From the NCBI GenBank assembly GCA_041744995.1, contig JBGTJT010000722.1, forward strand, positions 1 to 47,020: a stretch of DNA of 47,020 bases, read 5' to 3'. The notes under the pieces were generated by a model. It worked only from the letters and a program-made list of their open reading frames with translations, made no database searches and was not told the origin of the DNA. This stretch comes from Pirellulales bacterium. Lineage in GTDB: Bacteria; Planctomycetota; Planctomycetia; Pirellulales; UBA7805. Position numbers and translations under genes: made by a program. Positions 1-47,020 of this stretch are shown here, piece by piece. Numbering within the stretch: position 1 is the stretch's first letter; every line of letters starts with the position of its first letter.

Positions 1-525
1 AAACCCCCAACTGCTGAAGAATATCGCTTCCTGAAACTTGTATGTGAATATTCGGCCTTCGCTGGCCGGGGTAGTCAGCAGGAAGGCCACCTCGGGCGTC
101 CGGTAAAGCGATCCATAGAGAATGATGGCGGTCGAGAAGACGAGCATCACCATGAGCGAGGCGTAGAATAAATTAAAGACACGGGCGACCGTGGCGATAA
201 ACGCTTCGGCCGGCCCTACGTTGTCGCGCAAAAACTCGAAGCCTTCATAGACCAGAAAATAGACGCCGAACCAAAAGGCGATGCTCAACAGCACGGCCAT
301 GGTCATCCGCAGACGGTGCTGACTAGCCAACTGTATGAGCGAAGCGACGAAAATCCGCCGTCGCAGCCAGCCAAACAGAGCCGCTTCGTCGGGGCGTGAA
401 GGCAGATCGACCGCCATCGCCATGTGCTCGGCGCCGCCGTGGCGCGGCAAGTCGTCCCTCCCGGCGTGTAAACCGCCGTCCGGTCGTTCCCCCTCAGCAG
501 CGATGTCCGAATTGCCGGCGCTCAC
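1..525 (-). CDS. Membrane protein, probable permease partner of the adjacent ABC ATPase (first 175 codons; gene continues past the left edge)
   Basis: Absent from the ORF track because it runs off the window edge. The reverse frame is open for all 175 codons from GTG 525..523, which overlaps the TGA stop of the upstream ATPase gene (GTGA at 525..522). The translation (...LFGWLRRRIFVASLIQLASQHRLRMTMAVLLSIAFWFGVYFLVYEGF...VFNLFYASLMVMLVFSTAIILYGSLY...) contains hydrophobic helices. Its position directly after an ABC ATPase suggests a permease. Confidence 0.5.
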   Translation of the reverse strand, partial: MSAGNSDIAAEGERPDGGLHAGRDDLPRHGGAEHMAMAVDLPSRPDEAALFGWLRRRIFVASLIQLASQHRLRMTMAVLLSIAFWFGVYFLVYEGFEFLRDNVGPAEAFIATVARVFNLFYASLMVMLVFSTAIILYGSLYRTPEVAFLLTTPASEGRIFTYKFQEAIFFSSWGF

Positions 526-1265
526 GTTTCTTGGGGGCCTGCCGTTAAATCGAGAAACAGTTTTTCCAAGGTATCCTCGTGCCGAACCATGGCTTGCCGC
601 AATTCGGCAACCGTCCCATCAAAGCGCATCTTGCCGGAGTGGATGATGCCGATCCGGTCGGAAATTTCCTCGGCCACCGAGAGGGTATGCGTCGACATGA
701 AGACCGTCACCCCGTTGTGGGCTTGCACTCGCAGCATGTCCTTGACGAATCGGATGCTCTTGGGATCCAGCCCGACCATCGGTTCGTCCACAACCAGCAC
801 CTTGGGATCGCGCAGCATGGCCGAGGCGAACACCACGCGTTGCTTCATTCCGTGCGAGTAATTTTCGCACAACTCGTCAACGAAACCTCCCAACTCAAAA
901 TTGTCGATTTCGCGGTCGATGTTTCGCTCGCCGTCGCGGCGGGGCATGCGATACATGTCGGCGATGAACTGCATGAATTCGCGGCCCGTCAGCTTATCGT
1001 ACAGATAAGGCTCGTCGGGGACGTAGGCAATCAGGTGGTTGGCGCTGCGGGGGTGCTCGACCACGTCGTGCCCGCCAATGCGGAGCGTTCCACTCCCAGG
1101 CCGCAACAATCCCACCATCATTTTGATGGTCGTCGTCTTGCCCGCTCCGTTGGGGCCGAGAAACGCGAACAGTTGGCCGGAATCGATCCGCAGCGTCAAT
1201 CGATCGACCGCCAATTTCTTGCCGTAGCTCCGCGAAACGTCGTGGAATTCGATCATCGCGGGCAT
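522..1265 (-). CDS. ABC transporter ATP-binding protein (ABC-2/DrrA-like exporter ATPase)
   Basis: ORF 522..1358. Walker A GPNGAGKTT, signature-like YSHGMKQR, Walker B LVVDEP, H-loop STH. Start moved to ATG 1265 (MPAMIEFHDV...), where ATPase-domain similarity begins. The 31 upstream codons are Ala/Pro-rich filler. Confidence 0.9.
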   Translation of the reverse strand: MPAMIEFHDVSRSYGKKLAVDRLTLRIDSGQLFAFLGPNGAGKTTTIKMMVGLLRPGSGTLRIGGHDVVEHPRSANHLIAYVPDEPYLYDKLTGREFMQFIADMYRMPRRDGERNIDREIDNFELGGFVDELCENYSHGMKQRVVFASAMLRDPKVLVVDEPMVGLDPKSIRFVKDMLRVQAHNGVTVFMSTHTLSVAEEISDRIGIIHSGKMRFDGTVAELRQAMVRHEDTLEKLFLDLTAGPQET

Positions 1266-1326
1266 GGAGCAAGTCGCAGACGGAACAGGGGCTGTGGCAG
1301 AGGCCAGTTTGACAGCCGCTGGGGGA

Positions 1327-2304
1327 CTATTCAAGTGTGGCCGTTTCCAGCGAAGCATGGGGAACGGCGCGGGGCAGGGGGGTGGTGATTTCCGCTCGCC
1401 AATCCTCGCTCAGTTGACCGGCCAGGGAGCGGGCTTCCGCCTCGCTCAGTCGCTCGAAACGAATCCGCGATCCAAGCAGCGTCGCTTCCTGCCGGATGAC
1501 CATGCCGTCTCGCTTGACCCACATCCGCCCGACCGGCGACGACGACTTGCCGGCGCCAGCTTCAGCGTCCCGGTAGACAACCAGCCATGCCGGTACCACT
1601 TCGGTTCCCCACATCACCGACTCGGTCCGCTCGACCGTCGCTTGGATGATCCGCGACGAAACCTTGCCGGGACTTGTTGGCGAAGGGAACGGACTGAAGA
1701 TCTGTTCGGTCCAGGTGCGTCCCTGGTACAAATGGGGCATGTACGTTTGCGGAGAAAATTCGTCACCAATCAGCGATTGACCCATGCGCATCACGTGCTG
1801 ATGGAGCGAATCACCGGCGCTGAACAATTCGACGTGCAACAATTCGCCGCGGACATCGCCGCAGACGGTGAACAAAGGTTCCTGGATATGATCGAGATGG
1901 ACGTCGGAGTCGAACCCCGTCAGCCGGTTCTGGTCGTCCAAATGCATGCGGTTGTGCAGGCTCAAATCGAATCGGGCGCCGGAACCGAGCATGGCGTCTA
2001 GCACACGCCGCACTAAGCTGGGGATCTCATCGAACGCCTGTCGCTGAAACTCCACGCGGCTGACCACATCCGATCCGCCCCCAGGACACGATTCGACCTT
2101 GGTCGCGGCCCAGCCGATATCGCGATCGTTCCACTGCACGCGCCAGCAGGCCGGCGGCAAGTCGAGTTGCTCCTCCACAAGCTGCGACTTGGCCAGCGGG
2201 GGATCGCCCGTTCGCAGCAAGGGCATCACTTTGACCAACATCAACCAACTCATCGTGGCCAACCAGAACAGTACCACCACGAGATTGAATGCTCGACTTC
2301 CCAT
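1327..2304 (-). CDS. Hypothetical membrane-anchored protein
   Basis: 325-aa ORF with one N-terminal hydrophobic helix (FNLVVVLFWLATMSWLMLVKV) and a soluble remainder. Same strand as the ABC ATPase and 61 nt upstream of it. No family recognised. Confidence 0.6.
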   Translation of the reverse strand: MGSRAFNLVVVLFWLATMSWLMLVKVMPLLRTGDPPLAKSQLVEEQLDLPPACWRVQWNDRDIGWAATKVESCPGGGSDVVSRVEFQRQAFDEIPSLVRRVLDAMLGSGARFDLSLHNRMHLDDQNRLTGFDSDVHLDHIQEPLFTVCGDVRGELLHVELFSAGDSLHQHVMRMGQSLIGDEFSPQTYMPHLYQGRTWTEQIFSPFPSPTSPGKVSSRIIQATVERTESVMWGTEVVPAWLVVYRDAEAGAGKSSSPVGRMWVKRDGMVIRQEATLLGSRIRFERLSEAEARSLAGQLSEDWRAEITTPLPRAVPHASLETATLE

Positions 2305-2604
2305 TATTTATCGATCCCCCGTCATGACGCTACAGTGCGAGCGAACCATCCCCCGCATCGCGATCGAGGCGCGCGGCATCTTTCCCATATTTTTATTGAG
2401 AAACTGACGTTGCACTCGACAGCCCATCTTCGGAAGATGCCGACTCGCTGCATTTCCATTTCGGCCTTTGCGCCGCGGCAGGATGCCGATTGCGCCAGCG
2501 GGCGAAACTTTGTGGCTTGGTACATCTTAAACACCCATATCGAGAATGAAAAGCCGTCCCCCCAGTCAGGGGTAATGGCCAGCGTCGATTCTAAGGAGGG
2601 AAGA

Positions 2605-3366
2605 ATGGATTTCACTACGACACCGCCTTGCGGCCTTGCGAGCCTCCCCGCGCCCCTCGGATTGCTTTTGCTGGCGCCGTTGATTCTCAGTTTAACTGTG
2701 GGCTGTGCTTCCGAAGAGCCGACGACCAATCCTCCGACGGCCAATATCACCAGCGGCGACGCCGACAGTCCGGCCTATGCGGTGCCTGCCGCCGCCAACA
2801 CTTCGACGGCGGGCAATGTCGAGAGTTCCCCCGTCGTTGCGCAAACGGATGCCGATCCGATGCGGCCGATGGTGCTCATCAGCACCTCGCTGGGGGACAT
2901 TAAGGTGCAGTTGGACCGGGAGAAGGCGCCCGTCACCGTTAACAACTTCCTGTCGTATGCCGACAATGGAGATTATGACGGCTGCATCTTCCATCAAGTG
3001 ATCGAGCAATTTATCGTCCTTGGCGGCGGCTACGATGCGCAGTTGGTGGAAAAGCCGACCAGAATTCCCATTCTCAACGAGGCGGCCAACGGGCTGTCCA
3101 ACACCCGCGGCACGATTGCCATGGCCCGGCAGGCCGACGTGATCGCCAGTTCCACGTCGCAGTTTTTCTTCAACGTGACGGACAACCCCGCGCTCGACCA
3201 CCAATCCGAAGCTCCCGCCGAGTTCGGCTATTGCGTGTTCGGCAAGGTGATCGAGGGAATGGACGTGGTGGACAAGATATCCCAGGTGCAGGTCACCGAC
3301 CGCGACAACTTCGAATCGATCCCGGCGGCGAACATTGTGATCCACTCGGTCACCCGCGCCCGCTGA
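2605..3366 (+). CDS. Peptidyl-prolyl cis-trans isomerase, cyclophilin type, secreted or lipoprotein
   Basis: C-terminal about 165 aa are a clear cyclophilin domain (VTVNNFLSY..., FHQVIEQFIVLGGG, GTIAMAR, SQFFFNV, GYCVFGKVIEGMDVV). Start set at ATG 2605, preceded by AAGGAGGG (2593..2600). The N-terminus has a signal peptide ending in the lipobox-like LTVGC. ORF-track start 2167 is rejected as an extension. Confidence 0.9.
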   Translation: MDFTTTPPCGLASLPAPLGLLLLAPLILSLTVGCASEEPTTNPPTANITSGDADSPAYAVPAAANTSTAGNVESSPVVAQTDADPMRPMVLISTSLGDIKVQLDREKAPVTVNNFLSYADNGDYDGCIFHQVIEQFIVLGGGYDAQLVEKPTRIPILNEAANGLSNTRGTIAMARQADVIASSTSQFFFNVTDNPALDHQSEAPAEFGYCVFGKVIEGMDVVDKISQVQVTDRDNFESIPAANIVIHSVTRAR

Positions 3367-3369
3367 GTT

Positions 3370-3439
3370 GCGGAACTGAATTCGCCAGAATGCGGATGAT
3401 GCGAAGTGCGGAATCCAGCGTAGCGGAATTCGCCAGAAT
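3370..3439. repeat. Short direct repeats in a convergent intergenic region
   Basis: GAATTCGCCAGAAT occurs twice (3378..3391 and 3426..3439). GCGGAA occurs 3 times (plus a related GCGGAT) and AATCCAGCG twice between 3370 and 3466. Confidence 0.7.
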
Positions 3440-3469
3440 TCCGATGCATCCAGATCAATCCAGCGGCCA

Positions 3470-3490
3470 CGGAACTCTCCGCGAGTTCCG
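3470..3490. other. 8-bp stem hairpin between convergent genes (weak terminator candidate)
   Basis: CGGAACTC-TCCGC-GAGTTCCG, 3 nt beyond the stop of the 3494..4156 gene. No U-tract on either strand, so it is not a classical intrinsic terminator. Confidence 0.35.
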
Positions 3491-3493
3491 CTA

Positions 3494-4156
3494 CTACGGT
3501 TGCGCCGACTCTTCGTATAGCTCGTGCAGGGCTTCGATGAGTTGGATTTCGGTGTAGATTTCGCCGGTCGGTTTGTTGAAGTCGGTACCGCCAGGCACAT
3601 GCGAAAGCTGCCGACCTAGATTGATGCCGCCGCGACTGGTGGTCATGTACTCAATCAATTGGTAGCCTCCCTTGGAGTCGATCAGGTCGGTGACCAGTTT
3701 GCGGCCGCTCGGAATGGCAGCCAGACGGTCCAGGCGGTCGTAGCCCAGCGGATAGGAAGCGACCTGTCGCATGAAGTGCCTGCCCCGTTCGGTGCGCAGC
3801 GTGCGAATCAAGAATGCCTCGTCCTTCGGCACACGGGCGAGTATTTCGCGGAATCCACCCCCATTCCAGCCCATCAGTCTCAATTGCTTGAATAGCGGTT
3901 GCACCTGGCTTTGACTAATGACGTCGCCGGGCCGATAGTCGGGCAGCGCGGCGAAATGCCTGCGGACGACCTCTTCCACCTGTGAAAACGGCGGCAGCGG
4001 AGCGGCTTCGTTTTTCTCGGCGGCGTGCGCTTGACTGGCCGTGCCAAGCCAGCCACAGGCCAGTAACAATGCGGCAATAAGGTGCCGTCCGCCAAATCGG
4101 TAAGTTATTTTCGGACGACTCCTAAAGGTCGAATTTGGCGACGTCGCAGCTTTCAT
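3494..4156 (-). CDS. Hypothetical secreted protein
   Basis: 220-aa ORF with ATG at 4156. N-terminal signal-like segment (HLIAALLLACGWLGTASQAHAAE). No family recognised. Confidence 0.6.
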   Translation of the reverse strand: MKAATSPNSTFRSRPKITYRFGGRHLIAALLLACGWLGTASQAHAAEKNEAAPLPPFSQVEEVVRRHFAALPDYRPGDVISQSQVQPLFKQLRLMGWNGGGFREILARVPKDEAFLIRTLRTERGRHFMRQVASYPLGYDRLDRLAAIPSGRKLVTDLIDSKGGYQLIEYMTTSRGGINLGRQLSHVPGGTDFNKPTGEIYTEIQLIEALHELYEESAQP

Positions 4157-4511
4157 GGTTCAAACTCGTCTGAGAATCTGGTGAACGGCGTGCGGCTGGC
4201 GGATGTTCGTGGCGGGCCACCGGGAGAATCTGCCAGCGGGCGGCGCCCTCAATTACCGCGTACTCCATACTGAAAAACTACTACATGGAATCGACCGACG
4301 CCGGGTGGAATCCGCACCTGACCGCATTCTTGGTCCGACCATTTATGAAACAGGTGAGCATCGCTGGCAGCCTGGTGTGCCGCGGGGGAGTGATATTTTG
4401 CCAGCATTCCGGCCAGTCCCGCCATGCCAGAGTAGCCTGGATAAAATTCCATAAGTGTATATAGATAAATGGGTTAACATCCGTTGGCTCGATATTTCCG
4501 AGGCAATTTTC

Positions 4512-4540
4512 TTGATCTTTCCACATGAGGTTTGTTAATA
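4512..4540 (+). promoter_or_regulatory. Sigma70-like promoter candidate (TTGATC-17 nt-TTAATA)
   Basis: -35 TTGATC at 4512..4517, 17-nt spacer, -10 TTAATA at 4535..4540. It lies in a locally AT-rich stretch about 57 nt upstream of ATG 4597. Confidence 0.4.
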
Positions 4541-4596
4541 TGTTGCAGTCCGGACGAGCTTCCGGATTCTTGTCCCCGGTAGCAGGAGATACCGCC

Positions 4597-4827
4597 ATGT
4601 CTATTCCGTTGTACTACAGCCAAGAGTGCCCCACGTGCGGTCGCAATCTGCGAATCCGCGTGGAATACCTTGGTAAGCGGGTCGTCTGTCAGCATTGCCA
4701 GGCGAAGTTCGAGGCATGCGATCCGTCCAGCGCCCATTATCCACCGTGCGACTCCGGGCTGGCCCTGCTCCGTCGGGCCGACGAGCTATTGGCCGCCAGC
4801 GCGCAGGCGAAGACCAAAGTCCATTAA
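4597..4827 (+). CDS. Small zinc-ribbon protein (76 aa)
   Basis: MSIPLYYSQECPTCGRNLRIRVEYLGKRVVCQHCQAKF... has two CxxC pairs 17 residues apart. Start chosen at ATG 4597 because AGGAGA (4584..4589) precedes it by 7 nt. The ORF-track start is 4525. Confidence 0.6.
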   Translation: MSIPLYYSQECPTCGRNLRIRVEYLGKRVVCQHCQAKFEACDPSSAHYPPCDSGLALLRRADELLAASAQAKTKVH

Positions 4828-4944
4828 CCGCCTGGATGAGACCTTCTCGCCCAAGTGGCGGACGCTGCCAGGGTCCGTCATGAAACACTTGATTGAGACG
4901 CTCTCGCCGTTTCTGCGGCGAGACGCATTGCCGGCTGAACTCTT

Positions 4945-6246
4945 TTAGCTGCAAGTCGGTGGTGGCTGAACGTTGCCGCACAGACGGAATAAATCGGCAA
5001 AGTATTCCGGGTAGGTCTTTTCCGTACATGCCGGGTTGAGGATCACAATGCCCGGCACTCGCAGCCCAATCAGCGCCAAGCTCATCGCCATGCGATGATC
5101 GTGGTACGTGTTGATCTCCGCGGCCTGAAGTGGCTGGGGGACAATGGTCAGACCATCCTCATGCTCCTCAACGGCGGCTCCAACTTTTCGTAGCTCGGTG
5201 GCCAGATCGCCAATGCGGTCGGTTTCCTTGTAGCGATTGTGGGCCACGCCGCGAACCCTGGTGGGGCCTTCGGCGAACAGCGCCACCGCGGACAGCGTTT
5301 GCACAGTGTCGCTAATTGCGTTCATATCGACGTCGATTCCCCGGAGCGGGCCTCCGACGACGGTGACCGAATCCTGCGCGTAGGTGACCTGGCAGCCCAT
5401 CTGTTCCAGGCAGTCGCAGAAAGCTACGTCCCCTTGCAAGCTGTCGCGGGACAGCCCTTCCACCGTCACCTGGCCGCCGACAATTGCGGCGGCGGCCCAA
5501 AAGTAGCTGGCCGCCGAGGCGTCTGGTTCGATCGCGTAGTGGCAGGCTTGATAGGCTTGGTTGCCGGGAACATGAAACGTCTGCAAGCCCTCCGCTTCGG
5601 CGGCGACGCCAAAGCTGCGCATCACGCGCAGCGTCATCTCGACATACGGCTGGGAAACCAGCTCGCCGTCGATGTGGATCGTGGTAGCTCCCCGAGCGAG
5701 AGGCGCCGCCATTAGCAACCCGCTGAGAAATTGGCTCGACACGTCGCCGCGAATCGCCACCTCGCCGCCGGACAGCCCCCGCGCATTGACGACCACCGGA
5801 GGGCATTGATTCGCCGATTCGCATTCGATTCGCGCACCTAAGCTGTTGAGCGCATCGACCAGGTCGCCGATCGGTCGCTGGCGCATCCGCTCGACACCGT
5901 CGATACGGAAACGTCCCTTGGCAAGCGCGAGCAGCGCCGTCAGGAATCGCATGGTCGTGCCACTGTTGGCGACGAACAGTTCGGCGGCCTCCACCGGCAG
6001 CACTCCACCGCAACCTCTCACATCGACCGTGGCCTGCTGGAGATTGTGGTCAAGCGACAGCCCCAAGTCGCGCAGCGCCGCGATCATCACCCGTGTGTCT
6101 TCGCTGTCGAGCACGCCCTGCAAATGCGAGCGGCCGTCGGCGAGGGCGGCGCAGATCAGCGCCCGATTGGTGATGCTTTTGGAACCGGGCGGACGGATGG
6201 TCCCGGCCAGCGGGTCGGTGCGAACGGGAATGGCGATCTTGTCCAT
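4945..6246 (-). CDS. aroA: 3-phosphoshikimate 1-carboxyvinyltransferase (EPSP synthase)
   Basis: 433 aa. PPGSKSITNRALICAALA motif near the N-terminus, with full-length AroA-like organisation including the C-terminal DHRMAMS motif. Confidence 0.93.
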   Translation of the reverse strand: MDKIAIPVRTDPLAGTIRPPGSKSITNRALICAALADGRSHLQGVLDSEDTRVMIAALRDLGLSLDHNLQQATVDVRGCGGVLPVEAAELFVANSGTTMRFLTALLALAKGRFRIDGVERMRQRPIGDLVDALNSLGARIECESANQCPPVVVNARGLSGGEVAIRGDVSSQFLSGLLMAAPLARGATTIHIDGELVSQPYVEMTLRVMRSFGVAAEAEGLQTFHVPGNQAYQACHYAIEPDASAASYFWAAAAIVGGQVTVEGLSRDSLQGDVAFCDCLEQMGCQVTYAQDSVTVVGGPLRGIDVDMNAISDTVQTLSAVALFAEGPTRVRGVAHNRYKETDRIGDLATELRKVGAAVEEHEDGLTIVPQPLQAAEINTYHDHRMAMSLALIGLRVPGIVILNPACTEKTYPEYFADLFRLCGNVQPPPTCS

Positions 6247-6353
6247 GAAGTAAAATCCTTGGCAAGCTGAATCGGCGGGCGTAGAGAACCATTCAACTTT
6301 AATCGCATATCGGGTTCAACTACAATCAGGCTGTAAGAAAGGAACCCCGACAA

Positions 6354-7685
6354 ATGAGTCTCTCGCGACTATTCGTAATCATCCCACTCGCATTGCTTGC
6401 CCAGGTGGAACCGCCGGCGCAAGCCGAAGGACCGCCGCCTCCTCCGAATATCATACTGATTGTGGCCGATGACCTCGGCTATGGCGATCTGGGCTGCTAT
6501 GGCCGCGAGGATGTGAAGACTCCGCACTTGGATGCGATGGCCCGCGCCGGGCTGCGGTTTACCGACTTTCACTCCAACGGCGCCGTATGCAGCCCGACTC
6601 GTGCGGCCCTGATGACCGGCCGATATCAGCAGCGCAGCGGAATCGAAGGGGTCGTGACCGCCGCCGGGCATCGCCATACCGGGCTACCGCTGGACGAGAT
6701 CACCATTGCCGAGATGCTGCAAGCCGCCGGCTATCGAACCGCCTTGTTCGGCAAGTGGCATCTCGGATACGACCCCAAGTTCGGGCCGAATCAGCAAGGA
6801 TTCGACGAGTTTCGGGGATTTGTTAGCGGCAACGTCGACTACCAGTCGCATATCGATCAGGTCGGCCGCCCCGATTGGTGGCGCGACGACCAACTCGAAC
6901 CGGACGATGGCTATCTGACGGAACTTATCACCGATTACTCAGTCGATTTCATCAAGCAAAATCGCCGACGTCCGTTCTTTCTCTACTTGGCGCACGGCGC
7001 GCCGCACTATCCGATTCAGGGACCAAACGATCCCGCCATCCGCTCGCCCGGCAAGCCGAATCCGCAACAGGGCGGACGCCCCGAGTTCCTTGACGGTTAT
7101 CGACAAATGATCGAGACACTCGACGATTCGGTGGCCAGGATACGCGCGGCGGTCCGCGCCGCGGGCCTGGAATCGAACACACTGATTGTGTTCATTTCTG
7201 ACAACGGCCCCGCGGAACGGTTTGGCGGCAACGCGGGCAAGCTACGCGGCGGGAAGGGAACCTTGTACGAAGGGGGACATCGCGTACCATGCTTGGCGGT
7301 CATGCCCGGCAAAATCGCCGCGGGCGAGTCTCCTGAGACGGTCATGGGATTCGATTGGACTGCCACATTCGCGGCGATCGCCGGCGCCGGTATTTCCGCG
7401 GAAAAGCCGCTCGACGGCGTCGACTTGTCGTCGCTGCTGTTCGACGGCGAATCGCTCGCGGAGCGTGATCTCTATTGGTCCCGCGGCGTCGGTTCCACTG
7501 CCGTCCGTTCCGGCGACTGGAAGCTGATCGTGGAAAAACGCCGGGTGGAACTGTTCAACCTGAAAGACGATTTCCAAGAGGCGACGAACGTAGCCGAGGA
7601 GCATCCCGACGACGTCGATCGATTGCAGCGCAAGCTGAAAGCCTGGGAGCAGGAAGTGCGGCGGAACGTCGAGCGCCGTTCTTAG
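6354..7685 (+). CDS. Formylglycine-dependent sulfatase (arylsulfatase family), secreted
   Basis: Signal peptide followed by PNIILIVADDLGYGDLGCYG and the C-x-P-x-R formylglycine motif CSPTRAALMTGR. Also GKWHLG. Confidence 0.9.
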   Translation: MSLSRLFVIIPLALLAQVEPPAQAEGPPPPPNIILIVADDLGYGDLGCYGREDVKTPHLDAMARAGLRFTDFHSNGAVCSPTRAALMTGRYQQRSGIEGVVTAAGHRHTGLPLDEITIAEMLQAAGYRTALFGKWHLGYDPKFGPNQQGFDEFRGFVSGNVDYQSHIDQVGRPDWWRDDQLEPDDGYLTELITDYSVDFIKQNRRRPFFLYLAHGAPHYPIQGPNDPAIRSPGKPNPQQGGRPEFLDGYRQMIETLDDSVARIRAAVRAAGLESNTLIVFISDNGPAERFGGNAGKLRGGKGTLYEGGHRVPCLAVMPGKIAAGESPETVMGFDWTATFAAIAGAGISAEKPLDGVDLSSLLFDGESLAERDLYWSRGVGSTAVRSGDWKLIVEKRRVELFNLKDDFQEATNVAEEHPDDVDRLQRKLKAWEQEVRRNVERRS

Positions 7686-7697
7686 CACGCCACGCCG

Positions 7698-8132
7698 CTA
7701 GCGGTCGTCCGACTGCGTGAGTTCATCGGGGCCGAACCAGTCCCGCATCTTGGCGGCCGCTTGTCGCTTGACGTCGGGCGTAATGTAAGCCGCCACGGTG
7801 GTTAACGCGACCAGCACGGCGCCTAAGTCGTCGGCGTAGCCAACCCCGGGAGTGAAGTCAGGGATGGCGTCGGTCGGGATAATGAAATATGCCAGGGAGG
7901 TGTAGATCACGGTCTTGGCCCAAACGGGCGCCTTCTCGTCTTGCGCCGCATAGTAAAGCCAAAGCGTCTTCTCGACCATTTCCTTGCCGGCCACCCGGGA
8001 GAACCGCATCAGTTTGCGCCAATAGCGGCTATCGGAATAGCCGCGGGCAAGTTCTTCCTCGGCTAGGGAAACGGCCGCCAGGTCGGGTTCGGCGAAGTTC
8101 GGATAATCAGCCGTGCTGTCATAGTCGTTCAT
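7698..8132 (-). CDS. DUF1232 (YkvA-like) membrane protein
   Basis: C-terminal ...LAYFIIPTDAIPDFTPGVGYADDLGAVLVAL... is the DUF1232 signature. Start moved to ATG 8132 (MNDYDST...), preceded by AGGTGG. ORF-track start 8399 would add an Arg-rich extension that overlaps the neighbour's terminator. Confidence 0.75.
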   Translation of the reverse strand: MNDYDSTADYPNFAEPDLAAVSLAEEELARGYSDSRYWRKLMRFSRVAGKEMVEKTLWLYYAAQDEKAPVWAKTVIYTSLAYFIIPTDAIPDFTPGVGYADDLGAVLVALTTVAAYITPDVKRQAAAKMRDWFGPDELTQSDDR

Positions 8133-8213
8133 TGTGCCACCTGAATCGGAATGCAGAAGGAAAGCACTTCCATTGTACGCATCGGAGGCGTCGAATTCTA
8201 AGGAAGAATGTGA

Positions 8214-8250
8214 AACAGGCCGCTGGAGCTGGTTGCTCAAGCGGCCTGTT
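8214..8250 (-). terminator. Hairpin terminator candidate downstream of the MORN-repeat gene
   Basis: Perfect 10-bp stem AACAGGCCGC / GCGGCCTGTT with a 17-nt loop, 35 nt beyond the stop at 8285. On the minus strand it is followed by TCACATTCTTCCTT. Confidence 0.5.
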
Positions 8251-8284
8251 CGCATTCTTTTGTTCCGCGTAGACGAACCGTCGC

Positions 8285-9568
8285 CTACTTCAATCGGGCC
8301 GGCTCTGACGTGCCGGAGTCGGCGGTTTCCGTGGCTTGCTCGCCTTTGTCGTAGTTGGCCCGTTGGGCGACCTTGCCGTCGGACTTCCACCAGATCCACT
8401 GCCCCGTGGCCTTGCCGGCGGTGTACTGGCCCTGGATTGACTTCAGACCGTTATCGTGCCACCAGGTCCAATCACCGTCTTGCAGACCCTGGGTATACTC
8501 GCCCGCCAGGGCTTTCTGACCGTTAGGGTGCCACCAGGTAAACGAGCCGACTGGCACGTCGAAGCGATACTCGCCCCGCATCCGTTCCTGGCCGTTGGGG
8601 TGCCACGACGTCCAAGCACCGTGCTTTTCGTCGCGGCCCTTGGTCATGAAGGGAGCGACATCGCAGACCCACCAGTCGTCGGCGCCGCTGGGAACCTGCT
8701 GGGCGTGCAAGTACATGCCGGCCGACTTTTGCGAACCGTCGTCGAACAATTCCTTTTGCAGGCCGAGCCGGCGGCCCTTGATGTAGGTGTCCTTGCCGAC
8801 CTGCTCGCCCCCTTCGCGCCACTCGGCAAGCTCGCCATCGATCTCGCCATCGCTGTATTCCATTTCTCGCATCTTTTGCCCGTCGGGATACCACCAGGTC
8901 CAGATGCCGTGACGCTTGCCGTTTTCGTAATAGAACTCGCTGGCGGTTCGCTTGCTGCTGTCGTAGATGGTCCACGCGCCGTGCAGTTCGCCATGGCGGA
9001 ACTGGGCTTGCGATACGAACGGCCCGGTGAACTTATTGTAGGGAAGCCCCTGTAGCATCGTTACTTCGCCGGGAAAAAACCAGCCAACCCATTCGCCGTG
9101 GCGCTTGCCGTGGTGGTAGTCCCCTTCGGCGATCACGTTGCCTTTGATATCCCACATTTTCCAGGAGCCGTGATTAATGTAGTTCTGCTGATCGTCCTGG
9201 ATTACGTAACGTTCGAGCTTGGTCGTGCCGTCGGGGAACCGCTCGCGAATCAATTCCGCTTCGACCTGCGGCTCGTCGCCATTCTCGACCCCGACCGGTT
9301 CCTCCACGACCGCGGCGGCTTCCTGCTCGATCGGCAGTTTGGCGGGTTCCAGGATATCGTCGTTCTCCTCGATGACCAATTCCTCGGCCAATCGAGCCGG
9401 TGCTAGCGGTTGGACGTCGACCAGCTCGCTCCCCTCGTTGAACGAGACGGTGACGATCGGCGGCGGCCCGAATGTCGAAATTAACGGAGACGACGCCTCT
9501 TCCGCACGGGCAACCGTCCAATGGCAGCAGGCGGCGAACGTGGCGGTTAGGATCAAATGGCGGTTCAT
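8285..9568 (-). CDS. Secreted MORN/YwqK-type repeat protein
   Basis: Signal peptide (MNRHLILTATFAACCHWTVARA), an acidic linker, then about 9 repeats of the G-x-W-x-x-W/Y-x-x-G pattern (e.g. KRHGIWTWWYPDGQK, KHGAWTSWHPNGQE, GSFTWWHPNGQK, DGDWTWWHDNGLK, TGQWIWWKSDGK). Confidence 0.8.
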   Translation of the reverse strand: MNRHLILTATFAACCHWTVARAEEASSPLISTFGPPPIVTVSFNEGSELVDVQPLAPARLAEELVIEENDDILEPAKLPIEQEAAAVVEEPVGVENGDEPQVEAELIRERFPDGTTKLERYVIQDDQQNYINHGSWKMWDIKGNVIAEGDYHHGKRHGEWVGWFFPGEVTMLQGLPYNKFTGPFVSQAQFRHGELHGAWTIYDSSKRTASEFYYENGKRHGIWTWWYPDGQKMREMEYSDGEIDGELAEWREGGEQVGKDTYIKGRRLGLQKELFDDGSQKSAGMYLHAQQVPSGADDWWVCDVAPFMTKGRDEKHGAWTSWHPNGQERMRGEYRFDVPVGSFTWWHPNGQKALAGEYTQGLQDGDWTWWHDNGLKSIQGQYTAGKATGQWIWWKSDGKVAQRANYDKGEQATETADSGTSEPARLK

Positions 9569-9651
9569 GGATTAACTCCTGATCGACATCGCTTAACTTC
9601 GATGGTTTCGCGGTCAATGAATGGCTGGGGAATCGGCGCAATCGTACCCGC

Positions 9652-9667
9652 TGGCACGACCCGCGCA
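9652..9667 (+). promoter_or_regulatory. Sigma54-type -24/-12 promoter candidate
   Basis: TGGCACGacccGCGCAT has correct GG-N10-GC spacing and a perfect -24 TGGCACG. It is in the divergent intergenic region, about 255 nt upstream of ATG 9921. Confidence 0.3.
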
Positions 9668-9920
9668 TTCGCTACATCTTCAACATCGGCGCACGGCGGT
9701 GCCGACTTTACCGGTTTTGTGGGCAATTTAGCTAGGACGCGGAGAATGGTTCGCTTGCGGAGGACAGTTTTGCTTGACGAACCGCCGTCAACAGCAAAGG
9801 ATAGTAATTAGGCCCCGCGCCGCGAGGTGACGTCGCCTCGCTATTCGTATGCTTTGTCCGCGGCGAGCCGCACTGAACCGCTCATCTTTCCAATCACCGC
9901 AATCGCTTGGAGTCTTCGGC

Positions 9921-11327
9921 ATGCGTACTTGCAATCCGGTTAAGCAAGCCCTTCGTGACACCTTCGTTCCAACAGTGGCAGTAGTCTGTCTGCTGTCTGG
10001 CATGCTGGCCGTGGCGGCCGCCCAGGAGCCGTCGCCGGCGGAACCGGCGGTCGAAGCCGAAACATTGTTGCCGGAAGCGGAGAATCCTGATTCGCTCCAG
10101 GCGATGACCAACAAGTATCCACAGATCGCTGAAGCGGTTAAGAAGTTCGAAGCGCGTCAGTTCGACGAAGCGCTCGCGCTGACGGAAGCCGCCGCCGACG
10201 CCCACCCCGAATTGCCCCCTGGCGAAACGGTGATGGCCAGCCTGCACTTTGCCGCACGCGACTTGGCCGGCGCGATTCGCATGCTGGACAAGGCGGTTCA
10301 GAACCATCCGGGTGAGCCATCGGCGTATCTCGATTTGGGCAACATTGCCATTTTGCAAAACCGCCTCACCGACGCGACGTTGCTGTTCGATAAAACTGCC
10401 GAGGTGCTCGAAACGTTTGACGACAACGCGGAACGCAAGCGGAAGGCCGCCGATCGCCTGATGAAGGGCTGGGCCTCGCTGGCGGAAAGAAAAGATCAAT
10501 GGGCCGACGCCGAGACGCACCTCACCGCGTTGGCGGCGAGCGAACCCGATGCCGCCGACGTGCAGGTGCGCCTCGCCCGGGCGATGTTCCGCAACAAGAA
10601 GTATAAGCCCGCCTATGAGATGATGCAGGCAAGCGCCGCGGTCAAGGAAGCGGGCGTATCGCCGGAACTGGCCATGGCGCAGTTCTATTCCGAGATGCAA
10701 GACGACGAAAGCGCCCGCAAGTGGATTGACTACGCCATCCGCCAACAACCAGAGAATCTGCAAGTCCGCCTGGGGGCCGTGCAGTGGCATTGGCAGCGAG
10801 GCAACGCGGAAGACGTCAAGAAGCACGTCATGAAGGCGGTGGACATCGATCCCACCTCGTTGCCGGCTCGCATGTTGTATGGCATGTATGCGCATTATGC
10901 CGGCGACCTGGCGACGGCGGCCACGCAATTCGAGGCCGTCTTGACCCGTTCGCCCACCGATTTTGCCGCCCGAAACAACTTGGCCATGGTGCTGGCCGAT
11001 CGGGCGCAGGCCGATTCGCTCATCCGCGCGAAACGGATGGCGGAGGAGAATCTCCAGGCGGCCGGCAACAACACCGTCGCCGCGGGCACGCTCGGCTGGG
11101 CGCACTACAAACTGGGACAATTCGAGGAAGCCGCTAAATTGATGCAGGCGGTCGCCCAAGCGGGCGGATTGAACAATCGCAACAACATCTATTTCATGGC
11201 CCGCGTCGCCGACCGCGCCGGTCAACGTGAGCAAGCCGTCGAACTGCTCAAACAAGTGCTCGATCAGCCGCAGTTGTTCGAGATGCGCGGCGCCGCCGAG
11301 AAATGGCTGCAATCGATCGAGCCTTAA
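9921..11327 (+). CDS. TPR-repeat protein, secreted
   Basis: Start at ATG 9921 (MRTCNPVKQ...) gives a signal-like hydrophobic segment (VAVVCLLSGMLAVAAAQE). The rest is Ala/Leu-rich helical repeats with TPR spacing (AxxxFxxAL..., YLDLGNIAILQNRLTDATLLFDKT...). Confidence 0.75.
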   Translation: MRTCNPVKQALRDTFVPTVAVVCLLSGMLAVAAAQEPSPAEPAVEAETLLPEAENPDSLQAMTNKYPQIAEAVKKFEARQFDEALALTEAAADAHPELPPGETVMASLHFAARDLAGAIRMLDKAVQNHPGEPSAYLDLGNIAILQNRLTDATLLFDKTAEVLETFDDNAERKRKAADRLMKGWASLAERKDQWADAETHLTALAASEPDAADVQVRLARAMFRNKKYKPAYEMMQASAAVKEAGVSPELAMAQFYSEMQDDESARKWIDYAIRQQPENLQVRLGAVQWHWQRGNAEDVKKHVMKAVDIDPTSLPARMLYGMYAHYAGDLATAATQFEAVLTRSPTDFAARNNLAMVLADRAQADSLIRAKRMAEENLQAAGNNTVAAGTLGWAHYKLGQFEEAAKLMQAVAQAGGLNNRNNIYFMARVADRAGQREQAVELLKQVLDQPQLFEMRGAAEKWLQSIEP

Positions 11328-11337
11328 GACTGACAGG

Positions 11338-12093
11338 CTAGAAGTCGAGATGTTCCGGCAACACGATTTCCGATTCTTCCGCCAGGGCGGCTCGCTCGAT
11401 CACTTCCATCAGTTCGGCCACATTGCCGGGCCAGTGGTAACTGTTGAGGATTCTCAGCGTTTCGGGAAGAAACCGCTTGTGCCGAATGCCGAATTCTTCG
11501 CAAACACGCTGCATGAAATAGTCCGCCAGCGGCTGGACGTCCTCGCGCCGTTTGGTCAGCGGCTCGATTCGCAGCGAGACTTCGTCGAGCAAAGTGTATA
11601 GCTCCGGGATCAGACGGCGATCGAGCACCTCTTTTTGCAGATCGACGCGGGTCGACGACACAATGCGAAACTCGACGTCGACCGGTTTGCGTCCGCCGAC
11701 GGGAATGACCCTGTTGTCGTGCAGCACCGCCAGCAGCGACTTTTGCAGTTCCGCCGGCAAGGCGTCGACCCGGCCGAGAAACAGGGTGCCTCCGTGTGCC
11801 GCCCGCAAGGCGCCCAGGCCGGGCGCTTTCGCGCCGGCAAAGGCGCCTGCTTCGTGACCAAACATTTGCGCGGCGAATACCTGTTCGGTAAGTTGCGAGC
11901 AGTCGATCGGCACGAACGGGGCGGCGGCTCGGGGGCTGGCGTCGTGAATGCGATGAGCCAGAAAACGCTTACCGCCGCCGGCCGGCCCGGTAATCATTAC
12001 GTTGTAACGGTAGCGAGCGACCTGCGCCACTCGGCAGCGCATCGCTTCGGCGTAGGCGGACGTGCCCACGATCGTTTCCGCCTTGGCGTCCAT
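11338..12093 (-). CDS. Stand-alone sigma54-interaction (AAA+ EBP central) domain protein, degenerate, with no sensor or DNA-binding domain
   Basis: 251 aa. Walker A GPAGGGKR. GAFTGA loop present as GAFAGA (FGHEAGAFAGA). The expected GTLFLDEI Walker B reads GTLFLGRV. RIVSSTRVDL and WPGNVAELMEVIERA are typical of NtrC-family central domains. The protein ends about 15 aa after that motif, so there is no HTH, and it starts about 10 aa before the AAA+ core, so there is no receiver/GAF/PAS domain. Confidence 0.8.
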   Translation of the reverse strand: MDAKAETIVGTSAYAEAMRCRVAQVARYRYNVMITGPAGGGKRFLAHRIHDASPRAAAPFVPIDCSQLTEQVFAAQMFGHEAGAFAGAKAPGLGALRAAHGGTLFLGRVDALPAELQKSLLAVLHDNRVIPVGGRKPVDVEFRIVSSTRVDLQKEVLDRRLIPELYTLLDEVSLRIEPLTKRREDVQPLADYFMQRVCEEFGIRHKRFLPETLRILNSYHWPGNVAELMEVIERAALAEESEIVLPEHLDF

Positions 12094-12152
12094 GGTGATT
12101 GATCCGAGAGGAATGCTCCGTACCCCTTCATCCTAAAGGTTCGACAAAGAAT

Positions 12153-12187
12153 GGAAAACGGCACGACCGGCGGCCGTGCCGTTTTCC
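12153..12187 (-). terminator. Intrinsic terminator candidate
   Basis: Perfect 13-bp stem GGAAAACGGCACG / CGTGCCGTTTTCC with a 9-nt loop, 25 nt beyond the stop at 12212. On the minus strand it is followed by ATTCTTTGT. Confidence 0.6.
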
Positions 12188-12211
12188 TGATTTAAGGGAC
12201 AACCATAGGGT

Positions 12212-12760
12212 CTAGAAGCGGAGACGGATGCCGCCCCATTCACCGCCAATCTGGAACACGCCGCCCGTTTGAGGCCGAGGGCTTCGATCCCAGCCTCCGC
12301 CTGGCTGAACGACGACCACGCCGCCGTGACCGTGCCGCACGCGGTGGACATGTTTGGGTCGCGCCCGCAGCAGTTGTTCCGCCCGGATGGCGTCCGCCAC
12401 ATGGCCGGCGGCATGATCCAGTTCGGAGTATCTGCCGGTCAGGATGAAGGTGCGGACGTCGATCTGTCCCAGGTCGAGATACTGTTTCGCCCGGTTGCTC
12501 TCAAGGTCGCGGCTGGCGACACGCAATTCTCCCAGTGCCCGGTTGGCATACAGTCGCGCCAAGGCCGGCGCGCGTCGGGCCTGGTATGCTTTCTCCATGG
12601 CGTCCAAGGCATGGATCATGTGAGTCTCCGCGGCGAATCCGTGCCGCTCGCCTCGGTGTCCATAATGAACGTGGGCGGCACTGGCTGGGGCGACGGCAAG
12701 CCCGACCCCAACGGCGACTATGGTCGTCAACAAGACAATACGAAGGTTGCGAGGAAACAT
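12212..12760 (-). CDS. Small His-rich secreted protein (182 aa), hypothetical
   Basis: ATG 12760 is preceded by AGGAGA with an 8-nt spacer. Signal peptide MFPRNLRIVLLTTIVAVGVGLAVAPASA. His clusters HVHYGHRGERHG and HVHRVRHGHGG. The Gly-rich C-terminus ends in GGVFQIGGEWGGIRLRF. Confidence 0.65.
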   Translation of the reverse strand: MFPRNLRIVLLTTIVAVGVGLAVAPASAAHVHYGHRGERHGFAAETHMIHALDAMEKAYQARRAPALARLYANRALGELRVASRDLESNRAKQYLDLGQIDVRTFILTGRYSELDHAAGHVADAIRAEQLLRARPKHVHRVRHGHGGVVVVQPGGGWDRSPRPQTGGVFQIGGEWGGIRLRF

Positions 12761-12831
12761 GGGTCTTTCTCCTGTTTGCAAGTAGTGATTGCCAGTGCGA
12801 ACGGCATTGGCGTGCTTCGCAAGGCACTATT

Positions 12832-12847
12832 AGCGACCGGCGTGCCA
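12832..12847 (-). promoter_or_regulatory. Sigma54-type -24/-12 promoter candidate (TGGCACGccggTCGCT)
   Basis: Minus strand 12847->12832 reads TGGCACGCCGGTCGCT, against the consensus TGGCACG-N4-TTGCW. There is one mismatch in the -12 element and the GG-N10-GC spacing is exact. It lies about 70 nt upstream of ATG 12760. Confidence 0.5.
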
Positions 12848-13007
12848 ACTCGGCTGCAGGTGGACCAGTAACACTATGCAAGCTGCTTCGTGAAAACGAC
12901 TTAACGAGCAAAACGCCGAGAGGAGAAATGCACTTTTGAGGACAGAATTGTCCCGCGTGTGCGATCGAAGTGATGGCGCTGCTATCGTTTCGACAACAGC
13001 ACTTGGG

Positions 13008-14324
13008 TTAGATTGCGTTGCGCAGCGACATCGTTTGTGGCAGAGAGGTTGCCAGATGTTGGACCAGACGCCGCCAGCTTTGTGGCGAGCCGGGCGTTAA
13101 ACGGCCGAGCACCCGCGGCGTCTGGGCGCCGGTGGTGCCTGGGTGATTGGCTGGAACTTGCTCCAAGTGCAGCAACGCCAACAGCGCCGCGCAGACGCCT
13201 TCCAGCACGTCATCGGAGTAACCCATGCCGGCGCAGCGCGTGTATATCGGCTGGTAGCCACCCTTATCTGCAACTCGTGAGGCAATCTCGCGAAGCAGCA
13301 TGCCGTTGGCCTGGCCGCCGCCTGACAGGAGAACCTCGTCGATCGGCGGATCGCGCGGCACATGCCGCTCGATGGCCAGCGCCACCGATTCGGCGATGAA
13401 GTGGGTGGCGGTGCATAGCAGATCGCGAACCGACCATCCGGAGGCGACCGCCATCCGGATCGACTCGTTCAGTTCCGCCTCGGGTTTTACGCCCAGTGGG
13501 TACCATCTTGGCGGCGGCTCTTGAAAATAGGGAGCGGAAAGCCAGTGGTCGATCAGATCGGGAATCTTGCGACCCTGAACGGCCAGCGAACCGCCCGGAT
13601 CGTAGGGATACTGGCCGTTGGTAAGCTGCCGCGCCAGCCGGTCGGTGAGCACCGTGCCGGGGCCAACGTCGAACGAGAGGATGGAACCGGCGGCCCGCGG
13701 CAGCGCGGCGGGCGGCAGGTAAGTCAGCCGTGTGGTACGACCGAGATCAAGCAGCAGCCGGGTCTTTTGCGGACTGCGAAACAGCATCCAGTATGGCAGG
13801 GCGAGTAAAGGTCCGCCCTGTCCCCCGCCCGCCAGATCTCGCTTGGCAAAGGCATCGATGCAGTTCAAGCCGGTGCGTTCGGCCAACCAGGCGGCGTCGC
13901 AGATGCACTCATATCCGGCAGCGGCGCCCGGCTCGAAGAACCACAGGCCAGGGTCGACCACGCCAATTGCCAGGATGCCGTCGGCCGGCAAGTTTGCCTC
14001 GGCAAGCATGGCGTTGATCAATTCCGCGGCGGCGTTGGCGACGTGCTTGGCCAGTGTGGCATGTTCGGCGGCGCGAACTGCGCCGCTACTTCGCAGGCGT
14101 CGAAACAAAGCCGGCACATCGTCGGTCAATTCAGCACTGCCGCTGACGAGCAAATCGACGCTCGACTCCAAACCGCCTGCCTCGGCGGCCACAACGGCGC
14201 CTTGAATCCGTCCACAGTCGCTGCTGACGCGCAACCCGGCGATTCGCAAGCGGGTCGCGTCGGCGAGCCGCTTGCGGTCGAGCGTCACCGCAACTTGCGG
14301 CGGCTGGCTTGCCGTGAGCGACAT
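13008..14324 (-). CDS. anmK: Anhydro-N-acetylmuramic acid kinase-like protein
   Basis: AnmK-family landmarks are present: DLAGGGQGGPLLALPYW (cf. D.A.GGQGAPL.P), FDVGPGTVLTD (cf. FDTGPGN), YDPGGSLAVQG, LLSGGGQANGMLL. The N-terminal GL.SGTS.DG motif is divergent (GLRVSSDCGRIQG). The start is ambiguous: ATG 14324 chosen, ORF-track start is 14387. Confidence 0.7.
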   Translation of the reverse strand: MSLTASQPPQVAVTLDRKRLADATRLRIAGLRVSSDCGRIQGAVVAAEAGGLESSVDLLVSGSAELTDDVPALFRRLRSSGAVRAAEHATLAKHVANAAAELINAMLAEANLPADGILAIGVVDPGLWFFEPGAAAGYECICDAAWLAERTGLNCIDAFAKRDLAGGGQGGPLLALPYWMLFRSPQKTRLLLDLGRTTRLTYLPPAALPRAAGSILSFDVGPGTVLTDRLARQLTNGQYPYDPGGSLAVQGRKIPDLIDHWLSAPYFQEPPPRWYPLGVKPEAELNESIRMAVASGWSVRDLLCTATHFIAESVALAIERHVPRDPPIDEVLLSGGGQANGMLLREIASRVADKGGYQPIYTRCAGMGYSDDVLEGVCAALLALLHLEQVPANHPGTTGAQTPRVLGRLTPGSPQSWRRLVQHLATSLPQTMSLRNAI

Positions 14325-14454
14325 TTTGGAACCGCTTACAGGCAGCGGTCGCAACGGTTTTGCCGCGGCGGGTCGTCCTTGGCCCATCGCCCCATTCTCC
14401 GCGGATTCAAGGGAATTGTCATAGCGGTAGTACCGACTGGCGAATGCCCGCCAA

Positions 14455-15201
14455 TCAGGCTACCATTTTCACTTCTTGAGCGGCCAGAACGCCAGCGATG
14501 AATTCCTCGAAGATCCGCTGATCGAGCGCCGTGGCGGAACCGTTCTCGGGATGGAATTGCGTACCAAAGGCGAACCAATCTTCCTGGATGCTTTCGATCG
14601 CCTCGATCACGCCGTCGGGACTGGTGGCGCTCACTTTGAATCCGGCGGCGACTTCGTCGATCGCCATGTGATGCAAACTGTTCACCCGCACTTCGCCGTC
14701 GCCGTAGATGCGTTCCATCAGCGTGCCCGGCACGACCAGCAGGCCGTGCCGATGCGAGGCGTCGATCGCGTCGCGGTGCGGCAGCGCCTTGGGGAGATCC
14801 TCGGGAATATGCAAGAACAGGTTGCCTCCTTGCGAGACGTTGAGCAACTGCATCCCAACGCCGATGCCGAACACAGGCTTGCGTAGTTCAGCGAGTTGCT
14901 TGATTAACGCCCGGTCGAAGTCTTCACGCCGATCCGCCAGACAGCGGACGGAAGGATGCATCATGAAGCCGTCCCGGTTGGGATTCAGATCGGCGCCGCC
15001 GACCATCACGAAGCCATCGACCATTTCCGCGATGTGGCGTATGTCCGCCGCATCCCGGGTTGGCGGGAAAACCGCCGGCACCCCGCCGGCATCGGTCACC
15101 GAATCGAAGTAGCCTTCGGCAAGATAGGCGAAACCGGGTGCATCCTTCGTAGCGTTGCGAAAATCGGCGTTCATTCCAATCAACGGCTTGCGAGACATCA
15201 T
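14455..15201 (-). CDS. Class-I glutamine amidotransferase / peptidase C26 (PuuD-like) family protein lacking the nucleophile Cys
   Basis: MMSRKPLIGMNAD..., VMVGGADLNP, SLHHMAIDEV and FGTQFHPE are typical of the family. The expected G-I/V-C-R-G-x-Q elbow reads GIGVGMQ. Start at ATG 15201 (tandem ATG ATG), preceded by AAGGGGAA. Confidence 0.8.
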   Translation of the reverse strand: MMSRKPLIGMNADFRNATKDAPGFAYLAEGYFDSVTDAGGVPAVFPPTRDAADIRHIAEMVDGFVMVGGADLNPNRDGFMMHPSVRCLADRREDFDRALIKQLAELRKPVFGIGVGMQLLNVSQGGNLFLHIPEDLPKALPHRDAIDASHRHGLLVVPGTLMERIYGDGEVRVNSLHHMAIDEVAAGFKVSATSPDGVIEAIESIQEDWFAFGTQFHPENGSATALDQRIFEEFIAGVLAAQEVKMVA

Positions 15202-15212
15202 TCCATTCCCCT

Positions 15213-15228
15213 TGGCACGTCCTGTGCC
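15213..15228. promoter_or_regulatory. Palindromic GGCAC-N5-GTGCC site (sigma54-like on both strands, or an operator)
   Basis: The plus strand reads TGGCACGtcctGTGCC with GG-N10-GC spacing. The element is an inverted repeat, so the minus strand also reads GGCACaggacGTGCC. It lies 12-27 nt upstream of ATG 15201. Confidence 0.3.
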
Positions 15229-15790
15229 GGTCCTAGTGATGAAAACACCGGAGACCAAGTCGAGCGGGAAGTCGACAGAGAATTTGGAACGGACGACCAG
15301 TGGAATGGCTGCACAGCGCCGTGGCCGCATGAAGCCGACGCATCAACCTAATTCGATTGACGTTCAGCGACATCGAGCGGGGAGCAAAAACTCCCGATCG
15401 CGACACAACAATTGCGTAAGCCCACCCAGGTGGAATCAGATCCTACCTCGTGGCGACTCTTAAATCGCTAGGCTTCGTCTCCCCAAATGTCGTGTGCCGC
15501 GTCTCCTTGAGAAAAAGGAATGCAAATCACAGGCGAGTGTGAAACATGCGGCGCCCATCCGCAATAGGGCACTGTATTTTTGGCGGCGCAAAGTGCTAGC
15601 ATACCACATATAGTAGGTCAAGCGGGCGTACTCAATAATTCAGGAGAGTGGTGAATTGCCAGCTTTGATTGAATTGCACGGCGCCGGTTCGCGTTTTTTT
15701 GAGGGTGCAACCGAGGCGCTTTACGAATCGTGGCGTAACAAGGTAAGTTAAAGGCTTGTCGCACACTCACCCGGTTTGGGCCGAAAATAA

Positions 15791-16906
15791 ATGCATTACC
15801 GCAACGTCTGCCTGGAATCGTTCGGATACACGTTGCCGGATGAGATCGTCACTTCCGAGGAAATCGAACAACGACTGGAACCGCTCTATTCCCGTTTGCG
15901 GCTACCGCCTGGACGGCTGGAGCTGATGACCGGCATCTGTCAGCGGCGCGTGTGGCCAGACGGCATGTTGCCCAGCGAGATGAGCATCGTCAGCGGGCGT
16001 CAAGCCATCGTCGAAGGGGGCGTCGATCCGGCGGAGATCGGCGCGCTGGTCCATGCCAGCGTCTGCCGCGACCATCTGGAGCCGGCCACCGCCTGCGGTG
16101 TGCATCTTGCCTTGGGGTTGCCGGAAGCGTGCCAAATCTTTGATGTCAGCAACGCCTGCCTGGGATTGATCAACGGGGTATTGCTGGTCGCCAACATGAT
16201 CGAGTTGGGCCAGATCCGCGCCGGACTGGTGGTCGGTACCGAACATAGCCGCCCCTTGATGGAGACCACCATACGCTCGCTCAACAACGACCCCTCGCTA
16301 ACTCGCAACAGCATCAAACGGGCGGTCGCGTCGTTGACCATCGGCAGCGGCAGTGCGGCGATTCTCCTTACCGATCGCGAATTGAGCCAAACCGACAATC
16401 GGCTTGTCGCGGCGGCTGCGACGGCGCATACCGCGCATCATCGGCTTTGTCATAGCGGCCGTGATGAAGCGGTCGGCGACGGCATGGCGCCGCTGATGGA
16501 AACCGACAGCGAACAGCTCATGCAGCACGGCATCGCCGCCGGAGTTGCCAACTTCGAGCGATTTCTGGCCAACGCCGGTTGGCAGCGCGACGACTTGCAC
16601 AAAACGGTTTGCCACCAGGTGGGAGCGGCCCATCGCAAGCAGATGTTGGAATCGCTCGGACTCGACGTCGAGCGCGATTTCGCCACGTTCCCCTGGCTGG
16701 GCAACACCGGTTCGGTGGCGTTGCCCATTACCTTGGCGAGAGCCGTGGAATCGGGTCATATCCAACCGGCAGAGAACGTCGGCTTGCTCGGCATCGGTTC
16801 GGGCATCAACTGCGTGATGCTGGCGGTTCGCTGGCAGCGGAGCTTGTCGCCGACGAAGTCTTTAACCCAGCAGGCACCCGCTGAACCGGTCGAGGTCGCG
16901 CCGTAA
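15791..16906 (+). CDS. Thiolase-fold condensing enzyme, KAS III-like, closest in motif pattern to OleA-type enzymes
   Basis: 371 aa. Active-site triad contexts FDVSNACLG (Cys), VCHQVG (His), LGNTGS (Asn), plus GIGSGINC at the C-terminus. The N-terminal SEEIEQRLEPLYSRLRLPPGRLELMTGICQRRVW replaces the FabH SDEWI..RTGI motif. CRDHLEPATA contains the Glu that is conserved in OleA, as far as I recall the Xanthomonas OleA sequence. Confidence 0.8.
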   Translation: MHYRNVCLESFGYTLPDEIVTSEEIEQRLEPLYSRLRLPPGRLELMTGICQRRVWPDGMLPSEMSIVSGRQAIVEGGVDPAEIGALVHASVCRDHLEPATACGVHLALGLPEACQIFDVSNACLGLINGVLLVANMIELGQIRAGLVVGTEHSRPLMETTIRSLNNDPSLTRNSIKRAVASLTIGSGSAAILLTDRELSQTDNRLVAAAATAHTAHHRLCHSGRDEAVGDGMAPLMETDSEQLMQHGIAAGVANFERFLANAGWQRDDLHKTVCHQVGAAHRKQMLESLGLDVERDFATFPWLGNTGSVALPITLARAVESGHIQPAENVGLLGIGSGINCVMLAVRWQRSLSPTKSLTQQAPAEPVEVAP

Positions 16907-16911
16907 ATGCG

Positions 16912-18429
16912 TTACTTGGTGCTGGCGACCATCGTGTTCTGCACCGCCGCCAGCGGCACGCAGGCATCGCCGTCATGGGCCAACGCGGCGACCGAACCTG
17001 GCTGACGCGTCGCTTGGAGAGCGCCATCGGCGCGGGCCAATAGCGACTCGGCGTTGTCGCTGGGCAAGTACTCAGCCAAGCCCAGTCGGATGGAGAGCAT
17101 GATTTCTTCATCCCCCAGCGGCAGTCGGCAGGCTGAGATGGCATCGAATACCCGTGATGCGATCACCCGTGCTCCGCCGAGCGGTGTGCCGGGCAGCATC
17201 GCGGCGAAGGTCGCCTTACCGTAGCTGGTAACCTGATCCATTTCGCGGAAGGCCGAGCCGAGGAACTCGCCGACCGTTTTCATTACCTGCTGCGACAACT
17301 CCTGTCCGAAGCGAGCTTCGACATCCTTGTAGTTGGATATCTCCACGAGCAAGATCGATAAATTGCCGTTGAAGCGGTGACATTCGGCGACGCGGCGTTT
17401 CAAGTCGGAACGAAATTGACTCTGCGACGGCACGATGCGGCGGGCGTCCTCTTGCGGCTCTTGCTGGGGCGGGTTGGCCTCGGTGCGCGCTTCGGGCTGC
17501 TTCAGATCGGAAATCGGCCGCGACCTCTCGCCATCGTGATAGGAGGCGCGGTTGCGGCCGGCTTGCTTGGAAAAGTAAAGCGCCTCGTCGGCACGGCGAA
17601 TGAGTGACGCAGGATCGTCGCTCGGCAAGATCTCGGCCAACCCCTCGCTGGCGGTTACCTTCAGATCCTTATCATTAAAGCGGACCGTGACTCCCTCGAT
17701 GGCGCGCCGCGCGCGCTCCGCGCCGACGGCGCCCTCGGCGGCAGTCGTGTCGGGCATGACGATCGCGAACTCCTCGCCGCCATAGCGGCACACGATGTCC
17801 ATATCGCGCATCGATTGCAGCAGCGCGGCGGCGACCTGACGTAGCACCTCGTCGCCCGCCTGGTGGCCGTGCGTGTCGTTGAATTTCTTAAAGTGGTCGA
17901 CGTCCAGCAGCACCAGGCAGTGCGGCCGTCCGCGGCGCTGCCACTCGGCGTAGCGACGCGCCAAGGCGTCGTCGAATCCGCGGCGATTGGTCAGATTCGT
18001 AAGCTGATCCGTGCGCGCGTCCAAGGCGTGCGTTTCGAGCTCCTTGGCCTGGGCCGCCAGTCGATGTTCGGCATTGTGCAATTGCGATTGCAACTGCTCG
18101 TTGGCACTGATCAACTGTGCCAAACTGGCGAGTACCACCTGTTCCGATTGCGTGGCGCCGTCGCCGCCGCACTCCAGTTGTTGATTGATCCGTAGCACCT
18201 GAATGTGATGCTCCCCCACGTCCGCAGCGACACTGTTGGCCAACTCCTGCAACCGCTCCAGCGATTCTCGGGCCTGGTCTTTCAGCCGTTCGGCGTCCTC
18301 GGTGCGCATCGGAACTCGGCTTCGCAACCACCAGCCGAGTACTCCGCCCAATGCCAGCACCGTTGCGGCGATGGCCGTATTCAAGAGAACCGCTATCACA
18401 GAGGCTGCGTCGAGTGCCATGATTGTCAC
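16912..18429 (-). CDS. Membrane-anchored diguanylate cyclase with one active GGDEF domain (GGEEF, RxxD I-site) and a second degenerate GGDEF-like domain
   Basis: N-terminal TM helix followed by a coiled-coil region. Domain 1: LTNRRGFDD, LLDVDHFKKFNDTHGHQAGD, RDMDIVCRYGGEEF, ADEALYFSKQAGRN. Domain 2 has the same architecture, but DxD reads VEISNYK, GGDEF reads YGKATF and the tail reads ADGALQATRQPG. Confidence 0.88.
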   Translation of the reverse strand: MTIMALDAASVIAVLLNTAIAATVLALGGVLGWWLRSRVPMRTEDAERLKDQARESLERLQELANSVAADVGEHHIQVLRINQQLECGGDGATQSEQVVLASLAQLISANEQLQSQLHNAEHRLAAQAKELETHALDARTDQLTNLTNRRGFDDALARRYAEWQRRGRPHCLVLLDVDHFKKFNDTHGHQAGDEVLRQVAAALLQSMRDMDIVCRYGGEEFAIVMPDTTAAEGAVGAERARRAIEGVTVRFNDKDLKVTASEGLAEILPSDDPASLIRRADEALYFSKQAGRNRASYHDGERSRPISDLKQPEARTEANPPQQEPQEDARRIVPSQSQFRSDLKRRVAECHRFNGNLSILLVEISNYKDVEARFGQELSQQVMKTVGEFLGSAFREMDQVTSYGKATFAAMLPGTPLGGARVIASRVFDAISACRLPLGDEEIMLSIRLGLAEYLPSDNAESLLARADGALQATRQPGSVAALAHDGDACVPLAAVQNTMVASTK

Positions 18430-18842
18430 ATTCTACTGGGCTTTATTCTCGGGACTATTCCACCGCGGGTGATGAACCGAATTCATCGCTCGCTCCGATA
18501 GATTTCAGCCCCACGCACGAAGCAGGGGCGCCGTTGTCGGAACGTCGCGGTAGCGGCTCGTCTGGAAACTATAGGTTGCCGCCGCAAGGGGTCAATTCAA
18601 AACGCCGTAGCCTAGTAGGCCATGCATCAGAGAGCATCGCAAATCCCTCGCCCGTACTGGGTTAATCGTAACTGCTGGAGAATGAGGCATTGTCGGCACG
18701 TTTCCTTGCGGCGTGGCAAGTGCGCCATTCGTGCGGATTATCCGCGTTGCGATCGAATACAACATCTCGTCGCGCGGCAGCGATTGTAACGACGCCGCCC
18801 CTTGCCGCAGCGGAATGCGGCCACAGAAGCCAAAGCCGCGGC

Positions 18843-21467
18843 CTACTCGCTCGTCGCCAGCACGATCTGCTCGTCGCCGACTTGGCAATAGACGCGGAAG
18901 TGAATCTTGCCTTCCCCATTGAGCGCGTTGTAGTGTTGCTTGAGCAGATTGAACTGGTCGATCGCCCGGTTGGCGATCACCTGTTGTTCCTCCAGGAACT
19001 TGACTTGCGGTTCGAGTGCTTTTTTCCGATTGGCGTCTTTTACAGCTTTCATGGTAGTGATCTGTTGCGTCATCTTCGTATTGGCGTTGAGCACCTCGGT
19101 GGCCCGCCGTTCGGCAACGGACTTGGAAAAAGGGAGTGGCTGCTGCTCGGAATCGACCTTGAAAAACGAAGCCAATTCGATCTGCAATCCACGGCGTACC
19201 TCGGATCGAAACTGGAACTGCAACACGCGCTGGGCGTTGGTTCCCAGGCTGAGCGCGGCGCGGCCGCCGTCGGCGGCGATCGTGGCGCCGGGATCCCAGG
19301 TGGCGGCCGAAAATTCACCTTCCAGACTGGTGAACTCGATCATCACCGATTCCTTCTCCGGCAGCCAATCGAGCTCGATGTTGGTTCGCATCCGCGGCTT
19401 ATCCAAATCGAGCGTGATCGGCGCCGCCTGCATTGGCTCTCGCAGGCGGAAGCGATGCGAAACGTCCTTCGATTGCAAGGAGACCGCACAGTTACGCAGA
19501 TAATTGGCCGCGCGATTCTCTTGTGCCTGCAAAAGCCACTGAAAACTCAGGTCGCCTTCGGCCAAAGCCATTTCCGCCAGCGGCGTTTCCGATCCGTCGG
19601 GCTGCATCACGTAAATCTGCCATTTGCGCGCCGGGTCTGCTTCGTCGCTGGTCCGGGTGGCAAACTGAAGGTTGCCCGGCGCGGCCGAGTCTCCTCCGAG
19701 CAGGCTAACATACAGATTCGCATCCGCCGGCAACTCGACGGAACCCAAAGCGACCGCCTGCGAGGGACCGACCTCTCCGGCCGAACCCACCTCCGGCAGG
19801 CTGACCGCCGCGGGGAAGTTCTTGAACGGCTCCACAACTTTCGGCTGTTGCGGCTCCGGTTCGGGTTGCTCGTTTTCTGGGGGCGTGTCGGCTTCTTCCG
19901 GCGTTGGGTCGCCGTTATCGGTTGGGGGATCGCCCTCTTCCGGTTCGGCGGGGGGAGCGTCTGGATCCGGCTTAGGCATCGGGTCGGCCGCCTCCGGTTC
20001 TTCGTCTCCAGGATTCACGGGTACTTCGGGCTGGGCCGGTTCGTCGACGTCATTCGGATCGCCTTTGACCGCCCGTTCACCTCCGCCGGTCATTTGTCCC
20101 GGTTCGGGGAACTCCTCGTCCAATGGGTTCTTGTCCTCAGTGGCTCTTGCTGCGTCCGCCCCGGGCGGCTGATCTCCCAATGGCGTGCGGATTGCCGACT
20201 CGTCGACCACCTCCGAGCGGTTATCTTGGGCCAATTCGGCGTCTGGGCCGGAAAGCAACATCGCGGCGACGACGCCTATCAGCAGCAGCAGCGCGGCCAC
20301 ACCGCTTGCCGCCGCGATCGCGATCTTCTGCTGTTTCGTGAGCGACTCGAAAAAACCGGGCTTGCGCGTCGGCTTGAGGCGATCGACCGGTGACGTTCCC
20401 GAAGCCTCGATGCCGCTCACCGCGGCCACCGGCGGCTTGCGTCGGATGGTTGTCGCGCGACGGGTTTCCTCGAACTCGTTCAACCACTGGTCAAGTTCCA
20501 CCGCAAGCTCGTCCGCACTCTGATAGCGGGCTTGCGGATCCTTGGCCATCATCCGTTCGCAGATCTTGATTAGCGGTGGCGGCGTCTGGGGGGCCAACTG
20601 AGTGATTGGCGTGGCGACGGAAGTTTGGTGCGCCTCGAGCCGGGCGGCGACCGAGTCCGCCGCATACGGCGGACGCCCTGTCAGCAGGTGGTAAAACACG
20701 CATCCTAACGAGTAGACGTCGGAGCGGTGGTCGATCTTGCCGCTGCCGGAAGCTTGTTCCGGCGAGATGTAGTCGACCAGTTCCAACGGAAGCTGTTCGA
20801 TCTTGCTGCCCGCCTCGCTGACCATCTCGGTGGGACGAGCGGCGTCGAGGTTGAGAATCTTCACCACGCCTTCGTGATCCACCATCAGGTTGCCGGGATG
20901 AATCTGGCGATGGACGATGCCACGGCCATGCGCATGCGCCAGACCCAAGGCGGCCTGATACATGTAGGCGGCGCTGTTTTCCGGCGGCGGCTTGGCGCCG
21001 TCGCTCAAGATGTGCGCTAGATCGATTCCTTCGACATACTCCATCACCAGGTAGTATTTGTCGTTCTGGTGATCGATGTCATAAACGTGAACCAGATTAC
21101 GATGATCGAGTTGAGCAACCGCCCGCAATTCGCCGCGACTGGCCTGCGCCTCGGTAAGAATTTTGAGCACCACGCGGCGCTCCATCTGCGTATGCTCGGC
21201 CAGGTAGACCGGCGAGTTCAACTCCTTGCCGATCTGGTCGATGAGTTGGTATTTGCCCCATCGTAGCGATCGGCCCTTAAGAAACTGGCTCGCCGCCCAA
21301 CGGGAGATGATTCCTACCCGGATCAACTTGCGCGCGATCGTTTCGGCTTCCTGCTCGTTGCCGATTTCCGCCTGGGCTTTCCGCAGCGCGGCCCCTTGTA
21401 GCAGGCTCAGCTTTTGGGCCTGCTCAAAAAATTGATCTGCCGACGTATTGGTAGTAGACATAGGCAT
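18843..21467 (-). CDS. Membrane Ser/Thr-protein-kinase-like protein (predicted pseudokinase) with a large C-terminal extracytoplasmic region
   Basis: The kinase fold is recognisable (VVLKIL, HRNLV, YLVMEYVEG, YISPEQ, DVYSLGCVFYHLLTGRPPY). The catalytic loop reads HRQIHPGN and the DFG position reads NLD. A TM helix (IAIAAASGVAALLLLIGVVAAMLL) follows, then an acidic P/E/D-rich linker and about 330 aa of unknown fold. The start is uncertain: internal ATG near 21467 (MPMSTTN...) chosen, ORF-track TTG start is 21515. Confidence 0.8.
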   Translation of the reverse strand: MPMSTTNTSADQFFEQAQKLSLLQGAALRKAQAEIGNEQEAETIARKLIRVGIISRWAASQFLKGRSLRWGKYQLIDQIGKELNSPVYLAEHTQMERRVVLKILTEAQASRGELRAVAQLDHRNLVHVYDIDHQNDKYYLVMEYVEGIDLAHILSDGAKPPPENSAAYMYQAALGLAHAHGRGIVHRQIHPGNLMVDHEGVVKILNLDAARPTEMVSEAGSKIEQLPLELVDYISPEQASGSGKIDHRSDVYSLGCVFYHLLTGRPPYAADSVAARLEAHQTSVATPITQLAPQTPPPLIKICERMMAKDPQARYQSADELAVELDQWLNEFEETRRATTIRRKPPVAAVSGIEASGTSPVDRLKPTRKPGFFESLTKQQKIAIAAASGVAALLLLIGVVAAMLLSGPDAELAQDNRSEVVDESAIRTPLGDQPPGADAARATEDKNPLDEEFPEPGQMTGGGERAVKGDPNDVDEPAQPEVPVNPGDEEPEAADPMPKPDPDAPPAEPEEGDPPTDNGDPTPEEADTPPENEQPEPEPQQPKVVEPFKNFPAAVSLPEVGSAGEVGPSQAVALGSVELPADANLYVSLLGGDSAAPGNLQFATRTSDEADPARKWQIYVMQPDGSETPLAEMALAEGDLSFQWLLQAQENRAANYLRNCAVSLQSKDVSHRFRLREPMQAAPITLDLDKPRMRTNIELDWLPEKESVMIEFTSLEGEFSAATWDPGATIAADGGRAALSLGTNAQRVLQFQFRSEVRRGLQIELASFFKVDSEQQPLPFSKSVAERRATEVLNANTKMTQQITTMKAVKDANRKKALEPQVKFLEEQQVIANRAIDQFNLLKQHYNALNGEGKIHFRVYCQVGDEQIVLATSE

Positions 21468-21723
21468 GTTGCCTGGGCGGCGAATGGCCGCCGCATGAAC
21501 CGACTTCAATGTCAATTCGCCGCATCAATTTGATACTCGTCGAGACCGGCCGCGCACTGTTCGCGGGGATCGGTCGACTCCGTTCATTTATTGTAACGAG
21601 CGGCTCGCATAATGCACGCAAATTACCAGCAAATAACTGGTTGGGCCATTTGTCCAAGTCCGCCTGTTTCGCCTGACCGTACCTCTGGAGGCAACAGACA
21701 CCAGTCGAATGCTTCGTCAGCAC

Positions 21724-23112
21724 CTAGTGGTCGACACTTAGGTCCGCCGCGGGCAACTGCCGAGTAATCGCATCATTTCGATACCCAAATCCGGTCGTGC
21801 CGAGCGTGGAGAGATCGACCACGCCGTTGCGCCGTCGATAGAGGCCGCCGTGGACCAGGCACTCCGGCTCCGAGGCTTCGGGATAGAACTGCATCGCATT
21901 GCACTCAACCCCCATTATGGTGGAAGCCGCGGCGGCCAGCCGCACGTGCGGGATCATGGCCAGCATTGGATTCGTAAGATCCTGGACCATCAACGGCATG
22001 CCATGGGCCTTCGCCCAGCAGAGGCTCAATATCGCCCCCGACTGCGTCTTGCAGGTTTTCAACGCCACGCCGGACCATCCCAGTTCGCGGCCCAGTCGCA
22101 CGTAGGACCAGTCGTGGGCGCTTTCGTCCAGGAACAACGGCTTGCGGGCGGAGAGGCCGTGGACGTCGATGCGGTGGGTCGACAAATCGTAGGGAAACGG
22201 TTGCTCGACGTAGAGCAACATGCCGTAGATCCGCGGCGCGTCGTCGCGCAATTGATCCAGAATCTCGTTGACGTAACTCGGATCGGTGACCGTGCAGTTG
22301 AAGTCGGTCGACAGCCATTGCACCCCCTCTTCGACGCCCAGTTGCCCGACGCGCAGGATGCGGTCGTAGTCCCACGCGCGGTCGTTGCCCCGCAGCTTGA
22401 TTTTGAGGCAGGTAAGCCCGTCGGAGCGAATCCAGTCCCGCAACAATACGGGAAATGCATCGCGGGGAGCGTCTGAGGAAAGTTCATCTTCATTGAGTGG
22501 ATCAAGCCCACCGACCAGGTGCCAGCAGGGCAGGCGCGAGGGCGGGTGCTGGACGAGAAAATCGGCCGGGTAGTGGCCGCGGAAATCGACGTCGCAGCCG
22601 GCGGCCGGTTCGAGATACGCCGATAGATCCTGCTCAAAAAAGTCCTTGCTGTACGTTTGATAGACGTCCACCTCGTGCAGTTCGGCGAAGGCGTCGTGCA
22701 AGGCGATATCAAAGGCGCTGCAAACGATGAGAGCCGCCAGCAGGGGTATCGGCTCGGGCAACTGCAACGTCTCGGCTGTTTCGGCCATGACCGAGGAGAG
22801 GACTTCGCGCTGAAAGCGGTGGCCGATTTCCAGCGGGTGCCCGGTCGCCGCAAAGTCGTGCCAGGCGACGGCCAGGCGGCGACTGAGGTGCAACAAGGCT
22901 TCATGCCTTTGCGCGTAGGGCAATGGACTGGGCCAGCCCCACTGCACCGACAACGGCGTCTCTCCCCAGCCGGTCCCACGTCGATACTGGCTATCTTCTA
23001 CGGTCATCGCCACCCGCAGGCAGGTCACCGTGGTCAGCGTTTCGCTGCCGAACTTGAGCGGCACGCGGGTGGTCACCGGAAGCAGGTAGTTTTGGACGGC
23101 GAGGATTTTCAT
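21724..23112 (-). CDS. Enolase-superfamily enzyme (mandelate racemase / muconate lactonizing enzyme-like)
   Basis: Start at ATG 23112 (MKILAVQNYLLPV...). The pattern is typical for the MR/MLE barrel: CLKIKL (KxK), STDFN, YVEQP, FLDES, plus the N-terminal capping domain. Substrate unknown. Confidence 0.75.
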   Translation of the reverse strand: MKILAVQNYLLPVTTRVPLKFGSETLTTVTCLRVAMTVEDSQYRRGTGWGETPLSVQWGWPSPLPYAQRHEALLHLSRRLAVAWHDFAATGHPLEIGHRFQREVLSSVMAETAETLQLPEPIPLLAALIVCSAFDIALHDAFAELHEVDVYQTYSKDFFEQDLSAYLEPAAGCDVDFRGHYPADFLVQHPPSRLPCWHLVGGLDPLNEDELSSDAPRDAFPVLLRDWIRSDGLTCLKIKLRGNDRAWDYDRILRVGQLGVEEGVQWLSTDFNCTVTDPSYVNEILDQLRDDAPRIYGMLLYVEQPFPYDLSTHRIDVHGLSARKPLFLDESAHDWSYVRLGRELGWSGVALKTCKTQSGAILSLCWAKAHGMPLMVQDLTNPMLAMIPHVRLAAAASTIMGVECNAMQFYPEASEPECLVHGGLYRRRNGVVDLSTLGTTGFGYRNDAITRQLPAADLSVDH

Positions 23113-23160
23113 GAGAAACCAAGTTGGCGCGAGCTTTGGGGGCATGCCGTCGGCTTGCTT

Positions 23161-23181
23161 GCCGAAGCTGGCAGCTTCGGC
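23161..23181. other. 21-nt perfect palindrome in a divergent intergenic region
   Basis: GCCGAAGCT-GGC-AGCTTCGGC (9-bp arms), 49 nt upstream of the enolase-superfamily start codon and upstream of mrpA on the other strand. Confidence 0.4.
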
Positions 23182-23357
23182 AACGACGACCGGTAGCTTC
23201 GGGCATGACCGGTGGAATGCGTGTTCATGGTACACGTCCCGGCGGGGGTTGCAAGCGTCACTACCTTCATGCAGCATTGGCAGGTTTATTGAGTTGCGAT
23301 ATCATCGGGCATACTCAATTTTGCCCACCCGATGAACTCGCAGCCGAGAGCCACTCC

Positions 23358-25676
23358 GTGCTTCAGGTGATCCTCGCATTTTTTGGTCTCGGCCGCGCCG
23401 ATGCGCGTTCGCGCAAGCAGTTCCGGCTGGTGCTGCGCTGGCTGGCGCCGTTGATTGCGCTGGGGTTGTTCATCTACTTCGCCCGGTTTGTTCCCTTGGT
23501 GGCCGCCGGGGAGCGATTCGTGGTACCGTTGCCCTGGGAGGCGACCGTCGGCGGGGTCGCAGTCTCGCTCGACCTGCTGATTGACGGGCTGTCGTTGCTG
23601 TTCGCCCTGATCGTTTCCGGAATTGGTTGCCTGGTGTTCCTTTACGCCGGGAGCTACATGGGGGACGACGAACGTTCGGCGCGGCTATTTCTCTGGTTGC
23701 TGGCGTTCATGGCCTCCATGTTGGGATTGGTGCTGTCCAGCAACCTGTTCGGCATGTTCCTGTTCTGGGAACTCACCGGCATCACCTCCTACATGCTGAT
23801 CGGATTCAACCAGGACGAAGAAAGCTCGCGCGCCTCGGCGCTGCAAGCGCTGCTAGTGACCGGCGTTGGCGGTTTGGCGTTGTTGGCCGGTTTCACCATG
23901 CTGGCGGTAATCGGCGGCGGCTCCGACGTGGTGGACCTGCGGCAATCAGCGGCGGCGATTGCCACCTCGCCGCTGTACATTCCGATGATCGCCTTGATCC
24001 TGCTGGGCGCTTTCACCAAGAGCGCCCAGTTTCCGTTTCATTTCTGGTTGCCTGGGGCGATGGCCGCTCCCACGCCGGTGAGCGCCTATCTGCATTCGGC
24101 GACGATGGTCAAGGCCGGCATCTTTCTTGTCGCCCGGCTGAATCCCGTCACTGGCGACACGACTGCCTGGATCGCTACTATCACCATCGTCGGCACGGCC
24201 ACCGCCTTGGTCGGCGGCTGGCTTGCCTGGCAGCAGAGCGATTTGAAACGGATCCTCGCCTACTCGACCGTCAGCGCCTTGGGAATGATCATGGCGCTGC
24301 TGGGCGTCGGTTCGCCCCTGGCGGTCAAGGGAGCGCTCACGTTTCTGCTAGCCCACGCCTTGTACAAAGGCGCGTTGTTCATGGTCGCCGGCAGTGTCGA
24401 CCATGGCAGCCACACTCGCGACATCAATGAACTGGGCGGATTGATCAAGAAGATGCCGTGGACGTTCGCCGCCGCTGCAATGGCCGCGGTGTCGCTCGCC
24501 GGACTGCCTCCGACGATGGGCTTTCTTGGCAAGGAAGTCGATTTCGAGGCCGCGCTGGAAACCGAGTATGCCCTATGGCTGACCTCCGCCTTGATGGCGG
24601 CCAGCGTCGGCTTCGTCGTGGTGGCCTCGCTGGTGGCCATCCGGCCGTTCTTCGGCACGGCGACTGCCGCGGCGGCAGACGCCCACGAATCGCCACCCAC
24701 AATGCTGGTGGGGCCGCTGCTGCTGAGCGGTACGGGTCTCGGTCTGGCTTTCTACGCGGGTTGGTTCGGAGAAACATTCATTTCGGCCGCCATGAGCGAG
24801 ACGCTAGGCACGCCGCACGTCGCCAAGTTGGCGCTGTGGCACGGCGTGAACACGCCGTTGTTGCTTAGCGCCGGCTCATTCGTAGTTGGACTAGTACTCT
24901 ACGCGATGCGCGATCGGCTGTTGTCGGCGGCCGCCCCCTTCGGAGTGCTCGCCGCGATCGGCCCCGCAGCCGGTTATCGGGGGATGCTCGCCGGGCTGAA
25001 ATGGTTTGCCAACGCGCAAACCCGAGTGATTCAAAACGGCCGGTTGAGCATCTATATCCTTTGTATCGGCATAACATTAATCACATTGTTGGCCGCCTCG
25101 TGGTGGTTCCGCGTCGGTACGATCGAAATGGCCGATGGTCCGCGGGTGCAACTCTACGAGCTGATGATCTGCGGCATGATGTTGGCCGCGGCGATTTTTG
25201 TCACCAAGACAGGTTCCCGACTGGCGGCCATCTGCCTGCTCGGTTCGGTCGGCTACGGTATTTCGATCGTGTTTCTGCTATTCGCGGCGCCCGATCTGGC
25301 CATGACTCAATTGGCCATCGAGACCTTGACGGTCATTTTGTTCGTCTTCGTGCTGTACCGATTGCCGCGGTTCAAGCGGTACACCTCCACCGCCGTGCGG
25401 GCGCGGGACGGCTTGATCGCGATCGGGTTCGGCACGATCATGGCGGTGCTGGCGTTCAGCGTGGCCGAACACGCCATCGACCCGTCCGAGAAGGAGCTGA
25501 CGGACGGCATCAATCGGATGGCCTACCCGGAGGGGCGCGGGCGCAATGAAGTGAACGTGATTTTGGTTGACTTCCGCGCGCTCGACACGCTCGGCGAGCT
25601 AACCGTACTGTCGGTCGCCGCCATTGGTATTCTCGCGCTGTTGCGGCTGCGGTTGGGGGAGGAGCGCGAAGCATGA
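23358..25676 (+). CDS. mrpA: Mrp/Mnh-type cation:proton antiporter subunit A (NuoL-like, with the usual C-terminal MrpB-like domain)
   Basis: [45 protein letters not shown] and [33 protein letters not shown] are NuoL/MrpA hallmarks. The C-terminal ...[19 protein letters not shown] is the MnhB-like segment. Start uncertain: GTG 23358 proposed ([11 protein letters not shown]...). ORF-track start 23124 would nearly abut the divergent gene. Confidence 0.88.
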
Positions 25677-26080
25677 ATTCCTTGATACTCTCCACGGCGG
25701 CACGATTGCTGCTGCCACTGCTGTTGATTTTCTCGGTGTTTCTTCTGCTCCGCGGCCACTACGAGCCGGGGGGCGGCTTCGTGGGCGGCTTGACCGCCGC
25801 AGCGGCGTTCCTGTTATGCCTGTTCGCCTTCGGCCTGCCCGAAGCGCGGCGCATCCTGTGGATTTCCCCGCTTTCCTGGATTTCCGCCGGCCTCACGTTG
25901 GCGCTGACCGCCGGCCTGTTGCCGATGCTGTTTCGTAAGCCATTTTTGACCGGTCTGTGGCCCGAATGGGACTTGCCCATCGTGGGCAATCTTGGCACTC
26001 CGTTGCTATTCGACGTGGGCGTCTACGCCGTCGTCGTGGGCGTGGTCACGCTGATTGTCTTTGAATTGGCGGAGGAATAA
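25673..26080 (+). CDS. mrpB: Mrp/Mnh antiporter subunit B
   Basis: 135 aa. [17 protein letters not shown] motif and 4 predicted TM helices. ATGA overlap with mrpA (25673..25676). Confidence 0.85.
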
Positions 26081-26081
26081 C

Positions 26082-26513
26082 ATGGAACTTCCTATCAGCC
26101 TCTCCTTGGTCATGGCCGTTACTATTGGCGGATTGTTCGCCTGTGGGCTGTACATGGTGTTGCGCCGCAGCGTGGTCAAGCTGATCATCGGCCTGGCATT
26201 GTTCACGCATGCCACCAACCTTCTGATTTTCAATTCCGGCGGACTGACTCGCGGCCGACCACCGCTGATTCCCGCGGACGCGACCAGCATCGAGCCGCCG
26301 TTCGCCGATCCGATCCCGCAAGCGCTGATTCTCACGGCGATCGTGATCGCCTTTGGCCTGCAAGCCTTTGCCTTGGTTCTGTTGAAACGTACCTATCAGT
26401 TGCTTAAGACCGAGGATTTGGACGAGCTGAACCTTACCGATCGGTTGGCGCCGCATCTATCCAAGCCTTCCGATCAGCCAGAAGCAATCTCCGGCGGGGA
26501 GAGCGAACCGTAA
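26082..26513 (+). CDS. mrpC: Mrp/Mnh antiporter subunit C (NuoK-like)
   Basis: ATG 26082 is preceded by [36 protein letters not shown]..., [17 protein letters not shown] (NuoK/MnhC pattern). It has a C-terminal tail of about 30 aa. Confidence 0.85.
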
Positions 26514-28042
26514 TGGAATGGCTGCCGATATTGCCGATCTTGATACCGCTGGCGACTGCGGTCGGTTGCTTGCTGGCCTGGGGGCGCGTGGGCGCTCAGC
26601 GAACGATCAGTCTTGCCGGATCGCTGTTGCTGTTTGCCGCCTCGGTGTTGCTGCTGCTGGTGGTCGATCGAGACGGTATTCAAGTGCTCGGGGTGGGAGA
26701 CTGGCGTCCGCCATTTGGAATTGTGCTGGTCATCGATCGCCTCAGCGCACTGATGGTCTTGTTGGCCGGCGTGTTGGCGCCCTGCATTGTGACCTACGCC
26801 GTTGTTGCCATCGACGAAAGACGACAGCATTTCGGCTTTCATGTGCTGCTGCAAACGCTGTTTCTGGGTGTTTGCGGCGCATTCACCACGGGCGATCTGT
26901 TTAATCTTTATGTCTGGTTCGAGGTGCTGCTGATCTCGTCGTTCGTGTTGGTCGCCCTCGGCGGCGAACGCGCGCAGTTGGAAGGCGCCATCAAATATGT
27001 GACGCTCAACTTGCTCTCTTCGATTACCTTTCTGGCGGCGGTCGGCATTATCTATGCCGTGACCGGCACGTTGACCATGGCCGACATTGCCCGCTCGATT
27101 ACCGCCGGATCGCCGCAACCGATGGCCACCGTCGCCGCCAGCATGTTGCTGGTCGCCTTCGGCATTAAAGCGGCCGTGTTTCCCGTTTTTTACTGGCTGC
27201 CGGCTTCGTATCATACGCCGCCGATCGCGGTCGGGGCCGTGATGGCCGGCTTGATGACCAAGGTGGGCGTCTACTCCCTGGTCCGCGTGTATACCTTGAT
27301 CTTCCCGCACGAACAACCGTACGCCGGTCCGCTGCTCGCCTGGTGCGCGGCGCTGACTATGATTGTCGGCGTGCTGGGGGCGGCGGCGCAGGGAGACATC
27401 CGCCGTATTCTGGCGTTTCACAGCATCAGCCAGGTGGGCTACATGATTCTTGGCCTGGCGATCTTTACTCCGCTGGCGCTCGCCGGGACGATGGTCTACA
27501 TCGTCCATCATGGGCTGGTGAAGACCAACTTGTTTCTCATCGCCGGTCTGATTCATCGCGTCGGCGGCAGTTACCAGCTCAATCGGCTGGGCGGGTTGTA
27601 TACGAGCTTTCCGGGACTGGGCTTGTTGTTTCTGGTGGTCGCCATGTCGCTGGCCGGAATACCGCCGTTGAGCGGCTTCTGGGCCAAGTTGGCCCTGGTC
27701 ATTGCCTCCGTCGAGACGCACCATTGGTGGCTGCTCGCGTCTGCCTTGGGCGTGAGCTTGCTGACACTCTTCTCGATGGTCAAGATCTGGGCGGAAGCAT
27801 TCTGGAAACCCATGCCCCAGATGACGCCGGCCGACAACGAGTTTCCCGAGGCGTATGACAATGAACCGGACATTCCTCCCACCAGGGGCTCCTGGCTGGC
27901 GATGTCACTGCCCTGCGTGGTGTTAGCGGCGGCGATGATCGCCGTCGGCGTATTCGCCGGACCGGTGTTTGAGTTTGCCGACCGCGCGGCCGAGGAACTG
28001 TTGAATCCGCAAGTCTATATCGAGGCGGTTTTCCCCGCATGA
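26513..28042 (+). CDS. mrpD: Mrp/Mnh antiporter subunit D (NuoM/N-like)
   Basis: 509 aa. [17 protein letters not shown] and [34 protein letters not shown] are typical of MrpD/NuoN. 1-nt overlap with the mrpC stop (TAATG). Confidence 0.88.
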
Positions 28043-28869
28043 ACACAACGCAAGACTATCTGCAACTGGCGGAAAAGACGATCGTCGTGTTCGGCGTCGC
28101 CAACCGTAAGAGCGTTGCCTGGCATATCGCCACGCAACTGGAGCAGGTCGGCGCAACGGTGCTGTATGTTGTTCGCAACGCGCAGCGGAGGCAGTCGACC
28201 GCCAAGCTGCTCGCCGGCCGCGAGGTATTCGAGTGCGACGTCGAGCATGAGGATCAAATTGTGCGGCTGCGCGACGAAATCGCACAACGGCATCTGGTCG
28301 TACACGGTGTGGTCCATTCGATCGCCTTCGCTGAATATGAGGGAGGCGTGAAGCCGTTTCACGAGACTCTCAAGCGAGAGTTTCTTCGCGCGGTTGATAT
28401 CTCCTGCTACTCGTTATTGGCGATCAGCAATGCATTTCAGGGCTTGCTCGACCAGCAAGCTTCAGTGGTGACGATCTCGATCTCAACCACGCGGATGGCG
28501 AGCGAGAACTACGGCTACATGGCGCCGGTCAAGGCGGCGCTCGATTCGTCGCTGGCCTTTTTGACCAAGTCGTTCAGCAACTTCTCCGAAGTGCGCTTCA
28601 ACGCCGTTGCTCCCAGCTTGCTGAAAACGTCCGCCTCGGCCGGAATTCCAGGTTACGTCGACTCGTATCTGCATGCTGAACGCGTCATTCCCCGCAAGCG
28701 GGCGGTGCAAACCGAGGAGGCTGCCAGTACGGCGGTGTTCCTGCTCAGCCCGCGATCCAGCGGCATCACGGCGCAAAGCATTGTGGTCGACGCCGGGATG
28801 AGTATCAACTACTTCGATCGGGACGTGATTGGCGATTCGTCCGTCCGCGGAGAGGCGTCGGCGGACTAG
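28039..28869 (+). CDS. fabI: Enoyl-[acyl-carrier-protein] reductase, FabI type
   Basis: Collinear with E. coli FabI from memory: [19 protein letters not shown] (cf. KRILVTGVASKLSIAYGIA), [26 protein letters not shown]-x6-K as [47 protein letters not shown] overlap with mrpD. Confidence 0.88.
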
Positions 28870-30041
28870 CCACTCGAAGCGGCAATTTCTCCAACCGCCG
28901 CGGCCAACTGCTCGACATGTTCCCGCGTGTTGAACGGCCCCAGGCTGACGCGGACGGTTCCGCCCAGCGGAAGCGAGCGGATCGACTGGTGAATCAGCGG
29001 CGCGCAGTGCAAGCCGCTGCGGACCTCGATGCCGTACTGGCCATCGAGCAAGGCGGCAACTTCCTGCGGGTCGAAGCCGGCGATGTTAAAGCTCAAAACC
29101 GCCACCGATTGGCTGGGGTCTTGCGTGCCGTACAGCGTCACGCCGTCGATCGACCGCAATCGCTCGATCAACTCGCCGAGCAACGTGCGCTGCCGGTCGC
29201 GGAGCACCTCGACGCCTTGCGACTCGATCCAGGCAATACCCGCCGCCAGCCCGGCCAGGCCGGGGACGTTGTGATTTCCGGCCTCGAACTTGTATGGCAT
29301 CGTTTGCGGATGGCGGGGCGACTCGCTCGCGGTGCCCGTGCCGCCGAAACGGCTGGGAGTGAGGTGATCTTCCAAGCCGGGGCGCAGATAAAGCACGCCG
29401 GTTCCCAGCGGCCCCAGCAAGCCCTTATGACCGCTGCCGACCACGACGTCGAACGGCAGTTGCTGGACGTTCAACGGTTCGTGGCCAAGTGTCTGGGCGG
29501 CGTCGAGAATGGTCCGCACCTCATATCGCTGAGCCATTTCTAGAATCTGCTCCAGCGGCTGGATCGTACCGGTCACGTTGGAGGCGTGCGCGACGACCAA
29601 CAGATCCGCCCCTCGGGCAAACGCGCTCTCCAGTTTATGGAGTTTGACGCGACCCTCGACGTCGCAACCGACCGCCTCAAGTGTTTCTGCTCGCGGATAG
29701 TTCTCGTACCACCACTGCAACGGCCGATGGACGGAGTTGTGGTCGGCGGCCGTGGTGGCCACGCGAGTTGCGCGGGAGACCATGCTGGTGATGGCGAGGT
29801 TCAGCACGTCGGTGCCGTTGAAGCCGAATGCGATGCGGGCCGGTTGCTCGGCGCCGATCAGTTTCGCCATGCGACGCCGGGCGTCCTCCACGATCTGTGC
29901 GGCGGCGAGCGAGCTATCGTACGAGCCGCGGCCGGCCGAGGCGCCGTTGTCGCGCATTGTGTTCAACACCGCCTCCAGCACGCTGGGCGGCTTGGGCCAA
30001 CTCGTGGCGGCGTTGTCGAGATAGATGCGATCCGGCTTCAT
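28866..30041 (-). CDS. Class-V aminotransferase-fold PLP enzyme, cysteine desulfurase / selenocysteine lyase-like
   Basis: [24 protein letters not shown], the PLP-Lys motif [14 protein letters not shown] and RSGLHCAP near the C-terminus. Its stop shares the palindrome CTAG with the fabI stop. Confidence 0.85.
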
Positions 30042-30075
30042 GACGATGAATGTATCATTTAGCCATCTGACGCAA

Positions 30076-30229
30076 AACCCTTCTCCCTCTGGGAGAAGGT
30101 GGCTGCGCAGCAGACGGATGAGGGCGCGGTGCTAATCCGCGCTGTCCCAAGAATACTCGCAGGACATACCACCCTAGCACCGCGCCCTCATCCGGCCTTC
30201 GGCCACCTTCTCCCAGAGGGAGAAGGGTT
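30076..30229. repeat. REP/MITE-like nested palindromic element
   Basis: Left arm 30076..30134 (AACCCTTCTCCCTCTGGGAGAAGGTGGC...GGATGAGGGCGCGGTGCTA) is the inverted repeat of right arm 30175..30229 (TAGCACCGCGCCCTCATCC...GCCACCTTCTCCCAGAGGGAGAAGGGTT). Each arm also contains its own hairpin, CCCTTCTCCC-N4-GGGAGAAGG. The arm centres differ (TGCGCAGCAGAC vs CGAAGGCC). Confidence 0.8.
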
Positions 30230-30302
30230 GATTCCGACCGTGCCATGCGGTGCGGCAGACGGCTGAAGTATTCCAGCAGGGCGCCCGCAACCTGGCTTTG
30301 GT

Positions 30303-31298
30303 TTATCCGCCGATCTGATACATGGCGCGGTCCGGACGCAAAAAATCCGGCTCGTCGATGCCGTGGCCGGGCTTCTTGGCGGCGATGCTCTCGCGGACTG
30401 CCCGCACGAGTTCCGCGTCGCTGGCGCCCTCGCGGAGCAGTTCGCGGAGATCCCACTCGGCCAGCGAGAACAAACAGTTTCGCACCTTGCCGTCCGCGGT
30501 CAAGCGGAGCCGGTCGCAGTTGTGGCAAAACGGCTGCGTCACGGGATTGATGAAGCCGATGCGTCCCCGACCGTCTCGGAACACATAGTCGGTTGCCGGC
30601 TGACTGGGATCGGTCACGGCAACCGGATCGAGCGGGCCGAACTCCGCTTCCAGCATCGCCCGCAGATCGCCGCCGGAAATGACCTGATCGTGCTCCCATT
30701 TCCCCTCGGCATCGAGCGGCATAAACTCGATAAACCGCATTTCCATTCCGTGCTCGCGGGCAAAACGGCCCAGCGGCACGACCTCGCGTTCGGTGATTCC
30801 GCGAATCGCCACTGCGTTGAGCCGGATGTTTGTAAAGCCCGCATCGCGAGCCGCAAAAATGCCGGCCAAGACCCGAGCGAGTCCTTCGCGACGGGCGATG
30901 TCGCGGAACGTTTCTTCGCTCAAGCCATCGAGGCTGATATTCAACCGCCGTAAGCCGGCCCGCTTCAGGTCGGCAGCTTGTTCCGCGAGCAGGATGCCGT
31001 TGGTCGTTAACGCCAGGTCTTCGATTCCCGGAATCCCGCTCAATTGGCCAACCAACTTGGGCAGTTCCTGACGGACCAGCGGCTCGCCGCCCGTGAGACG
31101 CAATTTGCGAACGCCCAGCGGCGCCAGCAAGCGGACGACTCGCACGATCTCCTCGAACGTAAGGATCTCCGAACGTGGTTTGAATTGGACGTTCTCGTTC
31201 GGCATACAGTAGAAGCAGCGGATATTGCAGCGGTCGGTGACACTGATTCGCAGGTTGCGGTGAACCCGTCCAAAGCGGTCGATCAACGGTTCGTTCAT
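30303..31298 (-). CDS. moaA: GTP 3',8-cyclase (molybdenum cofactor biosynthesis protein A)
   Basis: Start at ATG 31298 (MNEPLIDRFGRVHRNLRISVTDRCNIRCFYCMP, the radical-SAM CxxxCxxC), C-terminal CHNCDRLRLTADGKVRNCLF cluster and terminal GG. ATGA overlap with the moaE stop. ORF-track start 31550 is rejected. Confidence 0.93.
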   Translation of the reverse strand: MNEPLIDRFGRVHRNLRISVTDRCNIRCFYCMPNENVQFKPRSEILTFEEIVRVVRLLAPLGVRKLRLTGGEPLVRQELPKLVGQLSGIPGIEDLALTTNGILLAEQAADLKRAGLRRLNISLDGLSEETFRDIARREGLARVLAGIFAARDAGFTNIRLNAVAIRGITEREVVPLGRFAREHGMEMRFIEFMPLDAEGKWEHDQVISGGDLRAMLEAEFGPLDPVAVTDPSQPATDYVFRDGRGRIGFINPVTQPFCHNCDRLRLTADGKVRNCLFSLAEWDLRELLREGASDAELVRAVRESIAAKKPGHGIDEPDFLRPDRAMYQIGG

Positions 31299-31753
31299 GT
31301 TGCATCCTCCGGAGTATCCGCCAGGTTCTCGGCGGGGGCGTCCAAGCCAGGATGAACCCACTGCGAGCCGCCGTCGGCCCAGTTTTCCCGCTTCCAGATC
31401 GGCGCCTGCTGCTTGATCTCGTCCATCAGCCAACTCGCCGCCGCGAAGGCGTCGGCCCGATGGGGCGAGGAAACGGCTACGGCAATGCTCGCCTCCCCAA
31501 TTTCGACCCGTCCGATTCGATGGATCACGCCGCATCGTAGAATCGGCCACCGCCGAGTTGCTTCCTGGCGCAGCTTCTCGAGCTGACGCAGCGTCATCGA
31601 TTCATGACATTCATAATCGAGCGAAGCGGTTTCCCGCCCGTCGGTCAGTTGCCGCGTCGTGCCAACAAACAAAACGACGGCGCCGGCCAATGGCGACTGC
31701 ACGTCGGCCAGCAGCTTGGTCGTATCGATCTTGTGGTTGGTGACCTCAATCAT
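31295..31753 (-). CDS. moaE: Molybdopterin synthase catalytic subunit
   Basis: 152 aa. GAVVLFVGTTR, EASIAVAVSSPHRADAF and PIWKRE motifs typical of MoaE. Confidence 0.88.
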   Translation of the reverse strand: MIEVTNHKIDTTKLLADVQSPLAGAVVLFVGTTRQLTDGRETASLDYECHESMTLRQLEKLRQEATRRWPILRCGVIHRIGRVEIGEASIAVAVSSPHRADAFAAASWLMDEIKQQAPIWKRENWADGGSQWVHPGLDAPAENLADTPEDAT

Positions 31754-31759
31754 ATTGGT

Positions 31760-32005
31760 TCAACCGCCGCTGACCGGCGGAATAAGGGCAATGCTGTCAT
31801 TCTCGTGGAGTTGCTGATGGTCGGAGGCGAACTCGTCGTTTACCGCGATCCGAAATCGGCCGCCGCTTTCAGCCAACCGCGGAATCACGCGCTCCAGATC
31901 CCGCCGCAGTCGCTCCACCGTGGCGTCGGCGGGCAGTTCGAGTGGTATCTGGTCGCGGTCGGCCCAATCCCGCGCAACGGCGAATAGTTGAACGTTCAGA
32001 TTCAT
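31760..32005 (-). CDS. moaD: Molybdopterin synthase sulfur-carrier subunit (ThiS/MoaD fold)
   Basis: 81 aa ending in ...ALIPPVSGG (C-terminal Gly-Gly). Lies immediately upstream of moaE. Confidence 0.85.
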   Translation of the reverse strand: MNLNVQLFAVARDWADRDQIPLELPADATVERLRRDLERVIPRLAESGGRFRIAVNDEFASDHQQLHENDSIALIPPVSGG

Positions 32006-32007
32006 GT

Positions 32008-34980
32008 CTAGGTGGTCACCAATTCTTGACCTCGCCGCGTCAACAGGGCGGCGCCTTCTGGTAGTAAACCGTAAGCCAAGGCCAGAACTTTCAAGGGATG
32101 GAAGGTCGGCTTGGTCGTGCCTTGCTCCATTTGCATTTTACACGCGGTGCATTCCGTCGTGCCGGCCTGATAGCGGGGATCCCGCACTGCGCCGATCAGA
32201 TCGAATCCGGCCCGCAAGCTGCTACGATAGTTCTGCTTGCGAACGCCGTACAGACCGGCCATGCCGGAACAGCCGCACTCGGCTCGCGTGACCTTCATGC
32301 CTGGAATTAGGCGCAACAGATGCTCGCCCGGAGCGCCGAAGCCGAGTGCCTTTTGATGGCACGGCAAGTGATAGAGTAAATTGGCGTTGACTGGCTTGAA
32401 GTCCAATTGCAGTTTGCCTTGCTGGTGCATTCTCCACAGGTAGTTGCAAGCCTCGCTGGTGTTCTCGGCGACGAGCCGCGCTTCGTCGTCGTCGAGCAAC
32501 GCCAAGTATTCGTGCGTCAAGGCAAGCGCAGCGGAAGGCTCGGTCGCGACGACGTGGTAGCCCAGCCGCACCGCTTCGGCGAGAATCTCCACGTTATGAA
32601 CGGCCAGGCGCTTGGCGCGGTCGATGGCCCCCTCGGTGATCAGCGCCATGCCCGATTCTCCCAGTCCGGGCGGCACATAAACCGAGACACCGTGATGTTC
32701 CATGATCGCGACGAACGCTTCGGCCAACTGTGGATCGAAGTAGTTGGCGTAGGTATCGGTAAAATAGACCACCTTCGCCTCGCTGCCGCGCGACAGCCGA
32801 TTGAGCCGCCGGCGCGCCGCTTGCCGCGCAAAGGGGCGGGGGGCGAAACGCGGCAGCTTGCGTCCCTGGGCGATGCCCAGAAACCGTTCCAGCAGCCAGC
32901 GGGCGGTACGATTCCCCAGCGCCCAATTCGACAACGGACTGACCGCACTGCCCCACTTGCCGACGCCCCCCAATCGAATCAGCAGGCTGTCGCGGGGACG
33001 AAGGCCGTTGACGGCCACGTAGGCCCCCTTGGCCTCGGTCATCAGACTGGGAATGTCGACGTTGGCGGGACACTCGCTCCGGCATTGATGGCAGTTGACG
33101 CATAAGTCGGCCAACGCCTTGAACTCTTCACTGGCAACCGCTTCGGGCGGGAGCTCGCCGCTGAGCACGCCTCGCATCAGGTTGGCCTTGGCGCGGGGAG
33201 ACGCTTCCTCGCGCGGCGACGCCCGGAAGATGGGGCACATTCGCACGTCGGGCAACTGTGAGCGGCAGGCCCCGCAGCCGTTGCAGTTGCGCGCCGCGCT
33301 CGACACCTGATCGAGATTCCAGTTCAATTGCAGTTCGACTGTTCCCAGCAACTCGCGACCGGCCGGTGCCCCGCCCGAGTCCGGGGCCGATTCTTTCTCG
33401 CCGACGAATGTCACGGGGCGCAAGTGTTTGGTCAACGCATCGGTTTCCCCGCCGATCACCTTGCCCGGATTGAGCAGATTGTTCGGATCGAAGATCTGTT
33501 TCAAGTCGCGAAACGAATCGTAAAGCGGACCGTACTGGCGGCGAATAAACTGGGTGCGGCTGAATCCGTCGCCATGCTCGCCGCTGATCGTGCCGCCCGC
33601 CAACCACACCTGTTCGTACAGTTCGGCGGCAATCTGCTCCATCCGCCGCACGTCGGCCGACGACGCCAAATCGAGAAACGGCCGCACGTGCAACTGTCCG
33701 TGGCCGGCGTGTCCGAACAGCGAGAAGGTCGCTTGATGTTTCTTGAACACGTTCTGCATGGAGGTCAAGAACCCGGGCAGCGCCGCCGGCGGAACCGCCA
33801 GGTCTTCCACAAACGGCAGCGGTCGGCTCGATCCCTTGAGCCGGTAGAGGGTGGGCACCACATGACGGGCCAGGCCCCAATAAAGCTCAACTTCCGTTGG
33901 ATCGATCGTATGCCGGGCGCCGAACGCCAGCTTCTTGCGCCGCCAGAGCCGATCGATCATTCGCCGCAGCGAATCGCGCACCTCGTCCATGTCGTCGCCG
34001 GCAAACTCGACCAGCAACACCGCCTCGGTCTCCGCGGGAATCAGTAGATCGAACCGCACGTCGTGCTCGCGCGCGAGACTTACATGCCGGCGGTCCATCA
34101 GGTCGCAGGCGGCGGGCGAAAAAGCGACGACCTCCGTGACGGCGCGGGCGGCGTTCTCCATGCTGCCGAACAGCAGCAATGCCACGGCCCGATACCGCAC
34201 ATCCGGCTCGATTCCGACCGTGGCTTCGGTCGTCAGCGCCAAGGTTCCGGCCGACCCGGTCAGCAACTTTGCTAGGTCGAGGTGCGTGTCGGTCAGCACG
34301 TCGTTGAGCTGATAGCCGCAGCGGTTGACCGGCGAACGGGGCGAATGCTCGGCCAGCAAATCGCCGGAGCGGCGAATCAACGAAGCGACCTCGCGGACCA
34401 ACCGCCGACGTTGCGGAAACGGATCGTCGGCGCGTTCGAGTGGTTCGTTGCCAAGCTCCAGCCGCGTGCCGTCGGCCAGCACCACTTGCAGCGATTCGAC
34501 GTGTCGCCGGGCGGAGCCGTATTGCAGCCAATGGCTGCCGGCGGAGTCGACGCCGATCACTCCCCCCATGGTTGTGACGGCCGACATGGCCGGATCGGGT
34601 CCAAAGATCATGCTGCGCTCGGCAAGCGTGCGGTTGAGCCGGGCATGCACCACGCCCGGTTGCAGTCGCACGCGTCGATCGTCGACGCGGAGGATCCGTT
34701 GCATGGACCGTGAAAAATCGAGTACCAGCCCGCCGCCAAGCGACTCGCCCGCCAGGCCGGTTCCAGCCCCGCGGGCGTGAATCGGCAGACCGTTTTCGGC
34801 GGCGTACTGCGTGCAGGCCACCACGTCGTCGGAGTGGCTCGGACAAACCACCGCCATCGGCCGTACCTGATAGATGCTGGCGTCGCTGGCGTAGAGCTGC
34901 AAAAACAGATCGTCGCAGCGCACCAGCCCGTCGATCAGGCCGCGCAAGTCGTCGAGAATTCGCTCTCGTTGGTGATCCAT
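32008..34980 (-). CDS. FAD-linked oxidase fused to an Fe-S / CCG-domain oxidoreductase (YdiJ / GlcD-GlcF fusion type 2-hydroxyacid dehydrogenase-like)
   Basis: 990 aa. N-terminal FAD-binding PCMH domain (HARGAGTGLAGESLGG), central 2x[4Fe-4S]-type Cys motifs (CNGCGACRSQ..., CVNCHQCRSECP) and C-terminal Cys-rich CCG-like repeats (LPCHQKALG, CGCSGMAG). The stop is 2 nt from the moaD start. Confidence 0.85.
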   Translation of the reverse strand: MDHQRERILDDLRGLIDGLVRCDDLFLQLYASDASIYQVRPMAVVCPSHSDDVVACTQYAAENGLPIHARGAGTGLAGESLGGGLVLDFSRSMQRILRVDDRRVRLQPGVVHARLNRTLAERSMIFGPDPAMSAVTTMGGVIGVDSAGSHWLQYGSARRHVESLQVVLADGTRLELGNEPLERADDPFPQRRRLVREVASLIRRSGDLLAEHSPRSPVNRCGYQLNDVLTDTHLDLAKLLTGSAGTLALTTEATVGIEPDVRYRAVALLLFGSMENAARAVTEVVAFSPAACDLMDRRHVSLAREHDVRFDLLIPAETEAVLLVEFAGDDMDEVRDSLRRMIDRLWRRKKLAFGARHTIDPTEVELYWGLARHVVPTLYRLKGSSRPLPFVEDLAVPPAALPGFLTSMQNVFKKHQATFSLFGHAGHGQLHVRPFLDLASSADVRRMEQIAAELYEQVWLAGGTISGEHGDGFSRTQFIRRQYGPLYDSFRDLKQIFDPNNLLNPGKVIGGETDALTKHLRPVTFVGEKESAPDSGGAPAGRELLGTVELQLNWNLDQVSSAARNCNGCGACRSQLPDVRMCPIFRASPREEASPRAKANLMRGVLSGELPPEAVASEEFKALADLCVNCHQCRSECPANVDIPSLMTEAKGAYVAVNGLRPRDSLLIRLGGVGKWGSAVSPLSNWALGNRTARWLLERFLGIAQGRKLPRFAPRPFARQAARRRLNRLSRGSEAKVVYFTDTYANYFDPQLAEAFVAIMEHHGVSVYVPPGLGESGMALITEGAIDRAKRLAVHNVEILAEAVRLGYHVVATEPSAALALTHEYLALLDDDEARLVAENTSEACNYLWRMHQQGKLQLDFKPVNANLLYHLPCHQKALGFGAPGEHLLRLIPGMKVTRAECGCSGMAGLYGVRKQNYRSSLRAGFDLIGAVRDPRYQAGTTECTACKMQMEQGTTKPTFHPLKVLALAYGLLPEGAALLTRRGQELVTT

Positions 34981-35068
34981 GGGATAGCCGAGATTAAGTT
35001 GAACCGCAGGGAGCAGTCCAGGATGATAAGTCGATTTCCCTGCCGTTGTTGCTTGCCGAGGGACATTG

Positions 35069-35590
35069 TTAGCCCGATCTCGGCGCCGAGGCGGATTCGG
35101 TCGTCGTGTGGGACGCTGCCGCCGACTCCTGTTGCCGAGCCGCCAACTGTCGATAGCGCTCGTGCGTTTCCAGATTGAAACCGGCGTGGTCGTCGAGGTT
35201 GCTCAGTCCGCGGTAATGGGCGTTGCAGCGATAGCAGACCAGCGCCTCGCCCATCGTGATATACAGCAGCACATCGATCCCGGCCGTAAGGAACAGAATC
35301 GCATACGCCCACAGCGGGCGGCTGTCGTACCAGGCAATACTGCTGAGGACAAACCCCGCGACTACGATCGCGATGCCCAGGCGTTGGGGGAAATCCTTCC
35401 GTATGAATAGTTCGCGACTCGGGCAGACCAGACAATGGCGCAATTGCTGCTCGCCGTCGACTTCGCTGACCGCGTCGGGCGGTAACTCCACGGCGAGGCC
35501 GCAGTTGTCGCAGGAAAACGAGTCGGTCGCGGCGTCGATTTCGGCGCGAATGGTCGTGTCGCAGGTGGGACAGGCGCAGGTTAGGTTCAT
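35069..35590 (-). CDS. Membrane protein with two zinc-ribbon-like CxxC pairs flanking a TM hairpin
   Basis: 173 aa. CPTC...CDNC at the N-terminus, then CLVC - TM (LGIAIVVAGFVLSSIAW) - TM (LWAYAILFLTAGIDVLLYITMG) - CYRC. The start is 7 nt after the preceding gene's stop. Confidence 0.6.
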   Translation of the reverse strand: MNLTCACPTCDTTIRAEIDAATDSFSCDNCGLAVELPPDAVSEVDGEQQLRHCLVCPSRELFIRKDFPQRLGIAIVVAGFVLSSIAWYDSRPLWAYAILFLTAGIDVLLYITMGEALVCYRCNAHYRGLSNLDDHAGFNLETHERYRQLAARQQESAAASHTTTESASAPRSG

Positions 35591-35597
35591 ACCTCTA

Positions 35598-36413
35598 TCA
35601 TAATGGATAAAGGGTTTGCGCCGACAGTAGTTGCGCGCTCAGTTCGCCGGTAAAGGTGGTAATCACCGCCACATAGAGGATCCCCGTCGCGCTCTGCGTA
35701 TTGGGGATTTTCAGCGTTCGCCAAGCCATCCAGGTCAGCAGCATCGGCCCAGCCAACCCCGAGAGCCAACGAATCGCCAGAAAGGCCAACTGCAGCCCGT
35801 CGAACGAGAGGCCACGCTGCCATTCCAATCCCAGGCCAACCAAACTGATCACCGCCCGAATAGACAGGGCGACCGCCATCCAGGCGAGCAATCGCACCAA
35901 CGGTGCAATCTGCATGGTGGGGCTGTTGAGGTACCAATGCCCTAGCAGCATGGCCGCCATCGTAATGCCCAGCACCGCGCCGCCGGCGGGGGCGTTGGCG
36001 TGGCGCAAGAACGCATTCGTATAGTTCACCGGTACGTCGCTGATCGAGGTCTCCACGGGAGGTGGCGACGATGGCGGAGTAGCCAAATAGTCGGGTGTAG
36101 CAGTCCAAGCTGCTGCCAGGGCTAGGAGGGCGACCACGATTAACATGATCCTGCCGCTTCGTTGCTGCTCGTAAAGCCACATGACCGAACCGACGTAGCT
36201 GGCTACCACGACGGCCCCTGATAGCCAGGCAGCCAGTTTGAGGGATTCGGTAAAACAGATCAGCGTGCTAAACGCACTCAGCCCGAGAATGACGTACAGC
36301 GTGTTGCGGAAATATCCGCTAGTAACTTGCTTGGGCGATACCAGCGCCATGCCGAGCGCCAAACCGAACGCGAGGCGCAACAGGAACTGAAGTAGTTGAA
36401 GTAGCAGGTCCAC
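35598..36413 (-). CDS. Polytopic integral membrane protein, hypothetical
   Basis: 271 aa with about 7-8 hydrophobic helices. Lies 18 nt downstream of folE. No family recognised. Confidence 0.6.
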   Translation of the reverse strand: MDLLLQLLQFLLRLAFGLALGMALVSPKQVTSGYFRNTLYVILGLSAFSTLICFTESLKLAAWLSGAVVVASYVGSVMWLYEQQRSGRIMLIVVALLALAAAWTATPDYLATPPSSPPPVETSISDVPVNYTNAFLRHANAPAGGAVLGITMAAMLLGHWYLNSPTMQIAPLVRLLAWMAVALSIRAVISLVGLGLEWQRGLSFDGLQLAFLAIRWLSGLAGPMLLTWMAWRTLKIPNTQSATGILYVAVITTFTGELSAQLLSAQTLYPL

Positions 36414-36431
36414 GAGAATACTCCCGCCACT

Positions 36432-37082
36432 TTACGTGCGATTGCCGTAGATGAGCGTCATGATCTCCGATCGGCTCGATAAGTGGGAGCGGAAGATTCC
36501 CTTCATCGCCGAAGTGACGCACAGGCTGCCCGGCTTGCGAATGCCGCGAACGGTCATGCATGTGTGGGTCGCTTCCAGCACCACGGCCACCCCCTTGGCG
36601 TCAAGTTCCTCCATCAGCAGATTGGCGATCTGTTGCGTCATCCGTTCCTGCACTTGGGGCCGCTTGGCAAAGCCTTCCACCACCCGGGCCAACTTGCTCA
36701 GTCCCAGCACCTTGCCGGCCGGCAGGTAGCCAATGTGAGCCTTCCCCATGAACGGCAGCAAATGATGTTCGCAGGTGCTGTTGAAGCTGATGTCGCGCAC
36801 CAGCACCACCTCGTCGTATTCCTCGGTGAACACCTTTTTTAGGTGGGCGGCCGGATCCTCGTGCAGTCCGGCGAAGATTTCCGCGTACATCCGCGCGACG
36901 CGTGCGGGCGTTTCCAAGAGTCCCTCGCGGTCGGGGTCTTCGCCGACCGCCGCTAGGATTTCACGCACCGCCCGTTCAATCCGCGGCAGATCGACCTGGC
37001 CCGTCGCCGGCGGAAGCGGATCGTCCAACTCGCCCATCAGGCTGCCTGCCAGTCGATCGGTGGATTGCTCATTCTGTGCCAT
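36432..37082 (-). CDS. folE: GTP cyclohydrolase I
   Basis: [44 protein letters not shown] and QVQERMT motifs are diagnostic of FolE type I. Confidence 0.93.
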
Positions 37083-37265
37083 GAAGTACGCCTGACTATT
37101 TGCGGGACTGCTGAATCTGTTGATCGTAACGGCGAGCCGATGGATTGGTCAAGTTGCCAAATCGTGTCGTCGAAGTCGCCAGAACGTCTGTGCAGCGGAA
37201 CTGCCCATCGCCAGCGAGACCATCGCCAGCTTGAGCGAGTCCATCGACAGGTAGCGAAATCGCGT

Positions 37266-37994
37266 CTAATTCTCGCTAAAGTCGGGCGGGAACCTGACAC
37301 GAGCCGAATCTTGATCGCTTTCGCCCAGCTCCGCGATGCACTCAATCAGGCATCGCGCCCGGCGATCGACATGAATCTCCTCCAGCAGCGTTTCCTTGAT
37401 CTCCGTCGGCAAACTGAGCGTGTAGGCGACGATGTCCGTCAACGGTCCTAGTCCGATGTCGCCGTCGAGCAGCGGCGCCAAATGCTCGCGCGCCTCGCTA
37501 AGCCCGGACAGCGCCGTGCGAAACGCCTCGATCAACTCCTCGTGCAACGCGGCGATCGCTTCATGTCCGCCGGCGGGATAGCAGTCCTCGACCAGCAGCG
37601 CTTTCGCTTCTCGATACGCCCGCCTTGGCGGCAGTTCCTCGACGAGCTGAATCCGAGACAGCCCCACCAACAACAGATTGAACCGGCCGTCTGGCATGCG
37701 ATGGTGGGTGACAATCTTGCCGAGGCAGCCAAACGGCCTCAGCGCAGGACGGCCGTCGTAGTCCGCCTCCCAGCCTGATTCGAACTGCGCCGTGGCGATC
37801 AGTCGGTCACCTGCGAGTGCATCCTCGGTCATTTCACGATAGCGCGGTTCGAAGATATGCAACGGTTGCATCACGTGCGGAAACAATACCAGGTTCGGCA
37901 CCGGAAACAACCGCACGACGCCGCGGAAATCGGCTGGCACAAAGTGAGGTTCGTCCTGAATGGGCATGCGAGTCCTTGGCGGGGAAGTGGTCAT
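37266..37994 (-). CDS. Lon N-terminal (substrate-binding, PUA-like) domain-only protein
   Basis: VRLFPVPNLVLFPHVMQPLHIFEPRYREM... is the Lon N-domain signature. 242 aa with no AAA+ or protease domain. The start overlaps the stop of the upstream DUF309 gene by 1 nt (TGATG). Confidence 0.75.
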   Translation of the reverse strand: MTTSPPRTRMPIQDEPHFVPADFRGVVRLFPVPNLVLFPHVMQPLHIFEPRYREMTEDALAGDRLIATAQFESGWEADYDGRPALRPFGCLGKIVTHHRMPDGRFNLLLVGLSRIQLVEELPPRRAYREAKALLVEDCYPAGGHEAIAALHEELIEAFRTALSGLSEAREHLAPLLDGDIGLGPLTDIVAYTLSLPTEIKETLLEEIHVDRRARCLIECIAELGESDQDSARVRFPPDFSEN

Positions 37995-38389
37995 CAGGTG
38001 CGAGCGGGCGGATCGAGATGGATCTCGGGAATTAGCTCCGGGTCAATCGTCAGCTTGGGAAACTCTTCGGTACTGGCGAGCACCTCGGCAAAACATTGTT
38101 CGAACTGCTCGAACAGCCGTTCCAGGTCGACGCCCATGTGATGGGGGCGGAACGACTCCAAGTGGTTGCGGCTGCTTGTATACACCTTGCGGGCGCCGCG
38201 AATGTTCTCATTGACGAAATGGTGCAAGGCGACCGCGACTTGGATCAAACCCTGATAAAACTCTCGGGAGGGGCCGCGATACTCGGTCCATACTTCTTCC
38301 CACGCCTCGTGGGCCTCGAAGAACTCACAGTCGTTGAAATAGCGGATCCCGACGAGATACAACTCGGGATAATCGGTGGTTTCATCCAT
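37994..38389 (-). CDS. DUF309 domain protein
   Basis: GIRYFNDCEFFEAHEAWEEVW...GLIQVAVALHH matches the DUF309 helical signature. Confidence 0.7.
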   Translation of the reverse strand: MDETTDYPELYLVGIRYFNDCEFFEAHEAWEEVWTEYRGPSREFYQGLIQVAVALHHFVNENIRGARKVYTSSRNHLESFRPHHMGVDLERLFEQFEQCFAEVLASTEEFPKLTIDPELIPEIHLDPPART

Positions 38390-38619
38390 CGGCGAGACTC
38401 TTTCGGCTGGAGGGACTATAGGCGCGCCCCAGAGCAGACGGCCAGCGGCATTCGTTCCACATGCATGGTAACCGGTCGCCCCCGACGAGGCGAGCGCGGC
38501 CGGTCGGCCGGCGAATTCATCGCCCCGGACGATGCCCCGTTATGTCGCCCCGCAGCATTTGCTACCATGAGTGGGTTGTCGGATCGATTACGCAATCCAC
38601 CCAATCGAGTCATCGAATC

Positions 38620-39462
38620 ATGAGTCATGGACACCCGCAAGCGGCCGAAACGCCCATCTCCCTGCAGCCGCGGGAAGGCTGGCATTGCCTGCATATTTAT
38701 TATGCCTTCGATCGCGCGATGCTCAACGACTTCGCCGAGTACGAGATCGCCTCCGGCCGGATGGATCTGATCGACATCCTCGATCCTCAGCAGGAATTGT
38801 CTCCGGCGCGGCTGCAAACGTCGATCGTCTCGGGACATAAGGCCGATTTCGGTCTGATGATGATGGACCCCGACCCGCTCAAGCTCGACCGCGTGCATCA
38901 ACGCCTGATGGCCAGCCCGCTGGGTTTGACGCTTGAGCCGACCTACTCCTACGTTTCGATCAGCGATATTTCGGAATACGTGCCGAGCGTCGAGCAATAT
39001 GGCAAGCGACTGGTCGAGGAGGGGGAGGCCGAAGGGAGCGCCGCCTACCTGGCGAAGCTCAAAGCCTACGAGCAGCGCGAGACGATGATGCGCAAACAGC
39101 GGCTGACGCCCGATTTCCCCGAGTGGCCCGCCACCTGCTTTTATCCGATGAATAAGATGCGTCTGCCGGGTGCGAACTGGTTCATGCTCGACTTCGAAAC
39201 TCGCAATAAACTAATGGCCGAACACGGCCGCAGCGGCATGAAGTTCGGCGGCAAGGTCACGCAGTTGATCACCGTCGGCGTGGGGCTGGACGATTGGGAG
39301 TGGGGCGTCACGCTGTGGGCCAAAAACCCGGAGTATCTCAAGGAGATCGTCTACACCATGCGGTTCGACGAGGCGAGCGCCGCCTACGCCGAGTTTGGAC
39401 CGTTCTATACGAGCTACGTCAGCACCGCTGAAAAAATGCTCGACCACTGCGAGATTCGGTAG
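38620..39462 (+). CDS. Chlorite dismutase family protein (HemQ/ChdC-like haem-binding fold)
   Basis: Start at ATG 38620 (MSHGHPQ...). WHCLHIYYAFD, GHKADFGLMMM, CFYPMNKMR, LMAEHGRSG (proximal-His context), DDWEWGVTLWA and MRFDEASA are typical of the Cld/HemQ family. ORF-track start 38461 is rejected. Confidence 0.75.
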   Translation: MSHGHPQAAETPISLQPREGWHCLHIYYAFDRAMLNDFAEYEIASGRMDLIDILDPQQELSPARLQTSIVSGHKADFGLMMMDPDPLKLDRVHQRLMASPLGLTLEPTYSYVSISDISEYVPSVEQYGKRLVEEGEAEGSAAYLAKLKAYEQRETMMRKQRLTPDFPEWPATCFYPMNKMRLPGANWFMLDFETRNKLMAEHGRSGMKFGGKVTQLITVGVGLDDWEWGVTLWAKNPEYLKEIVYTMRFDEASAAYAEFGPFYTSYVSTAEKMLDHCEIR

Positions 39463-39513
39463 GACGATTCTGGGCTTTCGGGGCGGACGTGAATCAATTG
39501 TGCCGTTCACGAT

Positions 39514-42500
39514 TTATTCACCAGACGATGTTTCTTCTGTCTTTCCACCAGCGGGCGTTTTCGCGCCGTTGGGGCCGTACTCGCCGTTGCCATTGCTGTC
39601 GATCAGCGGCTCGCCGCCGCTGTCGTCAATCAGAATAATTGGTCCGCTGCTTGCTGACGATGCAGTGGGCTTCGCTTCCGGCAGCGGCTCGCTCGGCTGC
39701 GGTTTGTCGGATTCGGCTGAGTAAAACAGAAAGCTCGAAATGCGTCGCTCTGTTTTCTCAATCAACGAACTGTAGGCCAGGCTGTACAGCACCGGCACCA
39801 CCACCAAGGTCAGCAACGTGGCCATTGCCAGCCCGTACACGACCGCCGCGCAGAGCGGTTGCCAAAACTCCGCGCCCCCCGACCAGTTGCCCAACAGCGG
39901 CAGTAGGCCGCCTATGGTGGTCACGGTCGTCAATAGCACCGGTCGCAGACGATTGACCCCTGCTTCGACAATGGCGTCGTTGATCGCCATACCGCGGCGC
40001 CGCGCCCGGTTGGCGAATTCGACCAGCACGATCGAGTCGTTGACCACGATGCCGGTCAGACTGACCAATCCGATGAACGACGCCAATGAGAAGGGAAAGC
40101 CCATGATCCAGTGGCCCACGATCACGCCAATGAAGCTCAACGGCACCGCCGACAGCACGATCATGGTTTGACGAAAGCTGTTGAACTGCAACACCAAGAT
40201 CGCGAAGATCAGAATCACGGCGATGGCCATCGCGTTGAGCAAGTAGGCAAAGTTTTTGTCCCGTTCCTCGTTCTCGCCGGTGAAAATGGCGCGGACTCCG
40301 TCGGCTTCCGTGCCGGGCGCGCCGAGAAAGGCGATCGCGTGAGCCTCCTGCGGATCCTTGCCCAGCAGGCTTAATATCCAGTTCCGCGTATTTTGCACGA
40401 CCGCCATCACCCCGACCGGCCGGGGCGGCGGAACCGGGCGGAAGCCGAGTTCCGGCAGGATCTCCGCGCGCAACTGTTGGAATACGTCGTCCGGCTTCAG
40501 GCCGTTCTTCACGTCGCACTTGGCCAGGACCGCTCGGCTGCGGTCGCGGCGATTGACGGAAAACAGGCCCATGTCGCGATGGATGTCGGTTAAGGTACCA
40601 ATCGGCGCCCGCTGCCCGCTGGGACTGACGATCATCAGCCGTTCGATGTCCTCCTTTGAGCGTTGGAACTCGGGCGCCACTTGCAGCCGTACCGTCACAT
40701 CTTCCTTTTCCAGCGGCAGTTCGATTGTCGTGTCTCCAAGAATCGCCGTGGCGACCGATTGGGCGACCTGCGCCTCGGTCATGCCGTACAGACCGACCAC
40801 CGCGGCGTTTGGCTCGACGACGATCTCGGGACTATCGGGGCGGTAGTCGGTCCGCGCGTCGGCGACGTTTGCGATCTGTGCGAATCGCGCTGTGATCTGT
40901 TCGGCAAATCGGCCCAACTGTTCCACGTTGTCGCCGGTCAGGCGCACCGCCACGTCTGCGCCGCCAGGGGGGCCGTCTTGTGGTTGTTCGATCAGTAACT
41001 TGATGCCCGGCCACGGCTTCATGTTGGCGCGAATCTGTTTCTCGACGTCGTTGATGTGCCGCTTCCGATCCAACGGTGAAGTGAGCTGCACCATCACGGT
41101 GCCAAACTCCGGCCCAGCCGCGGAGTCTCCTTCCAGGCGGCTGGCCAGTCCTTCCGAGGATCCGATCGAGGTCACGTAATGCTGCACCTCGCCCGATTGT
41201 TGCAAGTCGCGAAGCGGCGCGACGATCGCGTCTTGGGCCGCCAAGGTTTCCTCGATGCTGTAGCCCAGCGGCAACTCATACGAGATCACCAGTTGGCCGC
41301 GGTCGCTGCCGGGAAAGAACTTCAAGCCGATCTGCTTGAGCAGGAAGAATGCGCCCACCACCGCAACGATCATTGCGACCACCACCGCCCAGCGGGCGTG
41401 CAAGGCGGCCCGCAGGAATGAACCATACGACCGCGCCAGAAATCCAATGTTGGGCCGCACATGGTCGCTTTCGACGACGGTCTCCCCGCGATGCCGCGCC
41501 TGAATCTTGCGGGTCTTCGCCAACTTGGCCTGCACGTCTTTGCGGCTGTACCAGCGACTGGCGACCACCGGGATCAAAAAGTGATCGACCAGGATCGAAC
41601 CGATCAGCGCAACCGTGACGACCTTGGGCATCACGCCCATGAAGTCTCCCATGATGCCGGGGACAAGCAACATCGGCAAATAGGCGCAGATGGTCGTCAG
41701 ATCGGCGGCGATCACCGGCATGCTGACTTCCTCGATGCCGAGTTTGGATGCGGTAATCGGATCCTCGCCACGCTCGATGTGCCGGTGGATGTTCTCGGCG
41801 ACGATGATCGCCCCGTCGACCACCATGCCGAGCACGAGAATGTAGGCGAAGATCACCATGTTGGAGATCGGGATGTTGAAGAAATAGAGAAACGCCAAAG
41901 CCACCGCGCAGCTCATTGGGATCGCCATCAACACGATCAGCGCGGTTTTTAAGTCCATCGCCCAAGCGAGAATCACCAGCACCAACAGCGCCCCGAACAT
42001 GAAGCTGCTGCCGAGCACGCGAAACATCAGGGCGATTTCCTCGGACGTGTCGCGGGTGGTGGTAAACTTGATATGGGGGTATTGATCCCGCAATTGCTCT
42101 ACCCGGGCCTTCACTGCCTGAGCGGCGGCCAGCGTGTTGATATCGGCCTCTTTATTGACGATGATCGTGGCCGCTTCCTGGCCGTCGATCATGGACAGAC
42201 TCTTGGGGCGGCGGTAGGTGTCGAGTACCTCGGCGATATCGGAGATATGGATCACCTGCTCGCCGCGGCGCGCAAGAACCGCCTCGCGGATATCGTCCAC
42301 GCCGCGAAACCGGGTTTCACTGCGGACTTGCGGGTCGAGCACGCCGCTGTCGAGCGACCCGCCCGGCAGTTCCGAGTGAAACGCCAGCATCGCCTGCTTG
42401 ATATCGCCCAGCGTGACATCGTATTCGGCCATCAGGTCGGGATGGACGTTCACGTGAAATTCCCGCTCGCGTCCGCCGAACAATTGCGTGTTGGCTACGC

Positions 42501-43011
42501 CGGGAACCGTCTTCAGTTCCTTTTCAACCTCCTCGGCGATCTGCTTGAGGCGGCGACGATCGAAGCCCGTCGGCGGCGTCAGGCTGACCAGGATGATCGG
42601 AGCATCCTCGAAGTCGATATCGTTGATCTGCGGTTGCACCTCGCGGCCGACCGGCAGTTCGCTGCGAATCTCATCAATCAGGTGCTTCACGTCGTCGCGG
42701 CCCCGCTTGGGTTCCACGCCGTCGAGAAACATCACCTGCGTGACGCTCGCCCCGCGCATGCTGCTACTGGCGATGAAGTCGACGTTGTTGAGCTTCTGCA
42801 GCGCATCCTCGACCTTGCGGGTGATCTGCTCTTCCACTTCGACCGGACTCGCGCCCGGATAAGGGATGGCGATCAGCACGACCGCCTTGGTAATCGCCGG
42901 CGTCCGCTGCACAGGAATGTTAAACGCCGCCAGCACCGCCAACGCCAGCACGAGAAACGTACCGACGAGCGTGACGCGAGGTCGATCAATGGCTTTCAGG
43001 CTGAGCTTCAC
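39514..43011 (-). CDS. RND-family efflux transporter permease (AcrB/CzcA-like) with a C-terminal low-complexity tail of about 90 aa
   Basis: 1165 aa. GTG start at 43011 ([22 protein letters not shown], cf. the AcrB N-terminus). Twelve-TM plus two large-loop architecture, and conserved segments such as [45 protein letters not shown]. Confidence 0.92.
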   Translation of the reverse strand: [1165 protein letters not shown]

Positions 43012-43021
43012 GCGGGGGGGA

Positions 43022-43098
43022 GGGATGAGGTTTGAGGTATGAGGGGTCAGGGGTCAGGGATCAGGGATCAGGTTTCAGGGATCAGGTTTCAGGTTTCG
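43022..43098. repeat. Eleven tandem heptanucleotide repeats GG(G/T)(A/T/G)T(G/C)A
   Basis: GGGATGA GGTTTGA GGTATGA GGGGTCA GGGGTCA GGGATCA GGGATCA GGTTTCA GGGATCA GGTTTCA GGTTTCG. The array begins 11 nt from the RND GTG start codon, inside the 203-nt adaptor-pump spacer. Confidence 0.9.
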
Positions 43099-43128
43099 GG
43101 CTGGGATAGAATTGGCATCGAACATCAG

Positions 43129-43149
43129 CCGGAAGGCGCTAGCCTCCGG
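43129..43149. other. Imperfect hairpin in the adaptor-pump spacer
   Basis: CCGGAAGG-CGCTAG-CCTCCGG (7 bp with one bulged A). Confidence 0.35.
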
Positions 43150-43214
43150 TTGGCGCCATAATACCGACCACTAGCACGGTTTGGCTGAGGGTGGGGGCGA
43201 TCTCTTGGCGGCGC

Positions 43215-44501
43215 CTAATTGCGGTCGACAAGTACTCCCGGTTGCTGCTCGGGGCGGCCTTGTGGGCCTTCGCCTTCGGAAAGCACATGCACGGGGCGTC
43301 CCGCGACCAGCCGAAATTGGCCCCGCACGACGACTTCGCGATGTTCCGGCGGCAAACCGGTTACGACAATCTCATCTCCTTGTTCAATCCAGTCTTGGAG
43401 CTTGTATTCTTGCGCGTAGCCGTTGACGTCCTCCAACTCCAACTCCAACTCCGACTCGTCGACATTTGCCGGCTTGTTGCGATCAACGGAAAAAATAGTC
43501 GCCTGCTGGACGCCCCGCTCGGTGCGAAACACGACCGCGCTGGTGGGAATACGGAAAGCGTCTGGTACGGTCTCCGAGGTAACACGCGCCAAGCCAATCA
43601 TGCCCGGCCGCAGTTCCCCCTCGGAGTTGGCGATCGCGATCTCCACCTTGAACAGGCCGGAGGTAACATCGGCGGTGGACGGGACGTAGCGCACTTGGCC
43701 GGTCCGCTCGGGATAACGCGCTCCGCGGGCGTCCCTGCCGATCAACTCAATTGCCACCGACTGCCCGGCATGGATGCGGCGAACCTTCGATTCGGTCACC
43801 CCCACCACTAACAACACTTCGTCGATCTGCACAATCTCGAACACCGGTTCATGTGGATTGAGCGACTCGCCCGGCAGCACGTACCGACGCGAGATGACTC
43901 CGGCATCGGGAGCATAAATGACCGAATCATCCAGCCGCTTTTGCGCCTGTTGCAGTTTCGCGTCGGCAATGTTCAGGCGTGCCCGCGATTCTTTTACTAC
44001 GAAGACTCGGTCTTCGTATTCCTCAGGTGTGATGACCTTGTCGCCGTTGCGTTGCAGATCCTCGACCCGCGCCAGATTCGCCTCTGCCTTCTCCAGTCGG
44101 GCCTTGGCCTCGTCGAGCTGCGCTTCGGCTTCGGCCACTTCCGCCTTCCACTGGGCATTCTCCAATTGAGCCAAGGGCTGGCCTGCCCGCACCCGCATGC
44201 CCTGGTCGAGCCGCTCTCCTTGCTCGTTGCGGCCGAGCGCGCTCAATCGGCCGCTGATCTCAAACGAGACGCGGAACTGCTCCAAAGGCTGCAATCGGCC
44301 CGAGAACCGCTCGATAATCGCGACCGACTCGGGCGCCAGCCGCTCCGTGGTGACCGCGGTCGCCGTCAGCCGGTGGACGTGCTCTTCGCTGTTGTTGGCC
44401 GGATTTTCGCGAGTAAAGCTCGTGGTGACGATGACCATGCCGATGAGGGCGGACAAGGTGACCACGATAAGAGTGACATAGCGAGCGACGCTACGAACCA
44501 T
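43215..44501 (-). CDS. Efflux RND transporter periplasmic adaptor subunit (HlyD/MFP family)
   Basis: N-terminal TM anchor, a coiled-coil hairpin (AEVAEAEAQLDEAKARLEKAEANLARVEDL ... ADAKLQQAQKRLDDSVIYAP) and barrel-sandwich/beta-barrel segments. Lies directly upstream of the RND pump. Confidence 0.88.
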   Translation of the reverse strand: MVRSVARYVTLIVVTLSALIGMVIVTTSFTRENPANNSEEHVHRLTATAVTTERLAPESVAIIERFSGRLQPLEQFRVSFEISGRLSALGRNEQGERLDQGMRVRAGQPLAQLENAQWKAEVAEAEAQLDEAKARLEKAEANLARVEDLQRNGDKVITPEEYEDRVFVVKESRARLNIADAKLQQAQKRLDDSVIYAPDAGVISRRYVLPGESLNPHEPVFEIVQIDEVLLVVGVTESKVRRIHAGQSVAIELIGRDARGARYPERTGQVRYVPSTADVTSGLFKVEIAIANSEGELRPGMIGLARVTSETVPDAFRIPTSAVVFRTERGVQQATIFSVDRNKPANVDESELELELEDVNGYAQEYKLQDWIEQGDEIVVTGLPPEHREVVVRGQFRLVAGRPVHVLSEGEGPQGRPEQQPGVLVDRN

Positions 44502-44557
44502 TTGATACTGCCTGAAATGGGGTCGACACGCGACCTAAACCATGGGAACTCATGTAG

Positions 44558-44569
44558 TTAGCTAGCTAA
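44558..44569. promoter_or_regulatory. Perfect 12-bp palindrome TTAGCTAGCTAA (operator candidate)
   Basis: Lies 5-16 nt downstream of the proposed -10 element, at about the predicted transcription start of the adaptor/RND operon. Confidence 0.35.
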
Positions 44570-44573
44570 TTAA

Positions 44574-44601
44574 ATAGTAGCGGCAATGTCCTCATGTTCA
44601 A
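44574..44601 (-). promoter_or_regulatory. Sigma70-like promoter candidate for the efflux operon (TTGAAC-16 nt-TACTAT)
   Basis: On the minus strand the -35 TTGAAC is at 44601..44596, the spacer is 16 nt, and the -10 TACTAT is at 44579..44574. It lies in an AT-rich intergenic stretch about 75 nt upstream of ATG 44501. Confidence 0.4.
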
Positions 44602-44714
44602 GTCCATTGCATATCCATCCGCGACGACAACTAGGATATTATTGTCTTGCGTGAGCGGAAAGTTACCCTAATTTGGAGCAATCCGCCGAAATACTTGCCT
44701 CGGCTGGAGAGCGA

Positions 44715-45410
44715 TCAACACAACCCTTCCCACAGCGCGGACCCGACGCGAATCATCGTGCTCCCTTCGGCAATCGCCGCCTCGAAATCGCCGCTCATGC
44801 CGATCGACAACTCCCGCAACTCCACGTTCGGAGGCGCCTCGGCGCGCAGCAATTCGATGTACTCCCGCACGGCGGCGAAGTCGCGACGCGCCTGGTCGAC
44901 GCCCCCCTCGCCCGAGGCCATCGCCATTAGCCCCATTATTTGAACGTGCCGCAGGGCCGCGATGTTCGGCAGTTCGCGCCGCAATTCGTCGGGCGAAAAC
45001 CCATGCTTGGCCGGGTCACCGGAGATATTGACCTCCAACAGCACCTTCGGTCGCAGGCCGGCCGCGGCGGCCTCTTGGTCGATGGCCGCCAGCAGCCGCA
45101 CGCTGTCGCCGGAGTGAATCCACTCGACCAGCGGCAGGGTGCGCCTCACTTTGTTGCGCTGCAAGTGGCCGATCATATGCCATTGGACGTCCAGGTCGCT
45201 CAGAGCCTCGGCCTTCGACCACAGTTCCTGCGGCCGGCTCTCGCCCAGGTCGGCACAGCCGGCGTCGAACAGCACCCGGGCGGCCTCGGCCGCTACGTAC
45301 TTGGTGACGCCGACTAGGCGTATCTCGTCGGCGTTGCGGCCGGACTTTGAGGCCGCTTCGGCAATTTGTTCTTGGACGCGAGCTAGATTCCCGCCGATCG
45401 TATTCTCCAT
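44715..45410 (-). CDS. yggS: YggS-family pyridoxal-phosphate homeostasis protein
   Basis: LVGVTKYV (PLP Lys), WHMIGHLQRNKVR and LSIGMSGDFEAAI are YggS/PLPBP hallmarks. 231 aa. Confidence 0.9.
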   Translation of the reverse strand: MENTIGGNLARVQEQIAEAASKSGRNADEIRLVGVTKYVAAEAARVLFDAGCADLGESRPQELWSKAEALSDLDVQWHMIGHLQRNKVRRTLPLVEWIHSGDSVRLLAAIDQEAAAAGLRPKVLLEVNISGDPAKHGFSPDELRRELPNIAALRHVQIMGLMAMASGEGGVDQARRDFAAVREYIELLRAEAPPNVELRELSIGMSGDFEAAIAEGSTMIRVGSALWEGLC

Positions 45411-45435
45411 CGAGTGGCTAGCCTTATAGACGGGC

Positions 45436-46023
45436 CTAATCCAACATCAGCAATCGGCCCTCGTGTCGTGCCAGGCGGCGCGCCGCCTCGAATTCTGTTA
45501 ACTCAACGCCTACTGGTACGAAGCCATTAAAGGTTGGCGGCTCACCTCGCTCCTCAGGCGGAACACCTGGATTCTCGTAGTTAAAGTACCTGTCGACTTC
45601 GATTATACGTCGTTGATCTTCATATTTTACAATCAGGCCGATCGATTGTCCGTCTGGCATCCAAAACATTTCCTTAGGGCAGCCACCCAACAATGGGAAA
45701 CTGTGGCGGCCTTTATTCACTTTAATGCTGTAGGTTCTTGCTCCGTGACGTTCGACACTCGCCTCCCTTTCGCCAGCCGAGGTAGCCACAACACCCATCG
45801 TTTGACCAAAGGTGAGCGGGAGCATTACTCGAAACCAGCCAGCAGCGATGACAAGCAGCAGGACGATCCAGACAATTCGCATCGGCAATCCGCGCTTATC
45901 CCCTTTGCACCAGCGATACACTCCTCGAACTACCATCAGCCCTGAAATTCCTAGCAGGACCAACCAACCCCAGGGGATAAACAGGATCGGTATGATAATA
46001 AGCCCGTCGAACATATCCGCCAT
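45436..46023 (-). CDS. Hypothetical membrane protein in a compositionally atypical (A+T-richer) gene
   Basis: 195 aa. N-terminal hydrophobic helices (LIIIPILFIPWGWLVLLGISGLMVV and IVWIVLLLVIAAGWF), then a soluble domain. No family recognised. The gene is visibly less GC-rich than its flanks. Confidence 0.55.
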   Translation of the reverse strand: MADMFDGLIIIPILFIPWGWLVLLGISGLMVVRGVYRWCKGDKRGLPMRIVWIVLLLVIAAGWFRVMLPLTFGQTMGVVATSAGEREASVERHGARTYSIKVNKGRHSFPLLGGCPKEMFWMPDGQSIGLIVKYEDQRRIIEVDRYFNYENPGVPPEERGEPPTFNGFVPVGVELTEFEAARRLARHEGRLLMLD

Positions 46024-46051
46024 GTGGGAAACTCCTTCTCGACGCTTGCCA

Positions 46052-47020
46052 TCACTCGACCGAGATCAATTGCTCCGCCTCGCCGTCGTCGTCGAACCGG
46101 CCGCAGTAGAACTCCACACCCAGATGCTGACCAAGCAAGGTTCGCAAGGCGGTCGGCGCCAGACTGCGATAAACAAGCCACTGGTCGTCCCCAACCTGGG
46201 CGCGGTAGCCGACGGCGACGTCCCTCGGCTGGATGCGGCGCTCCTCGGCGACGGTCAACTGCCGCCAGGTGCCTTCGTATTTACGTCGACGCCGGCTGAG
46301 ATCCAGAAACAGCGGCGCCATCAGCGCCGAACCGTCCACCTCCTGCTCGACCACCAACACGCCGGCTTCCATGAACATCTGTCCGCCGCGGGGATCGACA
46401 CGCCACTCCGGCAGCCCCAGCGGCAGCACTCGGGCCAACGGCTTTTCGGAGACCAACCAGCCGTCGCGAGTTTCCTGCTCCGCGTTAAAGACCACTGCGT
46501 CGGCCAACGGCAGGCAGACCCGATGCCGCAGTTTGCTTGCGCCGGTTGTGAGCACGACGTCGCTCATCAGCAGCGCGTCGTCCTCGCGAATCAGCAAATA
46601 CGACCGCTGCACCCGCGTGCCGCCGGCCAGTTCCATTTCCAGTTCGAGGTAGTCGACGTCGTCGTCCGTCTCCCAGCAGACCAGTTCCCAATGGCTGTCG
46701 GCCCGCCGGGCGACCGGCCGGCCGTCGAGCGTGACTGCGAAATCATGCAGCCCTTGCAACAGCCTGCGTCGGCCATCGGCCAATTCGAGCATGGTGGCGC
46801 CGGCATCGAAGGAAACGTGCAATTGCGGGGTCTTTCGCGACCAGTCGCGGCGCAGCAGCGCATGCTGGCCCCACTCCGACTCCATCGACGGCGGTTCCCA
46901 TTCCTCGGCCGTGGTCGTGGCCTTTTGGCCGGGCAAGGCAACCGTGGCCAACGCCCGATCGATCTTGTTGCCGCCGATGCGCAGCGCCGCCTGCAGCAGC
47001 GCCTCGCTGCGGGGACCGTC
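46052..47020 (-). CDS. Hypothetical protein, C-terminal part (gene continues past the right edge)
   Basis: The ORF track begins at TTG 46951, but the same frame stays open for the remaining 23 codons to the window edge (...DGPRSEALLQAALRIGGNKIDRALATVALPGQK...), so the true start is probably outside the window. No family recognised with confidence. Confidence 0.55.
   Translation of the reverse strand, partial: DGPRSEALLQAALRIGGNKIDRALATVALPGQKATTTAEEWEPPSMESEWGQHALLRRDWSRKTPQLHVSFDAGATMLELADGRRRLLQGLHDFAVTLDGRPVARRADSHWELVCWETDDDVDYLELEMELAGGTRVQRSYLLIREDDALLMSDVVLTTGASKLRHRVCLPLADAVVFNAEQETRDGWLVSEKPLARVLPLGLPEWRVDPRGGQMFMEAGVLVVEQEVDGSALMAPLFLDLSRRRRKYEGTWRQLTVAEERRIQPRDVAVGYRAQVGDDQWLVYRSLAPTALRTLLGQHLGVEFYCGRFDDDGEAEQLISVE

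What the first reader, a model, noticed from the sequence alone, without database searches (positions are those of the whole stretch)
11338..12847. Near-consensus sigma54 promoter, His-rich secreted mini-protein and an orphan degenerate enhancer-binding-protein-like AAA+ gene
Seen in sequence. (a) Minus strand 12847->12832 reads TGGCACGCCGGTCGCT. It differs from the sigma54 consensus TGGCACG-N4-TTGCW at a single -12 position, with exact GG-N10-GC spacing, and sits about 70 nt upstream of an ATG (12760) with a strong AGGAGA ribosome-binding site. (b) That gene encodes a 182-aa signal-peptide protein with two His clusters (HVHYGHRGERHG and HVHRVRHGHGG) and a Gly-rich tail ending in IRLRF. (c) A 13-bp-stem terminator follows. 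(d) The next gene encodes only a sigma54-interaction AAA+ core of 251 aa. It has no N-terminal sensor or receiver domain and no C-terminal HTH. Its GAFTGA loop reads GAFAGA, and the Walker B position (consensus GTLFLDEI) reads GTLFLGRV, so both acidic residues needed for ATP hydrolysis appear to be missing while Walker A (GPAGGGKR) is kept. Established knowledge: bacterial EBPs need ATP hydrolysis and the GAFTGA loop to remodel sigma54 holoenzyme, and EBPs lacking a DNA-binding domain exist (e.g. Helicobacter FlgR, Chlamydia CtcC) but are catalytically intact. Inference: this may be a non-hydrolysing EBP paralogue, acting as a regulator, an anti-activator or a subunit of mixed hexamers, linked to a sigma54-dependent envelope or metal-related gene.
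Basis: partly seen in the sequence, partly recalled or inferred. Interest (0 to 1): 0.7.

Follow-up and report, generated by a model that had tools for sequence, protein, structure and literature searches.

The report
Catalytically dead sigma54-activator paralogue family
A small planctomycete gene encodes a conserved copy of the motor domain of a sigma-54 transcription activator that has lost its ATP-hydrolysis residues, its sigma-54 contact and any DNA-binding domain, so it probably regulates an intact sister activator rather than switching genes on itself.

Summary
All four observations are in the sequence, and the 251-aa protein is more degenerate than reported. Besides GAFTGA->GAFAGA and Walker B DE->GR, it has lost the Glu after the Walker A Lys, the sensor I Asn, both arginines of FRxDLYYRL and the sensor II Arg. 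It has no HTH.

It is neither an orphan nor a decaying gene. Eighteen clusters of 251-260 aa proteins from uncultured Pirellulales-type planctomycetes share these losses, and dN/dS is 0.10-0.16.

The conserved neighbour is a convergent PrsT-like TPR gene (12 of 13 loci), not the His-rich gene (4 genomes). An exosortase-family gene lies upstream in 6 loci. The closest intact relatives are activators with no N-terminal domain (AAA+ plus HTH). All four examined lie beside PEP-CTERM genes, and one shares a MAG with a family member.

The sigma54 motif is not significant by match alone. In a relative with 49% intergenic identity, however, all 12 specified positions are kept and all 4 spacer bases differ, so it is probably real.

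Best reading (inferred): a pseudo-ATPase that modulates the intact paralogue through mixed rings. This is a new variant of a known kind and moderately interesting.

The parts
11338..12093 (-). 251-aa catalytically degenerate EBP-like protein with no DNA-binding domain (AAA+ core plus lid only). Member of a Pirellulales-type family of 251-260 aa proteins.
   Evidence: PF00158 at 155.6 bits plus PF25601, no HTH. Motif losses by alignment to FlrC and to intact planctomycete EBPs. AF2 pLDDT 85.8, and Foldseek top hits are EBP AAA+ domains with TM 0.75-0.88. dN/dS 0.10-0.16.
12153..12187 (-). Intrinsic-terminator-like hairpin plus T-rich tail between the His-rich gene and the EBP-like gene.
   Evidence: The scan counts 16 pairs, 10 of them G-C. 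The stem AAAACGGCACGAC...GTCGTGCCGTTTT is also present in L004 and L084.
12212..12760 (-). 182-aa secreted His-rich protein. It has a signal-peptide-like N-terminus, a His-rich N-tail, a predicted four-helix core (residues 40-133), a variable (HG)n tract and a conserved Gly-rich C-terminus ending IRLRF.
   Evidence: Reading frame shown by substitutions at codon positions 13/7/37 and 4/7/28. dN/dS 0.11-0.20. Only 4 clusters exist in 5.8 billion proteins. AF2 model. No family hit.
12768..12773 (-). AGGAGA ribosome-binding site of the His-rich gene.
   Evidence: Read from the sequence. The block ACTTGCAAACAGGAG is the only stretch meeting the conservation threshold used (at least 11 of 12 columns invariant) across four genomes.
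12832..12847 (-). Probable sigma54 promoter TGGCACG-CCGG-TCGCT (-24 GG, -12 GC), 71 nt upstream of the ATG.
   Evidence: It is identical in L004 and L005 although the ~75 nt upstream are diverged. In L084 it reads TGGCACG-TGCC-TCGCT: 12 of 12 specified positions kept and 0 of 4 spacer positions kept, at 49% intergenic identity.
12965..12999 (-). Conserved upstream block CTGTTGTCGAAACGATAGCAGCGCCATCACTTCGA, about 120-150 nt upstream of the -24 element. It is a candidate activator-binding site (UAS).
   Evidence: Partly conserved (CTGTnnTCnnAAnGATnnnAGCGCnATCAnnTCGA) in L084, where the upstream gene is different: Dabb instead of AnmK. The motif GATNNNAGCGCNATCA taken from it matches nowhere else in the window. 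Its function is inferred.
9849..11327 (+). Convergent TPR-repeat envelope protein (492-aa ORF; the true start is probably the ATG at 9921). It is the family-wide conserved neighbour of the EBP-like gene, ending 10 nt from it tail to tail.
   Evidence: TPR Pfam hits. The best NCBIfam hit is PrsT TIGR02917 at 2.2e-25, but 88.7 bits is well below its 312-bit cut-off. It is present in the same convergent position in 12 of 13 family loci with enough flank.

Best explanation
The 251-aa gene encodes a conserved pseudo-ATPase. It is a paralogue of the planctomycete sigma54 activators that lack an N-terminal domain (AAA+ plus HTH). It has kept the AAA+ fold and the Walker A lysine. It has lost the HTH, the sigma54-contacting GAFTGA threonine, the Walker B Asp-Glu, sensor I, both arginines of the arginine-finger helix and the sensor II arginine.

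Shown: it cannot be a working activator as these are understood, it is under purifying selection, and it belongs to a discrete family.

Inferred: it acts by joining the ring of its intact paralogue. That paralogue lies next to PEP-CTERM secreted-protein genes, so it looks like the planctomycete counterpart of PrsR. A subunit with no arginine finger and no Walker B would create two defective ATP sites per insertion and contribute no sigma54 contact. The most likely effect is therefore damping, as an anti-activator for an activator that has no regulatory domain of its own. An obligatory structural-subunit role, as for FleT or HrpR/S, is the main alternative.

In this lineage the gene lies behind a terminator, downstream of a single-gene unit for a secreted His-rich protein with a probable sigma54 promoter. 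Read-through would then couple its level to sigma54 output. That last step is speculative.
For: - Homology and architecture: PF00158 plus the AAA+ lid only. The structure model matches FlrC, NtrC1, FleQ and PspF AAA+ domains.
- Motif losses: the same in 18 of 18 family members, while 7 intact relatives keep every motif. The GAFTGA region varies freely within the family, which indicates no constraint for sigma54 contact.
- Selection: dN/dS 0.10-0.16, with substitutions at codon positions 14/6/63.
- Discrete family: members score 367-438 bits and the next protein 279-302 bits.
- Closest intact relatives (P0012, P0014, P0131, P0146): AAA+ plus HTH with no N-terminal domain. All four loci carry textbook PEP-CTERM genes, 10 in total. 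The same regex finds none in 14 family loci or in the window.
- Same genome: P0012 and family member P0002 both come from MAG GCA_021413585.1.
- Family neighbourhood: an exosortase-signature gene (TIGR04178, 26.9-31.9 bits in the four scored against a cut-off of 23) lies upstream in 6 loci, and a PrsT-like TPR gene is convergent in 12 of 13.
[quoted passage not shown] HrpR/HrpS form hetero-hexamers. An inactive partner inhibits RedR hetero-oligomers (PMC10084136). T->A in GAFTGA abolishes activation, and activators without an N-terminal domain are controlled in trans (PMC3105312).
Against: - No interaction, oligomerisation or nucleotide-binding data exist.
- Co-occurrence with the intact paralogue is shown for one MAG only.
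- The family is not adjacent to PEP-CTERM genes or to any intact EBP in any of the 14 loci.
- No sigma54-type promoter precedes the gene outside the His-rich lineage.
- The conserved TPR partner is convergent, so it is not co-transcribed. TPR similarity to PrsT is far below that family's cut-off.
- HrpS AAA+ alone did not interact with HrpR, and its oligomerisation determinants were assigned to the HTH domain (PMC3105312). An HTH-less protein may therefore not enter rings easily.
- rpoN was not confirmed for this genome.
Confidence: 0.45

Rival explanations
1. It is an obligatory, non-catalytic structural subunit of a hetero-hexameric activator (a co-activator, like FleT with FleQ or the HrpR/HrpS pair). 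It would be needed for ring assembly or stability rather than for inhibition.
For: FleT lacks the N-terminal domain and the HTH and is needed with FleQ at most promoters. HrpRS hetero-hexamers tolerate catalytic mutations in HrpS (PMC10084136; PMC3105312). The family keeps a strongly conserved, family-specific version of the inter-subunit helix, DLQKEVQxRRLLPELYxLLD.
Against: In HrpRS both GAFTGA loops are required (PMC3105312), whereas here the loop is unconstrained. Loss of the arginine finger would cripple the neighbouring site in any ring. No tandem or adjacent arrangement with an intact EBP was seen in 14 loci.
Confidence: 0.2
2. It has been repurposed away from transcription. It would be a nucleotide-binding (not hydrolysing) cytoplasmic scaffold or switch that works with the neighbouring envelope module (exosortase-family membrane protein, FtsH, secreted TPR and MORN proteins), for example in protein sorting or quality control.
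For: Family-wide synteny is with TPR (12 of 13 loci), an exosortase-like gene (6 loci), FtsH (7 loci) and MORN, not with any EBP, rpoN or PEP-CTERM gene. The Walker A GxxGxGK motif is kept in 17 of 18 members while everything specific to sigma54 is lost.
Against: The TPR and MORN proteins have signal peptides and the EBP-like protein has none, so direct contact would need a membrane partner. Convergent gene order is weak evidence of shared function. No EBP-clade AAA+ protein is known to work outside transcription (my own knowledge).
Confidence: 0.2
3. It is a decaying pseudogene-like remnant of an EBP with no function.
For: Every catalytic motif is lost and both flanking domains are absent.
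Against: dN/dS is 0.10-0.16. The ORF is intact, 251-260 aa long, with the same substitutions in 18 clusters that are only 45-53% identical to the window protein. There are family-specific invariant residues, and synteny is conserved.
Confidence: 0.03
4. The TGGCACG-N4-TCGCT site is a chance match and the His-rich gene is transcribed from another promoter type.
For: A one-mismatch consensus match is expected 1.68 times per window. The -12 element is TCGCT rather than TTGCW. rpoN and a cognate activator are not confirmed for this genome. No transcription start site data exist.
Against: It is intergenic, correctly oriented and 71 nt from the start codon. All 12 specified positions are kept and 0 of 4 spacer positions are kept against L084, at 49% intergenic identity. 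The site is invariant in L004 and L005 next to a diverged stretch. TGGCACN5TYGCW occurs in only 5 of 84 loci (roughly 0.9 Mb), and 3 of those are the homologous sites. No sigma70-like promoter was found in 11000-13300. The same TCGCT variant precedes a PEP-CTERM cluster in L089.
Confidence: 0.2

Closest known systems
FleT of Rhodobacter (Cereibacter) sphaeroides, the partner of FleQ
   Same: An EBP-family protein made of the AAA+ central domain only, with no N-terminal regulatory domain and no HTH. It is believed to act through hetero-oligomers with a DNA-binding EBP (PMC10084136, citing Poggio 2005).
   Different: FleT is a positive co-activator. To my knowledge it keeps the catalytic and GAFTGA motifs; this was not tested here. 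The planctomycete protein has lost all of them and is not encoded next to its presumed partner.
HrpR/HrpS hetero-hexameric EBP pair of Pseudomonas syringae
   Same: Paralogous EBPs without an N-terminal domain, in which partial degeneration of one paralogue produced subunit specialisation. The hetero-hexamer tolerates catalytic mutations in one partner. Control is in trans (PMC3105312).
   Different: Both Hrp proteins keep their HTH domains, working sigma54-contact loops and native ATPase motifs, and they are encoded in tandem. Here the degeneration is complete and the gene stands alone.
GAFTGA-less EBP homologues that act at sigma70-type promoters (VpsR; TyrR; Rhodobacter and Caulobacter NtrC)
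   Same: A Sigma54_activat-type AAA+ domain that has lost the residues for sigma54 contact and, in VpsR, for ATP hydrolysis (PMC6158489 abstract; bioRxiv 10.1101/2023.06.06.543975 abstract).
   Different: All of these keep a DNA-binding domain and usually a sensory domain, and they act as DNA-bound regulators. The protein here has neither domain.
PrsR/PrsK/PrsT regulatory module of the XrtA/PEP-CTERM exosortase system (Haft 2006, PMC1569441)
   Same: A sigma54-family AAA+ protein associated with a TPR protein and an exosortase-family gene. The intact planctomycete relatives sit beside PEP-CTERM genes. PEP-CTERM-type targets are single-gene units behind long intergenic regions that carry a sigma54 motif about 71 nt from the start codon, which is the layout of the His-rich gene here.
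   Different: PrsR is a receiver-AAA+-HTH response regulator with a PrsK kinase. Here there is no receiver, no HTH and no kinase. The TIGR02915 score is 184 against a cut-off of 502 bits, and the TPR scores 88.7 against 312 for PrsT. The His-rich protein has no PEP-CTERM signal.
ZraP/CpxP/Spy periplasmic His-rich helical proteins (zraP is sigma54/ZraR-dependent in E. coli; my own knowledge)
   Same: A small secreted helical protein with His/Gly-rich N- and C-terminal tails, expressed from a probable sigma54 promoter.
   Different: There is no Pfam or NCBIfam match even at E<=10. The predicted fold is a generic four-helix bundle with no significant PDB match. This is an analogy only.

Membership tests
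Bacterial enhancer-binding protein (functional sigma54 activator) | Sigma54_activat AAA+ domain (PF00158) with an AAA+ lid | tested here: met
   155.6 bits against a cut-off of 20.2, residues 8-174. AAA_lid_14 scores 68.6 bits. Foldseek TM is 0.75-0.88 to FlrC, NtrC1, FleQ and PspF.
Bacterial enhancer-binding protein (functional sigma54 activator) | GAFTGA L1 loop with the sigma54-contacting Thr (present in >97% of EBPs, PMC3105312) | tested here: not met
   The loop reads GAFAGA. It lacks the Thr in 18 of 18 family members and varies among them (GAFAAA, GAMPAA, GGIAGV, ESFARL and others).
Bacterial enhancer-binding protein (functional sigma54 activator) | Walker B hhhhDE for ATP hydrolysis | tested here: not met
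   GGTLFLGRV aligns to GGTLFLDEI. The pair is [GAS][RNHQ] in 18 of 18 family members and DE in 7 of 7 intact relatives.
Bacterial enhancer-binding protein (functional sigma54 activator) | Arginine finger and sensor arginines (FRxDLYYRL; WPGNVREL) and the sensor I Asn | tested here: not met
   The sequences read LIPELYTLL, WPGNVAEL and SST. The same losses occur across the family.
Bacterial enhancer-binding protein (functional sigma54 activator) | Walker A GxxGxGK[ET] | tested here: inconclusive
   GPAGGGKR: the glycines and the Lys are kept, and the Glu after the Lys is Arg or Gln in all members. Nucleotide binding is possible but not testable here.
Bacterial enhancer-binding protein (functional sigma54 activator) | C-terminal HTH (HTH_8) for enhancer binding (usual, not universal) | tested here: not met
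   The protein ends 1 residue after the lid domain and has no HTH_8 hit. All family members end within about 10 residues of the lid.
Bacterial enhancer-binding protein (functional sigma54 activator) | ATP-dependent remodelling of the sigma54 holoenzyme | not testable with these tools
   This needs biochemistry.
Sigma54-dependent promoter | -24 GG and -12 GC with exact spacing and a match to the extended consensus | tested here: met
   TGGCACGCCGGTCGCT matches 11 of 12 specified positions and is the best site in the window.
Sigma54-dependent promoter | More than a chance occurrence | tested here: met
   Not by match alone (1.68 expected per window). Conservation supplies the support: 12 of 12 specified positions kept and 0 of 4 spacer positions kept against L084 at 49% intergenic identity. 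Position and orientation are also right (71 nt upstream, intergenic).
Sigma54-dependent promoter | rpoN and a cognate activator in the same genome; a mapped start about 12 nt downstream of the GC | not testable with these tools
   The window has no rpoN and no intact EBP. No transcript data are available.
PrsR (PEP-CTERM-box response regulator, TIGR02915) | Equivalog score, with receiver + AAA+ + HTH architecture | tested here: not met
   184.4 bits against a cut-off of 502.6. Only the AAA+ part aligns, and several other EBP models score higher.
PEP-CTERM/exosortase system neighbourhood | Exosortase-family gene adjacent | tested here: inconclusive
   An exosortase-like gene lies upstream in 6 of 14 family loci. 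The four that were scored pass the TIGR04178 cut-off; L006 and L007 rest on tblastn similarity (32-34% identity). It is absent next to the window gene and from the whole 47-kb window.
PEP-CTERM/exosortase system neighbourhood | PEP-CTERM substrate genes nearby | tested here: not met
   There are none in the window or in the 14 family loci, against 10 in the 4 loci of intact relatives.
ZraP/CpxP/Spy family (for the His-rich protein) | LTXXQ / Metal_resist profile match or the corresponding fold | tested here: not met
   No Pfam hit at E<=10. Foldseek against the PDB gives no match at E<=0.001, and the top hits are generic four-helix bundles. The model has low confidence (pLDDT 59).

The most novel reading that the evidence does not exclude
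Planctomycetes of this lineage use a dedicated, genetically encoded 'ring-poison' subunit as the trans-acting anti-activator of a sigma54 activator that has no regulatory domain of its own. The subunit is a dead AAA+ paralogue with no arginine finger, no Walker B, no sigma54 loop and no DNA-binding domain. The activator would control the PEP-CTERM/exosortase surface-protein regulon. The role played elsewhere by unrelated inhibitors (PspA, HrpV, NifL, FleN) would here be filled by a pseudo-enzyme copy of the activator itself.
Probability: 0.3. Interest if true: 0.7.

Novelty: new variant of a known kind. Interest (0 to 1): 0.52.

Why it matters
EBPs are the standard example of ATP-driven transcription activation. 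Their known controls are cis regulatory domains or unrelated trans inhibitors. A conserved, selected EBP paralogue stripped of every catalytic, sigma54-contact and DNA-binding element would add a pseudo-enzyme mode of control to this system, acting as either a dominant-negative or a structural subunit.

It would also give a natural test of how many live subunits an activator ring needs. It links sigma54 regulation in Planctomycetes to the poorly understood exosortase/PEP-CTERM surface-protein system. Finally, it flags an annotation problem: these proteins are currently labelled 'sigma 54-interacting transcriptional regulator' or 'DNA-binding NtrC family response regulator', and the sequence contradicts both labels.

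Tried and rejected
- Pseudogene decay. Rejected on dN/dS 0.10-0.16 and family-wide conservation.
- The antisense ORF 12269..12871(+) as the real gene. Rejected on the codon-position substitution pattern, although it stays open in all three genomes and my GC3-based picker chose it.
- The His-rich protein as a ZraP/CpxP/Spy member. No profile hit at E<=10 and no significant fold match.
- The His-rich protein as an exosortase substrate. It has no PEP-CTERM signal.
- The His-rich and EBP-like genes as a conserved pair. This holds in only 4 genomes; elsewhere the upstream gene is exosortase-like or a divergent RluA-type pseudouridine synthase.
- A known RNA element in the leader or elsewhere. There are no Rfam hits in the window, and the leader fold is not significant (z = -1.48).
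- A sigma70-like promoter in 11000-13300. None was found.
- rpoN or an intact EBP in the window. None was found among 36 ORFs scanned.
- Sigma54-type sites upstream of the EBP-like gene in other family loci. None scored 11/12; the few 10/12 hits were not examined further.
- A second sigma54-like site at 9652-9667(+), upstream of the TPR gene. It scores only 10/12, it is altered in L004, and the whole spacer is conserved, so it carries no information.
- Specific affiliation to PrsR. The NCBIfam scores do not single it out.
- Literature searches for a described family of this kind. None was found.
Full report
**1. What is in the sequence**

The region 11338-13010 lies on the minus strand. In transcription order it holds six elements.

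- The end of an AnmK gene (13008..14387).
- A 250-nt spacer.
- The motif TGGCACGCCGGTCGCT (12847->12832).
- An AGGAGA ribosome-binding site and a 182-aa ORF (ATG at 12760, stop at 12212).
- A hairpin with a T-rich tail (12187..12153).
- A 251-aa ORF (12093..11338). It ends 10 nt from the stop codon of a convergent TPR gene (9849..11327).

The window has 61% G+C. It is closest to an uncultured Pirellulales MAG, JBBDLY010000514.1, at 96% protein identity. A Logan contig, L004, is the next closest relative (92% protein identity).

**2. The 251-aa protein**

Pfam finds Sigma54_activat (155.6 bits, residues 8-174) and the AAA+ lid (residues 181-250) and nothing else. There is no HTH_8, receiver, GAF or PAS domain. 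NCBIfam matches only the central parts of many EBP equivalogs, all far below their cut-offs.

GAFTGA is GAFAGA, and the DE of GGTLFLDEI is GR. The alignment adds four more losses:

| Motif | Intact EBPs | This protein |
|---|---|---|
| Walker A | GKE | GKR |
| Sensor I | AAT[NH] | SST |
| Arginine pair | FRxDLYYRL | LIPELYTLL (both Arg lost) |
| Sensor II | WPGNVREL | WPGNVAEL |

The Walker A glycines and lysine remain.

The AlphaFold2 model is confident (pLDDT 85.8, pTM 0.81). Its best PDB matches are all EBP AAA+ domains, with TM 0.75-0.88. The fold is therefore intact while the machinery for hydrolysis, inter-subunit catalysis and sigma54 contact is gone.

From the literature, the GAFTGA threonine is present in more than 97% of EBPs and T->A abolishes activation. 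Walker B and the sensor II Arg are critical for hydrolysis (PMC3105312).

**3. It is a family, not an orphan and not a relic**

Searches of 5.8 billion proteins with the single sequence and with a family profile give a discrete set:

- P0001-P0011 and P0125-P0129, all 251-260 aa.
- They score 367-438 bits against the family profile.
- The best protein outside the family scores 279 bits in that search.

A search of the 1.84-billion representative set adds P0225. There the best single-domain outsider, P0012, scores 302 bits. With the window's own protein the set makes 18 clusters. All named sources are uncultured Planctomycetia, Pirellulales or Planctomycetales MAGs.

All 18 aligned members carry the same classes of loss. 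The GAFTGA position is free to vary (GAFAAA, GAFPGA, GAMPAA, GGIAGV, ESFARL, GAVSTA and others). Other segments are family-specifically conserved, for example DLQKEVQxRRLLPELYxLLDAVSL.

Between the window and three relatives, dN/dS is 0.10, 0.12 and 0.16. Substitutions fall 14/6/63 on codon positions 1/2/3. This is purifying selection on a protein that cannot be a conventional activator.

**4. Gene neighbourhood**

I compared 14 family loci.

- *TPR gene.* The constant feature is a convergent TPR gene of about 470-520 aa. It occurs in 12 of the 13 loci with enough flank, usually followed by a MORN-repeat protein gene.
- *Exosortase-like gene.* In six loci (L001, L006, L007, L085-L087) the upstream genes on the same strand are FtsH and then a 279-356 aa membrane protein.
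  - In the four that were scored (L001, L085-L087) this protein passes the exosortase/archaeosortase signature TIGR04178 (26.9-31.9 bits against a cut-off of 23).
  - It shows the Cys, Asn-x-x-Arg and His pattern of that family.
  - The L006 and L007 copies were identified by tblastn similarity only (32-34% identity).
- *Pseudouridine synthase.* In three loci the upstream gene is a divergent RluA-type pseudouridine synthase.
- *His-rich gene.* Only the window, L004, L005 and L084 have it.

The TPR protein's best NCBIfam hit is PrsT of the XrtA/PEP-CTERM system (2.2e-25). This is about 11 orders of magnitude better than the next model, but 88.7 bits is far below the 312-bit cut-off, so it is a lead and not membership.

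**5. The intact relatives**

The nearest intact proteins (P0012, P0014, P0131, P0146) are AAA+ plus HTH_8 EBPs with no N-terminal regulatory domain. The three closest (P0012, P0014, P0131) share the GPSGTGKEL Walker A and an FxSQLFGH signature with the family; P0146 carries GETGVGKEV.

All four of their loci contain textbook PEP-CTERM genes, with ends such as ...VPEPSTWVLGLVGLAGLGLVAYRRRRA. There are ten such genes in total. The same regular expression finds none in the 14 family loci or in the 47-kb window.

P0012 and family member P0002 come from the same MAG, GCA_021413585.1.

Haft et al. (PMC1569441) described the proteobacterial PEP-CTERM/exosortase system. [quoted passage not shown] Its PEP-CTERM genes are mostly single-gene units behind long spacers, with a sigma54 motif about 71 nt from the start codon.

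The planctomycete AAA+-HTH clade therefore looks like the local counterpart of PrsR. The dead family looks like a derived paralogue that stayed with the exosortase/TPR side of the system. This is inference from association.

**6. The sigma54 site and the His-rich gene**

By match alone the site is not significant. A consensus match with one mismatch or none is expected 1.68 times per shuffled window. The support comes from context.

- It is the best site in the window. It is intergenic, correctly oriented and 71 nt from a start codon with a strong ribosome-binding site.
- It is invariant in L004 and L005, next to about 75 nt that are heavily diverged.
- In L084 the His-rich protein is 59% identical and the upstream gene is different. 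The site there reads TGGCACG-TGCC-TCGCT. All 12 specified positions are kept and all 4 spacer positions differ. The spacer region as a whole is 49% identical, and 41% upstream of the site.
- A second conserved block, CTGTnnTCnnAAnGATnnnAGCGCnATCAnnTCGA, lies about 120-150 nt upstream and is a candidate activator site. A motif taken from it matches nowhere else in the window.
- The same TCGCT -12 variant precedes a receiver gene that heads a PEP-CTERM cluster in L089.

I rate the promoter as probably real, at about 0.8. Neither rpoN nor a cognate activator could be checked for this genome.

The His-rich ORF is the true frame and is under purifying selection (dN/dS 0.11-0.20). It is nearly an orphan, with four clusters worldwide, and has no family hit.

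The AlphaFold2 model has low confidence overall (pLDDT 59; the core reaches 65-86). It shows a four-helix core at residues 40-133, between disordered His-rich tails. The PDB matches are non-significant generic four-helix bundles. The (HG)n tract differs by +17 and +19 residues in two relatives. Metal binding is plausible from composition only.

**7. Mechanism**

*Shown.*
- The protein is an EBP-fold protein lacking every residue class needed for hydrolysis, trans-activation of a neighbouring site, sigma54 contact and DNA binding.
- It is selected and it forms a family.
- Its nearest intact relatives are activators without an N-terminal domain, encoded beside PEP-CTERM genes.
- One such relative co-occurs with a family member in one genome.

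*Inferred.* It enters the ring of that paralogue. Activators of this architecture have no regulatory domain of their own and are controlled in trans (PspA for PspF, HrpV for HrpS; PMC3105312, PMC10084136). A subunit with no arginine finger and no Walker B would disable two ATP sites per insertion and offer no sigma54 loop. Damping is therefore the most economical effect.

*Precedents for EBP hetero-oligomers.* These include FleQ/FleT (FleT also lacks both the N-terminal domain and the HTH), HrpR/HrpS and RedR1/RedR2, where an inactive partner inhibits (PMC10084136).

*Caution.* The HrpS AAA+ domain alone did not bind HrpR (PMC3105312).

*Rivals.* The alternatives are a required structural subunit, or a nucleotide-binding scaffold working with the exosortase, FtsH and TPR envelope module.

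*In this lineage.* The gene follows the terminator of the sigma54-driven His-rich unit. Read-through feedback is possible but speculative.

**8. Verdict**

The object is a new variant of a known kind: a conserved pseudo-ATPase subfamily of the EBP AAA+ family. I found no description of it in the searchable literature.

It is currently mis-labelled in databases as a sigma54-interacting or DNA-binding regulator. Interest is moderate. The degeneracy and the exosortase/PEP-CTERM link are both unexpected, but the mechanism is untested and pseudo-ATPase subunits are known in other AAA+ families.

Noticed in passing
P0226-P0245; sequences of P0226 and P0231: Many proteins of 500-1000 aa carry two or three tandem sigma54-type AAA+ domains. 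In some, one domain is degenerate. P0226 domain 1 has no Walker A Lys and no GAFTGA, and reads FIDSV. P0231 domain 2 reads GKL, has no GAFTGA and reads LLDDV. So dead and live EBP modules are found fused in one polypeptide.
   Followed up: partly
L041, L044, L060, L064 (Bremerella spp., Planctomycetales bacterium 10988, Blastopirellula marina DSM 3645), around 5550-7040: A receiver-AAA+-HTH protein conserved in cultured Pirellulales has non-standard motifs. The GAFTGA position reads PNALAGA, PNAMPGV or AGAFPGA. Walker B is LLEE or LIEE instead of DE. The sensor II region is WPGNVAELR. This is a separate, partly degenerate EBP-like family that keeps its DNA-binding domain.
   Followed up: no
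window 12269-12871 (+): A 200-aa ORF antisense to the His-rich gene stays open in the window and in two relatives, and it has gene-like GC3. A GC3-based picker chose it over the real gene. The codon-position substitution pattern shows it is not the coding frame.
   Followed up: yes
window about 12300-12340 (-), His-rich protein residues about 139-147; L004 4600-4680; L005: The His-Gly tract of the secreted protein varies in length between close relatives (+17 and +19 residues, for example HGHGHGHAHKPDHGRHGHG). In L084 it is replaced by HDHHHHHHG. This is a fast-evolving low-complexity metal-binding-like segment.
   Followed up: partly
window 9652-9667 (+): A second sigma54-like site, TGGCACGACCCGCGCA (10 of 12), lies in the MORN/TPR divergent spacer about 250 nt upstream of the likely TPR start at 9921. 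It is altered in L004 (AGGCACA...), and the whole spacer is conserved, so the comparison is uninformative.
   Followed up: partly
window 8285-9568 (-) compared with L001, L003, L010 and L085-L087: The MORN-repeat gene next to the TPR gene is on the opposite strand in the window, L004 and L005 compared with the other family loci. This points to a local inversion in this lineage.
   Followed up: no
window 12940-12954 (-), just after the AnmK stop: A small hairpin, GGGACAATTCTGTCC, shows a compensatory A-T to G-C change in L004 (GGACG...CGTCC). It may be a weak terminator or RNA element of the AnmK transcript.
   Followed up: no
L089 2132-5740; L090 8269-12090: In Lacipirellulaceae and related MAGs, a sigma54-like site (TGGCACACGCTTCGCT in L089, TGGCGCACTGATTGCT in L090) precedes a small stand-alone receiver gene. 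That gene is followed by 2-3 PEP-CTERM genes and lies next to an EBP without an N-terminal domain. This may be the layout of the planctomycete PEP-CTERM regulon.
   Followed up: partly
window 16912-18429 (-), 18843-21515 (-), 23124-28042 (+), 39514-44501 (-): Other content of the window: a protein with two GGDEF domains, a Ser/Thr kinase of 890 aa, an Mrp-type multisubunit cation/proton antiporter operon and an RND efflux pair. The 47 kb hold no rpoN, no intact EBP, no exosortase and no PEP-CTERM gene.
   Followed up: yes
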